From NCBI GenBank assembly GCA_002784465.1, contig PFLE01000008.1, positions 1-63,705 of the forward strand: a DNA stretch of 63,705 nt, written 5' to 3'. Both the position numbers and the translations under genes were made by a program. A model generated the notes under the pieces. It saw only the letters and a list, made by a program, of their open reading frames with translations, did no database searches and had not been told where the DNA came from. Positions 1 through 63,705 of the stretch are shown one piece after another. Positions within the stretch are counted from its first letter, which is position 1. Each line of letters begins with the position of its first letter. The DNA comes from Candidatus Shapirobacteria bacterium CG_4_10_14_0_8_um_filter_39_15. GTDB lineage: Bacteria > Patescibacteriota > Microgenomatia > UM-FILTER-39-15.

Positions 1-86
1 GCCCTTTTTATTGACAATAAACCAAGAATATGTTATTCTAAAAATAGATCGGTTTGATCGCTGACCTCCAGGTAATCAGTCCTGAG

Positions 87-506
87 TTAAGCGGTCTTCA
101 GCCGATTTTTTGATTTTAAAAGCAGAGCCCCAATTTCTTCTAATCTAATATTCATATCTGCTTTAATTTTTCTATTACCGACCTTTCTTGCTAAATTATG
201 AGCCTTGGAAGTTTTACCAATATGACCGAATTGGATTGATGGCAGATTATTTATTTTTAAATCTTCGAGAGTCTTGTTTATTCTTTCAGCAATAAATTTT
301 TCGTGACCAAGATATTCATTATCAATTATTACTTTGTGTTTGATTCCTGCCTTTTTAATGATAAGAGCAATTAATATCGAAAATACCAATCTTCTTTTAT
401 TAGTTTTATTAAAAATTAGAGCGTATTGATTACTATTAGTAATTGCAATAACCGTATCAATACTTGTTTGTTCTATTTTCCCTGATTGATCAATTTCATA
501 AGTCAT
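87..506 (-). CDS. hypothetical protein, paralog of 17446..17994
   Basis: 139-aa ORF. N-terminus MTYEIDQSGKIEQT matches VYEIDQSGKIEQT of the ORF at 17446..17994. Family not recognised. Confidence 0.6.
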   Translation of the reverse strand: MTYEIDQSGKIEQTSIDTVIAITNSNQYALIFNKTNKRRLVFSILIALIIKKAGIKHKVIIDNEYLGHEKFIAERINKTLEDLKINNLPSIQFGHIGKTSKAHNLARKVGNRKIKADMNIRLEEIGALLLKSKNRLKTA

Positions 507-1016
507 TATTGAAGTATATCAATATTTTTTATTTGTTTTTAATTTGAAATCTGTTACAATCGCTTCGAAACAACTATCCAGAACATTGATTTACAGAAGG
601 TGTCAAGCTAGGACACCCTAAGGGTGTCCAATAAGAAGGGGGGAGAAATGATGTATTTGGAGTTAGCCAGCTGGATGGAATGTCGCCCAATACCAATCTG
701 TTTGTTTCATTGCATGTTTTTGGGACCGGTATGGTAGTGGTATTGCCATTTCCAATGAATGAATACCGCATTGATGAAAGTCGTTCTGTTTTTGACTACT
801 GTACGCAAAAGAAAATAGTAAGGAGGTGGACGTTTCCTGTTCGATTAATTTATTGTTTCGGTCCATCGTATGTTTTCTCTTTGGTTTCCTCAGAACTATT
901 CGACTCTGACATTACCAGGAAAAAGCTCAAAGCTTGCACTTGCTCATTGGCAAAAAAGGTACGAAAAACTCTATGTCGAAAGCGGGTTAAGTTGGAAAAA
1001 AGGATAACCTGTTGGT

Positions 1017-1056
1017 GGGGGAATTACTAGTTTTTAGTAAAACCCCCGCTTTTTCT
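1017..1056 (+). terminator. rho-independent terminator-like hairpin
   Basis: GGGGGAATTACTAG...AGTAAAACCCCC stem followed by GCTTTTT. It closes the ORF-poor region 540-1016. Confidence 0.5.
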
Positions 1057-1059
1057 CTC

Positions 1060-1087
1060 TTGACAACCCCCTGGGGGAGGGTATAAA
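1060..1087 (+). promoter_or_regulatory. sigma70-type promoter overlapping a CsoR-type operator
   Basis: TTGACA (1060-1065), 16-nt spacer, TATAAA (1082-1087). The spacer holds the GC palindrome CCCCCTGGGGG (1067-1077), directly upstream of csoR. Confidence 0.6.
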
Positions 1088-1113
1088 CTAATTTGAAATT
1101 TACAATTTGAAAT

Positions 1114-1389
1114 TTGAAAACTCCAATGGAAGACAATAAAGTTAAGAACCGGATGAATTATTTGATTGGCCATTTAAAGGCTAATGAGAAAATGGTGGAA
1201 GAGGGAAGATATTGTATTGATATTATTAGACAAAACCAGGCGGTGATTTCCGCGCTTCAAAAAGTAAATGAACTTATTTTGGATAATCATTTGCACAGTT
1301 GTGTTACTGATGCGATTAGAAGTAAAAACGAAAAAGAGAGGGCGCGGGTTTTGAAAGAGATAATGGAAGTTTTTGAAGAGAAAAAGTGA
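1114..1389 (+). CDS. csoR: CsoR/RcnR-family metal-sensing transcriptional repressor
   Basis: 91 aa. Carries the C...H-x3-C ligand pattern (RYCID ... NHLHSC) and sits upstream of the copper ATPase module. Confidence 0.85.
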   Translation: MKTPMEDNKVKNRMNYLIGHLKANEKMVEEGRYCIDIIRQNQAVISALQKVNELILDNHLHSCVTDAIRSKNEKERARVLKEIMEVFEEKK

Positions 1390-1525
1390 CCCGCAGGTCA
1401 TCCTCGCGAAAGCGGGGAACTATACAAACAATAGGATTATTTATATTGATTCCCGATAGCGAATCGAAGATTCGATATATCAGTTCTTCGAACTGCTATC
1501 AGGTCGGGAATGACAACTAAACCAA

Positions 1526-2992
1526 ATGCAAAAAACAACATACAAAGTCCAGGGAATGCATTGTGGTTCATGCGAATTGCTGATTGAGGAAAAACTTATT
1601 GCTTTGCCGGGGGTAAAACAAGCAAAAGCCTCAACCCCTAAAGGAGAAGTGGAGTTGATTGGGGAAAGTAATCTACCTTCGGAAAAACAAGTGAATGATA
1701 TATTAAAAGAAATGGGTTATTCGTGTCAAATCGGGGGAAACCCCCCTGAACCTGAAAGCAATAATCAGGAAAAGATTACTTCCATTGCGATTGCGGGTTT
1801 GGTTTTTGCAATCTTTCTTCTGTTAAATCAATTAGGTTTTTCCAGTTTGGTAAATGTTTCTTCTTCTTCGGCCTTGCCAGCCTTCTTTCTTTTTGGTTTA
1901 CTGGCCGGTTTTTCAACCTGCGCTGCTTTAACAGGGGGAATTGTCCTTTCGATGTCTCAATCGTGGCAAGGCAAATCAATGACCCCTCATTTGCTTTTTA
2001 ATTTGGGGCGTTTGGGGGCTTATGGGGTTTTGGGGGCTTTATTAGGAATCGTTGGTAACCAGCTTCAAATGTCTCCGCTTTTTAATGCTTTACTGGTGAT
2101 TGGAGTCTCTGTTTTTATGATTTTAAATGGCTTAAAAATGTTTGGTGTGAAGGCTTTAAGCGGTTTCCAAATTGGTTTGCCAAAATCTTTAACCAAAAAT
2201 GCGATGAATCAGCGAATGCCCTTAATTATGGGGGCGCTGACGATTTTATTGCCTTGCGGATTTACGATTACTACGGAAAGCTTAGCATTAATTTCAAAAA
2301 ATCCGGTTCAGGGTGCATTAATTATGGCCTTATTTGCCTTAGGAACAGCGCCGGGATTATTAGCAATTGGCTATTCGTCAGTCAAAATGGGTAATTCTTC
2401 AAACGCAGTTGTATTTTCAAAAGTTGCTGGGGCTTTGGTATTGATGTTTGCACTATTCAACATCAATAATCAATTAAATGTATTAGGAGTTACTGTTCCT
2501 GCAGGAATTAATATTAATACAGGGGCTAATGGGCAAGTGCAGTCCGCCGCCGCGGTTGAGGGTTTGGCTCCGGTAGTAAACGGAAAACAATTATTAAAAA
2601 TGAATGCCAGCTCAACTGGATACACCCCGAATAAATTTGTAGTAAAGGCTGGAGTTCCTGTCCACTGGGAAATTACCGATACCGGAACCAGCGGCTGCAC
2701 GAATGCGATTATTTCCAACAGCCTATTTGAAGGGTCAATTCCTTTAACCAATGGTCAAGTGAGCGTTAAGGAGTTTACGCCGACAAAAGCAGGAAAATTC
2801 CGATTCAGCTGTTGGATGGGGATGGTCTCGGGGGTGATAGAAGTAGTTGATGTATCGGGGAATTCGGGGTCTTCTGGAAAATCAGGAACTTCGGCTAATA
2901 ATGTTGCTGCCGCGGCGGCGGAAATTCCTTCGGGGGCAAAAGGCTGCGGATGTGGAGGAGGCGGTGGGTCAAGCTGTGGAGGAAGTAGATAA
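1526..2992 (+). CDS. HMA domain / DsbD_2 (TauE-SafE-like) membrane domain / cupredoxin-like domain protein with a Cys-Gly tail
   Basis: N-terminal [12 protein letters not shown] metal-binding motif, multi-TM core with GFSTCA and LPCG, C-terminal cupredoxin-like segment, and a tail [14 protein letters not shown]. Confidence 0.7.
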
Positions 2993-5375
2993 TGGAAAAT
3001 ATAAAATTAAATATTACCGGTATGCATTGTGCTTCATGCGCGCTGCTCATAGAAAGATCCTTAAAAAAAGTAGAAGGGGTAAAAGAAGCGAGTGTTAATT
3101 ATGCGGCTGAAAAAGCCCTTGTCAATGCTAGAGAGGGGGTTTTGGCAGAAGCCCTTATTCAAGCAGTCAAAAATGCCGGTTATTCCGCGACTGTTTTTGA
3201 TGAAAAAAATACCCAATTTGAAAGCCAAAAGCGGCAAGAAGAAATAAACGCCCTTTGGAATAAGTTTAGGATAAGCCTCATTTTTAGTTCTCCGATGATT
3301 TATTTTATGCTTTTTGATTTTTTCCCTGGTTTAATCGGCGCGAAATCGTTATTACCGTTCGTAGGAATAGTCTCCTTAATTCTTGCCACCCCGGTACAGT
3401 TTATTATTGGAAAAGATTTTTATAAAGGAATGTGGTCGGCTTTGCGGATGAGAACTTTTAATATGGATTCATTAATTGCGATCGGTACATCCGTGGCTTA
3501 TTTTTACAGCATTATAAATTATGGAGCATATTATATCGCAAACAAGACTTTAATCGGTTTAATGGGGCAAAAAATTCCCGAGCTCTATTTTGAAACCGCC
3601 GCCTTTTTAATTACGTTCGTGGTTCTGGGAAAATTCCTTGAGGCGAAAGCAAAAGGAAGGACTTCGGAAGCAATAAAAAAACTGATGGGGCTTCAGGCGA
3701 AAACCGCAAGGGTAATTGGGGGTGATAAGGGAAATAAGGGAGATATTCCAATCGATCAGGTTGAGAAGGGAGATATTATTTTGGTAAGACCGGGAGAAAA
3801 AGTTCCGGTTGATGGAATAATAAAGAAGGGTTCCTCGGCGGTTGATGAGTCAATGATTACCGGAGAAAGTATGCCGGTGGAAAAAACCGTTGACAGCCGG
3901 GTTATCGGGGGAACGATAAATAAAAATGGCAGTTTTGAATTTATGGCCGATCGGGTTGGTGGAGAAACGACTCTTGCCCAGATCATTCGCTTAGTCGAAG
4001 AAGCCCAAGGATCAAAAGCACCGATTCAGGGAGTGGCCGACAGAATATCTGCCTACTTTGTGCCTGCTGTTATTGGTATAGCCATTTTAACCTTTGGAAT
4101 TTGGTATTTTGCGCTTGGTGCTTCATTGTCTTTCGCCCTAATGGCTTTTACTTCGGTAATCGTCATCGCTTGTCCGTGTGCTTTAGGGTTAGCAACTCCT
4201 ACTGCAATTATGGTTGGAACCGGTAAGGGCGCGGAAAACGGGATTCTAATCAAAGGGGGGGAACCATTGAAATGGCCGGGAAAATTGACACGATTATTTT
4301 TGATAAAACGGGAACGTTAACTAATGGTAAACCAGTTGTTACAGATGTTATTCCCGTAGAAGATTCTTCGCCTTCGGCTCAGAATGACATTCTACAGTTT
4401 GCCGCCAGTTTGGAAAAACAATCGGAACATCCGCTGGCGGAGGCGATTTATAACTATGCCAAAGAAGAAGGAATCAAATTTGAGGAAGTTAAAGATTTCA
4501 AGGCGATTCCCGGAAAGGGCGTGTCAGGAAAGATGGGGAAAATCAGGGTTGATTTGGGAAACAGAGAAATGATGAAAGGGAATGGAATTACGATCGGGAA
4601 AGAAACAGAGTTAGAGATGGAAAAATTAGAAAATCAGGGGAAGACGGTAATGATGATTGCTGTCGATAAAAAACTGGCTGGTTTAATTGCGGTTGCCGAT
4701 ACAATTAAGGAAACAACGCGGGAAGCGATTGAAAGATTGGAAAGAAAGGGAATTGATCTGTACATGATAACCGGTGACAATCAGCGGACCGCGAAGGCAA
4801 TTGCCTCGCAAGTCGGAATAGAGGCGGATCATGTATTTGCAGAAGTACTTCCAGAGGGGAAATCAGAAATAATTAAAAATTTAAAATTAAAAATTAAAAA
4901 TTCCCATCGAAGATGGGTTGCCATGGTTGGTGATGGGATAAACGATGCTCCGGCATTGGCTCAAGCGGATTTGGGAATTGCCATGGGATCGGGAACGGAT
5001 GTGGCCCTGGAAACCGGCGGGATTGTGATTATGAAGAATGATTTAAGGGATGTTAATCACGCGATCCAGCTGGCGAAAGAAACCATGGGAAAGATTAAAC
5101 AGAATATGTTTTTTGCTCTTTTTTATAACGTGATGGGGATTCCGATTGCGGCGCGGGTTTTCTCCGGTGTTGGAATTATTTTACGGCCGGAGTTGGCAGG
5201 TTTGGCCATGGCCTTAAGCTCAATTTCTGTTGTCAGCAACTCCTTATTGCTGCGCAATTACCGACACGGTAAGGTTAACTATCTTTCGGCGGTTGCACCG
5301 GCAGCGATGATCCTTATTTTTTCTTTGTTGTTTTTCCAATTTGCCCGTTTAAGCTCGACAACGATACGAAAGTGA
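2992..5375 (+). pseudogene. copA: copper-translocating P-type ATPase CopA, split into ORFs 2992..4320 and 4272..5375 by a -1 frame change at a G7 run
   Basis: HMA motif [14 protein letters not shown] motif ([11 protein letters not shown]), DKTGTLT in the second ORF, and GDGINDAPAL. The frames join if the G7 run at 4255-4261 is read as G8. Confidence 0.85.
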
Positions 5376-5568
5376 TCATGACATTAATATTACTATTTTA
5401 ACCACGATCGTGGTAATAATTGCAACATATGCTAGCTAGATTGATAATTGTTGATTGCTGGGGAAACGGAGGTTGAGGATATTAGGGATTTTGGGGAGAA
5501 AAGAAAAAAGGGGTAAGGCGAGTCCGTCTCATTGCGATGAGCCGAGATTCATTCTTGCCCCAGATAGT

Positions 5569-5871
5569 CTAGATCGGTGAGGTGCGGAAATGAGCTTCGC
5601 TTGCCATCATCTTGTACGGTTCCATCAGTTCGTCAATAGCATCAAGCAACGCTGTTGTCGCCGTTACTTGTTGGTTAAATGATCCGCGTTGGTTTGTGAC
5701 AATCGCCACAATGAAAGTGTGCCGGTCGATTTTGCCTTGGACATAGTCGGTATAAACATCGCCCAGGTTTTTGCCGTATTTATTTATTGCTTCTGTTCTT
5801 TGTGCTGCTTGTTTCCGTTCCTTAGCTTCCTGTTTCTGCTTTTCCTCAAACTTCGTTTTTGCCCACGCCAT
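5569..5871 (-). CDS. hypothetical protein
   Basis: 100-aa ORF, Lys/Glu-rich N-terminus, locally higher GC. No recognisable family. Confidence 0.45.
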   Translation of the reverse strand: MAWAKTKFEEKQKQEAKERKQAAQRTEAINKYGKNLGDVYTDYVQGKIDRHTFIVAIVTNQRGSFNQQVTATTALLDAIDELMEPYKMMASEAHFRTSPI

Positions 5872-6023
5872 CTTTTTCCTCCTTATTAATCAACGTTCTG
5901 AACACAATTTTGTTCAACTGGGAGGGAGTATAGGACAAATTAAGTAATTAGTAAAGAGTAATTAGTAATTAGGAATTGCTTGCCCTGAGATTTTCGAAGG
6001 GTTAGATTGTTACGATTATATAT

Positions 6024-6141
6024 GAAGTAAAACAGTAGATCAGTTTATCGGGTTAAGTAAATCAGAGAACAGAGTATCAGCAAAAAACTGGTTTCAGATC
6101 TCTGATCTCTTATCCTGATTTTACTGATTAATTGATAATCT
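6024..6141. repeat. CAGTAAATCAG-word imperfect palindrome (family P1)
   Basis: The left arm (GTTAAGTAAATCAGAGAACAGAGTATCAG) is mirrored by the right arm (CTGATCTCTTATCCTGATTTTACTGAT). Confidence 0.7.
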
Positions 6142-6166
6142 CGTTTGTATTCTGGTAGAATAAGGT

Positions 6167-7024
6167 ATGTCTGCTCAAATTAGGGTAATGAATGCTGCCG
6201 GAGAATATGAACCGTATGAGGAAGAAAAAGTCAGAAGCTCTTTGGCGCGGGCGGAAGCGGATGGGGTTTTTCAAGATAGAATAGTTGAGCATTTGCGGAC
6301 AAAACTTTACGACGGCATTCCCACGAAAGTTGTTTATAAAGAAATTCTTCATCTGCTTAAAAAATTAAAGTCGTCCTTGGCCTCGCGCTATCATTTAAAG
6401 CAGGCAATTATGGAATTGGGACCGACCGGTTTTCCTTTTGAAAAATATTTTGCCGGAGTATTGGAATCTTACGGATATAAAACGGTTACTAATGATTATA
6501 TTCGTGGAAAATGTGTCACTCATGAGATTGATATAGTTGCATGGAAAGAAGATTGCCACGTCGCTGCGGCTCCTCGCAATGACATTGCCGCGCTCGGGAT
6601 GACTTCGTCAAAAATAATGATTGAGTGCAAGTTTCATCACGAACCCGGGGTCCGGTCGGATATTAAAGACGGTCTTTATACCTATGCCAGATTTTTAGAT
6701 ATTAAAGAAAACGGGTTTGATGAAATTTGGCTGGTGACGAACACTAAAGCGACTTCGGAATTGGTTGCCTACGGCAACTGCGCCGGCTTAAAAGTAATCA
6801 GCTGGAATTATCCGGAGGATTTTAGCTTGCGACTGCTGGTTAGTCAAAAGAAGCTTCACCCGATTACGGTTTTAAATTCTTTATCTTCAGTTGATAAACA
6901 AATTCTTTTGGCTAACAATATTATTTTTTGTTACGAATTATTAAATCCTAAAGTTAATTGTTTGCCAAAAGATGCCTTGATAAAGGCGCAAAATGAGGCA
7001 AGGTTGGTGATAGGAACCAATTAA
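6167..7024 (+). CDS. ATP-cone domain fused to a Mrr-like PD-(D/E)xK restriction endonuclease-like domain
   Basis: N-terminal ATP-cone-like 90 aa. Nuclease motifs HEIDIVA ... IECK. An in-frame repeat-derived segment CHVAAAPRNDIAALGMTSS lies at about 6545-6610. Confidence 0.65.
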   Translation: MSAQIRVMNAAGEYEPYEEEKVRSSLARAEADGVFQDRIVEHLRTKLYDGIPTKVVYKEILHLLKKLKSSLASRYHLKQAIMELGPTGFPFEKYFAGVLESYGYKTVTNDYIRGKCVTHEIDIVAWKEDCHVAAAPRNDIAALGMTSSKIMIECKFHHEPGVRSDIKDGLYTYARFLDIKENGFDEIWLVTNTKATSELVAYGNCAGLKVISWNYPEDFSLRLLVSQKKLHPITVLNSLSSVDKQILLANNIIFCYELLNPKVNCLPKDALIKAQNEARLVIGTN

Positions 7025-7133
7025 GATTATCAGTTGATCAGATTATCAGGATAAGAAATCAGAGATCGGAGATCAGTAATATTTTACTGATATTCTGTTC
7101 TCGGGTTTACTTAACCAGATTTTCTGATGCACT
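7025..7133. repeat. family P1 imperfect palindrome
   Basis: CAGTTGATCAGATTATCAGGATAAGAAATCAGAGATCGG ... CTGATATTCTGTTCTCGGGTTTACTTAACCAGATTTTCTGATG. Confidence 0.7.
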
Positions 7134-7165
7134 GCCTTACTATTGAAGGGAGGTGAACAATATTT

Positions 7166-7927
7166 ATGTTTGATTTAACAGGAAAAAAAGCATTAGTGAC
7201 GGGTGGATCCCGGGGAATTGGCCGGGGAATTGCGATCTGCTTGGCAAAGCAGGGGGCTGACGTGGCCATTAATTATCATTCCAAAAAAGACGAAGCCGAA
7301 GTGGTCGCGGCTAAAATTAAAGCCATGGGACGCGAAGCATTTACGGTTCAGGCTGATGTTTCTAAAACAGAGGACGTCGTTAGAATGTTTGCTGAAGTAA
7401 TGGCAAAATGGGGAAAGCTTGATATTTTGGCAAACAATGCAGGAATCGCACCAGTAGCAACCTCGATTGATCAGACGACTGACGAACAGTGGGACTCGAT
7501 AATTAACATAAATCTAAAAGGTCAATTTCTTTGCGCCAGGGAGGCGGTGAAAGTGATGAAGCCCGGTTCAAAAATTATTAATACGGCCTCGATCGCCTCC
7601 GGAGGAGTCGGCGGCGGTTTTGGAGGATTAGCCAGTTACGTTGCTTCCAAAGGAGGAGTAGTGGGGTTAACAGAGGATTTGGCCGTTGATTGCGGATCAA
7701 AAGGAATTAATGTCAATGCCGTGGCTCCCGGAATAATTGAAACGGACATGACCAAAGAATTCATTGGTAATCCGGATGTTGCCAAAGGCTTTATTGCCCA
7801 TATCCCTAAAGGAAGATTCGGCAAACCGGAAGATATTGGGGCAGCAGTAGCCTTTTTAGCATCCGACGAAGCGGATTACATTACCGGGGCGGTAATTTAT
7901 GTTGACGGGGGATGGTTGGCGGCATAA
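7166..7927 (+). CDS. SDR-family oxidoreductase (FabG / glucose dehydrogenase-like)
   Basis: TGGSRGIGRGIA Rossmann motif, NNAGI, and the YxxxK motif (YVASKGG). Confidence 0.9.
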   Translation: MFDLTGKKALVTGGSRGIGRGIAICLAKQGADVAINYHSKKDEAEVVAAKIKAMGREAFTVQADVSKTEDVVRMFAEVMAKWGKLDILANNAGIAPVATSIDQTTDEQWDSIININLKGQFLCAREAVKVMKPGSKIINTASIASGGVGGGFGGLASYVASKGGVVGLTEDLAVDCGSKGINVNAVAPGIIETDMTKEFIGNPDVAKGFIAHIPKGRFGKPEDIGAAVAFLASDEADYITGAVIYVDGGWLAA

Positions 7928-8091
7928 TTACCAAAAACAATTGTTAGATTGTTATATTGCTATATTGTTAGCCTGACGGCAGAATTTTTTCCCAAAAAAA
8001 ACGCGCGGCTTTGCTCTTGATTCACCTTTCGGTAAGTCAAAAACTAGTTTCGCGCGTCGTAGTGCATTTGTGATGCGGATGGTGGAAAGGT

Positions 8092-8671
8092 TTAGCGCGG
8101 GTCGGCGCAGGATTCCCAGATGCCGGCTGCGTTCTTCTTCTGCCAGTGATGGTGGGTTTCAAAGATGCCGTCGCCGTCTGCCCAGAAAGAAAGGAATTTG
8201 TCGTCTTTGTGCGAGACCCGTGGATATTGCCGACGCAATTGCTCGAGATCGTCTCCCTCCCATTCGACTTTTCCTTCACTTTCCGGTTCGCCGACGTTGT
8301 TCATTGTTGCAAGAACTCGGTATGTGACGGGTGCGAGGCGGTTGGCGATGATTTCGACGAACTTGTCGTAGCGGGACTTGAAGTCCCAGGGACAGGCTTT
8401 GTCGCCCTTCAAGTCCGTCCGCCCTTTCGAACACGATCAGATCGTCCTGCTTGGGATCGCCCATACGGTAGGTTTTACCCTGCGAGACAACAGTCGCCTT
8501 ATCGGAAAACTTAGGCTGAGTTTTGCCCGCGATAAGGAACTGTCCATCGTTGTAATGGAAGAACAACTGTTCGGTTCCACCGTCAACGAGGATAAACCCA
8601 TAACGCTTGTCTGGCCGGGTGTCAAAGAACTTTACCTTACCCGTTTCCATCGTTTTCTCCTTTTCACTCAC
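8092..8671 (-). pseudogene. cold-shock-domain-like protein, apparently frameshifted (ORFs 8276..8671 and 8092..8412)
   Basis: The N-terminal GKVKFFDTRPDKRYGFI is CSD-like. After about 8410 the protein-like sequence continues in another frame (KGDKACPWDFKSRYDKFVEII). The region is clearly GC-richer than its surroundings. Confidence 0.45.
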
Positions 8672-8888
8672 TCACTCTTTACTCACCCTAGTTCGGTGCC
8701 TAGCTGCTTACCAAAGATTGATAAACAATTAGCCACCTAACTTTGGGAGTAATTAATCCGTAATCATTTAAAGTGCAAATCTAATTAACCATATAAATGG
8801 TAGCATAAAAGAGGCCAAAAGTCAAGAGTTATAGGACTTTGGAAATTGTTATATTGCTAGATTGCTATATTGCTAGAATGCCTCGAAA

Positions 8889-8955
8889 GTAAAACAGAAA
8901 ACAGATTATCGGTTTTACTGATCTCTTGTCCGGATATTCTGATTTACTGATACTC
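8889..8955. repeat. family P1 element (short copy)
   Basis: AAAACAGAAAACAGATTATCGG ... CCGGATATTCTGATTTACTGATAC. Confidence 0.55.
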
Positions 8956-8981
8956 TTTATTTAACGCAAACGCCTGGCAGA

Positions 8982-9254
8982 TTAAGCCTTGCTTGTTTGA
9001 AGTTTTTCCATGAGCCAGATTCTTGCTAGGGAAGAGACGCTTAAACCCTTGCTTTTAGCAACTTTTTCCAGTTTATTTTTAACCTCTTTTTGAAGGCGTA
9101 AAATTAAAGTTTCTTGTTTAGGTTTTTGAAGATCAAATACAATATCAACATCCTTAAACTCGTCCCAATAATCAGAAAGGCTGTGAGTGTCCCAAAATTT
9201 AGCCTCTTCTTCTATTGTCTTAAATTTTGGAATTCTACTTTTTCTCTTGGTCAT
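8982..9254 (-). CDS. BrnA/CopG-like antitoxin
   Basis: MTKRKSRIPKFKTIEEEAKFWDTHSLSDYWDEF followed by a C-terminal ribbon-helix-helix-like segment. The ORF track extends it to 9284, but the ATG at 9254 overlaps the upstream toxin ORF. Confidence 0.65.
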   Translation of the reverse strand: MTKRKSRIPKFKTIEEEAKFWDTHSLSDYWDEFKDVDIVFDLQKPKQETLILRLQKEVKNKLEKVAKSKGLSVSSLARIWLMEKLQTSKA

Positions 9255-9513
9255 ATAATATTTTCCTTTCTTTTTTATCCGCATCTCTAGTTGTTATTAT
9301 ATAGTATTTATTCGACTCTTCTTTGGCAACAACCATTGATTAAATTCTGTTTCCACTTCTACCAATCAGTACAATTCTACCCTTATATCCTTTTCGATGC
9401 GCGTGAACTTTTTCAATAGATTCCTCAACTTCCTGTTTCTCCACCTTGTGTTTTTTAAGGTGTTCGATATTCCATTCGTCCCAAATTAACTGGCTTATTT
9501 TTATCCTAGTCAT
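9235..9513 (-). pseudogene. BrnT/DUF497-like toxin with an in-frame TAA
   Basis: Reads MTRIKISQLIWDEWNIEHLKKHKV...GRSGNRI, then stop, then SMVVAKEESNKYYIITTRDADKKERK, all in one frame. The stop is at 9340-9342. The 3' end overlaps the antitoxin start. Confidence 0.55.
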
Positions 9514-9624
9514 ATTGTATTACATATGTATTACAATTGTCAAGATCCTTTTCGAGATTATTTGTAGATAAATCTTACCATAAAATTAAGGACTAGTAAT
9601 TAGTGGTTAGGATTTGGTAAAATA

Positions 9625-9951
9625 TTGCTTGTGGAACAAACATTTACCGATGCAAATTTTGATACAGAGGTTTTGAAATCCGATTTGCCGGTTTTAGTCG
9701 ACGCATGGGCAAGTTGGTGTGGCCCTTGTTTGATGTTAGCCCCCATTATTGAGGAATTGGCAAAAGAGCTTGAAGGTAAAGTAAAAGTGGGGAAGATGAA
9801 TGTGGATGAAAATCCGGAAACGCCGAGTAAATTCGGTATTATGAGTATTCCGACCGTGATCTTATTTAAAGAGGGGAAAGAGGTTGGAAGACAAGTGGGG
9901 TTTGGAGGAAAAGAAGTATACCTTAAACTTTTGGAAGAAGTTAAAATTTAA
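9625..9951 (+). CDS. trxA: thioredoxin
   Basis: WCGPC active site, 108 aa. Confidence 0.9.
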   Translation: MLVEQTFTDANFDTEVLKSDLPVLVDAWASWCGPCLMLAPIIEELAKELEGKVKVGKMNVDENPETPSKFGIMSIPTVILFKEGKEVGRQVGFGGKEVYLKLLEEVKI

Positions 9952-10009
9952 AAGTTAAAAGTCAAAATTTCAAGTCAAAATTAAAAAGTTTAGAACCTCC
10001 TTTTGATTT

Positions 10010-11011
10010 TTGAATTATCAAAACATGTATGATTTAATTATTATTGGTCTTGGGCCTGCCGGTCTTACGGCTGGAATATATGCTTCCCGGTATCGGCTGA
10101 AGAATCTTATTATTGGGAAGGAATTGGGGGGGACAATTACTTTAGCCCATGCTGTCGAAAATTATCCGGGATTTGAATCGGTTTCGGGGGTTGAATGGTC
10201 GCAAAAAACCCTGGAGCAGACAAAGAAGCTGGGAAGTGAAATTGTCTATGGATTAGTGGAAAAAATAGAAAGGTTGGATGTTGGATATAAAGTTATCTTA
10301 AGAGACGGGCAGAAGCAAGAAGCGAGAAGCGTGATAATTGCGACCGGGTCCGAAAGAAGAAAATTAAATGTCCCGGGTGAGACTGAATATCTTGGTCGTG
10401 GAATATCCTACTGTACCACCTGCGATATACCCTTTTATAAAGAGAAAACGGTAGCCATGATTGGAGGAGGAGACGCTGCTGTTTCAGGAGCAATTCATGG
10501 TGCGGAATTTGCCGACAAAGTTTATATCATTTACCGGAAAGATAAGTTAAGAGCCGAACCGATTTGGACGGAAGAGGCATTGCAAAATAAAAAGATTGAA
10601 GTGATCTATAATACAAATGTCATCAAGATCTTGGGAACAGAAGAAATAAAAGACACAGATGAAAAATCAAAAATTGACCAAAATCAGGATAAGGTTGGAG
10701 GGGTGGAGTTGGATAAACCATATAATGGCAGCAACATTTTACCCGTTGATGGAGTGTTTATTGAGATTGGGGCGGTGCCGGGAACCAGTTTGGCGCAAAA
10801 CCTGGGAGTGGCTTTGGATGAAGTGAATTATATTCTGGTCGGTGAGGATATGAGCACCAACCTGCCGGGAGTTTTTGGGGCCGGGGATTTGACGGATAAT
10901 TCAAAAAACTTTGCCCAGATGATTGGCGCTTGCGCTCAAGGGGCGATTGCGGCGGCTTCAGCATACAAATACCTGAAAGGGGAAAAAGCACCACGTATTC
11001 TCGGAGCGTGA
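10010..11011 (+). CDS. trxB: thioredoxin-disulfide reductase
   Basis: GLGPAGLTAG FAD motif and a CTTC redox pair. The likely start is the ATG at 10025. Contains the word-repeat segment GQKQEARS. Confidence 0.85.
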   Translation: MNYQNMYDLIIIGLGPAGLTAGIYASRYRLKNLIIGKELGGTITLAHAVENYPGFESVSGVEWSQKTLEQTKKLGSEIVYGLVEKIERLDVGYKVILRDGQKQEARSVIIATGSERRKLNVPGETEYLGRGISYCTTCDIPFYKEKTVAMIGGGDAAVSGAIHGAEFADKVYIIYRKDKLRAEPIWTEEALQNKKIEVIYNTNVIKILGTEEIKDTDEKSKIDQNQDKVGGVELDKPYNGSNILPVDGVFIEIGAVPGTSLAQNLGVALDEVNYILVGEDMSTNLPGVFGAGDLTDNSKNFAQMIGACAQGAIAAASAYKYLKGEKAPRILGA

Positions 11012-11183
11012 GTAAGGATGGGGGTGAGTTGTGAGTTATGAGTCGAGTTATGGGGATGAGGATTGAAAGACAGAATTACTATACTTTTTTTATGCCGATA
11101 GACACTAAAAACATATAGTAAGTATAAAAAAAGATTCAAGCGCCCATGGATATTTGCTTTCAATGTTATAATTATGGGGTTAA

Positions 11184-11792
11184 TTGGGAGTTGGGATTTG
11201 GAAACAATATAGGATTACGATAAGGAGGAAGGAAATGACTGACTTGGAAGAGCTGAAAGAAAAAGTTGCCGGGCTTTGGCCAGACTGGAAAGTCATGTCT
11301 GGAGGACCGGAGGGGATGGTTGTTTTGGCAGCCAACGAAAACGGCAGGCTGGGGATGCTTATCTCCGACGTAAATATCCTGCCGAGGAAAATCCAGCTGA
11401 GATTAGAAACACAGTATTCCGGGGGAGTGAGGGAATGGACGATTGATTGGAAAGGAACAAAAGGGGTTTATCAAAGCGAGTTCCCTTACGAAAGACCCCC
11501 GAAAGAGAAAGGGTATTGTTATGGACTTGGTTTCTTGAGACAAGGACAATATACCCTTCTTAGGAGGGGCGGTCGCAGAAGTTTTTGTCTTTATAACAGC
11601 TCGGCACCCGATGAGTATCGGCAATGGACAGGATTACTGATTCGGGATTGGTTGGATGAAATGTTCGATGTGCGTGATTTTCTTTACTGGGTAAGCATGT
11701 TCTCGGGAGTGCGATATTCAGAAAAAGAATTACGAGCGAGGCTGCTCAAAGAAGTGCTCGTACGCATTGATCTGGATTCTGCCAACGCCTAG
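11184..11792 (+). CDS. hypothetical protein
   Basis: 202-aa ORF (ATG at 11235 more likely), higher GC, followed by a terminator. Confidence 0.45.
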   Translation: MGVGIWKQYRITIRRKEMTDLEELKEKVAGLWPDWKVMSGGPEGMVVLAANENGRLGMLISDVNILPRKIQLRLETQYSGGVREWTIDWKGTKGVYQSEFPYERPPKEKGYCYGLGFLRQGQYTLLRRGGRRSFCLYNSSAPDEYRQWTGLLIRDWLDEMFDVRDFLYWVSMFSGVRYSEKELRARLLKEVLVRIDLDSANA

Positions 11793-11799
11793 GGTTCGA

Positions 11800-11835
11800 G
11801 ACCCCAAGAAAATAATATTTCGCGGGGTCTTTTTC
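11800..11835 (+). terminator. rho-independent terminator
   Basis: GACCCC ... GGGGTC stem followed by TTTTT. Confidence 0.5.
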
Positions 11836-11924
11836 TTAAGAATAGATTGCTTCTCCCTCGGTAAACTCGGGATCGCAATGACATTTTCGGGGAAGATCCT
11901 TCACTTTGTTCAGGATGACGAGGG

Positions 11925-11953
11925 TTGACAGAAGGAATCAATTAAGATATTAT
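11925..11953 (+). promoter_or_regulatory. sigma70-type promoter of the ferredoxin gene
   Basis: TTGACA, 17-nt spacer, TATTAT. Confidence 0.5.
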
Positions 11954-11963
11954 TATTTCCACA

Positions 11964-12155
11964 ATGAAAACTCCAGTTGTTGATAAAGATAAATGCATCG
12001 GATGCGGGACGTGCACCGTTCTGGTTGGTAAAACTTTTAAATTAAGAGCTGACGGAAAAGCAGAAGTAATTGTCCCAGCGGGTGATGAGGAAAAAACCAT
12101 TCAGGAAGCAATTGACAGCTGTCCGGTACAAGCGATAACCTGGAAGGAAAGTTAA
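11964..12155 (+). CDS. small 4Fe-4S ferredoxin
   Basis: CIGCGTC ... DSCP cluster ligands, 63 aa. Confidence 0.8.
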   Translation: MKTPVVDKDKCIGCGTCTVLVGKTFKLRADGKAEVIVPAGDEEKTIQEAIDSCPVQAITWKES

Positions 12156-12176
12156 AATAAATCTTAAAATCCAAAT

Positions 12177-12245
12177 AAGTAAATCAGTAAAATATTGCCG
12201 GTTTCCGATCTCTTATCCCGATATTCTGATCAACTGATAATCTTG
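12177..12245. repeat. family P1 element (short copy)
   Basis: AAGTAAATCAGTAAAATATTGCCGG ... CCGATATTCTGATCAACTGATAATC. Confidence 0.55.
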
Positions 12246-12304
12246 TATTATAGATTCCGGATCACTTTCAGCGTAAACAAGTTTGGGATGACAGGAAAGA
12301 AATT

Positions 12305-13081
12305 ATGAATCAAAAAACTTTCCCAATTATTATTATTTTAGTCGCGATTGCTTCATTTCTTTTAGGAATAACGGTCAATGAAAAAATGGGGAAAACAGGG
12401 CAATCGCCCTTCGATAATACTCAGGGTAAAGGGATTTCACCAACAGCGGGGGCATCTTCATCTCCTTTGTCAATTGATAATCTTAAAAAATATGCGGCTG
12501 ATTTAGGATTGGATACCCAAAAATTTAATCAATGTTTGGATAATGGGGAACAAGCGAATAATGTTAAGCAAGATTTGGACCAAGCCACTTCTTTACAGCT
12601 GCCAGGCACCCCCTCCCTTTTTGTTAACGGTCGGTTTATGTGGGGCGTTTTTCCGTTAAATTTATTTAAGGAAGTGATTGATAAAGAACTGGCCGGAACT
12701 GGTTCGAATAACGTGAGTGCCTATTCTGCCGATCTGCAAAACGCGGCCAAGTCGCAAGGATCCCAACCGGCATCTTTTAATCCCAAACAGGTGAAAATTG
12801 ATATTTATTCGACTGATCCTCAAAAAGGTCCAGCTAACGCGAAAGTGACCTTGGTTAAGTTTTCTGATTTTCAATGCCCGGCTTGTTTAGCGGCTTATCC
12901 GGTAATCGAACAGATTCTTCAGGCCTATCCGAATCAAATCCGTTTTGTCTATAAACAATTTCCTTTAACGAGTATTCATCCTTATGCTCAAAAAGCCGCG
13001 GAAGCCTCGCTTTGCGCTAACGCCCAGGGAAAGTTTTGGGAATATTATGATAAGGTTTTTAATCTTGAATCGGGTCAATAA
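12305..13081 (+). CDS. DsbA-family thiol-disulfide oxidoreductase, membrane anchored
   Basis: N-terminal TM segment, FQCPAC CxxC motif, and a duplicated DsbA-like fold. The C-terminus looks short. Confidence 0.7.
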   Translation: MNQKTFPIIIILVAIASFLLGITVNEKMGKTGQSPFDNTQGKGISPTAGASSSPLSIDNLKKYAADLGLDTQKFNQCLDNGEQANNVKQDLDQATSLQLPGTPSLFVNGRFMWGVFPLNLFKEVIDKELAGTGSNNVSAYSADLQNAAKSQGSQPASFNPKQVKIDIYSTDPQKGPANAKVTLVKFSDFQCPACLAAYPVIEQILQAYPNQIRFVYKQFPLTSIHPYAQKAAEASLCANAQGKFWEYYDKVFNLESGQ

Positions 13082-13274
13082 AATATAAAGGTAAAAACCT
13101 TGATTCTCGCTAATCGCTCGAAATAAAGTCTTCACTCTGGAATCTTCAGGAAACTAAATTGCGATAAATTGCTATAATGTTATATTGCTAGAATGTTAGA
13201 TTGAGGTTTCTAGTCTTCTTTATACGGCAAGCATTATAACAATATAGCATTGTAACATTCTAACATTTTTACTT

Positions 13275-13874
13275 ATGCTTAAACTTAACGCTAAAGAACT
13301 TCGGACAACGATTGCTACTGAAGAGCAAAAAAAATCTATTAAAAAGAACCCAATTTATATTATTTTGGACAATGTTTTGGATACTTATAATGTGGGATCA
13401 ATTTTCCGGCTGGCTGACGCTGTTGCTGCCGAGAAAGTTTTTTTATGCGGGGAAACTCTGACGCCGCCGAATACCAGAATAAAAAAAGCATCGATTAATA
13501 CGACTGAATGGGTCGAATGGGAGTATTGTAAAACAGCGGGGGAAGCGATTGAAAAATTGAAGACATGTCATTCCGAACGGAGTGAGGAATCTAGCGAAGT
13601 GCATAAAGAAGATCCTTCCCTGCCTACGGCAGATCAGGATGACACGATCAAAGTTATTGCCGTTGAGTTGGATGAAAGAAGCGTGCCTTATGATAAAGTG
13701 GAATACAAATTTCCCTTGGCAATAGTCGTAGGGAATGAGACATATGGGGTGAGTAAAGAAGTTTTGGAGATGGCGGATGAGATTGTGGAATTACCGATGT
13801 TTGGGGTAAATAAAAGTTTAAATGTGATGGTTTCGGTAGGAATTATTCTTTACAAACTGACGGAGAAATTGTAA
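13275..13874 (+). CDS. TrmH/SpoU-family RNA 2'-O-methyltransferase with an in-frame repeat insertion
   Basis: Motifs YNVGSIFRLADA, VVGNETYGVS and LNVMVSVGIILY. The element at about 13567-13642 encodes HSERSEESSEVHKEDPSLPTADQDD. Confidence 0.8.
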   Translation: MLKLNAKELRTTIATEEQKKSIKKNPIYIILDNVLDTYNVGSIFRLADAVAAEKVFLCGETLTPPNTRIKKASINTTEWVEWEYCKTAGEAIEKLKTCHSERSEESSEVHKEDPSLPTADQDDTIKVIAVELDERSVPYDKVEYKFPLAIVVGNETYGVSKEVLEMADEIVELPMFGVNKSLNVMVSVGIILYKLTEKL

Positions 13875-13886
13875 AATATAACCATA

Positions 13887-14243
13887 ATGGGGATTACTCA
13901 AGTTTTATTAAAAGTTAAAAATCCGGCGGATCCGAAAAAGATTTTTGAAGGAAAATTTTTAGTTGATTCCGGTGCCAGTTATACGGTGGTACCCACAGAA
14001 ATTCTGAAAAAACTAGGTATTCAACCGCAGGGAGAAGAAGAATTTTCTTTAGCTGATGGTAAACTCATTAAAAGAAAAGTTGGCAGCGCTCTTTATGAGG
14101 TAGAAGGAGTGGAACGGGCGGCACCAGTTATGTTTGGTCAAAAAGGCGATTCTTTACTTTTAGGAGTTTTCACTTTAGAGGCTTTGGGTTTAAGCTTTAA
14201 CCCCTTAACCAGAAAACTTTATAAAGCGTTTTTAAGAATGTAA
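13887..14243 (+). CDS. retropepsin-like (clan AA) aspartic protease
   Basis: FLVDSGASYTVVP active-site motif, 118 aa. Confidence 0.7.
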   Translation: MGITQVLLKVKNPADPKKIFEGKFLVDSGASYTVVPTEILKKLGIQPQGEEEFSLADGKLIKRKVGSALYEVEGVERAAPVMFGQKGDSLLLGVFTLEALGLSFNPLTRKLYKAFLRM

Positions 14244-14311
14244 AACCTTATTTGTTCTTCGACTTTGTTTGAAACATGTAAAGGAGAGTCTTTGATAGGT
14301 AATTAGAAATA

Positions 14312-14410
14312 GCGGATGAGATTGTGGAATTACCAATGTTTGGGGTAAATAAAAGTTTAAATGTGATGGTGTCATTAGGAATAGTTTTGTACCAGATAAC
14401 AAATAAATGC
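14312..14410 (+). pseudogene. displaced duplicate of the trmH-like 3' end
   Basis: 14312-14370 matches 13773-13831 with one mismatch, then diverges. It would encode ADEIVELPMFGVNKSLNVMVSLGIVLYQITNK. Confidence 0.7.
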
Positions 14411-14600
14411 TTGCCCTGAGGAGTGAAACGACGAAGGGGTGAGTTTGGGAATAGTTCTTTTCGAGGCGGTAAAACACTTACCCCGAGAATAAGTTTTAAA
14501 GGGGAGTTAGAGGATTTTTAGAGGAGAATATGGGAAATTAGGGGAACAAGAGAGAGAATGGGCAATTGACTAAGGGGAACGAGGATGAAATAATAAAAAT

Positions 14601-16091
14601 ATGGATTCGGAAATAACACCAACTACGCCAGTAACTTCTGAAAACATTCCAGTTTCACCCACTCCTGTTTCTTCCAGAAAACCAAAAGCAATCGGGATTT
14701 TAATTATTTTTATTTTGCTGGTTTTAGTTTTTATTCAGTATTTTCAATTTCGAAATTCGACAGACTCGAGTTGCGGGGGAGATTGGAGCTATAATGTTAA
14801 ATGTTCGGTTGGAAGTTACTGCAAATCCTCAAATCAAGGTCCTTTCGTTGGTGGGGTTTGTACCCAATATTTGTCCGAGGTATTTTCTTTTCTGCACTTA
14901 GAACGCAATCCGAAAGACATAAAACAAACGGAAATAAAGCCGTCCCCGATTATTCAAAATCAAACGCCTACACCCTCCTTAAAAATTGACGAAGTTTTTA
15001 CTAATAATTCTTACACAAACTATACGTATGGTTTTTCTTTTAAACATCCTGGATTAATTCAGTGTTGTGCGATTGGTGGTCCGATGGGTGATTCAGTTGG
15101 AATTATCACGATGGCGGTTGAATCAACGAGAATGTCTGGAGGCGCTCCTTTTGATGGATTGGCGGTGTATGTCGTTCCTAATGAAAACATGATGTCTTTT
15201 TCTGCTTATATAGAAAATCAAAAATACACATTGGTTGAAAGGTATGTTGAGGTTAGCGGGGGTCAGAAGCCATATAACTCTTAAGCCTTAAGTCAAACAA
15301 TCGCCGGTCAACCGGCATATGTTCTTAAAAATTATGATCCATGGGCGGGAAATATTGAGTTTTATTATATTTTGTATCCCGATAAGCAAAGAATTTTAGA
15401 AATTTCAAAAATAAACGCATCTAAAGGAAGTTTTGATAACGCCTTTAGTCAAATTCTCTCCAGCCTAAAATTTCTCGAGCAAACGCAAGCCGGTCAAATG
15501 ATAAATTGGAAAACATATTCTGCTACCGGTGTATACGAAATACGTTATCCTGAAAATCTATATTCCGTAAGAAGCGGGACGGCATCTTTAAAAGCGGAAT
15601 GGCCCGGAATAATTATAATTTATCCAAAGGATTCTTTTAATAACAAGTCTCCATTATCTGTAACTTATAAAATTAGTATTGTAATTTCAGACAATTCCGC
15701 TAATTTGTCTATGGATCAACCATCAAAACTTTTCGGGAATGGGATATTAATACAATATCCTTCATTGTATGCGGATACAAATAAAGTTAAAGAAACAACA
15801 CTCGATGGTTTAAAAGCATATAGACTTGATAATCTTCCGGTAGGACCAGCCGGTATTACCACCGATATAATGACGATTAAAAATAACAAAATTTATGAAA
15901 TATTGGTTGAACCGGTTCAAGGTACGGGCGATTCGGAAGTCAATAAGCAAATAATCGAGCAGATTATTTCCACCTTTAAATTATTAAGTCAGTCTGCCAA
16001 TCAATCAACACCAACACCAATACCGACTTCAATAAATCCAGAATTGTCAATTAGATGGAAATTATCCGGATGCAGGCGGGAAATGTGTTAA
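14601..16091 (+). pseudogene. secreted/membrane-anchored hypothetical protein read through one in-frame TAA (ORFs 14601..15284 and 15372..16091 share a frame)
   Basis: There is no other stop between 15285 and 15371 in the same frame. The TAA lies at 15282-15284. N-terminal TM anchor. Confidence 0.5.
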
Positions 16092-16136
16092 AAATTGGTT
16101 CTTGACAAATCCCCCCCCGATTCTTATTATTAAATT

Positions 16137-17282
16137 GTGAGTAAAAAATCTAATAAACGGGGAAGTTTATTCTCTCTCCCTTTTTTGGCACTCTTGGTTT
16201 TAGTCATCGGACTACTGGTTGTTTTTTTCAATTCTTCAGAGAAAATTCTGTTTAAACCAAAAGCAAAGGGCACTCCAAAATTAACCATTAGCTCTATCGA
16301 CCAGTTGCAATCTTATGTTTTAGGGATTCCTGCGGGGAGTAATTTTGAGATTGAGGTTCCGGCGGCTACTTATTCCTTAATTTTTACGAACGCAGTTCAA
16401 GCCTATTGTAATGTTTCCAGAAAATGTGGAATACCAATCAGCGCCAGTTTGGTAGGACAACAAGATATAGCAAGTACGATCGGTTATGGTACAGCAGCCC
16501 CTAGAATTCCAATCATCATTCATTATTACTTTTCGGTTGCTAATGCCAAAATCCAAGCGAACATTACCAGCTGCGTATATTCTACTCGAGCTTGCAAAAA
16601 CGTAGAGGAAAATTCTATCCAAACAATTATGAACCAGATATTAGATCAAACTTTTAATAAATATAGTCAATATATGGAACCAGTTATGATAAAAGTCTAC
16701 CCGGATAGCATAAAAGCAATTTTTATGTCTAAAGTACCGCTTCCGATTGATCCAGGGAATTTTAATTTTAATTCATGCCAATACAAAATTACAATAAATG
16801 ATTACTACTTAAATCAACCGCCATTCTTTTCATTCACGGCACCTAATGACGTGATTGTACCTTGGCCGGCAAGACAAGAGGTTTATGTTATGAGAGATAA
16901 TATATCGAATAAAATATCGGTCGGACCCTTTAATTGGAATCCTGAATATGATACCGGTTGGAGTTTTTTAAAACAATATGATAATTCAAATAAACCGTAT
17001 TATGTTGCTATGGGAATTGTTGCTTGGGATAATATGGCCAAACAGCTACGGATTGCTTGCGGAGTATGGGAAGCTAATCCCAGACCAACTAGTACTTTGG
17101 TTCCTACGGCAACACCAATAAAAAGCAAACCACTTCCAACTAAATATTTGACACCGACTCCGGGTCCTTGTCCAAATTACGAGAGAAATTGTGTGAATAT
17201 TACAAAAAGTTGTCCTGAAAATAGTACCTTATATTCTCAAGGACAATGCGGTGCCGGTTTCCGCTGTTGTGTTCCTCAATAA
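16137..17282 (+). CDS. hypothetical secreted protein with a Cys-rich C-terminus
   Basis: 381-aa ORF with signal-anchor LFSLPFLALLVLVIGLLVVFF and C-terminal CPNYERNC...CGAGFRCC. Confidence 0.6.
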   Translation: MSKKSNKRGSLFSLPFLALLVLVIGLLVVFFNSSEKILFKPKAKGTPKLTISSIDQLQSYVLGIPAGSNFEIEVPAATYSLIFTNAVQAYCNVSRKCGIPISASLVGQQDIASTIGYGTAAPRIPIIIHYYFSVANAKIQANITSCVYSTRACKNVEENSIQTIMNQILDQTFNKYSQYMEPVMIKVYPDSIKAIFMSKVPLPIDPGNFNFNSCQYKITINDYYLNQPPFFSFTAPNDVIVPWPARQEVYVMRDNISNKISVGPFNWNPEYDTGWSFLKQYDNSNKPYYVAMGIVAWDNMAKQLRIACGVWEANPRPTSTLVPTATPIKSKPLPTKYLTPTPGPCPNYERNCVNITKSCPENSTLYSQGQCGAGFRCCVPQ

Positions 17283-17445
17283 TTCTCCAATAAAACATTG
17301 CTTCATTGTTCCATTGCTACGATTGTTATATTGTTAGATTGTTTGCTGCGGCAGGTTTTTCTCACAAAAAACAACTTTATATGTTAATCTAGAGACGGAT
17401 CGGTGAGATCGCTGATCGCCAGGTAACCATTCCTGAGTTAAGCGG

Positions 17446-17994
17446 TCATGAGCCGATCTTTTGATATCTTGACTTTTTCGTCTTTTGTGATATTATCTTT
17501 TTATAAGCCGGGGCTGAGTGCCGATTCTCTCGTAAAGTCGTAGAGTTTAAGCACCCACCGGCTATTTTTATGGCCTTTGGCCAGATTTCTTCATAAGTTA
17601 GTCGTTTATTCGCTCGTTGTTTTCCTTTAAAAGTTTTGTAGGCCAGTTCATGAGCTAAAGATTTCTTGCCAATTGTTTTCCAGGTAATGGTGATTTTTTC
17701 ATCAAGATTCTTAATCATCTTTTCAATAATTTTTGTTTGACCAGAATACTCTTTGTCAATAATGACGTTTTTACTGGCTAGTAATTTAATTAATTTGGTC
17801 AGAATGGCAGCAAAAACGGCATAAATAAAAATTTCTGGCTTTCCGGCAAGGCGAAAGCTTTCCTGAAGACGGCGTTTGTCTTTGGCAATAACAATAACTG
17901 AATATTCTTTACTGTTGACGGCGGCCAAAACCGTATCTCTTTCGGTCTGTTCAATTTTTCCTGATTGATCAATTTCGTAAACCATTGATGACAT
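17446..17994 (-). CDS. hypothetical protein, paralog of 87..506
   Basis: 182 aa. Shares the N-terminus and a conserved non-coding 3' flank with the first ORF of the window. Confidence 0.6.
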   Translation of the reverse strand: MSSMVYEIDQSGKIEQTERDTVLAAVNSKEYSVIVIAKDKRRLQESFRLAGKPEIFIYAVFAAILTKLIKLLASKNVIIDKEYSGQTKIIEKMIKNLDEKITITWKTIGKKSLAHELAYKTFKGKQRANKRLTYEEIWPKAIKIAGGCLNSTTLRENRHSAPAYKKIISQKTKKSRYQKIGS

Positions 17995-18107
17995 TATATT
18001 CTAATTTTTTCCACAAAAAACGCGCGAATTGGCTTGGTTTTAGAGGATAGTTAGAGGATGTTTAAAGGAGGGTAAGGGTGAGCTGGGAAAGTAGGGATTA
18101 GGGGAAT

Positions 18108-18635
18108 TTGGGGGTTGTGGGGGAGGTGAGGAAAGAGAGAGGGAAGAGAAGGACTAGAAGGATTAGGGGTTTGATTTTAGCCTCAATTTTAGGTTGGAAT
18201 TGGCAGGAGGGATTGGTAAAACTGAAACAAGCCGGGGGCTATAAACAATCAACAACTGTTTTTCCTAAACAGGCAGAAATAACCCAAGCAGTTGACGGTG
18301 ATACGGTAGAAATTAATAACGGACAGACAATAAGAATGTTGGGAATTAATGCGCCGGAACGGGGAGAAGCCGGTTTTGAAGAAGCCAAAAATTATATGGA
18401 AGATATTTTTGACGGAAAATCGGTTTCTTTGGAATACGATACGTATCAGGACGATAAATACGGCAGAGTGTTGGCTTATATTTGGGAAGATTGTCAATCT
18501 GCCATGGGTTGCAATAACGGTAAAAGAATGCTTAATTGGTTAATGGTTAAAAGGGGATTGGCGAAAGTGGTTGTTTACGAAGACAGAAGGAAATTAAAAT
18601 ATGAGGAATTACTAAAAGAGGCTGAAATTAATTAA
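18108..18635 (+). CDS. thermonuclease (SNase-like) family protein
   Basis: VDGDTVEI ... IRMLGINAPE ... YGRVLAYIW. The start is probably downstream of 18108. Confidence 0.75.
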   Translation: MGVVGEVRKERGKRRTRRIRGLILASILGWNWQEGLVKLKQAGGYKQSTTVFPKQAEITQAVDGDTVEINNGQTIRMLGINAPERGEAGFEEAKNYMEDIFDGKSVSLEYDTYQDDKYGRVLAYIWEDCQSAMGCNNGKRMLNWLMVKRGLAKVVVYEDRRKLKYEELLKEAEIN

Positions 18636-18718
18636 TTTCGTTGGGGATTGCTTCGGGACGTACCGTTTGGTACATCCCTCGCAATGACACCAACTTCGCG
18701 ATAACAAAATCCTTCTCA

Positions 18719-18747
18719 TTGACAAACCTATTAATCTTTGGTATCCT
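18719..18747 (+). promoter_or_regulatory. candidate rRNA operon promoter
   Basis: TTGACA, 17-nt spacer, TATCCT, about 270 nt upstream of the 16S. Confidence 0.4.
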
Positions 18748-18996
18748 ACCCAAAGTATGAACTGAAAGTTTTGCCAATTGATAAAGGCTTTGGGCCCCGA
18801 TTGGCGGGGCTTTTCATTTTTAAAGAGTTCTATCGCCCTTTAAAAGTTAAATAGATATCTAAAATGTATTTATCCGAGCTTTTGCTCGGTATTCAAAATG
18901 TGAAGGGAAGTCCCGCTATTATGCCGATTTCATCGGCATCAGCGGGATCCCGACGGTTCGAGCCGCAAGGCGAGAATAATGTCGGGATAATTTTTT

Positions 18997-19039
<43 letters not shown>

Positions 19040-19482
19040 TAAGCATGCAAGTGGAACGCCCGCGCAAATCTCGCAAGAGATTTGTTCGGGAGTCGCAGAC
19101 GGGTGAGTAATAGGTAGGAATCTACCTCGAAGCGGGGAATACCTATCCGAAAGGATAGCTAATACCCCATATGGTCCCGCACCATACGGTGCAGGAGCAA
19201 AGGATGTAACTGTCCGCTTTGAGATGAGCCTACTTCCTATCAGCTAGTTGGTGAGGTAATGGCTTACCAAGGCTTTGACGGGTAGGGGGCGTGAGAGCGC
19301 AATCCCCCACAAGGGCACTGAGACACGGGCCCTACTTCTACGGAAGGCAGCAACTGGGAATTTTGCACAATGGACGAAAGTCTGATGCAGCAACGCCGCG
19401 TGAAGGATGAAGGTTTTCGGATCGTAAACTTCTTTTGCCAAGGTTGAGAGACTTTGGCGAATAAGCACCCGCTAACTACGTG

Positions 19483-20337
19483 AGGTTTTGAAAGAAAAAC
19501 GTCGGCACGTAGGTTATCAATCTGGCTATATGCTGGAACACTTGGTTAATATTTGACTACTAAAGCAAACCTTGCTACAGTGAAAATGTCGAATAAACCC
19601 GAAAAAATGACCGCAGATCATATATGGGTATCAAGCTATCAGCAGGCAACCCCCCGTCTGACGGGGGAGAGTCCTCAGAGACTATACGCCAGAGTCCGAT
19701 GTTAATATCGGACAAGATATAGTCCAAGAAGAAAAATGGAATATCTCTTGAAACAAATTCTTATTGGTTCACTACTCGGGGATGGACATCTAACACCATT
19801 AAATAAGAAAGGTTTGTCTCAATTATACTTAAAGTATGATGATAAAACTCTTTCTTATCTGGAATGGTTACACAAGATGTTTATTCCGATTAAGACTAAT
19901 GAGATTAAAGAGAGATCAAAAGGTGGTTATCATCAACACTACTTTACTACATTGCCAAGTTTGGAACTGGGTTATTATCGGAAATTGTTTTATCCGTTGG
20001 GTAAGAAATCAGTACCGGAAAACATCTCCAAATTATTAACTCATCCTATTGCTTTGGCAATATGGTATATGGATGATGGAACGTTGGATTTCCGCAAGAA
20101 ATACCATCGTAATGCCTCTTTTGCAACATTTTGTTTTAGCTTCAAAGAATGTGAGTACCTGCAAAAAATGCTAGAGAGAAATTTCTCTATTCGGGTAGGT
20201 ATTCACAAAACCACAATGAGGGAAAAGCTATATTTTCGTTTATATGTCAGATCAGAAAGCATGGATTGTTTTCTGTGTTTGATTGGAAAATATATTCATC
20301 CCGTTTTTAAATATAAGGTTCTAATAGCTAAAACTCA
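19483..20337 (+). mobile_element. 16S intron 1 (group I-like core), inserted between GCTAACTACGTG and CCAGCAGC (about E. coli 517/518)
   Basis: Core TCAGAGACTATACG ... GATATAGTCC at 19676-19724. The boundaries lack the canonical terminal G. Confidence 0.7.
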
Positions 20338-20353
20338 CCAGCAGCTGCGGTAA
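19736..20353 (+). CDS. LAGLIDADG homing endonuclease (double motif)
   Basis: LLGDGHL and WYMDDGTL motifs. The ORF runs 16 nt into the downstream 16S exon. Confidence 0.85.
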   Translation: MEYLLKQILIGSLLGDGHLTPLNKKGLSQLYLKYDDKTLSYLEWLHKMFIPIKTNEIKERSKGGYHQHYFTTLPSLELGYYRKLFYPLGKKSVPENISKLLTHPIALAIWYMDDGTLDFRKKYHRNASFATFCFSFKECEYLQKMLERNFSIRVGIHKTTMREKLYFRLYVRSESMDCFLCLIGKYIHPVFKYKVLIAKTHQQLR

Positions 20354-20609
20354 TACGTAGGGTGCAAGCGTTATCCGGATTTATTGGGCGTAAAGCGTTT
20401 CGTAGGTGGTTTAATAAGTCATATCTTAAAGACCAAGGCTTAACCTTGGAAATGGGTCTGATACTGTTAGACTAGAATTTTGTTGGGGATGCTGGAATTC
20501 CCGGTGGAGCAGTGAAATGCGTTGATCTCGGGAGGAACACCAATGGCGTAGGCAGGCATCTGGGCAATGATTGACACTGATGAACGAAAGTTAGGGGAGC
20601 GAAAGGGAT

Positions 20610-21417
20610 TAATTTTAGTCCCCCTAGGTAGCAATATCTAGGAAAAAACTGGCTATATCGGTGAAACTCCTTGTTGTTTCGGGTATTATTTGGTATTATG
20701 GAAACAATGAGGACAATACCGAGGGAAGTCGGTTATTTTGAGGGTAGACGATAGAGGTTAGAAGTTGGAATTTGAAGCCTGCCTGCCGGCAGGCAGGTTA
20801 GAAAATAGAAGAAAAATTGATAAAATAAAAATGTGATAAAAACATTTCGTGATTTAGAGGTATACACGGAGTCTTACCAGTTAATGTTAATTGTACATGA
20901 AGGAGTTAAAAAATTCCCTGTGTATGAAAGGACAGATTTGGCTCCGCAAATGAGAAGATGTTCGAAATCACCTCCGGCAAATATCGCCGAAGGTTGGGCG
21001 AAGAGAAATTTTGAAAAAGAATTCAAAAAACATTTAGGGACGGCAATTGGTTCCTGCAACGAAATGGAAGTTCACATTGAAACAGCACGAGATTTAGGTT
21101 ACTGGGATAAAGAATTTTGTCAATCTCTTCTTAAAAGATACCAAAATGTAGGAGGTAAATTAAATAACCTCCGAGAAAATTGGAAAACATACTAACTTCA
21201 ACTTTCTACCATCATAATCTAATTTCTAGTTTCTATTGTCTATCTTCAATTTAATCTGACCCCGTAGAGACTGTACGCCGGTCCCGAGCTTAGCTCGGGA
21301 ATGATACAGTCCGAACTATACAGTAATGTATAGATCTCTAAAGAAATTTAGAGGCGCCCCGCACCGTATGGTGCAGGGTTAGTATCCCGATTTGTGTCGG
21401 GAGAAAGTAACAAAATG
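20610..21417 (+). mobile_element. 16S intron 2, group I, at GGGAT|TAGAGACC (about E. coli 788/789)
   Basis: The 5' exon ends in U and the intron ends in G. Core GTAGAGACTGTACG ... GATACAGTCC. Confidence 0.8.
20833..21195 (+). CDS. four-helix-bundle protein (23S rRNA intervening-sequence protein / Avd-like family)
   Basis: LEVY...SYQL ... QMRRCSKSPPANIAEGWAKR ... GSCNEMEVHIETARDLGY pattern. Confidence 0.8.
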   Translation: MIKTFRDLEVYTESYQLMLIVHEGVKKFPVYERTDLAPQMRRCSKSPPANIAEGWAKRNFEKEFKKHLGTAIGSCNEMEVHIETARDLGYWDKEFCQSLLKRYQNVGGKLNNLRENWKTY

Positions 21418-21504
21418 TAGAGACCCCTGTAGTCCTAACTGTAAACGATGCTCGCTAGATGGCCCCGTCTGACGGGGTTGTCGTAAGCTAACGCGTTAAG
21501 CGAG

Positions 21505-21537
<33 letters not shown>

Positions 21538-21680
21538 TAAAGGAATTGACGGGGAGGCGCACAACCAGGGGAGCGTGTGGTTTAATTCGAGACTAAACGA
21601 AGGACCTTACCTAGGTTTGACATGCTAGAAGTAGCTTCCGGAAACGGATAGTCACCCGTTAAGTCGGGGACTAGCACAGC

Positions 21681-21717
<37 letters not shown>

Positions 21718-21784
21718 CGGCTTTAGTGCCGGAACGAGCGCAACCCCTACTATCTGTTAAATATTCAGATAGGACAGCCCCGTC

Positions 21785-21914
21785 TCTTTTTCGCATCAGC
21801 TAACAGAATAAGATTTGAAATAAAGATTTATTTTGTTAGAAGATCGCGACGCTAGCCCGAATAGGGCTGGGCTATTCGCCCACGCGTCGCGGTATGAGAT
21901 TGGCGCGAAAAAGT
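21785..21914 (+). other. 130-nt expansion segment in the 16S (tip of the helix before GGAGGAAGG)
   Basis: Flanked by CCCCGTC / GACGGGG. Its ends are self-complementary (CTTTTTCGC / GCGAAAAAG). No intron core motifs. Confidence 0.7.
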
Positions 21915-22142
21915 GACGGGGAGGAAGGAGGGGACGACGTCAAGTCAGCACGGCGCTTATGTCTAGGGCAACACACACACTACAATGGATCGGACAACGA
22001 GTTGCGAGCGCGCAAGCGTAAGCTAATCTCTTAAACCGATCCTCAGTTGGGATTGCGGGCTGTAACTCGCCCGCATGAACCCGGACTTGGTAGTAATCGC
22101 GGGTCAGCAAACCGCGGTGAATACGTTCTCGCCTCTTGTACA

Positions 22143-23038
22143 AAATAAATGCGCTTGGCAGTTTAGAAAACTAAGTGGTGAAAATCCACTTTTATAGAGA
22201 AATCATACTTAGAAATTAGATTAAGGATATGATTTTTATATATCTGTCACAAATGTTGTGACAGCTATAGTTGCGGACAGTCTTGAGGGGTAACCCGAAG
22301 GATGAAGGGTCCTATATACAAAGAGCAGTCCTCTTTTCAAAAGGGCAATAACGATCTGATTATGTGTACAGCAGAGAAGTTATTTTAAAAACCCAGAGGA
22401 ATGTTTGAAAAAGTTTTTTAAATGACCCAAGGAGATCCTGTGTGCATCAGAACTATAATCGGCCACAGGAAGTCAGCTGAGTCCATAGTAAGTAAAACTT
22501 GACAGGTCTATAAATAGTATCTAAATTAGAGATAGACCCGAAGCTTTACCGAAGGGACGAACTATATGTTAAATCCTCATTATATTGTCGGATTTGTTGA
22601 TGGCGAAGGATGCTTTAGTGTGTCCATAAGCCGAAAACGATTTCGAATACCTGAGGTTAGACTCAAATTTGAAATTGAGCTTAAAGGGGATGACGAACCA
22701 ATTCTGAAAGAGATCTAAAAATTTCTAGGTTGCGGATCAATCTACCATTTGGAATATAAAAAATACAAATGGGGACCGCATGCGAAATTTATGGTTGGTT
22801 TACAGAAAGATCTTATTAATAAAATAATACCTTTCTTTAAAAAATATCCTCTTCAGGCAAAAAAGAGAAAACAATTTGAGTTTTTCTGTAAGGTCGAAAA
22901 CATGATTCTTAAAGGGGAACATAGAAATCTTGAAGGAATTGAGAAGATAAGATTAATGAGAGAAAAACAACATATAGACTCGCTGGATGCGCTAGACGCG
23001 CACGTCCAGTGGGGCGTGGAATAGTTCTTAACCATGAT
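22143..23038 (+). mobile_element. 16S intron 3, between TTGTACA and CACCGCCCGTC (about E. coli 1396/1397)
   Basis: Joining the flanks restores the universal TGTACACACCGCCCGTC. The intron class is uncertain (no terminal G). Confidence 0.65.
22566..23024 (+). pseudogene. LAGLIDADG homing endonuclease (single-motif type) with an in-frame TAA
   Basis: MLNPHYIVGFVDGEGCFSV...ILKEI, then a stop at 22716-22718, then KFLGCGSIYH... in the same frame. The ORF track shows only 22749..23024. Confidence 0.7.
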
Positions 23039-23127
23039 CACCGCCCGTCAAATGAGCAAAGTCGGGGGTGCCTGAAGCTCCTGCTTAGCAGGAATGAAGG
23101 TAAACTCGGCGATGAGCATTAAGTCGT

Positions 23128-23836
23128 AAACTTGTTGCGACCTGCAATCGTAAGAATGCAGGAAAATCTAACTGTATCGGTGAAGCCTAAATCCGCCAGC
23201 TGGCGGATACGGTAATACCGAGGGAAGCTTGTTTCGGTAAAACAGTTGAACAGTTAAACAGTAAGACAGTAATCAGTGTAACGGTAATATGTTAGACTTA
23301 GTTAATGGCAACTATTTGGAGTGTTAAGCAACTTAGGGTATATCAGCGGCCATTGAAACTTTTGCCGCAATTGTATGATCTTGCTTATTCACTTCCAGTG
23401 ATTCGCCAAAAATTAAGAAAACAGATCATTAATTGCGGGGAAGGAATAGCCCCGTTGATTGCGGAAGGATTTGCTAAAAGAAGAAATGAAGCGGAAGTAA
23501 AAAGATTCTTCGAAATGGCAATGGGAGAGAGTGATGAATTAGCTACTCACCTAGAGCAAGTCAAAATTCTGGCAAATCGGTTTAAGAGTGTTAGAGTTGA
23601 ATTGTGTCAAAAGTTAATTGAAGAATACACAATCGAATCAAAAGAACTCTATAACCTTATTAAAAATTGGAATAATCATCCAACAAAATGATTTACCGTT
23701 TTACTGACTACTGTTTTACTGCAATACTGTTTAACAGATTTACAGATTCATAGCCCCGTAGAGACTACACGTTGGCCCCAGCTCAGCTGGGTGAAGATAT
23801 AGTCCATGCCTCGATGAAAATCGAGGAACACCAATG
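23128..23836 (+). mobile_element. 16S intron 4, group I, at AAGTCGT|AACAAGG (about E. coli 1498/1499)
   Basis: The 5' exon ends in U and the intron ends in G. Core GTAGAGACTACACG ... GATATAGTCC. Confidence 0.8.
23305..23691 (+). CDS. four-helix-bundle protein (IVS-protein / Avd-like family)
   Basis: LRVYQRPLKL ... INCGEGIAPLIAEGFAKR ... GESDELATHLEQ pattern, inside 16S intron 4. Confidence 0.8.
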   Translation: MATIWSVKQLRVYQRPLKLLPQLYDLAYSLPVIRQKLRKQIINCGEGIAPLIAEGFAKRRNEAEVKRFFEMAMGESDELATHLEQVKILANRFKSVRVELCQKLIEEYTIESKELYNLIKNWNNHPTK

Positions 23837-24007
23837 AACAAGGTATCCGTTCTGGAAGGAGCGGATGGATCACCTCCTTTCTAAGGAGATGTTTCACGAA
23901 CCTGTACTATTATGGTATAGGGAAAGGTATACACCCAAGCTTTTTTGGTTTGCTTGTAAAAGTTAACCATCACCTTCCCTTCACATTTTGGATATCAAAC
24001 AAAAAAA

Positions 24008-24033
24008 ATCCTGGTATTTGCCAGGATTTTTTG
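24008..24033 (+). terminator. terminator-like hairpin between the 16S and the tRNA cluster
   Basis: A-run, ATCCTGG / CCAGGAT stem, T-run. Confidence 0.35.
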
Positions 24034-24202
24034 GTTGTGATAAAATTCTACGCAAGGGCTGCTGGTTCCCTAAAAACACTTCGGTGTTTTGAGGGTAAAC
24101 ATCGGCTTGCACTAAAAATTTGTTTCGACAAATTTTCAGTGCAGAACGCTTTCCTGATGACGGTTGAATTTATTAACCGATATATAAGTTGCGAATAAAA
24201 AG

Positions 24203-24411
24203 GGGTCGCTAGCTCAGTTGGTTAGAGCGCATTCCTGATAGCTAGCGCTTTGCGCTAGATATATCAGATGTAATTTATGGGCTACTAGTTCATCGGTAGA
24301 ACGCTTACCTGATAAGTAAGAAGTACATGGTTCGATTCCATGGTAGCCCACAAATAAATTACATCTGTTATAAGAATGAGGTCTCAGGTTCGAATCCTGA
24401 GCGACCCACCA
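24203..24411 (+). tRNA. tRNA-Ile(GAU) (A), canonical sequence with encoded CCA but split after position 37 by a 132-nt insert (24241-24372)
   Basis: The exons GGGTCGCTAGCTCAGTTGGTTAGAGCGCATTCCTGATA and AGAATGAGGTCTCAGGTTCGAATCCTGAGCGACCCACCA fold into a perfect cloverleaf. Confidence 0.75.
24279..24350 (+). tRNA. tRNA-Ile(GAU) (B), uninterrupted, innermost
   Basis: 72 nt: GGGCTAC TA GTTC ATCGGTA GAAC G CTTAC CTGATAA GTAAG AAGTA CATGG TTCGATT CCATG GTAGCCC A. Confidence 0.85.
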
Positions 24412-24495
24412 TAGAAATTCGCAACTTCTATAAGAAAGAAGTACCAGGTCCGACTCCTGGGCAGCCCACCCTGGTTTGTTTGGTATTTTTACAAG

Positions 24496-24696
24496 ATGAA
24501 AAGAATTTATACTATCTTAATAGTTCTATTTATTTTATCCGGAATATTGTTACTTCTGTCCTTGCTTGGCGTCCCGCCGCTTTCGGGAAGAAACGGTTTG
24601 CTTCGGGTGTGCAGGTTTAATGAGCAAACAGCCAAAAATGATGTTTGCCGTTGGGTTTGGGACAAAACTTTGAATCAGCCCTCAATTTATTTTTAA
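24496..24696 (+). CDS. small membrane/secreted hypothetical protein
   Basis: 66 aa with hydrophobic N-terminus ILIVLFILSGILLLLSLLG. Confidence 0.4.
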   Translation: MKRIYTILIVLFILSGILLLLSLLGVPPLSGRNGLLRVCRFNEQTAKNDVCRWVWDKTLNQPSIYF

Positions 24697-24846
24697 TAAA
24701 GCTAAATGCAAAACCTAATTCTTCCCGGATTTTCCGAAAAAAATAAAGACTGAGCGGAGGAGACAAAAAGACAACTTGATAAATTTTCTGAATCAAAAGT
24801 AATTTATTGATATGCAAAGGACTCTCCTTGATATGTCGATATACAG

Positions 24847-25176
24847 ATGAAACACAAATTGTTTTTTACCAAACCTCCTGAACTAATTACTCTTGAACCA
24901 AGAATTAAAAAGCTTTTGGAAAAATATCATTTGGATCAATATTATTCGGTTGAGGATTTGGAGTTAATGATTTATGAATGTTTACCAGAGAACGAATTTA
25001 ATGTTTTTGATCCGGTAATTGAGCATCTTGTTTTGGCAGAGGATAAGGCAGACTTTCTGATTTTTCTGAACAATGAACTTTGGAATGCGACTCCTTTAAA
25101 AATGTTAGGCGGTATATCACCAATACAAAGCATGAATTCTGATCGGTTAAAAGAAAAAAGGGAAGTGATGGATTAG
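24847..25176 (+). CDS. hypothetical protein
   Basis: 109-aa ORF. The C-terminal WNATPLKMLGGISP is reminiscent of DUF2384-type antitoxin C-termini, but this is weak. Confidence 0.5.
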   Translation: MKHKLFFTKPPELITLEPRIKKLLEKYHLDQYYSVEDLELMIYECLPENEFNVFDPVIEHLVLAEDKADFLIFLNNELWNATPLKMLGGISPIQSMNSDRLKEKREVMD

Positions 25177-25186
25177 GGTTAGATGA

Positions 25187-25214
25187 TTGACAAAAACTAT
25201 TATTTTGGTATAAT
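25187..25214 (+). promoter_or_regulatory. near-consensus sigma70 promoter
   Basis: TTGACA, 16-nt spacer, TATAAT. It is followed by the hairpin CCTGCAA...TTGCAGG plus a T-run at 25231-25264. Confidence 0.5.
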
Positions 25215-25280
25215 TTAGTTACTTAAATCTCCTGCAACACCGCAAGGTCTTTGCAGGATTTTTTATGCTATAATTTAATT

Positions 25281-25811
25281 GTGAAGCGTTGCCTTATTCT
25301 AATTGACGGAAGTAATTTTTATTTCAAATTAAAAGATCTTCAACTCCAAAATCTTCTTGAGTTTGATTTTTCTGGATTTACAAAGTTTTTAGTTAGTAAA
25401 AATAAACTTATCAAAGCTACTTATTATGTTGGGGCAATGCGAACCGATGGAACTGAAAGAGCCCAAAGATTGTTTAACGATCAGCGCAAGCTTTTATCCC
25501 ATTTAACAAAACAGGGTTTAAAATATTCTCTTGGATATTTATTAAAATCAAAAAATAAATTTCACGAAAAAGGGGTTGATGTTAATATAGCGGTAGATAT
25601 TCTTGTGGCCGTTTATGAAAACCAATGCGATCATCTTATTTTAGTTTCGTCGGATACTGATCTTTTACCGGAAATCAAAAAAGCTAAAGAAAAAGGCAAA
25701 ACGATTGAATATATTGGTTTTTCCCATCAACCAAGTTTAGCCATGGTTGCTAATTGTACGGAATCAAAATTACTTAAAAAAGAAGAAATTACCCCATTTG
25801 TTAAAAAATAA
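25281..25811 (+). CDS. NYN-domain (LabA/DUF88-like) predicted RNase
   Basis: LILIDGSNFY ... GVDVNIAVDIL ... LVSSDTDLLP. The GTG start at 25281 is preferred over the TTG at 25251. Confidence 0.75.
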   Translation: MKRCLILIDGSNFYFKLKDLQLQNLLEFDFSGFTKFLVSKNKLIKATYYVGAMRTDGTERAQRLFNDQRKLLSHLTKQGLKYSLGYLLKSKNKFHEKGVDVNIAVDILVAVYENQCDHLILVSSDTDLLPEIKKAKEKGKTIEYIGFSHQPSLAMVANCTESKLLKKEEITPFVKK

Positions 25812-25964
25812 CCCTAAAATCGTAACTATTTTCTGCCGACCGGTACAAAAGATTAACGTACTGGAGCAGAAAAAAAATAGGGAAATACCAAGGGTGTCAA
25901 TAGCAATTCACCTCTAAGGGGTACTTAAACAGAATATTATTTTGATTTAGTTTATAATTAATTT

Positions 25965-26528
25965 ATGGAAAACGAAGCTCCTGATAAATCGATTGAACAA
26001 GCTGAAAGAAGAAAAATAGGTTTATATAATAATGGTTATTCTATCGCTGCCCATGAAATCGGTCATGCATTAGTTGTTGACTCAATTTTTAAAGAACGAA
26101 GACATTATGAATTTAAGGTTGAGGTTATACCGGTAGTTAATTGGCGTAATCCAAAAGACCAAATGGGTTTTTATGGTGGAAACTCAAGAATAAGATTAAT
26201 AACCTTGTCGGATCAACTTCCAGTTAACGAAGAACAAGAAAAATTATTTGCGTCCTCAGGTGTTGCCGTCTGTAGGGTTATCGGAAGAAACGAAAATTTC
26301 CAACCACAAGCGCCTGGTAATGATGAAAAAGTTTTTACCCATAAAGGAAAATTTGATTCAGAAGAAGCAGAAAGATACGTAGCCTTGGCAACAAAAATAT
26401 TAGAACCAAATAAGGAGATAATTGACACTGCTGCTAAAAAGATTGCCAAGCAAATTTCCGAAACAACAAAACCTTTTATTCTTGACGAACAGAGGTTAAG
26501 AGAATTCTTAAGGCCAGAAATGGGATAA
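25965..26528 (+). CDS. hypothetical protein with an HExxH zinc-peptidase-like motif
   Basis: AAHEIGHALV motif, 187 aa. Confidence 0.5.
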   Translation: MENEAPDKSIEQAERRKIGLYNNGYSIAAHEIGHALVVDSIFKERRHYEFKVEVIPVVNWRNPKDQMGFYGGNSRIRLITLSDQLPVNEEQEKLFASSGVAVCRVIGRNENFQPQAPGNDEKVFTHKGKFDSEEAERYVALATKILEPNKEIIDTAAKKIAKQISETTKPFILDEQRLREFLRPEMG

Positions 26529-26547
26529 CTTCTCGATAAACCAACCC

Positions 26548-26577
26548 TTGACTTCCCCTAATCTCTTTTGTTATAAT
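26548..26577 (+). promoter_or_regulatory. candidate promoter upstream of tRNA-Ala/23S
   Basis: TTGACT, 18-nt spacer, TATAAT. Confidence 0.4.
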
Positions 26578-26743
26578 GCGGTTCACTGGGGAGCCAGAAA
26601 TTAGTAATGAAAATTCTTAAACAAATAATCCAAAACCTTAGGCGATTTTTGCGTGCGTAAATAGGAATTTTCAGTATCTTTTGAAGCTCCATTGGGAGCT
26701 CTATTTGTTTTTGCACATTATTTAATGGAACTCAAGGACAGAC

Positions 26744-26955
26744 GGGCCAATGGCTCAGTTGGCTCGCACTGAAAAATTGCGAACAATTTTTTAGTGTAAA
26801 TGCCTCGTTTGTTTAGCCCGTAAGGGCTGTTAGCTTAGCTGGTAGAGCGTCGCGTTTGCAACGCGAAGGTCGCCAGTTCGAATCTGGCACAGTCCACCAG
26901 TGAGGCCCTTTACGGGCCATCGAGGAGGTTAGGAGTTCGAGTCTCCTTGGGTCCA
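26744..26955 (+). pseudogene. outer tRNA-Ala-like shell, interrupted in the D region and anticodon loop
   Basis: Cloverleaf parts:
- acceptor GGGCCAA / TGGGTCC with G3:U70
- TGGCTCAGTTGG D-arm start
- anticodon stem CCTCG / CGAGG with loop TTTG...CAT (TGC if joined)
- intact T arm AGGAG TTCGAGT CTCCT. Confidence 0.55.
26824..26899 (+). tRNA. tRNA-Ala(UGC), uninterrupted, CCA encoded
   Basis: GGGCTGT...ACAGTCC acceptor with G3:U70, anticodon loop TTTGCAA, T loop TTCGAAT. Confidence 0.9.
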
Positions 26956-26964
26956 CTGGGGCTA

Positions 26965-27067
26965 GTCATTCTGAACGAAGTGAAGAATCTAGCGGGATGT
27001 ACCAGACGGTACGTCCCGAAGCGAATTGCGCTGCGGCTAGATCCTTCGGCCGATGCCTCAGGATGAC
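26965..27067. repeat. GTCATTC...GAATGAC composite palindromic element (family P3)
   Basis: GTCATTCTGAACGAAGTGAAGAATCTAGC ... GGGATGTACCAGACGGTACGTCCC ... GCTAGATCCTTCGGCCGATGCCTCAGGATGAC. Confidence 0.75.
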
Positions 27068-27684
27068 GATTAATTTTTGCGGTTGACGATTATTTTTTAA
27101 AATAGAAATTAATCGTCAGCTGAAAAAAGCTGGATGGTACCTTAAAAAGTGAAGAGAAAATATATAAGTAGGCCCTCCGATGCAAATCGGAGGAAAAGGT
27201 CTTAAACAGCTTAGTTTTTATTAAAGCAAGTGGTGGATGCCTTGGTAACAAGAGCCGAAGAAGGACGCAGTCGGCAGCGATATTCGTCGGGGAGGAGTCT
27301 AACATCCTTTGATCCGGCGGTTTCCGAATAGAGTAATCTCCTCGTAAGAGGGACTTGCACCATACGGTGCGAGTAGGGAACTGGGCGAACCGAAACATCC
27401 AAGTAGCCCAAGGAAAAGAAAATAATAATGATTCCGTCAGTAGCGGAGAGCGAAAGCGGAACAGCCTAAACCCGAACAAATCTCGCAAGAGATTTGCGCG
27501 GGTGTTGTAGGGTCTCATTATGGGAGTATTAAGAATAGTCAAACGGTGTGGAATTGCCGACCATAGAGAGTGAAAGTCTCGTAGACGAAATTCAAGATAC
27601 CTCTAGAGATACCTAAGTAACTCGAAGCACATACTTTGAGCGAATCTGGGGCAACCATGCTCCAAGGCTAAATACTCTTGTTGT

Positions 27685-27726
<42 letters not shown>

Positions 27727-27785
27727 CCGGTGAGGGGAGTGAAATAGAACCTGAAACCATTTGCTAACAAACAGTAAGAGCATCT

Positions 27786-27918
27786 CGTTTCCACTCGATG
27801 CTTAAGTCAAAAGTAAAAAGTTAAAAATCAAAAGTACAAGTAAAAATTAAAAATATACAATTGAAATTTTGACTTTTGCATTTTGAATTTTGCATTTGAA
27901 CACCGAGTGGAGGCGAGG
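27786..27918 (+). other. IVS/expansion at the helix-25 site of the 23S
   Basis: An AT-rich palindrome made of AAAAGTCAAAAG words replaces the short helix between AGTAAGAGC and GTGATTACGTGCC. Confidence 0.65.
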
Positions 27919-28486
27919 TGTGATTACGTGCCTATTGAAGAATGAACCGGCGAGTTCTCAATTACTGCATTAGTTTAAGCCGCTAATTACGGCTCAAGCG
28001 TAGCGAAAGCAAGTCTGAATAGGGCGTAATAAGCAGTTGTTGGGAGACCCGAAACCTGGCGAGCTAACCATGAACAGGGTGAGCCCCGATGAAAGTCGGG
28101 GGGAAGCCCGAACTCGTTGTCGTTGCAATGACATGAGATGATTTGCGGTTAGGGGTAATATGCCTAACGAGCCAGGAGATAGCTGGTTCTCCCCGAAATA
28201 TATATAGGTATAGCGTCCGTTAAACTTTTCCGGAGGTAGAGCACTGAATGGGTGTGGTAACGCAAGTTATTATACTCAATCAAACTCCGAATGCCGGAAA
28301 AAGATTTACGGGCAGTCAGAACGGTGGGTCTAAGCTCATCGCTCTAAAGGGAAACAACCCAGATTTCCATCTAAGGTCTCTAAATTTCTGTTAAGTGTTA
28401 AAGGAAGTGTTTTTCCTCAGACACCCAGGAGGTTGGCTCAGAAGCAGCCATCCTTGAAAGAAAGCGTAACAGCTCACTGGACGACA

Positions 28487-28605
28487 GCTCTCCTTCGCTT
28501 TTTGCTCCGAAAAAGCTACGGGACGAGCACCCTCTCTAATTAACAAAGGAGAGCGAGTGCCCTTCCGAAGCTTCGAACGAAGTAAGAAGCGGAGGAGGGT
28601 GGAGA
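28487..28605 (+). other. IVS/expansion at the helix-45 site of the 23S
   Basis: An extra segment of about 120 nt after AGCTCACTGGACGA and before TGCGCCTAAAACG. Confidence 0.6.
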
Positions 28606-29487
28606 AATGCGCCTAAAACGTATCGAGGCTAAAACAGAATACCGAAGATGAAGAACTTGTGTAAAGCACAAGGAATTCAAAAGTCAAAAGTTTTATTCTG
28701 AAGGTTTATTAATTTTGAATTTCTCATGCTTTGCATGAGTTGGTAGGGGAGCGTTGATACTGCAGTGAAGCCGAGCTGTAAGGCAAGGTGGAGCGGTATC
28801 AAGTGAGTATGCCGGTATAAGTAGCGAGATCCCGGTGAGAAACCGGGACGCCGAATACCCGAGGTTTCTCCGACAATGCTAATCAGTCGGAGGTTAGTCG
28901 ACCCTTAGGTGAGTCCGAGCTTAGCTCGGAGTAGCCGATGGATAAACTGTTAATATTCAGTTACAGAGAGTGAATCGTTACCAACTGGGGATTGACAGGG
29001 ATGGATAGCCAAACCCGCCGCAAGGCGAGCTTAAATCACAAGGCAGTTTTTGTAGGAAAACCCGCAAAAACGTTTACACTGCAAAGTGTCTAACCGAATG
29101 ATGAATAAGAGTCTAAGCCGCAAGGCAAGGACAATTTGGTAATTTCAACCCTCAAGAAAAGATTCGCAGTGAGATTCATTTTTTATCGTACCGAAAACCG
29201 ACACAGGTGGGTTGGTAGAGTATACCAAGGCGGACGAGAGAAGGAAGTTCAAGGAACTCGGCAAAAAAGCTGGGCGTAAGTTATGCAAGATGCCCTACTC
29301 CGATTTATCGGAGTTCAACAAAAGATTTTCAAGCGACTGTTTAACTAAAACACAGGTCTCTGCAAACCCGCAAGGGTAAGTATAGGGGCTGAAGCCTGCC
29401 CAGTGCCGGAAGGTTATGGGGAGGAGTGAGTCGCCGTAAGGCGACAGGCTCTGAACTTAAGCCCCGGTGAACGGCAGCAGTAACTAT

Positions 29488-29968
29488 GAATCGAAAGGTG
29501 TTGTAGTTGTTAAACTTAGCTATATGCTGGAATAACTCGTGTATCCGACAGTACCCCGTTACCATACGGTACAGGGTGACAATCTGTTCGGTGGAGTCAA
29601 TCAGCAGGAAAGGCTTTGGTAAATTAAAATCAATGTCATTCCCACGTTTACCCTGTAAGGGAAAGTGGGAATCTATATCAAAAAAGGAGTAAAACAGTAA
29701 ATCAGATAATCAGGTTAAGTAAATCTGAGAACAGAATATCAGTAGTAAAAACTGATCCCTGTTTTCTAATCTCTTTTCCCGATACTCTGATCAACTGATA
29801 ATCTTAATTGTGTTATATAGATTCCGGCTCGTAGGCCGGAATGACAAAATAAAAATTATCAAAGAATCCTCAGAGACTATACGCTGAGACCGAGCTTAGC
29901 TCGGGATGATATAGTCCGACCTTCAGTGCGAACTGAAGAACCGTAAAATCGGTCTAGTAACAAAGGTG
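29488..29968 (+). mobile_element. 23S intron 1, ORF-less group I, at AACTAT|AAC in helix 69 (about E. coli 1917)
   Basis: The 5' exon ends in U and the intron ends in G. Core TCAGAGACTATACG ... GATATAGTCC. It carries a P1 and a P3 repeat internally. Confidence 0.8.
29689..29806. repeat. family P1 palindrome nested inside 23S intron 1
   Basis: AAAACAGTAAATCAGATAATCAGGTTAAGTAAATCTGAGAACAGAATATCAG ... CTGATCCCTGTTTTCTAATCTCTTTTCCCGATACTCTGATCAACTGAT. Confidence 0.7.
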
Positions 29969-30488
29969 AACTGTTCGATGGTAGCGAAGTCCCTCGCCAG
30001 GTAAGTTCTGGCCCGCATGAAAGGCTTCACGACTTGAAAACTGTCTCGAACTTCCACTCGGCGAAATTGAAATGGCTGTGAAGATGCGGCCTACGCATTC
30101 TTGGACAAAAAGACCCCGTGGAGCTTTACTATAGCTTGGTGTTGGAATGATGTTTGAAATTGTGCAGTGCAGGAGGGAGTCTCGACGCAAGTCGGACGCC
30201 AATGTAACACCTCTCTTTTTAAACCTCAAACCTTACCTGTGAGTTCTGGAAACGAACTCGGGGAACGCGCCAGGTGGGTAGTTTGACTGGGGCAGTCGCT
30301 TGCTAAAGAGTAACGCGAGTGCACAAAGGTTGGCTAGTCTCGAACGGAAATCGAGATGATAGTGTAAAGGCAAAAGCCAGCTTGACTGTGAGGCCGACGG
30401 GCCAAGCAGAGTCGAAAGACGGTCTTAGTGATCCTCCAACTCGTCGTGGGACGGTTGGGGCTTAACGGATAAAAGCTACCCCGGGGAT

Positions 30489-30782
30489 ACAACTGTGTCC
30501 CGTCTTGGTGAATATAAAAATACCAGGACTTGTATGCAACTAATAACGGTGGAACCCGCAACTGGAGAGTTTTAAGTAAAAGTCTTCTCTCGCGAGGCAG
30601 CCAAGGGTAATACCGTGGGAAGTCCGGCTTTGCCGGACCCCGTAACGACTGATTCCGAAAGGATGAGATATAAATTACTTCCCAAAAGGGAAAATCTACA
30701 ATTTATATCATACGTTGCCTCCCATAAAATTTTATATGGGATGAAGATATAGTCTGCGCTTACAGAAATGTAGGATTTTGTG
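30489..30782 (+). mobile_element. 23S intron 2, ORF-less group I, at GGGGAT|AACAGG (about E. coli 2449, peptidyl-transferase ring)
   Basis: The 5' exon ends in U and the intron ends in G. Elements ATAACGGTGGA, AATACCGTGGGAAGTC, CCCGTAACGACTG, GAAGATATAGTCT. Confidence 0.8.
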
Positions 30783-30844
30783 AACAGGCTGATCTGATCC
30801 GAAAGTCCATATTGACGATCAGGTTTGGCACCTCGATGTCGGCT

Positions 30845-31650
30845 CAATTTTAGGGTCGCTACCCGAGTAATCGAGTAGATTAATACGAGCTCATAACGGT
30901 GGACTCCAATTGCGATATAATTATCGTAAATGGACAATACCGTGGGAAGTCGACAAAGAGATATTATTTTTGGAATGCTATTAGGTGACGGATTTTTAGA
31001 ACGCAATGGAAAATATGTCAGATTGGTAACTGACCATAGCGGAAAACAAGAAACTTATGTTAATTGGTTAGCAAGCCAATTAACTAACTTAAATCCGAAA
31101 TTAGTTTTTAAGAAAAGAATTGATCGAAGAAACCTGAAAGTTTACGATCATTGTATTTTAAGAACCAACACTTCATCTAAGTTGGAAAAATTCTTTTCCT
31201 TATTTTATGAAGGTAAAAGAAAAAGAATTCCACCTTGTTTAAGTAAAATAATATCTCCAATGGTGTTAGCGGTTTGGATAATGGATGATGGATACAAAAG
31301 AAATGATTGTCGGGCAATGAGAATAAATACCCAAAGTTATACCTTGGAAGAACAGAAAATTATCAGACAATCGTTTCTTCGTATCGGTATCAAAGTTAAT
31401 ATCCATAAACAAAAACAGCACTATTTGGTTTATATTCCATCTTCTTATATGAAGAAATTTATAGGAATGATTAAACCCTATATTATTCCTTCTATGGAAT
31501 ATAAAATTTGTTTGACCCCGTAACGACTGATTCCGAAAGGATGAGATATGAGATTTATCTTGTATCACACGCTCGTCCCCGCGCAAATTTCTGAAGAAAT
31601 TTGTTCGGGTGAAGGTATAGTCTGCACCATTAGTAATAATGGATTATGTG
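30845..31650 (+). mobile_element. 23S intron 3, group I with a LAGLIDADG ORF, at GTCGGCT|CATC (about E. coli 2511)
   Basis: The 5' exon ends in U and the intron ends in G. It has the same core word set as introns 2 and 4. Confidence 0.8.
30930..31523 (+). CDS. LAGLIDADG homing endonuclease (double motif)
   Basis: MLLGDGFLE and WIMDDGYK motifs. Confidence 0.85.
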   Translation: MDNTVGSRQRDIIFGMLLGDGFLERNGKYVRLVTDHSGKQETYVNWLASQLTNLNPKLVFKKRIDRRNLKVYDHCILRTNTSSKLEKFFSLFYEGKRKRIPPCLSKIISPMVLAVWIMDDGYKRNDCRAMRINTQSYTLEEQKIIRQSFLRIGIKVNIHKQKQHYLVYIPSSYMKKFIGMIKPYIIPSMEYKICLTP

Positions 31651-31795
31651 CATCGCATCCTGGGGGGGTAGCCCCTCCCAAGGGTTGGACTGTTCGCCCA
31701 TTAAAGCGGTACGTGAGCTGGGTTCAGAACGATGTAAATCAGTTCGGACTCTATCCAGAATGTGCGTTGGATTCTTGAGGGAAGTTCTCCTCAGT

Positions 31796-32278
31796 AAACC
31801 CATATTAGGGTTTTGCTGCTTCCGAAGCAATTCGGAATGAAAATTCGGCTTATAACGGTGGAGTCTTAATAACGAAGATAATACCGTGGGAAGTCGGTTT
31901 GGAGGACGGATGACAGAATACGGAAGACGGATAAGCAAAGCTTGATGCTTCGCAATAGCAGATAGAACAGATTTGACAGATTATTCCCTGTCATTCTGAA
32001 CTTGATTCAGAATCTATATAAATTATTGTATAGATTCCTGGTCAAGCCAGGAATGACATAGTAATTTTCTGTTTTTCTGTCTTTCTGCAATCTGTTTTCT
32101 GTTATCTGTCATCTGGCTTCTAGACTTGACCCCGTAACGACTGTATCCTTGTACTATTTAGTACAGGATCGACTTAAATCTACTTGATTTAGGTAACACG
32201 CCGACCCCGTTTAAATTTCAAAAGAAATTTGTTCGGGTGAAGATATAGTCTACACTTCTAGTGATAGAAGATAATGTG
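31796..32278 (+). mobile_element. 23S intron 4, ORF-less group I, at CTCAGT|ACGAGAGGACC (sarcin-ricin loop, about E. coli 2656)
   Basis: The 5' exon ends in U and the intron ends in G. Same core words as introns 2 and 3. It contains nested word palindromes and a P3 element at 31985-32060. Confidence 0.8.
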
Positions 32279-32725
32279 ACGAGAGGACCAGGAGAAGGGG
32301 ATCCCTGGTGTGCCAGTTGTCCGAGCTTAGCTCGGGCATCGCTGGGTAGCTACATCCTCTGGGGATAACTGCTGAAAGCATCTAAGCAGGAAGCTCCGCC
32401 CAAGATTAGGAATCCTTCCGAGCTTAGCTCGGTGAAGACCCCAGGTAGACTACCTGGTTGATTACGCCGCAAGGCGTAGTCGTTCGCGCGCAAGCGCGAA
32501 GATAGGCTGGGAGTGTATGCTTACCAGTACTAATTGGTCAAAAAGAATTAAGCTGTTTGAGATGAACCTGCGCGCGGAGCGCGTAATTTCTCTTCACTTT
32601 TCAAGGTGTCATCAGACACCGCAGACCCGCCAGAAATCGCTCTTCAAGTCGTGTTCGAATAGAACTGAAAAGACTTGAAGTAAGATTCGGCGGGTAAATA
32701 CTTTAACATTTTTGCCTTAAAGCCT

Positions 32726-32797
32726 TTCGGTCTTTGGAGCGGAGCGGAACTACTCTTTTCCCGTCTCGACTCGGTCGAGCCGAGGCGGGCCATTCCG
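32726..32797 (+). pseudogene. 5' fragment of a second, disrupted 5S-like copy
   Basis: A 46-nt stretch ACTCTTTTCCCGTCTCGACTCGGTCGAGCCGAGGCGGGCCATTCCG is identical to the intact 5S. The matching 3' piece CCGAACAAGATAGTAAAAC lies at 33060-33078. Confidence 0.55.
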
Positions 32798-32864
32798 TCG
32801 CGTAAAATCGCTGAAGCGATTAACGCGACTGGCACGTTGATTTGAGAACTCGTAAAATCTAGAA

Positions 32865-33017
32865 GTGTCTCGGTGACTAGAGCGGACTGGTACCACTCTT
32901 TTCCCGTCTCGACTCGGTCGAGCCGAGGCGGGCCATTCCGAACAAGATAGTTAAACGGTCTAGCGTCGACGATAGTAGAGCCTTGTGTTCTGCGAAAATA
33001 GATCGTTGCCGAGACAC
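32865..33017 (+). rRNA. 5S rRNA with a 30-nt hairpin inserted in loop C
   Basis: Helix I GTCTCGG / CCGAGAC, then CCATTCCGAACAAGATAGTTAAAC, GCGTCGACGATAGTAG and TGCGAAAATAGA. The extra hairpin lies at 32903-32932. Confidence 0.8.
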
Positions 33018-33188
33018 TTCTGTTCTCAAATCTTTACGTGGAACGTTTGACGTTCCGTGCCGAACAAGATAGTAAAACACTCTTATGTATCCTCTAATTT
33101 TCTCTAACATCCTCTAAAATCCCGATTGTTTTTTCTTTCAAAAAGTAGTATTATGTTTCCATTCACAAAAGAAAGGCGGTTATGATTA

Positions 33189-34364
33189 GTGCCAAGCAAA
33201 CAAGTACCACGAGAATCTAAAGTACCACAAGTATCACGAGCAATTAAAACCCGTGGTACCCGTGATACCCGTTCTCCCCTTGATACTTCTTCCAAGAATC
33301 CCCAGACCATGGAGGAGCTTCTGGCGCAGACCGGCTACCAAGTTCACGGATTAAAAAGAGACCAGCAAATTGAAGGAACGGTTACTAATGTCACTTCCCG
33401 GACCATCTTTTTTGATGTTGGCGCAAAGGCCGAAGGCATTGTGGTTGACCGGGAATTTGAGGCGGCCAAAGATTATATTAAGGCTTTAAAAATCGGCGAT
33501 AAAGTCAGTTTACGGGTTCTTTATCCGGAAAATGAGACCGGCCAGGTGGTTCTGTCGCTTAAGGGTGAAGCCCTTTCTTCCGCTTGGAAACATTTGCTGA
33601 AAGCAAAAGATGCCGGTGAAGAAATTTCCGTGGTTGTTAAAGAAACCGTTAAAGGCGGTTTTTTGGTCAATTCTTTCGGGGTGGTTGGGTTTCTGCCGAC
33701 TTCCCAATTGGGTGAAGCGCTTCAGAAAAAACAAAGCGATTTGGAAGGGAAAAATCTTAAAGTTAAAGTTATTGAAGTTGATAAAACTCAAAACCGGGTG
33801 GTTTTTTCCGAAAAAGCCGTGTCCGAAAAAGAAAAACTGGAAAAAATTAAAGGTTTGATTGCTAAAGTTAAAGAAGGGGAGATTTATGAAGCGGAAATCA
33901 CCGGTACCATGCCTTTTGGTGCCTTTGCCAAAATTAAAGTTGATAATCATGACGTTGAGGGATTGATCCATGTTTCGGAAATGTCCTGGGAAAAGATTGA
34001 TAATCCCGAGGGTTTTTATCGGATCGGCGATAAAGTTAAAATTAAAGTCATTAGTAAGGATGAATCCCAATCCCGTTTGTCTTTTTCCATCAGGCAGTTG
34101 ACCGAAGATCCTTGGAAAAATCTGATTGGTAAATATCAAGTTGATCTGCATGTGGTCGGCAAGGTTTCCCGATTAGTCGCTTCCGGTGCTTTTTTAGAAC
34201 TTGAACCGGGACTTGAAGGTTTTATCCATATTTCCAAAATTCCGGTGGAAAAACAGATTAAAGTGGGTGATAGTTTGGATTGTTTTGTGGAAGCAATTGA
34301 ACCGGAAAAAAGAAGAATATCATTAGGGTTGGTATTAACAGAAAAACCAGTAGGATATAAGTAA
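33189..34364 (+). CDS. rpsA: 30S ribosomal protein S1
   Basis: Four S1-domain repeats. The first 40 codons are a GTACCACGAG-type palindromic repeat, so the ATG at 33309 is a plausible true start. Confidence 0.85.
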   Translation: MPSKQVPRESKVPQVSRAIKTRGTRDTRSPLDTSSKNPQTMEELLAQTGYQVHGLKRDQQIEGTVTNVTSRTIFFDVGAKAEGIVVDREFEAAKDYIKALKIGDKVSLRVLYPENETGQVVLSLKGEALSSAWKHLLKAKDAGEEISVVVKETVKGGFLVNSFGVVGFLPTSQLGEALQKKQSDLEGKNLKVKVIEVDKTQNRVVFSEKAVSEKEKLEKIKGLIAKVKEGEIYEAEITGTMPFGAFAKIKVDNHDVEGLIHVSEMSWEKIDNPEGFYRIGDKVKIKVISKDESQSRLSFSIRQLTEDPWKNLIGKYQVDLHVVGKVSRLVASGAFLELEPGLEGFIHISKIPVEKQIKVGDSLDCFVEAIEPEKRRISLGLVLTEKPVGYK

Positions 34365-34779
34365 ATTTGAAATTTGAAATTTTACTGTCATCAGACAGGC
34401 TCGTATTTTGAAATCACATGTAACCGAAGTTACAGTGTAAACAAAAGATGCGAATTTTAAATGTTTAAATTTTTAAACATTGAATCATTGAAAATTGATA
34501 GCGAATCAGAGATTCGATATATCAGAACTTTGTTCTGCTCTGAAAATTTGGTTACTGTAATTGCTGAATTGTTTTTACTACTCCCACCCACCCTCATCAC
34601 CCCCAATTTTCCGCCATCTGTCAAGGATACTCCTTTCCCCTTATCACTTTCCTGGTTGTGCTTCTGCTCGTGATGGACGGGAGTCTGATAACAAGGGATC
34701 AAAATCAGATAGCGGTAACGATCATGTTTATGGAACTTTTTAGTGGTAAACGATCGGACCAGTAAGGCTGAAAGAATGA

Positions 34780-35250
34780 TTGCCGGTAGAACAAGGATGG
34801 TATAATATAAATATGGGCAGAATAGAGGCTTTAGGTGATTCTTCTGTTGTTGAGGAAGTTTCTCCGGGTGGCGGGCAAGAAAAAGTCGTAAGTCAGGAAG
34901 AATGGAGAAAACGAGCAGAGGAGACGATAAGGCAGATTGGAAAAGACTGGAGAAATGATGATATAAGCGGGGGTCAGGAGGCCGAAAAGGTATTAGGTCG
35001 TTTGCCTGAAGAAACGGTTGAATGGTTGGAGGAACCGGTTGGAAGAGGAAGCAAGGAAAGGAGACTTACCAGGATTCTTGTTTTTCTGGGTGACGGACAG
35101 TTGCCGGAAGATAACAAAAAAGTTATTTTTGAGCAAAGACCGGCCGGAGAGGAAAAAAGAGAAAGAGAGAGACTGTCGGCAGGAATGAGAAAGCATATAA
35201 GACGACAAAAAGCGGGGCAGAAAGAATGGGGGAAGATTATCCTTGGATAA
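34780..35250 (+). CDS. hypothetical Glu/Arg-rich protein
   Basis: 156-aa ORF inside a segment flanked by a 17-bp direct repeat. Confidence 0.4.
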   Translation: MPVEQGWYNINMGRIEALGDSSVVEEVSPGGGQEKVVSQEEWRKRAEETIRQIGKDWRNDDISGGQEAEKVLGRLPEETVEWLEEPVGRGSKERRLTRILVFLGDGQLPEDNKKVIFEQRPAGEEKRERERLSAGMRKHIRRQKAGQKEWGKIILG

Positions 35251-35889
35251 GATCCTCATATAAGAAAAATTAAGACATGCCAAATAAACCTGCCCAAATA
35301 AACCCGTCAAGGATACTCCTTTACATATCATTTTTATAGCTTCGTTGTAGTCTAGTATATTTAGTATACTAAACCTTAATTTCTATTTTTAGCAATTTAA
35401 CAATCGTAATAATATAACAATGGTTTTCTCAGTGAAAAAGGGGAAACCAATTTGCCGCATATTGATTTCCTCCTGGAACTTTGGTACTTAGTACAGAGAG
35501 CCAGTCGTCATTCAACCGATGGTTGGATTATAGATCGACACCTCTCTTTAGATCTGTTACTTAATAGCTTTTAGGGATGATGATAGAGTTGCAGGAATGA
35601 CAGCCCTTAACCTTTTAAAGCGGGGTTGAGGCCTTTACAAGCGTTGGGATCGTTCCCAAGTCTACAGTCGGTTACTTCTACCGTCAAACTCATACGTTGG
35701 GATAAAGGAATCTTTCTTTTCTTTCCATGTATACACCAATCGCAATTGTTCACTTCTCCCTCCTTTACCCTGAATCAGAGAATTATAATTTTTTTCTTCG
35801 CATGAGCTTCTTAATGATCTTATTTTCAATCTAACAATTTAGCAATCTAACAATATAACAATCGTAATTTTTAATGTTATAATCTGTCT

Positions 35890-37299
35890 GTGCCAAAGTC
35901 TCACACTATTTTTGTCTGTCAGCAGTGTGGATACGAGAGTTCCCAGTGGATGGGAAAGTGTCCGAGCTGTGGAACCTGGAATAGTTTGGTGGAAACCCTC
36001 GTGGGAGGGGAAGCGAGAAGCGGGAAGCGCGAGGCGGGAAGCGGGACAGCCAAGCTCCAAAAACTTTCGGAAATTAAAGAAATCGGGAGTTCCAGAATTT
36101 CAACCGGAATGGAGGAATTTGACCGGGTGCTCGGAGGCGGAATTGTGGCTGGATCAGTGACTTTATTAGCAGGAGAACCGGGAATTGGGAAAAGCACCTT
36201 GTTATTGCAGGCAGCGGCGAACATTGCGCAAGAAGTATCACAGGTAGCACGAGTACCACAAGTACCACGAGCAAAAGATTCCCGTGATACTCGTGATACT
36301 TCAAATTCCCGTGGTACTTCTGTCGTATACGTTTCCGGTGAAGAATCTCCTTCTCAAATCAAAATCCGTGCCCAGAGATTGGGAATTAAATCAGAAAATT
36401 TGTTATTTTTAAATGAAACCGATGCTGATTCCATAATTGATACCATTCAAAATCAGAAGCGAGATCCCGCATCTACACTCGTTGTGGTTGATTCGATCCA
36501 GACCCTAACCACCGAAGATCTTACTGGTACTGCAGGCTCGGTCGGTCAAGTCAGAGAATGCACCAATCGTCTACTCAATATGGCCAAATCGCAAGATATT
36601 CCTTTGTTTTTGGTTGGTCATGTAACCAAGGAAGGGTCAATTGCCGGGCCAATGGTTTTATCCCACATGGTGGACACCGTTTTATTTTTTGAAGGAGAAA
36701 GATTTGCATCCTTAAGAATGCTCCGGTCAATGAAAAATCGTTTTGGCCCGACCGATGAAGTCGGGGTTTTTGAAATGATTGAAAAGGGGTTGAATGAAAT
36801 TGATAACCCATCGGAAATTTTTCTAGGAGAAAGAACAAAAGAAGTATCGGGGAGTGTGATTACTTGTCTTATGGAAGGAACAAGACCGCTTTTAGTGGAG
36901 ATTCAGGCTTTGGCATCCCAAACCCAGCTTCCAATCCCGCGCCGCGTTGGTCAGGGGATAGATAATAACCGCCTTCAGCTGTTAGTGGCCGTCTTGTCGC
37001 GTCGTATCGGTTTGCCCACCGGCGGGTTTGATTTATTCGTTAATGTGGCCGGCGGAATTAAAATCAGCGAACCGGGAGCTGATTTAGCTATTTGTTTGGC
37101 GTTAGCATCGGCGATTATGGATAAACCATTAAGTCAAAAACTTTGCGCCATCGGCGAAATCGGTTTGTTAGGAGAAATCAGACGGGTAGGGGGATTGGAA
37201 AAAAGAATTAAAGAAAGCAAAAGGTTGGGATTTACTAAAGTTGTCAGCGCCAATGATTCTTCAAGTCTTCGGGAAACGGTTAGGGAATTGTTAAAATAA
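35890..37299 (+). CDS. radA: DNA repair protein RadA/Sms
   Basis: CxxC...CPSC zinc finger, GEPGIGKSTLLLQ, KNRFG, and a Lon-like C-terminal domain. Two in-frame repeat insertions. Confidence 0.92.
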   Translation: MPKSHTIFVCQQCGYESSQWMGKCPSCGTWNSLVETLVGGEARSGKREAGSGTAKLQKLSEIKEIGSSRISTGMEEFDRVLGGGIVAGSVTLLAGEPGIGKSTLLLQAAANIAQEVSQVARVPQVPRAKDSRDTRDTSNSRGTSVVYVSGEESPSQIKIRAQRLGIKSENLLFLNETDADSIIDTIQNQKRDPASTLVVVDSIQTLTTEDLTGTAGSVGQVRECTNRLLNMAKSQDIPLFLVGHVTKEGSIAGPMVLSHMVDTVLFFEGERFASLRMLRSMKNRFGPTDEVGVFEMIEKGLNEIDNPSEIFLGERTKEVSGSVITCLMEGTRPLLVEIQALASQTQLPIPRRVGQGIDNNRLQLLVAVLSRRIGLPTGGFDLFVNVAGGIKISEPGADLAICLALASAIMDKPLSQKLCAIGEIGLLGEIRRVGGLEKRIKESKRLGFTKVVSANDSSSLRETVRELLK

Positions 37300-37345
37300 T
37301 TTCTTCTGTCATTCCCGCATAAGCGGGAATCTATATAAATAAGGT

Positions 37346-37464
37346 AAAGAATATCAGTTGATCAGATCATCAGGGTAAGAAATCAGAGATCAGAAACCAG
37401 TAATATTTACTGATATACCGGTCTCTATTCTCTTAACCCGATCAGCTGATCTACTGATTTACTT
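37346..37464. repeat. family P1 palindrome
   Basis: ATATCAGTTGATCAGATCATCAGGGTAAGAAATCAGAGATCAG ... CTGATATACCGGTCTCTATTCTCTTAACCCGATCAGCTGATCTACTGAT. Confidence 0.7.
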
Positions 37465-37917
37465 TTCCCCGAGTTATCAACAATTCCCCAAACGAGTTAA
37501 TTTTAATCGGAATTGGCTTCATTTACCTGGAGTATCTAATTATAAGATATAGGTTTTTTTCAGTGACTTTTATTATAGGTTTGACATACTTGACAGGTTG
37601 TGGTATATTGGAAACATCAATGAGTAAGCGTTTTTTATCCAACTTTTTCAAACGAAGATTAAGCCTTAAGGTTTCCGGAACTAGGGCCAGTTCAGCGTGG
37701 GGGAAAGAACAAATAAAGAAAATTGGAAGTTTAGGTCAATCGCTCATTGTCATGCAGGTTGGTTGAAGAATTACAAAAGAGCATCGCTAGCGCTACTCTC
37801 TTTTAGATCAGGGTACGCATAGTAATGCTCTTTAAACGGTTCCGTTTGGACAGAGAACTAGAACCATTTTGACATTAACATTAAAAAAAATAGTTGTCAA
37901 GACCCGTTGATAATAAT

Positions 37918-38036
37918 AAGAATATCAGTAAATCAGAATAACTGGGTAAGAGATCCGAGAACAGAAATCAGTTAATATTACCGAGATTCCGTTCTCTGTT
38001 TTACTTAACCTGATTTTCTGATCTACAGATTTACTA
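37918..38036. repeat. family P1 palindrome
   Basis: AATATCAGTAAATCAGAATAACTGGGTAAGAGATCCGAGAACAG ... CGTTCTCTGTTTTACTTAACCTGATTTTCTGATCTACAGATTTACT. Confidence 0.7.
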
Positions 38037-38420
38037 TTGTGTTTCTCTTTAAGTGAGGAGTGGTATGCTCGCACTAAAAAATCGTCGACACGATTTTTCA
38101 GTGTAAAGGCAGGTTTAGCCCGTAAATCGCGAATTATAACTTCGGCTTTAACGGGGAGGGTGGTGTGTAGGGCAGGCGCACTACCTTCCACATTGAAGCA
38201 GAGTGCGATTTTACGGGCCGTGTTGCCTCTCACCTAGAGACAAACAAAGTCAGGGCTTGACCCCAGTAGAACACTTACTTGCTCCCAAATACTACGTGTT
38301 TGCGTCGCAAGAGCGTGTCTACGGGGCTGCGCAAAGAAGTCGGGACTTGACAACATAGGTTAACTCTTGTTAAATAAGGTTAGTTAGTTTTCCTTCGTTT
38401 CCATGATTCTTAATTTTCCT
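38037..38420 (+). ncRNA. ORF-free structured region upstream of rho (leader or unidentified ncRNA)
   Basis: It contains the same hairpin-TAAA module and the TTTAGCCCGTAA...TTACGGGCC clamp found in the tRNA-Ala nest. I found no RNase P or tmRNA signature motifs. Confidence 0.35.
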
Positions 38421-38429
38421 TTTATTTAA

Positions 38430-39656
38430 ATGGTCGTCAAAGCAAAAAATACAGATACTCCTACGGTGGAAGAAATTACCGGCAATCCCGTTCCCGCGGG
38501 TTTTAATGGTGTGGTGGACAACCGGATTATTCCGGATGCCGATTTACCGACCGAATATGTTGAAGGCATTTTAAGCATTGCCGATGAGGGTCATGGCTAT
38601 TTAAGACCCAAATTTATTCCCGGTTTTAATGATGTTTATATTTCTTCTTCCCAAATCCGCCGTTTTGGTTTGCGGGTGGGTGATTTAGTGGGGGGACAGG
38701 CAAGACAACCGAAAGACAATGAAAGATATTTTGGTTTATTAAAAGTCGAAAAAGTTAACGGCGAGCCGATTGATTCGGAATTGATAACCAAAAGACCGTA
38801 TTTTGACGATCTTCTGCCGATTTTTCCTCAACCGCAAATAAAACTGGAGACCGAGAAAGATGTCTTAACGACCAGAATGATGGATTTAATATCACCAATT
38901 GGGAATGGTCAAAGAGGGTTGATTGTTTCACCGCCAAAAGCCGGGAAAACCTGGCTTTTAAAAGATATCGCCGCCGCGGTTTCCAAAAATTATCCCAAAA
39001 TGCATTTAATGGCAATTTTGATTGGGGAAAGGCCGGAAGAAGTGACCGATTTGGGCCGTTTTGCCAAAGGCGAAGTGGTGGCTTCCAATTTTGACGAAGC
39101 GCCGGAGAATCAGACCAGAACTGCCAATATCGCTTTGGAAAGGGCCAAAAGACTGGTGGAAATGGGGAAAGACGTGTTTATTATTTTGGATTCGATTACC
39201 CGCTTGGCCCGGGCTTACAATTTGGCGATGCCTACCTCTGGCCGAACTTTAACCGGCGGTTTTGATCCGGCGGCGTTATTTCCGGCCAAGCATTTTTTTG
39301 GCGCCGGAAGAAAAATTGAGAACGCGGGAAGCTTGACAATTATCGGTACTTGTTTAATTGATACCGGTTCAAGAATGGATGATTTGGTTTATGAAGAATT
39401 TAAAGGAACCGGCAATATGGAACTTCATTTAGACCGCCGGATGGCCGAACGCCGGATCTTTCCGGCCATTGATATCCAAAGATCGGGAACAAGGCAGGAA
39501 GAGCTCTTGTATGACCCGAAAATCTATCCCAGAATCGTCACCATCAGACGGGCGATTGACGCGGCCGATGCCGAAAATAGAACGGAAGATTTCATTAATA
39601 GTTTAAAAAAGAGCGAAACAAATGAAGAATTTTTAGCGGGTTTAGGAAAAGGGTGA
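38430..39656 (+). CDS. rho: transcription termination factor Rho
   Basis: Rho RNA-binding domain, Walker A PPKAGKT, and typical C-terminal RAIDAADA-type tail. Confidence 0.92.
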   Translation: MVVKAKNTDTPTVEEITGNPVPAGFNGVVDNRIIPDADLPTEYVEGILSIADEGHGYLRPKFIPGFNDVYISSSQIRRFGLRVGDLVGGQARQPKDNERYFGLLKVEKVNGEPIDSELITKRPYFDDLLPIFPQPQIKLETEKDVLTTRMMDLISPIGNGQRGLIVSPPKAGKTWLLKDIAAAVSKNYPKMHLMAILIGERPEEVTDLGRFAKGEVVASNFDEAPENQTRTANIALERAKRLVEMGKDVFIILDSITRLARAYNLAMPTSGRTLTGGFDPAALFPAKHFFGAGRKIENAGSLTIIGTCLIDTGSRMDDLVYEEFKGTGNMELHLDRRMAERRIFPAIDIQRSGTRQEELLYDPKIYPRIVTIRRAIDAADAENRTEDFINSLKKSETNEEFLAGLGKG

Positions 39657-39681
39657 CTTCCTAACATCCTCTAACAATCCT

Positions 39682-40362
39682 CTAATGTCCCTTAAACTTA
39701 TCGGCAATTCTGGCTTGTTCCACTTGGTAATACTTTTGGTCCTCCGCCAACTTTTTCTCCAAAGATTGGACCAAAACTCTTAAGAGATAGTCTGTTTTAT
39801 TAATAAGTTCTATAAAAATCTCGTAAGTTAGGTTTTCTGCCTTAATCTGAGTTAGAGGAGGGTAGAGGATGGTTAAAGGACGATAGAGGAATTTACCATT
39901 CTCTAAATTTCCTTTAACCTCCTTTAAGGCCGTGTTTAGATCTTTTAGATTGATCCCAATTCCTGCTAAACTTGATTCTGGCTTACTTGGTAAAAATCCA
40001 TCCTCCGCCAGTTCTCGAACGTCTCCTTTGATTTCTTCCAGGCTTCCCGGAGAAAATCCTACAAACTCGATGTATTCCGAGGTGGTGCTTCTCTTGAAAC
40101 CTTCTTCTTGATTTCTGACATTAGATCTACCGGCATCATCTAATTGCGCTTTTCTTCGATACTCTGATTTTGGTAACGAGATCGTATAAAGCCTTATAAA
40201 ATGTCTTAGTAAGACAGAGTTTGACCAGGAAGTTAGATATCTATATCCTTCCGGATCTTTCCAAACTCTTGAACTTTGAACCGGTTTTTTAGGAGTATTT
40301 AGTTCTCTCATCGTTTTTTCCACTAGTTCCTGAATTATTTCCTGTTGAGTTTTGTCTGGCAT
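39682..40362 (-). CDS. four-helix-bundle family protein with an N-terminal extension
   Basis: QLDDAGRSNVRNQEEGFKRSTTSEYIEFVGFSPGSLEEI fits the Q..A.RS...NI.EG..R ... GS..E pattern. Flanked by CCTCTAA-word repeats. Confidence 0.6.
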   Translation of the reverse strand: MPDKTQQEIIQELVEKTMRELNTPKKPVQSSRVWKDPEGYRYLTSWSNSVLLRHFIRLYTISLPKSEYRRKAQLDDAGRSNVRNQEEGFKRSTTSEYIEFVGFSPGSLEEIKGDVRELAEDGFLPSKPESSLAGIGINLKDLNTALKEVKGNLENGKFLYRPLTILYPPLTQIKAENLTYEIFIELINKTDYLLRVLVQSLEKKLAEDQKYYQVEQARIADKFKGH

Positions 40363-41162
40363 ATTTCTATATTATCATTTTTTCCTTTACGATCCTCTAT
40401 CGTCCTTTAGCGTCCCCTATCTCTCTTGGTCTTGCTATCCCATAATATGTGTTATAATTCCTCCAGTTTGGGAGCAATCCCAACTGGCAGTCTTAACATG
40501 TCGGGTTCTACTATCCAAAACGGGCCAAAAGTCAAAAAGTGAAATGTAAATCTCGAAAACGGACTGCGGCCAAAAAGTTCGACGCCTAAGGAGGGCGAAG
40601 ATGGATAAGAAAGTAGAGAAAGGTGTCCCTGGGTGGATGATGGTGGTGGTGCTTGCGGCACTGGCTCTTTGGGCAGCAACGTTGATAGTCTTGGTGCCTG
40701 ATGAACTACGCGCAACCGTGTTCAATGCCTGGATGACCGTTACTATATGGTCATCATCGGCGGGGCAACATGCTTTGCCCTCGTGGTTGCCGCGATGGAC
40801 AATCTCCGGTCATGAATGCGATTCAGGATTCAAAGAGACTGAACGAAGCGCTTTAAAACGCGTTTTTCATTCTTCGTTTTGTGGATCCTGCGGGAGTAGC
40901 CGAGTTAGTTAAAAATACCCGGTATAACTTCCGTAACGCTGCGATAGGGGCAGGTTCGAAGCGAACCTTGCTCAAAGGGGCTGAGAATCTTCCCCCGGAA
41001 ATCCTTTTGCAGAAGATTGAGCTAGGTTGGTTGTACCTACCTGATCAGAAGTAGTAACAAGCCTGATTAAAGACTGCCAACTGGCGGAGGAGTGTCAACT
41101 CATGTAACAATGTTTATGAGAAGATGCCCTCCGCCTTTTTGGTGGAAAAAAATACATCATTA

Positions 41163-41290
41163 ACAGTAAATCAGTAAAAATCAGAAAATCAGGTTAAGAT
41201 AATCAGAGAACAGAATATCTGTAACAAAATTACTGATTTTACTGATCTCTGTTTTCTTTTCCCGATATAACCGATATTCTGATTTACTTC
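41163..41290. repeat. family P1 palindrome
   Basis: ACAGTAAATCAGTAAAAATCAGAAAATCAGGTTAAGATAATCAGAGAACAG ... CTGATCTCTGTTTTCTTTTCCCGATATAACCGATATTCTGATTTAC. Confidence 0.7.
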
Positions 41291-41364
41291 TTTTGTGATC
41301 TCTTTTGATATATTTCGATTTGTTTACATTTATGACTAATTCTGATACTGTTTAACAATCTAAA

Positions 41365-42450
41365 ATGAAGAACCTGCGCAAGGATCTGTTGGCTTTCTTT
41401 CGTCTCTGGTATTTTTATTTCTACAAAAGATTGCGGATTGCTTTTTTGCGGTTTGAAACCGGCAAAAATTCTTTGGTTGAAAAACTAATCTTTGGCCGGG
41501 GAAAGATGGTCCGGCCTTTTATTCACACCGGTATGGTTGGATTGGTCATTTTGGGTGTTCTTTTGGCGCCGATTGTCGCCTCGACTTTTCCCGGATTTGC
41601 CCAGGAGAATTGGCATGAAACCCCGCCGCCTTCGGCGGTTTTATCCGCCGTGACCACCGAGGATTCAGCCACGACTACCTTGATTTCTACCAAGCCTCGA
41701 TCCGAAGTTGTTGATTATAAAGTTGAATCCGGCGACACCCTTTCTTTGATCGGCCAGAAATTCGGGATTTCCATTGACACGCTCCGCTGGGCTAATAATT
41801 TGGATACGATTTCGTCAATCAAGCCCGGCCAAACATTAAAGATTCTGCCGGTGACCGGCGTAGTTCATAAAGTGAAGAAAGGGGAGACGGTTTATTCAAT
41901 TGCCAAATATTACAATACCGATACCCAGGGGATTGTTGATTTTCCTTTTAATACTTTTGCCGATGATGAAAATTTTACCTTAATTGCCGGTCAGGATTTA
42001 GTTGTTCCCGATGGGGTGATGCCGAAAGTAACGCTTTGGTCGCCAACCTATGTGGCGCAAAAAACCCCGAACGCCGGTTCAGTAACTGCGACCGGGTTAT
42101 TTGTCTGGCCGGTATCGGGAACGATTTCCCAAAGATTCAGCTGGTATCACAAAGCGATTGATATTGCTAATAATAGCTATCCGCCGATTTTGGCCGCCGA
42201 TTCCGGAGTGGTTTCGGTACCGCCGTATATGGCTGGAGGATATGGCAATTACGTGATGATTGATCACGGCAACGGTTTTGTCACTCTTTACGGCCACCTG
42301 TCAAAAATCCTGGTGACGAACGGCCAGACGGTCAAGCGGGGAGACCAAATCGGGATTGTCGGTTCATCCGGCCGGTCAACCGGTCCTCATCTTCATTTCG
42401 AAATCCGCCGCAACGGCGTCGGTGTTGATCCAATGGCATATTTGAAGTAA
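41365..42450 (+). CDS. M23-family metallopeptidase with two LysM domains
   Basis: LysM motifs YKVESGDTLSLIG and HKVKKGETVYSIA. M23 motifs HKAIDI, YGHLS and GPHLHFEI. Confidence 0.9.
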   Translation: MKNLRKDLLAFFRLWYFYFYKRLRIAFLRFETGKNSLVEKLIFGRGKMVRPFIHTGMVGLVILGVLLAPIVASTFPGFAQENWHETPPPSAVLSAVTTEDSATTTLISTKPRSEVVDYKVESGDTLSLIGQKFGISIDTLRWANNLDTISSIKPGQTLKILPVTGVVHKVKKGETVYSIAKYYNTDTQGIVDFPFNTFADDENFTLIAGQDLVVPDGVMPKVTLWSPTYVAQKTPNAGSVTATGLFVWPVSGTISQRFSWYHKAIDIANNSYPPILAADSGVVSVPPYMAGGYGNYVMIDHGNGFVTLYGHLSKILVTNGQTVKRGDQIGIVGSSGRSTGPHLHFEIRRNGVGVDPMAYLK

Positions 42451-42548
42451 AATACTACCAGAAGACAGAGGATAGACGACGGATGACAGATTTCAGACAA
42501 TACAGACTTGACAGATTTTTCTGTCTTCTGTTTTCTGTTATCCGACAG

Positions 42549-42621
42549 GGGCCGTTAGCACAGTTGGTAATGCGCCGCATTCGCATTGCGGAGATCGGCG
42601 GTTCGACTCCGCCACGGTCCA
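42549..42621 (+). tRNA. tRNA-Ala(CGC)
   Basis: GGGCCGT / ACGGTCC acceptor with G3:U70, anticodon loop TTCGCAT, T loop TTCGACT. Confidence 0.85.
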
Positions 42622-42656
42622 CTTCACCGGATTAATTTATTTGATATACTAGTTAT

Positions 42657-43317
42657 ATGGCCGGAGAATTTGGGGATGTATTAGGTAACGTTCAAGATAA
42701 ATTATCAGATTCTGGTTTAAAAAGAATCCCAGATATGGTTTTAACTGTTGTTACTGATGAATTAGAAATTGCACCGAAGAGAACACTTCAGAAAATTACT
42801 ATTAAAAGATTACCCGAACAACGATTAAGTATTTCTATTGGAAATGAAGAGCAACTGGATCTTGGTACGATGTTGCCTAATGGTGTCGATTTCGTCGCCG
42901 GTAGTGATTTTATTTTTAATAAAGGACTGGGCAGATTAACCATCCCTACAGATAAAGAGTCTGTTTCTCGGGGGTTATGGTTTAGAATGTCTTTGGCTCA
43001 CGAAATTGGCCACGGATTAGATAGTGAATATGATAAATTAGATTTACAAAGTCGGGAAGAGGGAGATTCTTTTGCAGTTCAGATCAGGAAAGAAAATGCA
43101 CTTTTAAAAATGGAAGTTAATGCCTGGAATTCTGGAAAAGCGATCGCAGACATTATGGGTATTGATGAAATTAAAAAGGTTCAAATTTATAACCCCCATT
43201 ACACAAGGTGTTGAAAATATTTCTGTTAAAGAATTACGAGAAAGGATTGACCAATTATATGAAGATAATAAAATATTTACTGCAATGGATGAACTTAAAA
43301 GAGTTGCTTCTAAATAG
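42657..43317 (+). pseudogene. HExxH-motif hypothetical protein, probable frameshift near 43190-43205 (ORFs 42657..43214 and 43120..43317)
   Basis: LAHEIGHGLD motif. The protein-like sequence continues in another frame after AACCCCCA. Confidence 0.45.
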
Positions 43318-43366
43318 AACGATAAATAAATTTGACTAATTAGCCTAATTAGACTAATTTGGTAAT

Positions 43367-43918
43367 ATGGCTGGTTATGAAAGTCTTCTTGTTTATCGTT
43401 TAGCTGTTACAATTTTCGATTTTGGTAATATTTTTTGTCAAGAATTCTTAAAAGATTTAAAATATCGAAGAACAGTAGAACAAATGGAGCAGGCGAATCG
43501 TTCTGGAAAACAGAACATTGTTGAAGCTTCTCTCGAAAAGAGCATGGAAGGGAATATTAAATTAACTGGTGTTTCTCGGGCAAGCTACGGGGAACTAATG
43601 GAAGATTTTAAAGACGATCTTAGATTAAGAAACCTGCCGATTTGGGATAAAAATGATCCTCGAGTATTAAAAATTCGATCATTTAAGGAATCTGTAGAAA
43701 ATCCTACTAATTTGACAAATTTGTCAAATTGGACCAATTTGGATTTTACTAATCCTGAGAATTTTGCTAATATGATGATCTGTCTAATTTATAAACAGAA
43801 TTATCTTTTGGATCAGCTTTTACGCAGTCAGGAAGAAAAGTTTGTTAAAGAAGGTGGTTTCAGAGAAAACTTATTTAGAAAAAGAAGAGAATATTTAAAA
43901 AACAATTCGGGCCCGTAG
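43367..43918 (+). CDS. four-helix-bundle protein with a suffix domain
   Basis: LLVYRLAVTIFDF ... EQANRSGKQNIVEAS ... SRASYGELMEDF, with C-terminal KFVKEGGFRENLF. The stop codon lies inside the first 10 nt of tRNA-Ala(GGC). Confidence 0.7.
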   Translation: MAGYESLLVYRLAVTIFDFGNIFCQEFLKDLKYRRTVEQMEQANRSGKQNIVEASLEKSMEGNIKLTGVSRASYGELMEDFKDDLRLRNLPIWDKNDPRVLKIRSFKESVENPTNLTNLSNWTNLDFTNPENFANMMICLIYKQNYLLDQLLRSQEEKFVKEGGFRENLFRKRREYLKNNSGP

Positions 43919-43979
43919 TACACCGGTAATACGTCGCAATGGCATTGCGAAATAGGGAGTTCGATTCTCCCCGGGTCCA
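43909..43979 (+). tRNA. tRNA-Ala(GGC)
   Basis: GGGCCCG / CGGGTCC acceptor with G3:U70, anticodon loop ATGGCAT, T loop TTCGATT. Confidence 0.8.
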
Positions 43980-44208
43980 CTTGAAATTTTCTGATGAAAA
44001 TTTTAAGTGCAAGCACTTCTTTTTGCATTTGACTTAAAAGGTTGATATAATATTTCTTAGACCCAAGGAAATTACGGTGGTAGGTACCATTCGATACCTG
44101 CCTACCGTGTGCCGACTGGTACGCGGTGTTCACCATGACTCTGGTTAACCCAGGTGTTTTGGAAGAAACGAAAACCTGGGGAAATCAGATTGGAGGTGAA
44201 TATATAAA

Positions 44209-44505
44209 ATGGCTTTTGCAGATCAAAATTTAAAGTGCCGCGATTGCGGTGCTGACTTCGTTTGGACCGCTTCCGAGCAGGAATTCTATCAACAGAAAGG
44301 ATTCACGAATGCTCCGGTGCGTTGTCCAGCCTGCAGGCAGGCAAAAAAGCAGGAAAGAATGACGGATCGAAAAATGTATCCGATCACTTGCGCGCAATGC
44401 GGCAAGACTGATGAGGTTCCTTTCGAACCGAGAGGCGATAGGCCGGTTCTTTGTAAGGATTGTTTCAAGAAAAGCAAAGAAACGGGTGGGCCTGCGGCAG
44501 CGTAA
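44209..44505 (+). CDS. CxxC-x17-CxxC zinc-ribbon protein
   Basis: CRDCG...CPAC and CAQCG...CKDC pairs, 98 aa. Confidence 0.75.
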   Translation: MAFADQNLKCRDCGADFVWTASEQEFYQQKGFTNAPVRCPACRQAKKQERMTDRKMYPITCAQCGKTDEVPFEPRGDRPVLCKDCFKKSKETGGPAAA

Positions 44506-44540
44506 TTTTCAAAACGACGTCGTTTTTGAAACCCAAAAAA

Positions 44541-44563
44541 GCCGAGCTCAGCTCGGTTTTTTG
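44541..44563. terminator. bidirectional terminator hairpin
   Basis: A-run, GCCGAGCTCAGCTCGGT, T-run, between convergent genes. Confidence 0.6.
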
Positions 44564-44574
44564 GTGGGATAACT

Positions 44575-44695
44575 AGTAGAATATCAGTTGATCAGTAAAT
44601 CGGGGAAAGATGACTTGAGAACAGAATATCTGTAAGAGGGACTGATTTCGGATCCCTGTTTTACTTTACCCGATATTCTGATTTACTGATTTACT
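44575..44695. repeat. family P1 palindrome
   Basis: AGAATATCAGTTGATCAGTAAATCGGGGAAAGATGACTTGAGAACAG ... CCCTGTTTTACTTTACCCGATATTCTGATTTACTGATTTAC. Confidence 0.7.
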
Positions 44696-44742
44696 TGTTT
44701 CAAATTGATTTCAAATTTAAAATTGTAAATTAAAAAATTATC

Positions 44743-46746
44743 TTATGGAGTAGTAGTTGGAATCGGGGTTGGTTCTGCCGTTGGCACTGGACTGATGGCT
44801 GGTGCTGATTCGGTTGGCAGAGTTAACGGCGGCTTGATGCCGGTTGGCGCCGGTTGCGGCGGTTTTAAGGTTTCACTGGGTTTGACGCCTTCTTTTTTGG
44901 CAGTTTCGGCTAATTTCTTTTGTAAGGCTTCCAATTCATTTTGGGCTTTTTGATAATCCTGGGAATCAGTCGGAACAAGCGTTAAAGTTGTTTGCATTTC
45001 CGCGACCGCCTTATTAAATTTTGCTTGTTCTCGATAAGTAGCTGAAAGGTTGTAATGGGCGTTGGCAAAATTCGGTTTTAACTGAACCGCGATTTCAAAT
45101 TGCCTTTGGGCATCATCCCAATTTTTTAAAGAGAAATAAACACCGCCTAAGGCTACTCGCAGGTTTGGGTTAAGCGGGTCAAGAGTTAAAGTTTGTTGAT
45201 AAGAAGCCACCGTCCAGTTTTCCGCGTCTTGGGCAAAATTTATCAGTCCCCGATAAATGAGTGCTAAATTTTCCCAAGCAGTCACATTTTGGGGATCTAA
45301 AGAAACGGCTATTTTAGCCTCGCGGATTGCTTGCTGAATTAAGGTTGAGATATTCTGGCGATCCTGATCCGTCAAGTCTTTTTTACCGGCCAAGGCGTTA
45401 GCAAGCGCTAAATTGGTTTGCGAATAGGCGACGTGATAACTGAAACTGTATGGGGCTTGAGCAATGGCCTTAATTTGCCAATTATAAGTATCAAGACCGT
45501 TGTTTTGGGAATAAGCCACCAGCGATTTATGGAAATAATAATCGGCCAGCCAATTTTTGCCGAAAAGATATAAACCGCCCAGAGAAAAAATCAAAATCGG
45601 AATAAATAACAACCAGGGTAGAGGAGTGGATTTTTCTTCCAGTTCGGTCGCCGGGGATTCAACCGCTAAAACCGCCACTAATAAATATAAGGTAAATAGG
45701 AGAATGAAATTCGGCGGCAGAATCGCCAGCAAAACGAAAACCGCAACCAAGGCGGCTTTGTTTTTAAGCAGGGTTAATCCACCTTTAAACGATCGTTTGA
45801 TCAACCAAAGAAACATGACCAGACCGAACAATCCGGTGGTGGTAAAGAGTTGAAAATACCAATTTGAAGAAATGCCAAAACGAATTGACCAAAGATTGGT
45901 ATTGTTATAAGCCAAAGAATGGAAGCGGGTGAAAGCGGTAATGAAATTATCCGGACCGATTCCCCAAAACGGGGACTGCTTAAGAGTTTCGATGGCAATC
46001 ACCCAACCTTCATTAATTGATAATAAAATTGGTCGGGAAAGGTATAGCTGGCGCAGGCCAAGCGCCAAAGCAGCGGTCATAATCAAAACCGATAATCCCG
46101 ACAGGAGGAGCAGCGGTTTTTTAGTAGTTTTAATTTTAGACGCCAACAAAGAGACGCTGATAATTATTGCCGGAATTAAGATGGTGATCAAAGACAGAAT
46201 TGCGCCGGTTGGGGTAAAATTGACGCTTTTGAGCCAATCGGTTAGCGGCAAGAAGCTGGTAAGTTTTAAAAATTCAGTTAGGCTGATCAATGCCAGTAAA
46301 GTAATGCTAACAATATAACAATATAACAACCCGTCTCCACTCGGCGGTCGAACCGAGGCGGATCCAGCAATGTCTTCCTTCCCAAAGTGATTAGTAATTA
46401 AAAAGAATAACAGAGTGAAGGCGATAATTGTTCCCGTTGAATTGACGGACAAAAGAGTTTCTAACTTATTTGGTGATATCGCTAGACTCGAGATAATAAA
46501 TGCGGCGGCAATCCCCAGAATCGGTAAATCAAATACCGTGTGCCGGAAAGTAACGGTTTTATTAATAACCATTTTAACCATCCATAATAAGGTAAGGAAA
46601 ATGACCGCAAAAACCAGCAGAACATTTTTATTAAATTCAAAAAAATCATAAGTAAGAGGAAGAAAGAATAAGGGAAGAATAAAGACCAGACCGGCAATCT
46701 TTAATAAAATTAGGCGATTAATAATTTTGGTTAATTTTTCAAGCAT
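44743..46746 (-). CDS. O-antigen-ligase-like (Wzy_C) polytopic membrane protein with C-terminal TPR repeats
   Basis: Many TM segments and TPR-like AWENLALIYR / ANAHYNLSATY. An in-frame repeat segment GSASVRPPSGDGLLYCYIV lies at about 46295-46375. Confidence 0.7.
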   Translation of the reverse strand: MLEKLTKIINRLILLKIAGLVFILPLFFLPLTYDFFEFNKNVLLVFAVIFLTLLWMVKMVINKTVTFRHTVFDLPILGIAAAFIISSLAISPNKLETLLSVNSTGTIIAFTLLFFLITNHFGKEDIAGSASVRPPSGDGLLYCYIVSITLLALISLTEFLKLTSFLPLTDWLKSVNFTPTGAILSLITILIPAIIISVSLLASKIKTTKKPLLLLSGLSVLIMTAALALGLRQLYLSRPILLSINEGWVIAIETLKQSPFWGIGPDNFITAFTRFHSLAYNNTNLWSIRFGISSNWYFQLFTTTGLFGLVMFLWLIKRSFKGGLTLLKNKAALVAVFVLLAILPPNFILLFTLYLLVAVLAVESPATELEEKSTPLPWLLFIPILIFSLGGLYLFGKNWLADYYFHKSLVAYSQNNGLDTYNWQIKAIAQAPYSFSYHVAYSQTNLALANALAGKKDLTDQDRQNISTLIQQAIREAKIAVSLDPQNVTAWENLALIYRGLINFAQDAENWTVASYQQTLTLDPLNPNLRVALGGVYFSLKNWDDAQRQFEIAVQLKPNFANAHYNLSATYREQAKFNKAVAEMQTTLTLVPTDSQDYQKAQNELEALQKKLAETAKKEGVKPSETLKPPQPAPTGIKPPLTLPTESAPAISPVPTAEPTPIPTTTP

Positions 46747-47173
46747 ACAAATATATATGATTCCATAAAAAAAATATCAAGTCAAGACCCCAATTTTATT
46801 TTGAAAGATGCATTTTGTTTTCATAAAGTTTTCATTAATCAATTACCGCAAAGATGGCCAGAATAAATATCCGATCAGAAGATATCTAAATATAACAACA
46901 CTGCGGTAATAAATCAATTACCGCAATGATGCATTAAGAGATAGTTGATTATATGCGTTGGTAAAATTAAGAGGTTAAGGTGAGGAAGTTGGTTTTAGAA
47001 AGGGTTATGGTTAGGATGAAGCAGTTAGTTTGGGTAAAGGTTAAGGGGAAGTGGTCCACCTGACCTTAACCGCCAGACTTAACTAACTGCCTAGCCCTTA
47101 CCTTAACCAGTTCCAATTTGGCAAACAGAAAAACGTAGTGCTAGCAATAACTTTAGAGGTAAACGAGAGGATA

Positions 47174-47803
47174 TTACTTCTCAAAGTATTCTTTGAGACG
47201 TTCTCCCGTCTTAAGAAGCTCCTTGGTATTTCGGTGAATCTTTTCCAAATTCTCTTTTTGAAATGGCGTTAGTTTTGAAATATCGGCTAATAAATTTGAT
47301 GTTGAATCAAGGATTTCTTCCGCACGATTTCGGAAAGTCAGGTTAAGCCAGAGAAAAACATTCTCTTCTTCCTTACCCGATTCCTTTTCCAAAGCCGTTT
47401 TCTTACGGTTGATGGTCTTTATTCTTTCTTTGTCTTGCTGAACTTCCAAATACTCGTGGCCGAAATAGATTGCTATTGGGGTAATAATTACCAATCCGAG
47501 AATTTGGAGCAAGTCATTAAGGTTAATTACTTGCTGGAAAAAAATAACCGCAAAAAGCAAGGCTAAAGCCGATGTGATTAAAGGACCAAAGATTAAAGAT
47601 AAGCCAAACAATAAAACATAAAGCAAGTAAAAAAGCGGGGAGCGCAAGCCGCCGGTTTGAAAAATTAAAAGTAAAGAGACGCTGGTAAAAATCAGGCCGT
47701 CAAGAATGGTCACCAAATTGATTTTTTTAAAGAACATTATCCGGCTTAAGAAATAAGCTAAAGTCAAAACACCAACCAATTGTATTGTCATTTGGGCAGA
47801 CAT
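47174..47803 (-). CDS. hypothetical membrane protein
   Basis: 209 aa, five hydrophobic segments, helical C-terminus. Confidence 0.55.
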   Translation of the reverse strand: MSAQMTIQLVGVLTLAYFLSRIMFFKKINLVTILDGLIFTSVSLLLIFQTGGLRSPLFYLLYVLLFGLSLIFGPLITSALALLFAVIFFQQVINLNDLLQILGLVIITPIAIYFGHEYLEVQQDKERIKTINRKKTALEKESGKEEENVFLWLNLTFRNRAEEILDSTSNLLADISKLTPFQKENLEKIHRNTKELLKTGERLKEYFEK

Positions 47804-47956
47804 GGTTTAATCATAGTTGGCGAGTAGGTATTTGTAAAGTCCATATCCTAATCGTCGAATCACTAATTGTTACGAATATACGAATTCGTATATTAGTTAC
47901 AAATTCGTAATTCGTTGATAATTGATAAAACGATGAGATTCAATTAGAATTAGTCT

Positions 47957-50542
47957 ATGGAAAAATATAATCCTTCAGAATTTGAATCCAAATGGGTTAA
48001 GGTCTGGGACGAGGCCGGAATTTACAAGGCAAAAGATTTTGATTCCAAGCCCAAGAAATACATTTTATTTGAGTTTCCATATCCTTCTGGAGAGCGTCTT
48101 CATGTTGGTCACGGCCGGAGTTATACCGCTTTGGACGCCATGGCCAGAAAATACCGGATGCAGGGATATAATGTTTTGCTGCCGATTGGTTGGGATGCTT
48201 TCGGTTTGCCGGCGGAAAATTACGCGATCAAAATGGGCGTCAATCCGGCAGTGACAACTAAGGAAAACGTTGCCAATGCCAAAGCCCAGGTAAAAAGTTG
48301 GGGAGTCTCAATCGATTGGGACAGAGAAATCAATACGACTGATCCAAAGTATTATAAATGGACTCAATGGATCTTTTTAAAGCTTCTGGAAAAAGGATTG
48401 GCATATCAATCCGAAGTCGCGGTCAACTGGTGTCCGTTTTGCAAGACAAACCTGGCTGATGAAGAGGTTTTAGCCGACGGAACTCACGAGCGCTGTAGTA
48501 ATCAAACCGAGCGGCGGATGCAAAAACAATGGGTTTTAAAAATTACTGCGTATGCCGAACGTTTGCTTGAGGACTTAAAAACAGTTAATTACTTGCCCAA
48601 AATCCGGATTCAGCAGGAGAACTGGATTGGAAAAAGTGAAGGAGTTCACCTAAAATTCGAATTAAAGGGTCATCCTGAACGCAGTGAAGGATCTTCTCTT
48701 ACTGTTTTTACCACAGCCATAGATACCGTTTTTGGCGCAACCTTTATGGTAATTGCGCCGGAATATGCCCAAAATTTGCATGAATTAATTCCCGCAAATT
48801 CCCAAAAAACCGTAACAGAATATATCAAAAATGCTCTTAAGAAATCAGAATTAGAAAGACAAACGCAAGATAAAACAAAGACAGGAGTTGATACCGGAAT
48901 AAAAGTTATCAATCCATTGAGTGGTAAAGAGATACCTGTTTTTGTCGCGGATTATGTTTTAAGCAATTATGGAACCGGGGCGGTGATGGGAGTACCGGGA
49001 CACGATACCCGGGATTTTGAATTTGCCCAAAAATACAGCTTGCCCGTAATTATAGTGATCAAGCCGGAAGAAAACGAAGTAATAGACTTTTGGGATTATA
49101 ATAAAATCAAGGAATATCGCGGCAAATCAATCTTAATAAATTCTGGCAAATATGATGGGATGACTGCTAAAGAGGCAAAAGAAAAGCTGGTTAATGAACT
49201 TGTGGAAAAAGGAATTGGCGAAAAAACCGTTAATTTCCATTTGCGTGATTGGGTTTTTTCCCGCCAGCATTACTGGGGCGAACCAATACCGGTTCTTCAT
49301 TGTCCGAAATGCGGTATTGTCCCGATTCCTGAAGATCAGTTGCCGGTTAAATTACCTTACGTTGAAAAATATCAGCCAACCGGAACCGGAGAATCGCCAT
49401 TGGCCCAAATGACGGACTGGGTAAATACGACCTGCCCGAAATGCGGTGGTCCTGCCAAGAGAGAAACCGACACGATGCCAAACTGGGCCGGATCCAATTG
49501 GTACTTTCTCGGTTATTTAATTACGGGTCATCCTGAACGGAGTGAAGGATCTAGCAGCGGCGTTTCGGGACGTACCGTCTGGTACATCCCATCGCTAGAT
49601 TCTTCGGTTTCGCCTCAGAATGACATCTTTAGTGAAAATAAAGACATATTTGAATACTGGATGCCGGTGGATTTGTATAACGGGGGAATGGAACACACCA
49701 CTTTGCATTTATTGTATTCCAGATTTATTTATAAATTCTTATATGATATTGGTGTGGTTCCGACTTCCGAACCTTATGCCCGCCGGACATCTCACGGAAT
49801 GGTTTTAGGGCCGAATGGCGAAAAGATGAGCAAGTCGCGGGGGAATGTGATTAATCCTGATGAAACAATTAAAGCTTATGGTTCCGATACCTTCAGGTTA
49901 TACGAGTCTTTTATGGGGCCTTTTGATCAAACTATTGCCTGGAGTGAGGAAGGGGTTGAGGGTTGCTACCGGTTTTTGAGGCGAGTATGGGTATTAGCTT
50001 CGCAAGGGGACGCCTTGCGAAATCAAACCTCTCAATCTTTAAAAAGAGCTTTGGCGAAGACAATTAAAAAAGTGGGGGAGGATATAGATAAGATGAAGTT
50101 TAATACGGCCGTGGCCGCCATGATGGAGTTGGTGAATGCTTGGACTGCTGACAAAAACGGTTTGAGTAATGAGGATTTGAAAAAGTTTTTACTGATTTTA
50201 GCGCCATTTGCCCCGTTTATAACAGAGGAGCTCTGGCAGCGAGATGTTGAATCTTTGAATTCTGGAAATCTTGATGTCAAAAATTCCAACAGATGGTCTA
50301 TCCATCAGCAGTCTTGGCCGAAGTTTGATCCGAAATTAATCGAGGATGAGGAAACGATAATCGTGATTCAGGTGAATGGAAAAGTGAGAAGCCAGATTCG
50401 AGCGGGAAGCAAGATGCGGGAGGCGAGAAGCGAGATAGAAGCGTTGGCAAAGTCTAATGACAGAGTGTTAAAATACCTTGAGGGAAAAGAAATTAAAAAA
50501 GTGATTTTTGTGCCTGGAAAACTGATAAACTTCGTGATCTAA
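47957..50542 (+). CDS. leuS: leucine--tRNA ligase
   Basis: HVGH and KMSKS motifs, 861 aa. In-frame P3 repeat insertions at 48668-48697 and 49527-49624. Confidence 0.95.
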   Translation: MEKYNPSEFESKWVKVWDEAGIYKAKDFDSKPKKYILFEFPYPSGERLHVGHGRSYTALDAMARKYRMQGYNVLLPIGWDAFGLPAENYAIKMGVNPAVTTKENVANAKAQVKSWGVSIDWDREINTTDPKYYKWTQWIFLKLLEKGLAYQSEVAVNWCPFCKTNLADEEVLADGTHERCSNQTERRMQKQWVLKITAYAERLLEDLKTVNYLPKIRIQQENWIGKSEGVHLKFELKGHPERSEGSSLTVFTTAIDTVFGATFMVIAPEYAQNLHELIPANSQKTVTEYIKNALKKSELERQTQDKTKTGVDTGIKVINPLSGKEIPVFVADYVLSNYGTGAVMGVPGHDTRDFEFAQKYSLPVIIVIKPEENEVIDFWDYNKIKEYRGKSILINSGKYDGMTAKEAKEKLVNELVEKGIGEKTVNFHLRDWVFSRQHYWGEPIPVLHCPKCGIVPIPEDQLPVKLPYVEKYQPTGTGESPLAQMTDWVNTTCPKCGGPAKRETDTMPNWAGSNWYFLGYLITGHPERSEGSSSGVSGRTVWYIPSLDSSVSPQNDIFSENKDIFEYWMPVDLYNGGMEHTTLHLLYSRFIYKFLYDIGVVPTSEPYARRTSHGMVLGPNGEKMSKSRGNVINPDETIKAYGSDTFRLYESFMGPFDQTIAWSEEGVEGCYRFLRRVWVLASQGDALRNQTSQSLKRALAKTIKKVGEDIDKMKFNTAVAAMMELVNAWTADKNGLSNEDLKKFLLILAPFAPFITEELWQRDVESLNSGNLDVKNSNRWSIHQQSWPKFDPKLIEDEETIIVIQVNGKVRSQIRAGSKMREARSEIEALAKSNDRVLKYLEGKEIKKVIFVPGKLINFVI

Positions 50543-50630
50543 CGCGTCATTCTGAACGGAGTGAAGGATCTTCTTTAACAATTTAATTTTCAGCCCATCT
50601 TTATTCCGCCAAATTCTATTATTTACGTTT

Positions 50631-50668
50631 GTTACAGTTCAGTATACAAAAGTATACCGTACTGTAAC
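50631..50668. promoter_or_regulatory. 38-nt palindrome (candidate operator) upstream of the yerC-like gene
   Basis: GTTACAGTTCAGTATACAAAAGTATACCGTACTGTAAC. Confidence 0.4.
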
Positions 50669-51163
50669 TTGACAACGAAAATAAATAAGTTTAGAGTTTG
50701 GTTAATGCCTAGAGTTTCGAAAAAGCGAGAAGTAGACAAAGAAAAACAAAAGCTTTTTATTGATGATTTCTATTCCGCTGTCACTTCGCTTAAAGATAAA
50801 GATGAAGTTCGGGAATTCTTCGAAGATCTTTTAACCACAGAAGAAAAATTAATGCTAGCCAAGCGATTTCAGGCGGCAATGATGTTGAACTTGGATTATT
50901 TATGGGATGAAATTGACGAGAGAATAAAAGTGACTCGTTCAACAATTGCTGGGGTTTATCAGAATACTAAATTTGGATTTGGTGGTTTAGGAAGAGTGGC
51001 CGGAAGGATTGTTGAACTAAAGAAAAAGAAAAAAGCGGAGATCGTAAAACGATTTGAAAAAGTTCAAAAGGGGAATCTGGCTCCAACTCTGGTTCAGGCG
51101 GGAATAGGATTATTAATTCAGGAAAAAAGACGGTTAAGAAAGCAAAAATCCGTGACTTCATAG
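50669..51163 (+). CDS. TrpR-like YerC/YecD-family DNA-binding protein
   Basis: FFEDLLTTEEKLMLAKRFQAAMML ... STIAGV. The likely start is the ATG at 50706. Confidence 0.65.
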   Translation: MTTKINKFRVWLMPRVSKKREVDKEKQKLFIDDFYSAVTSLKDKDEVREFFEDLLTTEEKLMLAKRFQAAMMLNLDYLWDEIDERIKVTRSTIAGVYQNTKFGFGGLGRVAGRIVELKKKKKAEIVKRFEKVQKGNLAPTLVQAGIGLLIQEKRRLRKQKSVTS

Positions 51164-51168
51164 CCTTA

Positions 51169-51204
51169 TTACAGTCTGGTATACTAAATATACTGTACCG
51201 TAAT
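51169..51204. promoter_or_regulatory. second copy of the palindrome, upstream of comEA
   Basis: ATTACAGTCTGGTATACTAAATATACTGTACCGTAAT. Confidence 0.4.
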
Positions 51205-51218
51205 GAATGTAAAAGTAT

Positions 51219-51932
51219 ATGGTAGAGATAGAAGAAACAAAAGAAATTGATTTGAAACTCAATAGCAAAGATCCAGAGAAAGACGAGAAAGTAAATCTTT
51301 GGGGCGGGCTTGATGCCGCCTCAATTTTAGAAAAACATAAAATTCCTTTGGTAATAGGCCTATCGGGTTTAGTCTTAATCCTGGGCGGGATTTTTTTAAT
51401 ACTTAAATCCAATCAATCTGAAGATAAAATTGAAATTATTCCGGCCGGTTCGGAAACTACAACCAGTCAAAAAATTAAAGCGGATATCGAAGGGGCAGTG
51501 ATTAAGCCGGGCGTGTATGAACTTGATTCTAGCAGCAGGGTTAACGATCTGCTAATTATGGCTGGTGGGCTTTCGGCGCAGGCTGATCGGGACTGGGTGC
51601 AGATGACTTTGAATCTGGCCCAGAAAGTGACGGACGGAACCAAGATTTTTATTCCGGATAAAAAAGAAGTGGGAAGCACTTCGACTTCGCTCAGTGTAAA
51701 TGGGAAGGTGGAAGCTGGAAATGGGACGGTAAACGGACAGCAAACAACCACGTTGATAAACATTAACACCGCTTCGGCCACCGAACTGGATACGCTTTGG
51801 GGAGTAGGACCGGCAACCGCCCAAAAGATTATTGATAACCGGCCGTATCAATCAATTGATGATTTGGTTAATAAAAAAGTGGTGAACAAGAGCGTGTTTG
51901 AGAGAATTAAGGGCTTGATAACTGTTTATTAA
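51219..51932 (+). CDS. comEA: ComEA-family DNA-binding competence protein
   Basis: TM anchor, SLBB-like middle, C-terminal helix-hairpin-helix INTASATELDTLWGVGPATAQKII. Confidence 0.85.
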   Translation: MVEIEETKEIDLKLNSKDPEKDEKVNLWGGLDAASILEKHKIPLVIGLSGLVLILGGIFLILKSNQSEDKIEIIPAGSETTTSQKIKADIEGAVIKPGVYELDSSSRVNDLLIMAGGLSAQADRDWVQMTLNLAQKVTDGTKIFIPDKKEVGSTSTSLSVNGKVEAGNGTVNGQQTTTLININTASATELDTLWGVGPATAQKIIDNRPYQSIDDLVNKKVVNKSVFERIKGLITVY

Positions 51933-51994
51933 AACTAAAGTCATTCGGAGGCGTAGCCGAAGAATCTAGTGAAAGATCCTTCGTTTCACTCAGG

Positions 51995-53131
51995 ATGACA
52001 CCCCAAAGAATGAGACACTTTGTCATCTTATTACTCCTATTGATATTGTTTTTCTGGCGGTTTTCAACGATTAAAACTCCAAATTACTCTAACGGAACAC
52101 AAATAAGAATTACTGCCACTTTGAAAACAGCACCTCAAGTTTCCGGAGGGACCCAAAAATTTTCTCTGTCTGGCATCAAAATCACTACCTGGAAATATCC
52201 GGAATATCAATATGGAGACCGGTTGATTGTTTCAGGAGTTGTGAAGAATAATAGTTTAGAGATGCCTGGAATAGAGAAGCGGGAGGCGGGAAGCCCTTAC
52301 AGGGTAAACGAGATGCGAGATGCGGGAAACGGGATATCAGATATTGGATATTTGATATTCGAGTTAAGAAATCAGATAGATAAAAAATTTCGGAAAAATT
52401 TACCGGAACCGGAGGCTAGTTTATTGTCCGGAATTACTCTGGGATTAAAATCAAATCTGCCAAAAGATTTTTATTACAACCTGCAAAAAACCGGAACCAT
52501 GCATATTATCGTTGCCTCGGGGATGAATGTGGCGTTGGTTTCCGGAACAATCACGACTTTTTTATTGTGGTTTTTTTCCAGGAAAAAAGCGGTAATACTT
52601 TCAATTATTTTGATCTGGTTTTATGTAGAGTTAGCGGGTGGCGATGTTCCCGTGGTTCGGGCGGGGATAATGGGGTCGGTTGTCCTTCTGGCCCAATTTT
52701 TCGGCCGGGAACCGGATGTTCTTAATGCCCTGGGGGTTGCTGTGGCGATAATTGTTTTTATCAACCCTGCCAGCTTAAATGATATAGGCTTTCAATTGTC
52801 GTTTGCTGCGACCTTAGGTATCGTAATGCTTTCAAAAAAGTTGAGCAGTTTGCTCTCAAGACTGCCAGAAAGAGTTAGAAACGATCTTGGACAAACTTTA
52901 TCAGCCCAACTTTTTACTTTACCGATCATGCTTTTAAACTTTGGTTATTATTCCTGGATTTCCGTTCCGGTTAATTTGCTGGTTGCCTGGCCATTGGTTT
53001 GGATATTAAGATTGGGATTAGTAGCGGGATTTGTCGGAATATTGTTTGCGCCCTTGGGTTATCTGATTTGCCTTTTTATATTGCCGTTGTTAAGCTATTT
53101 TGTTAGAGTGGTGGAGTTATTTGGAAAATAA
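51995..53131 (+). CDS. comEC: ComEC/Rec2 membrane channel part (DUF4131 plus Competence domain)
   Basis: Typical ComEC TM core. The start codon lies inside a P3 repeat (CAGGATGAC). In-frame word insertion at 52274-52334. Confidence 0.8.
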   Translation: MTPQRMRHFVILLLLLILFFWRFSTIKTPNYSNGTQIRITATLKTAPQVSGGTQKFSLSGIKITTWKYPEYQYGDRLIVSGVVKNNSLEMPGIEKREAGSPYRVNEMRDAGNGISDIGYLIFELRNQIDKKFRKNLPEPEASLLSGITLGLKSNLPKDFYYNLQKTGTMHIIVASGMNVALVSGTITTFLLWFFSRKKAVILSIILIWFYVELAGGDVPVVRAGIMGSVVLLAQFFGREPDVLNALGVAVAIIVFINPASLNDIGFQLSFAATLGIVMLSKKLSSLLSRLPERVRNDLGQTLSAQLFTLPIMLLNFGYYSWISVPVNLLVAWPLVWILRLGLVAGFVGILFAPLGYLICLFILPLLSYFVRVVELFGK

Positions 53132-53136
53132 AAAAC

Positions 53137-53251
53137 TAGTAAACCAGAAAATCAGAAGATCGGGTTAAGTAAATCTGAGAGCAGAATATCAGCCGCTACT
53201 GATTCCCGCTCTCTGTTCTCTTGCTCTGATATACTGATTAACTGATAATCT
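53137..53251. repeat. family P1 palindrome separating the two comEC parts
   Basis: AGTAAACCAGAAAATCAGAAGATCGGGTTAAGTAAATCTGAGAGCAG ... CGCTCTCTGTTCTCTTGCTCTGATATACTGATTAACTGAT. Confidence 0.7.
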
Positions 53252-53257
53252 TATATT

Positions 53258-54187
53258 ATGGATTTTAAACTAAAATATTTCATTTCCAGCCTGACTTTAC
53301 TATTGGTGCTTCTGGTTTGGGGGATTATTTCCTTTCCTGACCAAAAGCTTCATCTTATTTTTTGTGATGTGGGCCAAGGAGACGCGATTTTGGCGATAAA
53401 AGGGGACACGCAGATTCTAATTGATGGCGGTCCGAATGATAAAGTGCTGGGATGTTTATCTAAACATATACCCTTTTGGGACAGAACAATTGAAATGATA
53501 ATTTCGACTCACCCGGACAGCGACCATCTGTCGGGACTGGTTTCTGTTATACAAAGATACAATGTGAGCCAGATATTGGCTAATTCATTGGTGACCAATA
53601 CCGGGGTCTTTGGCAAATTCCGGTCCGAAGTGATAGCGAAAAAAATTCCGGTTTTCAGCCCGAAATCTGGGGATGAAATTAAGATTTCGAACCTGGATTT
53701 TAAAATTTTATTTCCGGAAGAAAAATTAGGGAACGAAACATTGTGGCACACTTCGGCTTCGCTCAGTGCAAGTGATTTGAAGGTATTGGGAATTTCCGCT
53801 TATACCGGGGAAATTAACGCCACCATGATCGTTTCCGAGCTGGAATACGGGAATTTTAAAGCTCTACTGACGGGAGATATTGGGGTTGACCAGGAAACCC
53901 TCCTTCGCTCCTCGGTTGACCTCGGAGCTACGGAAGGGCAAGGAGGCATTGATATTCTAAAAGTAGCGCATCACGGAAGTAAATATTCCAGTTCTCAAGA
54001 ATTTCTGGACCTGATTCGGCCCAAACTGGCAATAATCTCCGTTGGTGCCAATAACAACTATGGTCATCCTACAAGCGAAGTGCTTGATCGTCTAAAAACC
54101 ATCGGCGCCAAGATTTTGAGGACGGATATCAATGGAGAGATTGAAGTAATGACCAATGGTGTAGGATGGAAAGTAAAAAATAATTGA
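53258..54187 (+). CDS. comEC: ComEC C-terminal metallo-beta-lactamase-fold domain as a separate ORF
   Basis: VGQGDA ... THPDSDHLSG ... VAHHGS motifs. Confidence 0.8.
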   Translation: MDFKLKYFISSLTLLLVLLVWGIISFPDQKLHLIFCDVGQGDAILAIKGDTQILIDGGPNDKVLGCLSKHIPFWDRTIEMIISTHPDSDHLSGLVSVIQRYNVSQILANSLVTNTGVFGKFRSEVIAKKIPVFSPKSGDEIKISNLDFKILFPEEKLGNETLWHTSASLSASDLKVLGISAYTGEINATMIVSELEYGNFKALLTGDIGVDQETLLRSSVDLGATEGQGGIDILKVAHHGSKYSSSQEFLDLIRPKLAIISVGANNNYGHPTSEVLDRLKTIGAKILRTDINGEIEVMTNGVGWKVKNN

Positions 54188-54241
54188 CTATTGTGTTATT
54201 GAAAGCTTCAAGAAAACCAAGGGCTTTAGCCCGCGGATGAA

Positions 54242-54610
54242 TTGAAGCTGACAAAACATCTTCCCTTAAAGGCAGAATACCCTGGACTTTATTGCAAAGC
54301 ATCAAGCCTTGCTTATTCCAGGGAAGATGTTATACTTTTATATAGAATGTCACCGTCGTTAAAACAATTAAGGGGTAAGGATGGTTGGAATGTCCACCTG
54401 GAAGACGTTTGGTTTATCGGTTCCGGTAAGAGTGGAACAGAAGCTGGAGCAAAATATACTCTTTTAAATGCCAATCTGGATTCAGGAACAGTTAGGCTAC
54501 GAGATCAAATGGACCAGACGGTAGAAATCCATCCTAATACAGATGCCTTCTTGAGAATGGAAAATATTAATCGTGGTCCTCGGGGTGGGGTAGAAAGACA
54601 AGGCGGGTAA
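54242..54610 (+). CDS. hypothetical protein
   Basis: 122-aa ORF in a GC-richer island. The start is uncertain. Confidence 0.4.
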   Translation: MKLTKHLPLKAEYPGLYCKASSLAYSREDVILLYRMSPSLKQLRGKDGWNVHLEDVWFIGSGKSGTEAGAKYTLLNANLDSGTVRLRDQMDQTVEIHPNTDAFLRMENINRGPRGGVERQGG

Positions 54611-54768
54611 GGATACACTAAGGATACTCTTGACGTATTATCAAACCCCTGAACTTCAAAAAGCCCCATAATATTTGATGTTTGTGCTATAATTTAGATA
54701 TCTGAATTCGAAGGTACATTAACAACCTAGGACAAAAGCAACCAAAATCTGGAAAAAGGAGGAGAAAA

Positions 54769-55732
54769 ATGGACGACGAAATCGACGTCTTTGATTCTTG
54801 GGGGAAATATCTTGGAAGGTTCATCTCCGCAGGTGGAGGGGGTACCGGATGCTTTTTTACGATTTTGCTCGTACTGCTTGCCTTCACGATTTTTCTTCCA
54901 ATCTGGCTTTTTAAAAAGGGAATAGATCGCTGGAGGGAAGGAAAAAAGGAGGTTGCTCTTGCTTACTGGTCGGCATTACTGATCCTCATTGGACTTCTAT
55001 CCTTTAACTACGTACACGACAGAGTTCAGGAGGCGAATGCAGACACTGCAAGACAGCAAGCGTATCAGCGAACAGAACAGCAAGCAAAACAAACAGAGCA
55101 GGTTCAACAGCAACACCTCCAAAAGGCTCGAGAAGCTGCAGAAAGAATTCCCCAAAATGTATCCATCGACGAAGTAGAAGTAACACGGTTGGATATAAAG
55201 TTCACTGTCACAAATCACGGAGAGTATCCACTTAATATCTCCAATAACTGTCGCGAAAAGGTCGTAGCAAGGCTTCGGCTGGATCAAAAATGGGTAGATG
55301 AGACCTGCACAACGATATTAGGACCTCAATACGGTCTTCTTTCACCCAATTCCTCCGCACGATACACGCTAGGCCGAGTCGCTACCTATGGGATCGACAT
55401 CCCTATAACAGCAATCTGTGTTCCTGCCTGGATTTGGCTCATGGACAAGGGAAAAGTATTGCCCGAGAAAAATCCACCATTTGTCTGCAAAGAACTCACA
55501 AAGCCCGCAGGGCAGCAAACAGCAATTCCTGCCCCGAGGGCAACAACTATCGTTAAGCCTGCCCCCGTGGCAACACCAATCGTTTACGTTGTTCAACCGG
55601 GAGATACGCTCGGGAAAATCGCCGCTCAATATAGAGTCTCAATCGGGTCGATTGCCAGGACTCAACAATATCCAAAATGTCGACTTGATCGTGGTTGGCC
55701 AGCGATTGACTATTCCGACACCATCTCCTTGA
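54769..55732 (+). pseudogene. membrane protein with a C-terminal LysM domain, frameshift near 55655
   Basis: The LysM begins YVVQPGDTLGKIAAQYRVSIGSIA in ORF 54769..55851. It finishes LNNIQNVDLIVVGQRLTIP in ORF 55418..55732. Confidence 0.55.
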
Positions 55733-56028
55733 GTTTGTTATATCCGCCCCGGTTGGGTTTTAAGAAAGACGATTTTTGTCAATCTTTACTCACCCGGGGC
55801 GTTTTCGTTCTAAGTATACCCTTCCAGCTGAGGTTAAGAGATATCTTATAATGTTGACATTTGATAAAAACAGTGATTTAATATTATATGGTTTAACATA
55901 TATAGACTGCTTTTCTGTCGTCTTAAAAATTGCTTTAAGAAGGGCAGGAAAGAATATTGCTCTTTAAAAGTCAAAGCAGGAAAAAGAAAGTTTGCTTGAG
56001 AGTAGCACTCTGGGTATTAGATTGCTAA

Positions 56029-56787
56029 GTGCTTAGAGAGTTGCTTTTCAAGCAAAGAAGGACAAAAGGAAAGGAGGAACAAATGACATTACAAGCATTG
56101 ACATGCCCTCAGTGCGGTTCTCGAGATTTCGAAGATACGGCTTGGAATACCCGAAGATGTCAGCATTGCGGTACTGTCTCGAGGCTTTCGGATGATCGTC
56201 TCCGGCTTGAGATACTCGTATGGGCTTGTCCAAAATGTGGCTTCAACAACGAAAGAGAAGTTAGGTTTTGTGCCAAATGTGGGCAAGCTCTCCTGCGTAA
56301 TTGCCCTGTTTGTGCCACTGAAACAAGGAGTGCCGCCGAGTTCTGTGAGAATTGCGGGGTCAATTTCGATGAGGTTCCCCTAATCGTTGAGTGGCTTCAG
56401 CACATCAAGGGGATACTAGGCCAATATGGAGCTTCCCCATCAATGGTAGGAACAATAGCGCAGGGCTCATTTCCAGCGGTCTTCGATACTCTGGTGAGAC
56501 TAGTAGGAAGCCTGAAGATAAGGTTCTACCTAAGTCACTCTCCCTGCAGGGTTAAGAGTGCCAATACGCAAACGGGTGAAATCGTTGGCATGATGGGTTC
56601 CGCTTGGCAGATCAAGTGGCCAATAAGGGTGCTCATTCAATCTAACACCAGCAAGCACCGGGGTGTCGCTGTTATCTGCACCGGGCCTATTTTCGCGGCA
56701 AAGGCAGAGACACTTAGCATCGCACAGCAAATTCTCCAGGCCATATCTGCAGCGATGAAAACGATTCCAATAACCCACCTTATGTAG
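56029..56787 (+). CDS. multi-zinc-ribbon hypothetical protein
   Basis: Cys pairs CPQCG...CQHCG, CPKCG...CAKCG and CPVC...CENCG. Confidence 0.55.
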   Translation: MLRELLFKQRRTKGKEEQMTLQALTCPQCGSRDFEDTAWNTRRCQHCGTVSRLSDDRLRLEILVWACPKCGFNNEREVRFCAKCGQALLRNCPVCATETRSAAEFCENCGVNFDEVPLIVEWLQHIKGILGQYGASPSMVGTIAQGSFPAVFDTLVRLVGSLKIRFYLSHSPCRVKSANTQTGEIVGMMGSAWQIKWPIRVLIQSNTSKHRGVAVICTGPIFAAKAETLSIAQQILQAISAAMKTIPITHLM

Positions 56788-56933
56788 AGGTGTATGCCGA
56801 AGAGTGTTTCCTGCTTTGAGTTTGTTATATCCGCCCCGGGGGGTTAGAAAGACTAATAAGTCAATCTTATCCGCCGGGTTTTTGTTTTAAGCATAGATTT
56901 TGTATATCCTACTTGACAAAATAAGTATCTATT

Positions 56934-58109
56934 TTGTATACTATACCCATGGAATATATACCAAGGTTCGCGGAAACAAGATTGAGAAAAATGCTGGAAA
57001 GCCGAAAGGTGATTATGGTTTTGGGCGCTCGTCAGGTAGGTAAGACGACTTTAGTTAAACATGTTCTGGAAGGCAAAAATATCTTTTTTTTGAATTTGGA
57101 TATTGAGGTTGAAAAACAAAGATTATTGGCCGCTTCTAATCTTTCACCAAAAGAGGCCATTTTAAGTCTGGGTGCACCCTCAATTTTAATTATTGACGAA
57201 GCTCAACGTTTATCTGAAACCGGCAGAATTATTAAAGGGTGGTATGATGCCGAAGTTGCCACAAAAATTATTTTATTAGGGTCTTCCAGCCTGAATTTAT
57301 TAGATCAGTCGGCTGAAAGTTTGACTGGCCGCAACTTAAAACTTTTTTTAACTCCTTTACTTTTTGAGGAAATTATTTCAACCCAATCGTGGTATTCCAT
57401 AATATTTTCCAAGGAACAAATAGAAAAAGATTTCCAACCCCAAATTAAAACGTTATTAATGCAAACAATGGTCTTCGGTAACTATCCGGAGGTTGTTACT
57501 AGCCCGAATAAAACCGAGCTTTTAACAAACTTAGTCTCCGATTATCTGCTAAAAGATATTTTACAGTCAGGTCTTCTTAAGAATCCTGATCTTATCAGAA
57601 GGCTGCTAATGCTTTTGGCTCATCAGGTTGGCAGCGAAGTTTCCGTGAATGAGTTAGCGGTAAATTTAGGAATATCAAGAGTGACAATTGAAAGTTATTT
57701 AGATTTATTAGAACGGACGTTTGTTATTTTTAGGTTGCCGGCATTTAGCACTAATGCGCGAAAAGAAATCGCTAAAAGTAAAAAAATATATTTCTGGGAT
57801 TTGGGTATCCGCAATGCGATTCTTAACGAATTTAGCATTAATCCATTACGTTCTGATATTGGTAAATTATGGGAAAATTGGGTAATTGCCGAAATTGCCA
57901 AAAAGAATTTACAGGAAGGGGGAACAAAAAGTTTATATTTTTGGCGTTCCCGAGGCGGAGGAGAGGTTGATTTGGTAATCAAAGACGGAGAGAAAATTGC
58001 CGGTTACGAAATGAAATGGTCAGGAGGCAAGGCTGGTTCTCGTGTTTTTTCAGAGCTTTATAAAACACCAGTAAACATTATTGAGAGTTTTCACCCCCTC
58101 TTTTTTTAA
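56934..58109 (+). CDS. AAA-family ATPase with a DUF4143-type C-terminus
   Basis: GARQVGKTTL Walker A, IIDEAQ Walker B, about 390 aa. The likely start is the ATG at 56950. Confidence 0.75.
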   Translation: MYTIPMEYIPRFAETRLRKMLESRKVIMVLGARQVGKTTLVKHVLEGKNIFFLNLDIEVEKQRLLAASNLSPKEAILSLGAPSILIIDEAQRLSETGRIIKGWYDAEVATKIILLGSSSLNLLDQSAESLTGRNLKLFLTPLLFEEIISTQSWYSIIFSKEQIEKDFQPQIKTLLMQTMVFGNYPEVVTSPNKTELLTNLVSDYLLKDILQSGLLKNPDLIRRLLMLLAHQVGSEVSVNELAVNLGISRVTIESYLDLLERTFVIFRLPAFSTNARKEIAKSKKIYFWDLGIRNAILNEFSINPLRSDIGKLWENWVIAEIAKKNLQEGGTKSLYFWRSRGGGEVDLVIKDGEKIAGYEMKWSGGKAGSRVFSELYKTPVNIIESFHPLFF

Positions 58110-58120
58110 ATCAATCCGAT

Positions 58121-59409
58121 TCACTTCTGATTCAAAAGTTGTTTTACCACTGTTGTTAATTTCGGATAATGGAAATAATTGTAAAGCTGGGTTTCCCAAT
58201 CTTTATCTTTGATATTAATTGTTGGAAGGACGCCATTGCCTTCAATCGGTTGGCCGTCTTCTCTTAACGTTAAACTATGTACCAAAAAGATCGAGTATTT
58301 TTCAGATTGACCAGCCTCGCCGCTAGGCGGGTCTATTTGTTTGGTTAAAGGAAAAACTTTTTCAATTGTGCCCCAGCCCTTGGAAGGCGTGCCGACAACC
58401 ACGCCGACGTTATACTTCTTGTGATCACCGCGGCCATCAACTCGGCAGTAGATTGTGTTTGGTTATTGATTAGAACCACCATTCTTTTGTATCTTATTAA
58501 TCCCGGCATTCAGCCGATACGGGTTTTAAAATCTGTTTTTTCACCCTGATGAAAAAATTGATAAGCATATTGGTCAGGGCCAATGAAAGGACCAAGAAGG
58601 TAGGGAAGCAAGTCAACTGAACCGCCGATATTATTTTGTAAATCTAAAATTAAGACTGTTGGTCCACCAGGAATGTCATATTTCTTGGTGATCCGGTCCA
58701 ATTCATCCAAAGTCGTTGGGGAAAATTTGGTTTGGTGAATGTATAAAAAGTCAGTTCCAATAAACCGGTAATCCATAGTCGGTTCAACTCCGGACTGATC
58801 ATAGACTTGTTTGGCGCCAGCGTCCGATAAAGTTTTGTAAGCCTTTTCCACTTGAACCAATTCCTGCTGGGCTTCCGGTTTTTTTTCGTTATATGCTTGG
58901 GCGATGGCAGAGGAGCGGGCTTCTTTTGGAACGCCAAGAGTTTGATAATCATTGACCTCCGGATTAATATTGTTGACGTTGTTTGATAGAGATTGTTCTT
59001 GTTTTTGGGTATATAATCGGGAACGGTTAAAAGGTTTTAAATTAGAAAGAACCAGATCTGCCAGTTGAGTTGTAAATTCTTTTTTCTTGTCCTGATTAAC
59101 ATTTTTTAAATCTTTATCAAGCATTTTTTCAAAATCCTGTTTGGTTTTATAAGTTCCACCTAAAGGCTGGCCGGTTAATTTTTCTGTACCTAATTGAAAA
59201 AGATTAACTAATTGTTCATCGGACATTTTATCCCAATAATTGGTTTGAATGGTGGAATAAACTTCATTTAAAAATGCAGCATAAGGATTTGCGTTTTTGT
59301 TCTGGGCGTAGTCGAAGGAAAGATTCCTTTTTTGATATAAATCACGCCCCAACCAGCCGAGGCCAAAAACCAAGAGAATAAGGGGAATTAGGAAAAGCAG
59401 TTTTTTCAT
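58121..59409 (-). pseudogene. S41-family C-terminal processing peptidase, disrupted by an in-frame TGA (58510-58512) and a frameshift near 58430
   Basis: ILDLQNNIGGSV, then TGA followed in frame by MPGLIRYKRMVVLINNQTQSTAELMAA, then DHKKYNVGVVVGTPSKGWGT in another frame. Confidence 0.65.
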
Positions 59410-59559
59410 TGTTTAAAGATAGTATCAGAAATAACAAGCAATTAAAAGATTGTTTTTATGAGGGTAGTGAGGGTAGTGAAATAGATGAGGGAATGATATA
59501 CTGGAATTATGGTAGAGGGAGAAACAAAACAGGCAGGCTATAAATATCTGTTGTTTCTG

Positions 59560-59740
59560 CCGGGAAGAGAATTACTGCGCTAAAGAGATCAAACATATTC
59601 CTCATGATCCCGAACTCGCGGCTAATCTTTTAATAATGCTTTTGTCAGCGGGCGAACTATCTTCTAGAAAAACAAACAGAATCCTTAAGAAAAAAGTTTG
59701 TTAAAGAAGGTGGCTTTCGGGAAAATCTTTTTAAGGAAAG
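59560..59740 (+). pseudogene. decayed remnant of a four-helix-bundle suffix-domain gene
   Basis: 59691-59738 is about 85 percent identical to 43838-43885 (KFVKEGGFRENLF). Upstream there are stops and a frame change. Confidence 0.6.
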
Positions 59741-59741
59741 A

Positions 59742-60128
59742 ATGGCAGAAAAAAATAAAAAGATAGCGCCAAAATCAGAATTCTGCTATACTCCAGCCAT
59801 GAACTCTATTACTCTTGATGATTTTACCAAATTAGATCTTCGTGTTGGCCAGATTGTTTCGGCTAAGAAACCCGAATGGAGTGAAAAACTGGTTAAACTT
59901 CAAGTTGACTTTGGGGAAATGGGAATTAAACAGGTATTCTCAAGGATTGCCAAATGGTATACCCCTGAAGATTTAGTTGGTAAACAAGCCGTATTTCTGG
60001 TTAATTTACCGCCAAGAATAATTCACGAAGAAAAATCAGAAGCGATGATCTTGACCGCTCAAAACAATGATTCATATAGTATCGTAATACCTCAAAAAGA
60101 GGCTACTAATGGAAGCAGGATATGCTAG
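59742..60128 (+). CDS. CsaA-like tRNA-binding domain protein
   Basis: ITLDDFTKLDLRVGQIVSAKK ... LVNLPPR. The true start is probably the ATG at 59799, because the first 19 codons are the tail of the upstream remnant. Confidence 0.75.
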   Translation: MAEKNKKIAPKSEFCYTPAMNSITLDDFTKLDLRVGQIVSAKKPEWSEKLVKLQVDFGEMGIKQVFSRIAKWYTPEDLVGKQAVFLVNLPPRIIHEEKSEAMILTAQNNDSYSIVIPQKEATNGSRIC

Positions 60129-60142
60129 TAAATTCGAAAATA

Positions 60143-60261
60143 ATAGTAAATCAGTTAATCAGATTATCTGGAAAAGTAAAACAGAGATCGGTATATCGGT
60201 AAAATAACTGATTTCTGCTCTCTGATCTCTTTCCCTGGTATTCTGATTTACTGATATTCTA
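60143..60261. repeat. family P1 palindrome
   Basis: ATAGTAAATCAGTTAATCAGATTATCTGGAAAAGTAAAACAGAGATCGG ... CTGATTTCTGCTCTCTGATCTCTTTCCCTGGTATTCTGATTTACTGAT. Confidence 0.7.
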
Positions 60262-60266
60262 TCTTT

Positions 60267-62024
60267 ATGAAATCCGAATTACAAAAACTAATTTATAAAA
60301 ACACAGGAAAAAAAGCAATTATTGAGCATCCAGTGGATATGGAACATGGTGATTATTCAACCAATGTAGCGTTGAAAACAAGAAGCGAGAAGTCCTTCGA
60401 CTCTGCTCAAGGTAAACAAGAAGCGAGAAGCGGGAATCCAATGGAACTGGCGAATGAGATTGTCAACAAGATTCGATCTGCCGGAATGCCGGAATATATT
60501 TCTAAAATTGAAGTTGTTCAGCCCGGATTTATTAATTTTTGGTTGAGTCAGGAATATTTAGCAAACCAATTAGAAGGAGTGCTAAAGGATAAAGATGGAT
60601 TCGGTAAGCTCACGATTGGTAAAGGGAAAACGGTGGTGATTGATTATTCTTCGCCCAACATCGCCAAGCCCTTTGGTATTGGCCATCTTCGGTCAACCGT
60701 GATTGGTCAGGCAATTTATAATCTGTATAATTTCTGCGGCTGGAAAACAATTGGGGATAATCATTTGGGCGATTGGGGGACGCAGTTTGGTAAATTAATT
60801 TACCAAATTCAAAATTCAAAAGTCAAAATTCCCTTACAGGGTAAACAAAATTTGACGATAGAAAAACTGGAAAAGCTTTATGTTGATTTCCATAAAAAGG
60901 TAGAAAAACATCCGGAAATCGAGGACGAAGCGAGAAAATATTTCCAGATGCTGGAAGCGGGAGATAAGGAAGTAAGACGGATATGGCAAGCCTGTGTTGA
61001 TTTGTCTTTGAAGGAATTTAACCGGATATACGATTTGCTTGGAATAAAAATCGATTACGCTTTTGGCGAGAGTTTTTATGAAGATAAGATGGCCGAAGTA
61101 ATTGTGGATGCCAAGCGGAAAAAGTTAGCAGTCGAGAGTCAAGGAGCGCTGATTATATCCTTTGATGAATTAAATATCCCGCCGGGAATTCTTTTAAAAA
61201 GTGACGGGGCAACGATGTATTTTACCCGCGATTTAGCCTGCGTTCTATACCGCCAGCGCAGATGGAATCCGGATTTATATATTTACGAAGTAGGTTCAGA
61301 CCAGAAACTCCATTTTCAGCAGGTTTTTGCCGGTGCGGTAAAACTTCATTATGGAAAAATGAATCAGTTCGTTCATGTGGCGCATGGTCTGATACGGTTT
61401 CCGGAGGGAAAAATGAGTACCCGGGCGGGTAAGACCGTTCACCTTGATACGGTTTTGGATGAGGCGATTAAGCGGGCAACAAAGATTATTAAGAAATCTT
61501 CGACCGGCCGGGGAATGACGGTAAAACAACAGGAACAGATAGCCAAGGCAGTAGGAATCGGGGCAGTAAAGTATTTTGATTTAAAGCATCAGCCGGAAAC
61601 CGATATTATTTATGATTGGGAAAAGATGTTCCAGCTGGAAGGGGATTCGGGACCTTATTTGCAGTATACCTTCGCTCGGACACGAAGTGTTCTTAATAAA
61701 ATAAAAAATAAAATATTAAATATAAAAAATACAGATCAAATATTAAAAATAAAAAACACTCTCAATTCTGAAGAACTTGGATTATTACGAACGATTTACA
61801 GATTTCCTGAAGTTATTGAGTTAGCTGCCGAAAATTATTCTCCTAATCTTATCTGTAATTTCCTATTCGATCTGGCCCAAAAATATAATAATTTCTACAA
61901 TATCCATCGGATACTTGGGGGCGGCGATTCGGAAGAATTCAGACTGGCCTTAACCGCAGCGACCGGGCAGGTTCTTAAAAACGGATTGAGTTTGCTGGGG
62001 ATTGATACACCCGAACGAATGTGA
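60267..62024 (+). CDS. argS: arginine--tRNA ligase
   Basis: SSPNIAKPFGIGHLRS class I motif and a DALR-type C-terminus. In-frame word insertions at 60379-60436 and about 61690-61760. Confidence 0.92.
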   Translation: MKSELQKLIYKNTGKKAIIEHPVDMEHGDYSTNVALKTRSEKSFDSAQGKQEARSGNPMELANEIVNKIRSAGMPEYISKIEVVQPGFINFWLSQEYLANQLEGVLKDKDGFGKLTIGKGKTVVIDYSSPNIAKPFGIGHLRSTVIGQAIYNLYNFCGWKTIGDNHLGDWGTQFGKLIYQIQNSKVKIPLQGKQNLTIEKLEKLYVDFHKKVEKHPEIEDEARKYFQMLEAGDKEVRRIWQACVDLSLKEFNRIYDLLGIKIDYAFGESFYEDKMAEVIVDAKRKKLAVESQGALIISFDELNIPPGILLKSDGATMYFTRDLACVLYRQRRWNPDLYIYEVGSDQKLHFQQVFAGAVKLHYGKMNQFVHVAHGLIRFPEGKMSTRAGKTVHLDTVLDEAIKRATKIIKKSSTGRGMTVKQQEQIAKAVGIGAVKYFDLKHQPETDIIYDWEKMFQLEGDSGPYLQYTFARTRSVLNKIKNKILNIKNTDQILKIKNTLNSEELGLLRTIYRFPEVIELAAENYSPNLICNFLFDLAQKYNNFYNIHRILGGGDSEEFRLALTAATGQVLKNGLSLLGIDTPERM

Positions 62025-62048
62025 CTCTAAGTGTTATCTTGAAGAGAG

Positions 62049-62158
62049 TATTAGTTGATCAGAATATCAGGATAAGAAATCAGAGAGCAGGAAACAGTTA
62101 TTACTGATATTCTGTTCTCAGATTTGCTTGACCCGATAATCTGATTTACCGATTTACT
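62049..62158. repeat. family P1 palindrome
   Basis: TATTAGTTGATCAGAATATCAGGATAAGAAATCAGAGAGCAGG ... CTGATATTCTGTTCTCAGATTTGCTTGACCCGATAATCTGATTTACCGAT. Confidence 0.7.
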
Positions 62159-62170
62159 ATTATATTTACA

Positions 62171-63705
62171 ATGAAAAGAATCTTTTTATTATTTTTTTCG
62201 ATAATTCTTGCTCTTACTCTACTGCTAAGCAGCAAGCTTTGTTTATCTCTAGCCCCTATTGTTTATGCCAAAGACTATTCTATTCTTTCAGCCGACTTTC
62301 AAGTTCAGCTTGATTCCGATGGATCTGCTGATGTAATCGAAAAGAGAACTTATAATTTTAACGGGAGCTATTCTTGGGTGGATGAATGGATTCCTCTAAA
62401 ATCTCGGATCTCGGATATCGGATATTAGATTTTCAGCTTTGGGAAGGAAATCAGAAGTACCTTGAATCGGCGACAAATACACCGGGAACTTATCAAACCA
62501 CAATCACGACTGATAAATTCTATGTCAAAATATATTATTCGGCATATAACGAATCAAAAACATTTATCCTAAAATACAAAATTTTAAATGCGATTACGGC
62601 TCAACAGGATATTGGTGAATTTTATTGGCAATTAATTGGGGATCAATGGGCGAAATCTACCGGCCAGGTGACCGCTGCTGTTTTATTGCCTGAACCAGCT
62701 CCAAACGATCAAATTTGGGCTTACGGACACGGTCCGCTTAACGGTCAGATTAAAATTGCCACCAATCAACAGATAAACTTTACGGCAGCTAATCTGCCGG
62801 CCTACAAGTTTTTTGAGGTCAGAGTTTTGTTTCCAAAAGCACAACTTTCTTCTGTAACAGCAATCAGCGACAAAACTCTGGCACAAATTATGGCTGAAGA
62901 AAAAGGATTCGGTGAGCAGACTGATAAAGCAAAAAAACCAGGACCAATAAATTGGTTTTTGGTGATTTTACTTTCTTTACCCCTGGTTGGCTTGATTCTT
63001 TTTGGTTTGAAGCAAATTATATATTGGTCGATGCAATGGTATAAAGTCGGCCGGGATAATCCCTTGCCAGAGGTTAATTTAGCTGGTACTCTTCACGAAC
63101 CGCCTTCGGATCTGGATCCCTCTTTGGTTGAAGCCTTGATGAATGGTAATCTAAAGCCAACGGGCAAGTCGATAGTGGCAACCGTTCTTAGTCTTTGCCG
63201 GAAAAAAGCCGTTAAAATTGAAACTCAATCTCGAGAGGCGCTGTTGGGAATTTTTAACCGCGGTCCGGAGAGTTTTTTGACATTAATTAATAAAGAAGGA
63301 TTATCAGTTCGAGAAACAAAGCTGGTGAATTTTCTTTTTCGAGGGAACGATAGGACCATTGGTTTTAGTGAAATTAAGGATTACGGGAGAGAACATCCAT
63401 ATAAAACCCGATCGTTTTGGGAGGATTGGCAAAATACTGCGGCCGAAGAGTTGATAGACGACGGAATTATGGATAAAACCGCTCATATAAGGGAAATTTA
63501 GAATTAGCATCTTGGCGGGCTTTCAAAAAGTATTTGACTGATTACAGCGTAACTAAAAATTATCCTTTGGATTCAGTTATTTTGTGGGAAAAATATTTGG
63601 TTTACGGGGCGGCTCTAGGGATTTCTTTAAAAGCCTTATCGCAGTTGCCAATAGATTATTCTAAAGCGCAATCCTCAGGATCTGGTCTGCTTATCTATTC
63701 TTATG
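62171..63705 (+). pseudogene. DUF2207-like membrane protein, two frame changes (near 62400 and near 63495), runs off the window
   Basis: Signal peptide and N-terminal beta-rich part, then TM segments. After 63501 the typical WRAFKKYLTDYSV...ILWEKYLVYGAALGI continues in another frame. Confidence 0.55.

Follow-up and report, generated by a model that had tools for sequence, protein, structure and literature searches.

REP/BIME sequences, which are associated with RAYT transposases, and the IS200/IS605-derived elements are short imperfect palindromes with a conserved flanking tetranucleotide and a bulged or mismatched base. Integrative elements that target tRNA genes bring with them a replacement 3' half of the tRNA. 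RNA genes also reside in tRNA introns, as exemplified by the box C/D RNA in the intron of archaeal pre-tRNA-Trp, and introns are present in archaeal tRNAs and rRNAs. Other systems of relevance are twintrons and the mobile palindromic GC clusters of organelle genomes. Further, Ponchon and Dardel reportedly engineered tRNA scaffolds for recombinant RNA in 2007. The present work concerns a 63,705-nucleotide stretch of DNA from Candidatus Shapirobacteria bacterium CG_4_10_14_0_8_um_filter_39_15 (contig PFLE01000008.1; the whole stretch is referred to as the window) and its relatives. In these reduced CPR genomes, single-copy structural RNA genes (viz. tRNA-Ile, tRNA-Ala, 5S rRNA and a hairpin RNA located upstream of rho) are repeatedly nested in dead copies of themselves, with one palindrome family joining the copies. 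Full-text literature searches on nested or intron-containing tRNA genes and structured RNAs in CPR/Patescibacteria yielded no description of such nesting.

The palindromes in the window may resemble REP/BIME and the IS200/IS605-derived elements in being short and imperfect, with a single bulged or mismatched base and a flank of CTYG on one side and TAAA on the other. A further possible similarity to REP/BIME is the occurrence of several copies per genome, in both orientations and without target-site duplication, often right after genes (here as tRNA-Ala trailers). However, unlike REP/BIME, they are found at loop positions within structural-RNA genes and some of them hold a whole RNA gene in their loop. 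Also unlike the REP/RAYT systems, no Y1 (HUH) transposase, or other transposase, recombinase or nuclease tied to the palindromes, was found among the 9 window ORFs scanned against Pfam. The insertions share with the tRNA-targeting integrative elements the interruption of a tRNA gene, often in its anticodon loop, which is tolerated as functional tRNA sequence is supplied. However, the inserts here are about 100-130 nt, have no integrase and supply a complete gene; the two halves of the old gene surround the insert, whereas a large integrative element has the duplicated 3' half at its far end; and 5S rRNA and a non-tRNA hairpin RNA are also affected. Similar to the archaeal intron-housed RNAs, a structured RNA bounded by a helix is located in the anticodon-loop region of a tRNA, but this is a bacterium, a bulge-helix-bulge is lacking, the embedded RNA copies the host gene and the host exons decay, due to which splicing them back together is not under selection. 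Group I and group II introns, with their conserved catalytic core of P3-P9 or of domains I-VI, respectively, and their length of over 200 nt, differ from the inserts of about 105 nt (inclusive of the cargo), which show no Rfam intron match. As in twintrons and GC clusters, like is nested in like and small palindromes have colonised rRNA and other conserved genes; however, in contrast to twintrons, there is no self-splicing core, and what is nested is not an intron but a copy of a gene that is functional. An integron cassette has a palindromic attC at one end and belongs to an array next to an integrase and attI, whereas inspection here shows palindrome arms to the left and right of the cargo and no array. 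Lastly, the tRNA-Ala nest is reminiscent of the engineered tRNA scaffold, as a tRNA-like body (acceptor and T arms) carries a structured RNA that replaces the anticodon loop via an extended helix, but the shell upstream of rho lacks tRNA features and is derived from a hairpin RNA, and a need of the shell for stability is not supported.

A sequence-only reading of the window had proposed that a clamp and a hairpin surrounding a tRNA-Ala gene recur upstream of rho around a cargo which is not a tRNA. This recurrence is confirmed. The segment 38067-38125 (by direct reading, GCTCG-CACTAAAAAATCGTCGACACGATTTTTCAGTG-TAAAGGCAGGTTTAGCCCGTAA) has 51 identical bases over 59/62 aligned positions with 26762-26823 (blastn E 5e-8 within the window), and a global alignment of the two segments scores 35.5, in comparison to -5.3 +/- 3.4 in 2000 shuffles. 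Both GTTTAGCCCGTAA and TTTACGGGCC are present exactly at the two sites, and the pattern CACTNAAAAW..WTTTTNAGTG is seen three times in the window (24110, 26767 and 38072) versus 0.01 expected. The same clamp and hairpin surround a tRNA in the Ala nest and, upstream of rho, a structured RNA that is not a tRNA. The pre-rho region folds at -93.2 kcal/mol (z = -8.5). Further copies of the clamp and hairpin exist, the homologs of the cargo covary and the similarity survives statistical alignment. However, some of the details require correction. The 3' partner TTACGGGCC is located at 38211-38219 and not, 10 nt further on, at 38221-38229, although its position in the tRNA-Ala nest (26910-26918) was correctly given. 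The gap before rho, said to be free of ORFs, contains a 48-codon ORF (37620-37766) that is kept in relatives and has a strong promoter-like site (37581-37609, 11/12 hexamer matches). The AATCGC/GCGATT pairing attributed to the ends of the cargo is part of the clamp arms. The features of the two nests are summarized in Table 1.

Table 1. Features of the tRNA-Ala nest and the pre-rho nest, in positions of the window
Feature	Positions	Strand	Remarks
tRNA-Ala nest, whole	26744..26955	+	Comparison nest
Outer tRNA-Ala-like 5' part	26744-26762	+	Ala nest
Empty palindrome of Ala nest	26763-26800	+	
Outer anticodon stem + TTTG	26803-26811	+	Ala nest
TTTA + GCCCGTAA	26812-26823	+	Ala nest
Inner tRNA-Ala(UGC)	26824-26899	+	
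TTTACGGGC	26909-26917	+	Ala nest
Outer CAT, CGAGG, T arm, acceptor strand	26918-26955	+	Ala nest
Promoter-like box TTGTCA-18-AAGAAT	37894..37923	+	9/12 hexamer matches; putative function
Outer 5' strand	38040..38067	+	TGTTTCTCTTTAAGTGAG, closing helix; GAGGAGTGGTATG, 5' stem remnant of the disrupted outer hairpin RNA copy
Empty palindromic element (the hairpin of the sequence-only reading)	38068..38107	+	Prefix CTCG, imperfect palindrome 38072-38103, tail TAAA
GGCAGG, outer apical loop remnant	38108..38113	+	Family loop TAGGGCAGG; TAG lost
TTTA tail + clamp 5' arm (loaded palindrome)	38114..38130	+	Arm GCCCGTAAATCGC at 38118-38130
Inner intact GGGCAGG-loop hairpin RNA (the cargo)	38140..38204	+	Loop 38170-38176
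Clamp 3' arm	38205..38218	+	GCGATTTTACGGGC; contains a bulged T that has no counterpart in the 5' arm
Outer 3' strand	38219..38246	+	CGTGTTGCCTCTCAC, decayed outer 3' stem; CTAGAGACAAACA, closing helix

Chance, an assembly artefact and a small protein gene (viz. the + strand ORF at 38037-38237 or the - strand ORF at 37925-38233) were considered as explanations of the similarity. ORFs of 66 and 102 codons do overlap the element; however, their substitutions show compensatory base pairing and not a codon-like pattern, and the protein-coding reading was therefore rejected. The above similarity statistics speak against chance. The region 37300-38429 is 100% identical in five independent assemblies of the same species and 99.7% identical in a sixth, and hence the pre-rho nest is not an artefact of assembly; the orthologous nests in other species described below argue against both chance and artefact. 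Explanations of this kind are already effectively refuted.

The cargo is a genuine conserved and covarying RNA. Its family, defined in the present analysis by the model R1, is characterized by a covarying hairpin of ~24-26 bp and an invariant apical loop, GGGCAGG. In 27 aligned sequences the hairpin comprises 26 bp, with both sides changed in 24/26 pairs; 94% of the cells are paired, versus 64.6% in shuffles (0/500 reach the observed value) and 39-52% with slid partners, and G.U constitutes 14% of the cells in the family stems. In 47 of 88 sources the model finds a single copy at the rho locus, on the rho strand; its sole match in the window is at 38134-38213 (74 bits, E 1.4e-14). The family is positioned between rho and a conserved small ORF with a GAGCAT hairpin, and every best match is on the rho strand. 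Nothing relevant was found among the Rfam 15 families, which include SRP RNA, 6S, tmRNA, RNase P, ribozymes and riboswitches, for window positions 37250-38480 at E <= 10, in 11 related loci at gathering score, or in the single-copy relatives at E <= 1. The hairpin RNA is a widespread, strongly covarying and rho-linked Patescibacteria family that is absent from Rfam. The possibility that the cargo is a cryptic tRNA was rejected, as it is an unbranched hairpin and neither ARAGORN nor Rfam called a tRNA in 38037-38250. AGGGCAGG partially resembles the SRP motif AGGUCAGG, but a relationship to SRP RNA was also dropped, since the covarying stem reaches the loop and there is no GNRA loop and no AGCA motif. 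In 23S rRNA, CCTGCCC (29395-29401) could pair with the GGGCAGG loop by complementarity; the 7-mer is not rare (9 occurrences versus 4.9 expected), and that the loop might have 23S rRNA as an antisense target is pure speculation.

The nature of the surrounding sequence is seen by comparison with other rho loci. In L081 (rho 83% identical), L082, L098 and L099, of which L081 and L082 are the closest relatives, a single copy of the hairpin RNA is present between the small ORF and rho, and both the hairpin and the clamp are absent. Upstream of the single copies by ~30 nt is a TTGTCAAG box, whose counterpart in the window is the box at 37894..37923. The same nest as in the window is found in L092-L095 (rho 74% identical). 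It can be aligned end to end with the window nest, its outer copy is intact, a palindrome and TAAA are present at the 5' loop edge, and its inner copy is bracketed by TTTAGCCCGTAAA / TTTTACGGGCCGT, identical to the clamp core of the window. As the window and L092 nests are orthologous, they provide evidence of inheritance and not of recent movement. L083/L096 contain an independent nest of the hairpin RNA with a related clamp, TCCCGTTAAAATTTTGC. When metagenome contigs were scanned for the exact patterns of the two clamp arms, one locus was found, which is a decisive result and not a census; a search of phage genomes with the 214-nt element gave no match. The clamp is not free-standing; the outer homologous copy is obvious in L092-L095 and degenerate in the window. 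When spliced, the outer copies score 38.0 bits (L094), 42.6 bits (L083) and 8.3 bits (window) against the family HMM, compared to 49.5 bits for the window inner copy; the window value is higher than in 1000/1000 shuffles and in 1999/2000 random spliced controls.

The individual parts of the outer copy can be followed in the L094 nest. The outer 5' strand of the window aligns with GAGGTGGGGGGTGGAATG in L094. The empty element is inserted where the 5' stem of the outer copy meets its loop, and L094 has a palindrome and TAAA at the equivalent position, followed at the place of the loop remnant by the family loop (TAAA-TAGGGCAGG-TTTAGCCCGTAA). The decayed outer 3' stem is still able to pair with 38053-38067 at 14/15 positions, six of them G.U, and constraining this ancestral pairing gives -85.8 kcal/mol versus the MFE of -93.2. 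At present AGGCA (38107-38111), whose first base, A38107, also ends the TAAA tail, is paired to TGCCT (38224-38228) with a probability of about 1. It had been suggested that this helix and CCTCG/CGAGG of the tRNA-Ala nest constitute a compensatory change just outside the clamp. However, the two pairs are not homologous: in the outer tRNA-Ala, CCTCG/CGAGG forms the anticodon stem, whereas AGGCA/TGCCT is a remnant of the outer apical loop (GGCAGG) paired with the decayed outer 3' strand. In view of the L094 nest comparison and fold, in which this helix has no counterpart, the compensatory interpretation was dropped.

Nests of other genes show the same anatomy. Excising 26812-26917 from the tRNA-Ala nest in silico gives back, by direct reading, the 7-nt loop TTTGCAT with the anticodon UGC, the outer anticodon loop being interrupted after G35 and before C36. 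For the segment 26744-26766 (GGGCCAA..TTGGCTC), a truncated tRNA minihelix with a trailer hairpin was considered as an alternative to a D-loop insertion. The orthologous tRNA-Ala(UGC) nest of L093 has the same clamp, so that in the relative with 74% rho identity the tRNA-Ala(UGC) and the hairpin RNA copy are each enclosed by the identical clamp core. The genes for tRNA-Ala(GGC) in L093 and L082 and tRNA-Ala(CGC) in L023 are all interrupted at G35^C36 (in L023 the 5' junction alone was read, the outer 3' half being degenerate). Both the tRNA-Ile nest of the window and the tRNA-Ala nest of L097 consist of three layers, and the 5S rRNA nest of the window has the palindrome TCGCGTAAAATCGC..GCGATTAACGCGA. 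The outer copies have decayed: the outer tRNA-Ala lacks the 3' strand of the D-stem in the window and the entire 3' half in L093, and the outermost tRNA-Ile of the window has a broken T-loop. It is thus established how the nests are built and that their parts are homologous, that the cargo is conserved and covaries, that further genes and genomes have such nests and that the outer copies decay.

If the clamp-bounded inserts were introns, spliced by proteins or by themselves, then their removal would ligate the outer halves and both RNAs would be functional. In accordance with this, removal in silico restores a perfect 7-nt anticodon loop (TTTGCAT; CTGATAA) or a perfect loop, TAGGGCAGGC, and the middle tRNA-Ile as well as the outer copies of L094 and L083 are intact when spliced in this manner. 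However, the older outer copies are plainly degenerate; no group I, group II or other ribozyme family is seen in either nest at Rfam thresholds; direct reading shows 4-8 unpaired nt on the 5' side versus 1-3 on the 3' side with no 4-bp central helix, and hence no bulge-helix-bulge, which has two 3-nt bulges on either side of such a helix; and D- and T-loops, which are not expected to be spliced, contain empty palindromes. Splicing is thus a very improbable explanation of the nests.

The nesting could also have arisen in situ, without any dedicated mobile element, if template switching or fold-back repair at hairpin-forming RNA genes and adjacent palindromes copied a gene into its own loop and gene conversion then spread the clamp. 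Host and cargo are always of the same gene kind, in four gene types in the window, and the window hairpins look homogenised, those at three nests being of the CACT type, whereas the orthologous L094 hairpin differs. However, the sequence types of inner and outer copies are often different. In the case of L083, the inner copy is 72% identical to its own outer copy, which in turn is 95% identical to the L082 single copy, and the middle tRNA-Ile is unlike both the innermost and the outermost. Further, the insertions are nucleotide-exact and the G35^C36 site recurs in three tRNA-Ala isoacceptors. An origin in situ is therefore regarded as rather improbable. With regard to which copy is the resident one, the single copies of L081 and L098 cluster with the inner copies in the window and in L094 (84-92%; 90-92% for the window inner copy, whose core is 92% identical to L081), and the single copy of L082 clusters with the outer copies in L083 and in L094 (88-95%).

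The hairpin and the clamp, which the sequence-only reading treated as separate modules, look like the empty and loaded forms of one palindrome family with the core CCGTAAAT..ATTTACGG. Copies of the empty element 38068..38107 with ~79-81% identity are present at 26763-26800 and 24106-24141, and a reverse-orientation copy (43978-44016) forms the trailer of tRNA-Ala(GGC); the window contains four CACT-type copies with the GCTYG / CAAGC flank. Related empty palindromes are found in the D-loop of L097 (CCCCGTAAATCCGCC..GGCGGTAACGGGG+TAAA) and in L092 (CCCCACAAATCGC..GCGATTGCGGGG+TAAA), and related palindromes, CCGTAAATTTC..GAAATTTACGG, serve as tRNA-Ala trailers in L021 and L023. The palindrome core is 6-fold enriched at <=150 nt from RNA genes (11/41 versus 1.8 expected, p = 1.4e-6); copy number was judged on the 64 kb window and about 770 kb of relatives. 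The flanks ..CAGG|..|CGT.. and ..TTTG|..|CAT.. contain no direct repeat and excision restores the loop exactly; assignment to the MITE class was rejected, since the inverted arms are present but a target-site duplication is not. TAAA was also rejected as a distinctive tail of all hairpins, as it is not enriched in these AT-rich sequences (10/558 tails scored), and it is retained solely as a feature observed within this palindrome family.

Whether the clamp is a portable RNA scaffold, as had been proposed, can now be considered. The part of the proposal that stands is that different cargoes occur within the same clamp; however, in every nest read the clamp is not a stand-alone unit but lies within a disrupted outer copy of a gene of the cargo's own type. 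At the RNA level, the clamp and hairpin would be a processing or stabilising module which presents structured RNAs in a precursor, e.g. by insulating the fold of these RNAs or by siting a double-strand-specific RNase, and which is kept for this function. Consistent with this, two genomes share an identical clamp core, each having it at two loci (26812-26823 of the Ala nest and the pre-rho clamp in the window, the L092-L095 hairpin RNA nest and the L093 tRNA-Ala nest) despite diverged flanks, and its extension covaries (ATCGC/GCGAT in the window, ACTTTT/AAAAGT in L094). The three hairpin RNA nests fold to the same branched hairpin (z -8.5 to -10.7), the window outer stem holds its pairing via G.U, and an ORF for an NYN-domain nuclease is located in the rRNA spacer between the tRNA nests. 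The GCCCGT core of the clamp has pairing probabilities of 0.99-1.0, which drop to 0.74-0.25 across three A-U pairs. However, most relatives have the same RNA and tRNAs without any clamp, the shell is demonstrably a dead gene copy and not a designed structure, and the clamp sequences are wholly different in the tRNA-Ile and 5S nests of the window and the tRNA-Ala nest of L097. Further, direct reading of ~110 clamp base pairs in ten nests revealed no G.U, which points to palindromes at the DNA level rather than a scaffold selected as RNA. A scaffold function is thus considered unlikely.

The explanation that we favor, with a probability of roughly 60%, is that REP/MITE-like palindromic DNA elements enter the loops of essential RNA genes and survive only if they carry a replacement copy; the mobility at the DNA level, the capture of cargo and the survivorship argument are what we infer from the above anatomy. 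The pre-rho locus would then be a Russian-doll RNA gene. Its normal state is one hairpin RNA copy with its own upstream promoter-like box. In this lineage, palindromes interrupt the resident copy on the two sides of its apical loop: a small empty one (CTCG-palindrome-TAAA) is present at the 5' edge, and a loaded one, TTTA-GCCCGTAAATCGC ... GCGATTTTACGGGC, with a second full gene copy in its loop, separates ..CAGG precisely from C.. at the 3' edge. The inner copy is likely the present functional gene; it would form the tip of a long branched hairpin and be transcribed from the old promoter, while the outer copy would have decayed to a shell. The tRNA-Ala nest would have been built in the same way by the same palindrome family, and this would account for the recurrence of the hairpin and clamp at both sites. 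The imperfect palindromes may insert after G in exposed loops of structured-RNA genes, and a gene located between two palindromes could be mobilised along with their two proximal arms, which would become the clamp. If the targets are essential and single-copy, then only insertions whose cargo replaces the destroyed gene would survive, leading to nests of the same gene in itself, and empty palindromes would build up solely in the dead outer copies.

Certain observations run counter to mobility. The 9-bp clamp core is identical between genomes that are otherwise diverged in non-coding DNA, with a covarying extension, which an RNA-level role would also yield; the retention of 14/15 outer-stem pairs through six G.U hints at RNA-level selection on the shell; and duplication in situ could equally produce same-in-same nesting. 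At the pre-rho locus, no filled/empty polymorphism is seen within the species (six assemblies). A broader proposal can be made tentatively, viz. that Microgenomates harbor undescribed self-compensating mobile cassettes, in which a palindrome holds a complete tRNA, 5S rRNA or hairpin RNA gene in its loop and inserts, exact to the nucleotide, into the homologous resident gene at its functional loop (G35^C36 in tRNA-Ala, 37^38 in tRNA-Ile and the apical loop in the hairpin RNA). Each event would kill the old copy and install a new, sometimes foreign one, repeated rounds would give rise to dolls of up to three layers, and essential RNA genes could thereby be replaced horizontally in bacteria with a single rRNA operon.

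The nest suggests that essential RNA genes are overwritten in a manner not described so far. If the elements are mobile, then they would represent a new strategy for a selfish element, in which an essential gene is hit and a spare is brought along, and a mechanism for the turnover and lateral replacement of core translation RNAs; however, if the clamps act instead in RNA processing, then this would be a new precursor architecture. ARAGORN called the innermost genes only, and the outer layers will be overlooked or mis-called when the tRNA and rRNA genes of CPR genomes are annotated.

The structured RNA held between the clamp arms of the pre-rho element (the cargo) is a real small RNA, conserved and as yet without annotation. 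When the element was searched by blastn against 80 rho loci of other Microgenomates, the cargo core was the sole part matched, and it lies on the rho strand. The 27 aligned homologues form a hairpin of ~26 bp whose GGGCAGG loop is invariant; double changes are seen in 24 of the 26 pairs, and 94% of the cells are paired, in comparison to 65% in shuffles (0/500) and 39-52% with slid partners. A covariance model built for this RNA (R1) gave one match in each of 47 of the 88 sources, invariably on the rho strand, and exactly one match in the window (74 bits); Rfam held nothing for the window region or for the relatives' loci. Because of the covarying alignment and the distribution of the R1 matches, the RNA is accepted as real without an Rfam family, and the double changes and the window match bear out the proposal of the sequence-only reading that the cargo is a structured RNA other than tRNA. 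A 48-codon ORF, two further hairpins and a TTGTCAAG box, all conserved, lie upstream of the RNA, the box at a distance of ~30 nt, and a T run comes after some copies of the RNA. Its loop is complementary to CCTGCCC in 23S rRNA (29395-29401); since this 7-mer is no rarity in the window (found 9 times versus 4.9 expected), 23S rRNA as a target is only a speculative lead.

The sequence surrounding the cargo (the shell) can be understood by comparison with relatives (L-numbers). A single hairpin-RNA copy, lacking both the small cargo-free palindrome (the hairpin) and the clamp, is present in L081, L082, L098 and L099 (rho identity 83%, 78%, 77% and 74%, respectively). The RNA is nested in L092-L095 (74%), with an intact outer copy and the clamp of the window, and in L083/L084 (=L096; 79%), with a related clamp; L097 (79%) has a degenerate version. 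Both clamp arms of the window were found in a single metagenome contig (L092; also L093-L095), where the order is outer-copy 5' stem GAGGTGGGGGGTGGAATG, palindrome plus TAAA, family loop TAGGGCAGG, TTTAGCCCGTAAAC..., complete inner copy, ...GTTTTACGGGC, and C plus outer 3' stem GTTCCACCTTCCTC. After in silico splicing, this outer copy reaches 38 bits with the family HMM, compared with 49.5 bits for the inner copy of the window, which is a true copy. The nest of the window can be aligned with the contig nest over the full length, and its own spliced outer copy, with only 8.3 bits, exceeds 1000/1000 shuffles and 1999/2000 random spliced controls. The shell is thus a decayed outer copy of the same RNA, and not part of a portable scaffold, as the clamp had been described. 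In L083/L084 the nest is independent, its clamp, TCCCGTTAAAATTTTGC, interrupting the loop four bases further upstream and its spliced outer copy scoring 42.6 bits. All three nests, that of the window included, are predicted to adopt one and the same branched hairpin, at the tip of which is the inner loop (z = -8.5, -10.7 and -9.9).

Positions of features in the window and of nested tRNA-Ala genes in relatives
Feature	Position	Remark
16S rRNA pieces	18999-22192	
tRNA-Ile nest, outermost copy	24057 to ~24470	GGGCTGC.. to ..GCAGCCCACC
its D-loop palindromes	24068-24095; 24110-24141	first plus TAAA
tRNA-Ile nest, middle copy	from 24203	perfect tRNA-Ile, interrupted at 37/38
tRNA-Ile, innermost copy	24279-24351	sole layer called by ARAGORN
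Outer tRNA-Ala-like gene	26744-26955	
tRNA-Ala	from 26824	
23S rRNA	27210-30529	
5S nest	32720-33080	outer 5' part 32720-32797
5S rRNA	from 32869	inner gene (32869-33014), with an 11-bp clamp around it
radA	35890-37299	
~117-nt repeat copies	29699-29784; 37347-37463; 37918-38035; 41178-41288; 44589-44695	
Conserved non-coding hairpins	37771-37830; 37843-37872	between 48-codon ORF and hairpin RNA
Outer 5' stem counterpart	38053-38067	alignment with L092-L095 nest
Palindrome + TAAA counterpart	38068-38107	same alignment
Loop counterpart, GGCAGG	38108-38113	same alignment; three bases lost
R1 match	38134-38213	
Outer 3' stem counterpart	38219-38233	same alignment
rho	38430-39656	
Nested tRNA-Ala (GGC, CGC, UGC)	L093 12735-12990; L082 4790-5010; L023 4085-4300; L097 230-520; L096 12480-12700	

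The reported match between the pre-rho and tRNA-Ala sites is upheld. Segments 38067-38125 and 26762-26823 have in common GCTCG, a CACT...AGTG palindrome, TAAA and GTTTAGCCCGTAA, and the similarity persists in an alignment with statistics (51 identical bases, blastn E 5e-8, score ~12 sd over shuffles); the palindrome pattern occurs 3 times versus 0.01 expected, and five other assemblies have exactly the same pre-rho sequence, a sixth being 99.7% identical. The partner TTTACGGGCC is at 38210-38219 (26909-26918 in the Ala nest), its earlier placement at 38221-38229 being a coordinate slip of 10. However, the helices outside the two clamps should not be interpreted as one helix kept by compensatory change, as they are analogous in position and not homologous: AGGCA/TGCCT (predicted to form, p ~1) is an outer-loop remnant paired with the decayed outer 3' strand and has no counterpart in L094, which represents the L092-L095 nest, whereas CCTCG/CGAGG is the anticodon stem of an outer tRNA. 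This tRNA-Ala-like gene has acceptor strand GGGCCAA, D-arm start GCTCAGTTGG, a palindrome in its D loop, T arm AGGAG-TTCGAGT-CTCCT and then TGGGTCC-A, and its anticodon loop is broken between G35 and C36 by TTTA-GCCCGTAA-(tRNA-Ala(UGC))-...TTTACGGGC; minus the insert, TTTGCAT remains.

Among the relatives, tRNA-Ala(UGC) of L093 has the same clamp with one mismatch and an intact outer 5' half, without the D-loop palindrome and outer 3' half; it is not nested in L096, L098 and L099. Palindrome plus TAAA is inserted at G35^C36 in tRNA-Ala(GGC) of L093 and L082 and tRNA-Ala(CGC) of L023. The L097 nest has three layers, with D-loop palindrome CCCCGTAAATCCGCC..GGCGGTAACGGGG+TAAA and a middle copy lacking the anticodon loop, and empty CCCGTAAAT-family palindromes occupy D- or T-loops of outer layers in L093, L096 and L097. 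The window tRNA-Ile(GAU) is likewise a three-layer nest, with clamps of other types (CAGATGTAATTTAT/ATAAATTACATCTG and AAGTTGCGAAT/ATTCGCAACTT), a broken T loop in the outermost copy and a middle copy whose sequence type is unlike the other two. In the 5S nest, the outer 5' part (86% identical to the inner gene) is followed by palindrome TCGCGTAAAATCGC..GCGATTAACGCGA (TCGCGTAAAATCGCtgaaGCGATTAACGCGA), the clamp is TTGATTTGAGAAC/GTTCTCAAATC, and ~20 nt of decaying outer 3' sequence remain. It is unlikely that the outer genes are restored by splicing, because these genes decay and an Rfam search of the window nests gave no intron signature.

Judged by sequence, the hairpin and the clamp are one palindrome family: the loaded-clamp core GCCCGTAAATCGC is common to the empty palindromes of L097, L092, L093 and L096 and to the tRNA-Ala trailers of L021 and L023 (CCGTAAATTTC..GAAATTTACGG-TG-CAAGCAC), and the window CACT hairpins with GCTYG/CAAGC flank are a local variant. 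Near RNA genes (within 150 nt) this core shows a six-fold enrichment (p = 1.4e-6). Every clamp has a single bulged A/T or one mismatch, and G.U pairs are absent from ~110 clamp bp versus 14% of cells in hairpin-RNA stems. The clamp or shell may have a role at the RNA level, in view of the conserved clamp core, a covarying clamp extension and an outer stem rich in G.U.

We favour an origin of the nests at the DNA level, by which REP/MITE-like palindromes would have inserted into loops of structural-RNA genes, because young outer copies are intact and old ones decayed, the insertions are exact and recur at the same site, the inner copy can differ from the outer one in sequence type (tRNA-Ile, hairpin RNA), and empty palindromes occur in dead layers or after 3' ends. 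Palindromes would insert into such loops, only those insertions bringing a working copy of the broken gene would survive, and a gene lying between two palindromes would be taken up together with their proximal arms, which would become the clamp. An in-situ duplication mechanism is a less probable alternative. Nest polymorphism within the species was not seen in six assemblies, and a scan of 9 window ORFs against Pfam identified no enzyme responsible for insertion. An ORF between the tRNA-Ile and tRNA-Ala nests, in the 16S-23S spacer (25251-25811, +), contains an NYN nuclease domain (PF01936, E 1.4e-20) and is a candidate for an enzyme that processes the RNA or cuts the DNA of the nests; the neighbours of this ORF (24847-25176 and 25965-26528) had no Pfam match. 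The closest known systems are REP/RAYT and IS200/IS605-derived palindromes, integrative elements that target tRNA genes and carry half a tRNA as a replacement, RNAs encoded within archaeal tRNA introns, and twintrons; to our knowledge, in none of these is a complete RNA gene both bounded by a palindrome and inserted into its own homolog. The literature, the coverage of which was incomplete, yielded no account of tRNA, 5S or small-RNA genes being nested in CPR bacteria, and this is absence of evidence only.

In this Candidatus Shapirobacteria genome (Microgenomates, CPR), whose rho is 100% identical to P0002, the rRNA operon has many insertions throughout and is followed by an S1 protein gene, radA, the 1.1-kb gap and rho. 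A large insertion with ORFs (19736-20353 and 20833-21195) interrupts the 16S gene (regions 19520-21322 and 22193-24056), the 23S gene has AT-rich insertions (e.g. 27800-27900), and direct-repeat families D2, D4, D5, D8 and D10 recur within the rRNA insertions. A separate MITE-like repeat of ~117 nt, with ends AGTAAATCAG...CTGATTTACT, has one copy inside the 23S region and another between a promoter-like box and the pre-rho nest, and is absent at the corresponding place in L081. Within 37581-37766, a strong promoter-like site (TTGACA-17-TATATT with TG) lies ahead of the 48-codon ORF (MSKRFLSNFFKRRL...WGKEQIKKIGSLGQSLIVMQVG), which is without a Pfam family and is conserved in L081, L082, L083, L093, L097, L098 and L099. 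The two conserved hairpins following it (AAGAGCATYRCTAYCG...CGAGTAGCAATGCTCTT and GGTTYY..GTTTGGACAGRRAAC..AACC), neither in Rfam, precede an inverted box pair TTGACA...TGTCAA. Just downstream of rho, an ORF (39682-40362, -) with a similar one in L096 weakly matches PF05635, the family of proteins from 23S rRNA intervening sequences (E 1.3e-7, slightly under the cut-off of that family). Lastly, the rho promoter region of the window seems to have undergone a duplication or insertion, since AGTCAGGGCTTGACC (38249-38262) is repeated ~90 nt downstream as AGTCGGGACTTGACA (38340-38355), versus only one TAGGGTCTTGACA in L081, which is the -35 region of the rho promoter.

Follow-up and report, generated by a model that had tools for sequence, protein, structure and literature searches.

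How does an intact aminoacyl-tRNA synthetase gene come to carry, inside its reading frame, a palindromic element whose relatives lie in non-coding DNA nearby? The question is raised by leuS (47957-50542, forward strand) in the 63,705-nucleotide stretch of DNA analysed here, which we refer to as the window. The ORF is intact, encodes 861 amino acids and retains both the HVGH and the KMSKS motifs. Its product has its top matches among CPR/Microgenomates LeuRS proteins, and its alignment with the T. thermophilus enzyme (1H3N, E-value 1e-211) runs from end to end. The original prediction, made from the DNA letters, placed an in-frame element at 49527-49624; the quoted sequence is present, the frame of 47957-50542 runs through it unbroken, and it reads in that frame as GHPERSEGSSSGVSGRTVWYIPSLDSSVSPQND. 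We regard it as likely that this segment belongs to the CGTC/TGTC-tagged REPs (NTS/SRM), as a miniature form that is not autonomous, and that a mechanism of the Ssn type lies behind it.

Residues 522-552 of LeuRS correspond to a single residue in the T. thermophilus enzyme. In an AlphaFold2 model of the protein (mean pLDDT 82.8), residues 525-555 and 767-771 are the only ones with a confidence below 50, and residues 525-555 have no secondary structure, so that the large insert is predicted to sit in an unstructured excursion, in agreement with the surface loop originally envisaged. A second leuS copy, claimed at 48668-48697, is a single intact unit on the forward strand at the corrected position 48669-48693 (site 1). 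It encodes HPERSEGS, falls where the Pfam match to the LeuRS editing domain begins, and adds a net five residues relative to orthologues; decayed units occupy the same site, in the same frame, in the LeuRS orthologues P0007, P0013 and P0014. A crude, star-like neighbour-joining tree of LeuRS has insert-bearing and insert-free sequences interleaved, a pattern that does not separate ancestral from recurrent origin at site 1 or site 2.

Every other in-frame copy that had been proposed, in a trmH-like gene, an ATP-cone nuclease and copA, was found, with adjusted coordinates. The SpoU/TrmH methyltransferase gene (13275-13874) holds an in-frame doublet (13567-13591, forward; 13611-13643, reverse) that encodes CHSERSEES...DPSLPTADQDD and splits the Pfam domain in two; residues 97-124 of the product align to three residues of PDB 7edc. 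In the ATP-cone/Mrr-type nuclease gene (6167-7024), a reverse-strand unit (6551-6583) and a partial unit (6584-6603) lie in frame. An insert of 18 residues separates the D strand of the nuclease from its ExK strand and is lacking in 10 of 11 orthologues; the orthologue P0122 has a different, 13-residue insert in the equivalent position. The copA C-terminal ORF (4272-5375) carries a single B-type unit in frame on the reverse strand, encoding DSSPSAQND, although at 4362-4388 and not at about 4375-4392; measured against one distant solved structure, A. fulgidus CopA (7r0g), the loop after DKTGTLT is four residues longer. In a gene that is still intact, an insert length divisible by three is no more than a trivial consequence of survival.

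As judged from alignment, then, the segments in LeuRS (two sites), SpoU/TrmH and the ATP-cone/Mrr nuclease are lineage-specific inserts and not ancestral, as the original prediction had it. The reverse case, that their protein sequence is ancestral or convergent, or that the assembly is at fault, has the open reading frame in its favour and nothing more, and we give it next to no probability. The site 2 segment is missing from 29 LeuRS orthologues and from solved structures, so orthologue alignments refute an ancestral origin; the same DNA also occurs at non-coding places; and the LeuRS protein is found identical on 11 contigs, with neighbouring genes that recur across independent assemblies. 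A different objection would leave the insert real and absent from the mature enzyme. The insertions that interrupt rRNA genes of CPR bacteria are probably missing from the mature rRNA, and the leuS segment, itself a strong hairpin, might similarly be an intervening sequence lost by RNA excision or protein splicing. This is very improbable, since the open frame is kept in all four host genes, intein and intron features are lacking, and the decayed copies of the orthologues are still in frame, consistent with translation. An Rfam scan of the whole window at the gathering threshold likewise returned no family for the element, and a permissive scan of 49400-49750 gave chance-level matches only.

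The leuS element consists of two 25-28-nt units, inverted with their tags outward, around a nested hairpin. The left, A-type unit (49527-49551, forward) reads GTC-ATCCT-GA-ACGGAGT-GA-AGGAT-C and encodes (G)HPERSEGS. There follow a TAGC tail and the 11-nt linker AGCGGCGTTTC (together 49552-49566), the inner hairpin GGGACGTACC-GTCT-GGTACATCCC (49567-49590, forward) and the right, B-type unit (49598-49624, reverse), which has the 9-nt mini-hairpin GGCGAAACC and encodes DSSVSPQND on the forward strand; its terminal CCTCAGAATGAC (PQND) falls where orthologues have DPxND. If translated, the leuS segment would yield the peptides SEGSSSGVSGR and TVWYIPSLDSSVSPQNDIFSENK.

Each unit can be read as a hairpin of 25-28 nt, comprising a GTC tag, a stem ATYCY/RGRAT, a GA/GA step, a mini-hairpin (2-3 bp with a 3-nt GNA loop in leuS-type units) and then C-TAG. 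The inner GA/GA step probably forms tandem sheared G.A pairs; such pairs, like GNA loops, are stable. It is covariation that argues for this hairpin. Among 468 units taken from loci of genome, metagenome and viral collections, in which the GTC and the post-stem C were fixed by design, the share of Watson-Crick combinations at the three variable pairs is 97-99%, versus 49-67% expected if the positions were independent. The left and right units of leuS are each internally Watson-Crick, yet differ from one another. The stem starts A-T, T-A in every unit, and the GTC and post-stem C are invariant in all eight aligned arms; the base before GTC is T in 76% of 149 units from a genome scan, and C, T, A or G in the window. 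The leuS element is thus palindromic with a nested hairpin, as predicted, but its functional module is the 25-28-nt unit hairpin and not the long outer palindrome. A hammerhead-like ribozyme (GUC...CUGA...GAA) was also considered and rejected, the CUGANGA core being missing and the third GAA base variable.

Because single units show no stability excess over shuffles in a nearest-neighbour energy model (z about 0 to -0.9), thermodynamic prediction is not usable as evidence for the unit hairpin. Composites do fold more stably than shuffles (z -2.6 to -4.2, with -4.2 for the DNA fold of the composite in the rRNA spacer), as would be expected if the hairpins were selected in place as RNA signals, be they RNase III stems, terminators, stabilisers or pause sites, and were not selfish insertions. 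One copy in an rRNA spacer, two in the 23S interval and several just 3' of genes, such as the unit at 50546-50570 (forward), which starts 4 nt past the leuS stop codon, fit the same idea, and many REPs have been argued to act as RNA (Di Nocera 2013, PMC3733652). Units occur, however, in both orientations relative to transcription and also within coding sequence, and the rare non-Watson-Crick pairs among the 468 units (7 G.T-type versus 13 A.C-type, tag strand) reveal no G.U-type strand bias. GNA triloops, moreover, are a hallmark of DNA hairpins rather than of RNA. SsnA, the Neisseria nuclease discussed below, does not bind RNA (Chenal 2025, Nat Commun 16:2388, PMC11893778), and on balance we find selection as RNA signals improbable.

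A non-coding composite lies in the spacer between tRNA-Ala and 23S (26965-27067, forward), with units at 26965-26989 (forward) and 27040-27067 (reverse) and an inner hairpin at 26994-27017. The leuS element matches the reverse complement of this composite at 77% identity (blastn, E-value 1e-14; 84% by MAFFT) and its same strand at 67% (E-value 6e-7). The inner 24-nt hairpin, GGGACGTACCGTCTGGTACATCCC, is identical in the leuS and spacer copies at 24 of 24 positions, and is matched at 23 of 24 at 18655-18678 and at 19023-19046 of locus L362. Because the element is near-palindromic, its orientation is fixed by the asymmetric interior only, that is, by an 11-18-nt linker plus the 24-nt hairpin, and relative to this interior the mini-hairpins of the ACGGAGT and GGCGAAACC types are exchanged between the two copies. 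The claim that leuS contains an inverted copy of the spacer element holds insofar as the reverse complement aligns best; with the mini-hairpins swapped, it is just the better of two readings.

Some 23 related units, judged family-like by eye, occur in the 63.7 kb, or one per 2.8 kb, with about one third of them within genes or rRNA. A 25-nt core with up to six mismatches occurs seven times in the window versus 0 in each of 20 shuffles, and less stringent criteria (GTCAT and a Watson-Crick stem of 5 bp) give 30 matches, of which the 23 are a subset, versus 14 +/- 3.8 in shuffles. Six doublets were counted in the window, and the first 120 carrier loci yield 40. A fourth full composite is located 3' of the window, and the 10 kb on that side hold further units. 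With one exception, the non-coding copies originally listed were confirmed at refined coordinates. Upstream of copper-operon genes there are an intergenic degenerate unit (1397-1420, forward) and a long-cargo unit (1448-1514, reverse), followed along the window by tandem intergenic units (11845-11882 and 11895-11919, reverse), a degenerate non-coding copy (12253-12292) and a unit (18646-18688, reverse) that has ATTGC/GCAAT as its stem and, as its loop, the inner hairpin of the leuS composite. A doublet of fully paired hairpin units lies between 23S and 5S (31990-32014, forward; 32033-32057, reverse), and TGTCATTCCCGCATAAGCGGGAATCTAT (37307-37334, forward) fits both dRS3 and the SRM pattern from the literature exactly. 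Another doublet separates comEA from comEC (51940-51966, forward; 51975-51999, reverse), the listed comEC start, ATG 51995, falling in the GGATGAC end of 51940-51999. The exception is the copy given as 29812-29850: a unit is present at 29820-29845 (reverse) but is not simply intergenic. Together with the unit at 29635-29673 (forward), it flanks a palindrome of ~140 nt, rich in ATCAG, in a mosaic (29635-29845) within the interval that Rfam aligns to 23S rRNA. By inspection, no target-site duplications were seen in the flanks of the composites, and the search for an empty/filled site pair for the element found none.

Many phyla, as well as viral contigs, contain the leuS-type variant of the unit, and what accompanies it there bears on how it might move. 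A profile search detected a single-domain GIY-YIG ORF in 13 of ~360 carrier loci, with 14 full-length matches of 96-146 aa (one within a 427-aa stop-to-stop ORF); Pfam PF01541 was confirmed in 8 of the 8 tested. At least one unit lies within 600 nt of 10 of these 14 ORFs, and units flank five of them on both sides. NTS/SRM motifs are cut by Ssn GIY-YIG single-strand nucleases, single-domain cd10448 proteins of about 94 aa whose genes the motif flanks (PMC11893778). The order at carrier locus L225 is CGTCATCCTGAACGGAGTGAAGGATCTAGC, GIY-YIG gene, GCTAGATCCTTCGACTTTGCCTCAGGATGAC. Its arms are the same A-type and B-type arms as those of the leuS composite, and the left unit of leuS with its TAGC tail is, by direct comparison, identical at 29 of 29 positions to the left arm at this Ssn-like gene. 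NCBIfam has no named family for the Ssn-like proteins. In the window itself, neither a regex search nor Pfam scans of the main ORFs of at least 100 aa revealed a GIY-YIG gene, and there is no ssn gene among the genes called in the 10 kb 3' of it.

The partner gene also helps to weigh a transposase-based account, in which these are REPIN/BIME-type repeats moved by a RAYT or an IS200/IS605 Y1 (HUH) transposase acting on single-strand hairpins at the fork. A hairpin with a short unpaired tag, dispersed and non-autonomous and found in inverted doublets, is indeed the general REPIN architecture. The tag, however, is GTC (CGTC/TGTC) and not GTAG, and in the survey of Di Nocera et al. CGTC units did not flank any RAYT (PMC3733652). 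A Y1 transposase is absent among the window ORFs scanned, and when the ORFs of 90 aa or more near the units in the first 120 carrier loci were clustered, there was no dominant neighbour and no recurrent transposase-like protein; a three-member cluster among them is the GIY-YIG gene, which the profile search of all loci shows to be a recurrent neighbour. A RAYT- or Y1-driven origin is thus decidedly unlikely.

If the leuS element is instead a miniature CGTC/TGTC-tagged REP served by an Ssn-type nuclease, then by analogy with Neisseria SsnA the enzyme would bind the unit hairpin as single-stranded DNA only, the candidate target in leuS being the single-stranded GTCATCCTGAACGGAGTGAAGGATC strand, and would place a nick a few nucleotides 5' of the tag. 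Since the outward tags put the nick sites at the outer borders, one per strand, the nuclease would define the ends of the element. A composite is an inverted unit pair around a short cargo, the 24-nt hairpin in leuS; in other genomes the same arms enclose a single-domain GIY-YIG gene of ~100 aa. Copies would spread in trans with the help of a further joining step: no GIY-YIG nuclease is known to join DNA, so nicking alone is insufficient to explain copying. Net changes of five and four residues from units of 25-27 nt also misfit a clean cut-and-paste of whole units. Copies in genes would persist only where the reading frame is left open (in either orientation, two of the three frames lack stops), where length changes by a net multiple of three and where a surface loop is tolerant. 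We infer that the unit would be cleaved by an Ssn of this organism, that it is copied in the manner outlined, and that the insert is translated; the peptides (HPERSEGS..., ...DSSxxPQND) would be passengers and not functional domains.

A bolder proposal, which we advance as an outside chance, is that the GA/GNA SRM-ssn cassette is truly mobile and relies on its GIY-YIG single-strand nuclease in place of a transposase, with miniatures inserting preferentially next to ...CARAATGAC-like/GTCAT-like sites that were already there. The LeuRS proteins of the window and of L165, from unrelated lineages and 43% identical, have doublets in the same loop, and the empty site of P0002 reads GATCCGCAAAATGAC; such a preference would explain both. 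If the proposal is true, the family would generally produce loop insertions in proteins across phyla, above all in CPR bacteria, and phages would carry it from host to host.

For annotation, unexplained loops of 9-33 residues in CPR housekeeping proteins are to be expected from repeat units, as are Pfam domains split by a repeat, as in the SpoU methylase, and spurious ORFs of VILSEAKDL or ILRFAQDD peptides derive from the same repeat. CPR genomes are small, yet here there is a unit every few kilobases, many within genes or rRNA. The same arms around a GIY-YIG gene at L225 and around a 24-nt hairpin in leuS suggest an autonomous/miniature relationship, a hypothesis only in Chenal et al. (PMC11893778), and offer a concrete candidate substrate-enzyme pair. 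Since this variant of the unit keeps its covarying pairs in many phyla and in viral contigs, it may help to widen the range of Ssn specificities for single-strand DNA tools. Three literatures are thereby joined, on RPE-type in-frame palindromes, CGTC REPs and Ssn nucleases, and extended to candidate-phyla-radiation bacteria.

How close is the leuS element to the systems already described? The SRM search pattern, HGTCWYN(0-2)YYVSBRHN(0-5)WNVSBRGN(0-2)RNCYNB (PMC11893778), has its one exact window match at 37307-37334, versus 0.06 expected in shuffles. Near-canonical continuous stems (8-9 bp; loops of 4, 5, 5 and 6 nt) occur at 37308, 31990, 32033 and 29820. The leuS-type units fit the SRM head (GTCAT) and tail (ATCTAG) but fail the inner part of the pattern, their continuous 8-9-bp stem being replaced by 5 bp, GA/GA and a GNA mini-hairpin; both forward-strand leuS units also have G before the tag where the pattern requires H (not G). 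The nucleotides critical for SsnA, a GTC upstream of the palindrome and a C immediately after it (PMC11893778), are the invariant ones here. Shared with NTS/SRM are the HGTCAT head, hairpin and ATC-YRG tail, the inverted motifs around a single-domain GIY-YIG gene of ~100 aa in carriers of the leuS-type unit, and the many copies in a probable symbiont. The genic or rRNA share of window units, by contrast, compares with 2% in N. meningitidis, and CPR bacteria go unmentioned in the main text of that paper (PMC11893778).

The likeness to REPIN/RAYT systems lies in non-autonomous hairpin doublets and a single-copy partner gene flanked by repeats, the partner being a GIY-YIG nuclease and not a Y1 HUH transposase. 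The family shares with dRS3 the arrangement ATTCCC GCATAAGC GGGAAT (ATTCCC-N8-GGGAAT) at 37308-37331, and with NIME a repeat cargo between inverted units at 29635-29845; it differs in that the cargo in the window is ATCAG-rich palindromes and that units lie inside coding genes, and neither a filamentous prophage nor a Piv-type recombinase, as for dRS3/NIME, was seen. Like Rickettsia palindromic elements (RPEs), the present palindromes interrupt essential genes of a symbiont with a reduced genome without loss of frame, and they are also found in RNA genes and non-coding DNA. RPE-1 itself is longer. The CGTC/TGTC-tagged REPs, on the other hand, include RPE-4 and RPE-6 (CGTC-4 and CGTC-1) along with Neisseria dRS3 (PMC3733652), and the resemblance is probably homology rather than analogy, as the published classification and the peptides suggest. 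The RPE-like behaviour originally predicted is borne out as to dispersed palindromes in frame in intact genes; it is not new, in-frame REPs in aminoacyl-tRNA synthetase and repair genes having been catalogued since 2013 (PMC3733652), and the prediction did not include the Ssn link.

CGTC REPs have in common with the present units an unpaired (C/T)GTC tag, an AT-starting stem, inverted dimers that can form a larger hairpin and lack an adjacent transposase, and copies that lie in frame within housekeeping genes, those for aminoacyl-tRNA synthetases among them. Their peptides are in the same frames, as in RHSELVSGS (Sulfurovum) and LDSRFRGND (R. conorii), and the reading frame LDS...ND of leuS is that listed for the R. 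conorii dimers (PMC3733652). Their stem is 8-9 bp with a loop of 4-5 nt, whereas leuS-type units have 5 bp, GA/GA, 2-3 bp and a 3-nt loop. The GA/GNA variant and the peptides HPERSEGS, VILSEAKDL and ILRFAQDD are missing from the intragenic REP list of Di Nocera et al. (PMC3733652), and literature searches for peptides (HPERSEGS and others) and DNA 13-mers retrieved nothing relevant. The in-frame behaviour, then, was already known, and the GA/GNA variant of the SRM/CGTC family is new; it is seen in many more phyla than the five from which the CGTC family was reported (PMC3733652), and in CPR bacteria and viral contigs besides.

The segment at 49527-49624, present as originally read, lies within an 861-codon ORF (47957-50542) encoding a full-length leucyl-tRNA synthetase (LeuRS). 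Its best matches are CPR/Microgenomates LeuRS proteins (nearest 66% identity), an identical protein is present on 11 contigs, and its alignment with T. thermophilus LeuRS 1H3N spans the full length. At this position, designated site 2, residues 522-552 stand against one residue of 1H3N and are absent in 29 orthologues, while the element's terminal PQND aligns with the native DPxND. At site 1 (48669-48693), the unit lengthens by five residues a loop that joins two predicted strands, where the Pfam match to the LeuRS editing domain begins. Comparisons with orthologues or PDB structures show that the in-frame copies are insertions, as had been proposed, in LeuRS and in two further hosts, and suggest the same for copA. 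In the SpoU/TrmH methylase (13567-13643), just 3 residues in PDB 7edc correspond to residues 97-124, and the Pfam domain falls into two pieces. The ATP-cone/Mrr nuclease, a real and widespread CPR protein, carries an 18-residue insert (6551-6603) that separates the D strand from the ExK strand and is absent in 10 of 11 aligned orthologues, and copA (4362-4388) shows a net gain of four residues relative to A. fulgidus CopA in the loop after DKTGTLT. The alternative that these segments are ancestral sequence or an artefact is not favoured. Structure prediction puts the large LeuRS insert in an unstructured stretch: AlphaFold2, run on a 30-sequence alignment, gives a mean pLDDT of 82.8, with values below 50 at residues 525-555 and 767-771 only, the former being without secondary structure.

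A frameshift within seven consecutive G (4254-4260) separates the ORFs of copA (2992-4320 and 4272-5375), with the HMA and E1-E2 ATPase domains in the N-terminal part and the HAD hydrolase in the C-terminal part, in a different frame. Two assemblies made independently of each other (Logan SRR6240782 and SRR5435972) show the same split, which leaves a genuine pseudogene or slippage site on the one hand and, on the other, a systematic error at the homopolymer. In the case of comEC, the first ATG of the ORF (51995) falls inside the GGATGAC end of a unit (51975-51999); the start codon may be provided, or else hidden, by the repeat.

The original prediction drew the element as a long outer palindrome, but conservation lies instead in the single unit hairpin, since each of the two units of the leuS composite is Watson-Crick paired within itself and the left one is unlike the right. 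A unit reads GTC, ATYCY, GA, mini-hairpin, GA, RGRAT, C, often followed by TAG(C). The left leuS unit has the 7-nt mini-hairpin ACGGAGT and the stem ATCCT/AGGAT, the inverted right unit the 9-nt mini-hairpin GGCGAAACC and the stem ATTCT/AGAAT, and the interior consists of TAGC, an 11-nt linker, the hairpin GGGACGTACC-GTCT-GGTACATCCC, ATC and GCTA. A looser scan, requiring GTCAT and a 5-bp stem, places about 23 units in the window, among them the continuous-stem units GTCATTCCCGCATAAGCGGGAATC at 37308 and GTCATTCTGAACTTGATTCAGAATC at 31990, and some with long cargo in the loop. Across 468 units, the three freely variable pair positions are Watson-Crick in 99%, 99% and 97%, versus 53%, 67% and 49% expected if independent, and all four bases occur at loop N. 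Single units are not predicted by a nearest-neighbour model to be more stable than shuffled sequences, so the evidence for the hairpin is the covariation. GNA triloops and tandem sheared G.A pairs are stabilisers of DNA hairpins. The rare non-Watson-Crick exceptions among the 468 units show no G.T-type strand bias, and a role of the hairpins as an RNA-level signal is not favoured.

The leuS composite had been described as the inverted copy of a non-coding composite at 26965-27067, in the spacer from tRNA-Ala (26824-26899) to the 23S rRNA (27210), at distances of 65 nt from the former and 143 nt from the latter. The relationship stands, with 77-84% identity to the reverse complement (blastn E 1e-14) against 67% on the same strand. 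In the inverted alignment the interior matches, as do all four stem halves, and the two mini-hairpins are swapped, so that the orientation of the leuS copy is partly ambiguous. The 25-nt core occurs seven times in the window (up to 6 mismatches) and not at all in 20 shuffles, and a fourth whole composite lies just past the window end, flanked by mreB and a glycosyltransferase gene of WecG type (PF03808).

The rRNA operon itself (18999-33014) is heavily interrupted. The 16S gene contains LAGLIDADG (19736-20353) and 23S_rRNA_IVP (20833-21195) ORFs, NYN and IVP ORFs lie in the 5-kb 16S-23S spacer, the 23S gene exceeds the model by about 395 nt and is followed by a further LAGLIDADG ORF (30930-31523), and the 146-nt 5S gene has a partial duplicate, 86% identical, at 32720-32797. 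There are three 23S_rRNA_IVP (PF05635) paralogues, 20833-21195 and 23305-23691 in the operon and 39682-40362 (minus strand) elsewhere. A second repeat family comprises ATCAG-rich palindromes of about 120-140 nt with 8-nt periodicity (6015-6122, 7018-7150, 12185-12256, 29677-29817, 37347-37476, 37917-38044, 41156-41293, 44567-44704, 53127-53264, 60134-60273 and 62044-62167). GTCAT units abut or bracket three of them (12185-12292, 37308-37476 and, within the 23S gene, 29635-29845), an arrangement resembling the NIME mosaics of Neisseria.

For a plus-oriented unit, the frame G|TCA|TCC|TGA has a stop and the other two are open; the hydrophilic frame H(P/S)ERSE(G/E)S is the one read in all three plus-oriented units that lie within genes of the window. 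A multiple-of-three insert length is a survivor effect and by itself no proof. The peptide of the leuS insert would be translated, with SEGSSSGVSGR and TVWYIPSLDSSVSPQNDIFSENK as predicted tryptic peptides; the rival reading of the segment as a removed intervening sequence is not favoured.

The LeuRS loops are used repeatedly. Two unrelated metagenome LeuRS genes with unit doublets, L156 (621-3467) and L165 (6881-9703), were found via the DNA motif only. The L165 protein, 43% identical to that of the window, has its doublet at the same site 2, and a third insertion site, following the zinc-ribbon cysteines, is common to L156 and L165. In the window's nearer relatives, decayed units occupy site 1 in the same frame (GPERSRRNSS, RPERSRTSSG and GRVERSGTS), and site 2 holds in-frame octamer tandem repeats. 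LeuRS proteins with and without inserts interleave in a crude, star-like neighbour-joining tree, which would make the loops either hot spots or places where inserts were gained and lost repeatedly. In orthologue P0002 the empty site 2, GATCCGCAAAATGAC, agrees with the element end CCTCAGAATGAC at 10 of 12 positions, a similarity that may point to a target preference or may be chance. The octamer-period repeats, such as AAGATCAA and AAATCCGA, encode site 2 inserts such as KLGNQKSKIKNQK in many Microgenomates, including L121 (3790-6534), L122 (227-2875), L123 (10001-12730) and L361 (10001-12724). Arrays of this period also occur in the window at 7939-7984, 8836-8881, 9938-10021, 13159-13204, 17313-17350 and 27804-27887, including in non-coding parts, with one inside the 23S gene.

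A scan for GTCATYCYGANCGNAGNGARGRATC, with one genome per species, found carriers among the matches listed in Nitrospirota, Acidobacteriota, Chloroflexota, Bacteroidota, Firmicutes, Proteobacteria, Planctomycetota, Gemmatimonadota and Omnitrophota, as well as in the CPR groups Saccharibacteria, Gracilibacteria and Uhrbacteria. Both the leuS-specific 29-mer and the general pattern match metagenome and viral contigs, again among the matches listed. The first 120 loci contain 40 inverted doublets with spacers of 4-89 nt, which often pair a 7-nt mini-hairpin arm with a longer one, as in leuS. Units within long ORFs (at least 60 codons each side) number 22 of 199 in genome, 11 of 236 in metagenome and 51 of 227 in viral loci, although many high-GC cases may be spurious ORFs. 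Ten unit-bearing ORFs, nine from low- to mid-GC loci and one of GC 0.53, were searched against Pfam; one had no match, and the others are the LeuRS of L156 and L165, ATP synthase gamma, a PMT_2 glycosyltransferase, PGA_cap, a reverse transcriptase, a dCMP deaminase, a sigma-54 activator and a phage nuclease-domain protein. Occurrence inside genes is a general trait of the unit family.

A profile built from three small unit-adjacent ORFs and run against about 360 fetched loci returned 14 full-length matches, 13 of 96-146 aa and one within a 427-aa ORF, plus one weak fragment. Ten of the 14 come from the 808 kb (116 loci) that the leuS-specific 29-mer brought in, and all eight matches scanned are Pfam GIY-YIG single-domain proteins. 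Units flank the GIY-YIG gene on both sides in five loci (L005 of Saccharibacteria, L040 of Gracilibacteria, L019, L225 and L238) and on one side only in five more. In L225, CGTCATCCTGAACGGAGTGAAGGATCTAGC is followed by a 102-aa GIY-YIG gene and then GCTAGATCCTTCGACTTTGCCTCAGGATGAC; its left arm equals the leuS left arm over 29 nt and its right arm is B-type (9-nt mini-hairpin), like the leuS right arm. Given these shared arm types, the leuS composite looks like a miniature of an L225-like cassette, with the 24-nt hairpin in place of the gene. No GIY-YIG gene was found in the window or 10 kb downstream. In L040, the Ssn-like GIY-YIG ORF (6260-6598) has four same-orientation units upstream and ends in DSSLRSE, a repeat-family-like peptide not matched to a mapped unit.

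The leuS element is probably a non-autonomous SRM/CGTC-REP miniature that persists through an open frame and a tolerant loop. An Ssn nuclease of the Shapirobacteria host, its gene expected between GTCATYCTGAACGNAGTGAAGRATCTAGC arms, would nick at its outer borders, with predicted strand-specific cleavage of single-stranded DNA a few nucleotides 5' of GTC, and such nicking may drive copying of the element. The model has four weak points: no ssn gene was found in the window or the 10 kb downstream, GIY-YIG enzymes are not known to have a joining activity, pairs of empty and filled sites were not found, and net length changes in host genes do not equal whole units.

The CGTC-tagged REP superfamily, whose tag is often TGTC, was defined by Di Nocera et al. 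2013 (PMC3733652). Its stems of 8-9 bp nearly always start with AT, its loops have 4-5 nt, and it takes in Neisseria dRS3 and Rickettsia RPE-6 and RPE-4. Members are mostly inverted dimers without a dedicated transposase (PMC3733652); a RAYT-driven REPIN origin of the present units is not favoured. In-frame copies were catalogued in many genes, including tRNA synthetases, with peptides such as RHSELVSGS (Sulfurovum), SFLRKQES...LDSRFRGND (R. conorii) and VIPACAGMT (Coxiella) (PMC3733652), which by back-translation fit GTCATTC...GAATC units; peptides of the GA/GNA variant are not in that list of intragenic REPs. Chenal et al. 2025 (PMC11893778) described the Neisseria repeat CGTCATTCCCGCGMAVGCGGGAATCYRG (NTS), generalised as SRM and bound solely as single-stranded DNA by SsnA, a 94-aa single-domain GIY-YIG nuclease that cuts a few nucleotides upstream. 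The ssn genes are usually SRM-flanked, symbionts are enriched among SRM-rich genomes, and NTS-ssnA-NTS was likened, as a hypothesis, to an insertion sequence; CPR are not named in the main text (PMC11893778). The window unit at 37307-37334 matches the SRM pattern (0.06 matches expected by chance), whereas leuS-type units have its head and tail and fail the inner part. The original prediction of a dispersed, in-frame palindromic family is supported, and the in-frame REP phenomenon is of an already known kind. What is new here is the CPR/Microgenomates host lineage, the density of units, about a third of which sit within genes or rRNA, the repeated targeting of identical LeuRS loop positions, a concrete pair of cassette (L225) and miniature (leuS composite), and a GA/GNA unit variant missed by the published pattern yet spread over many phyla and viral contigs.
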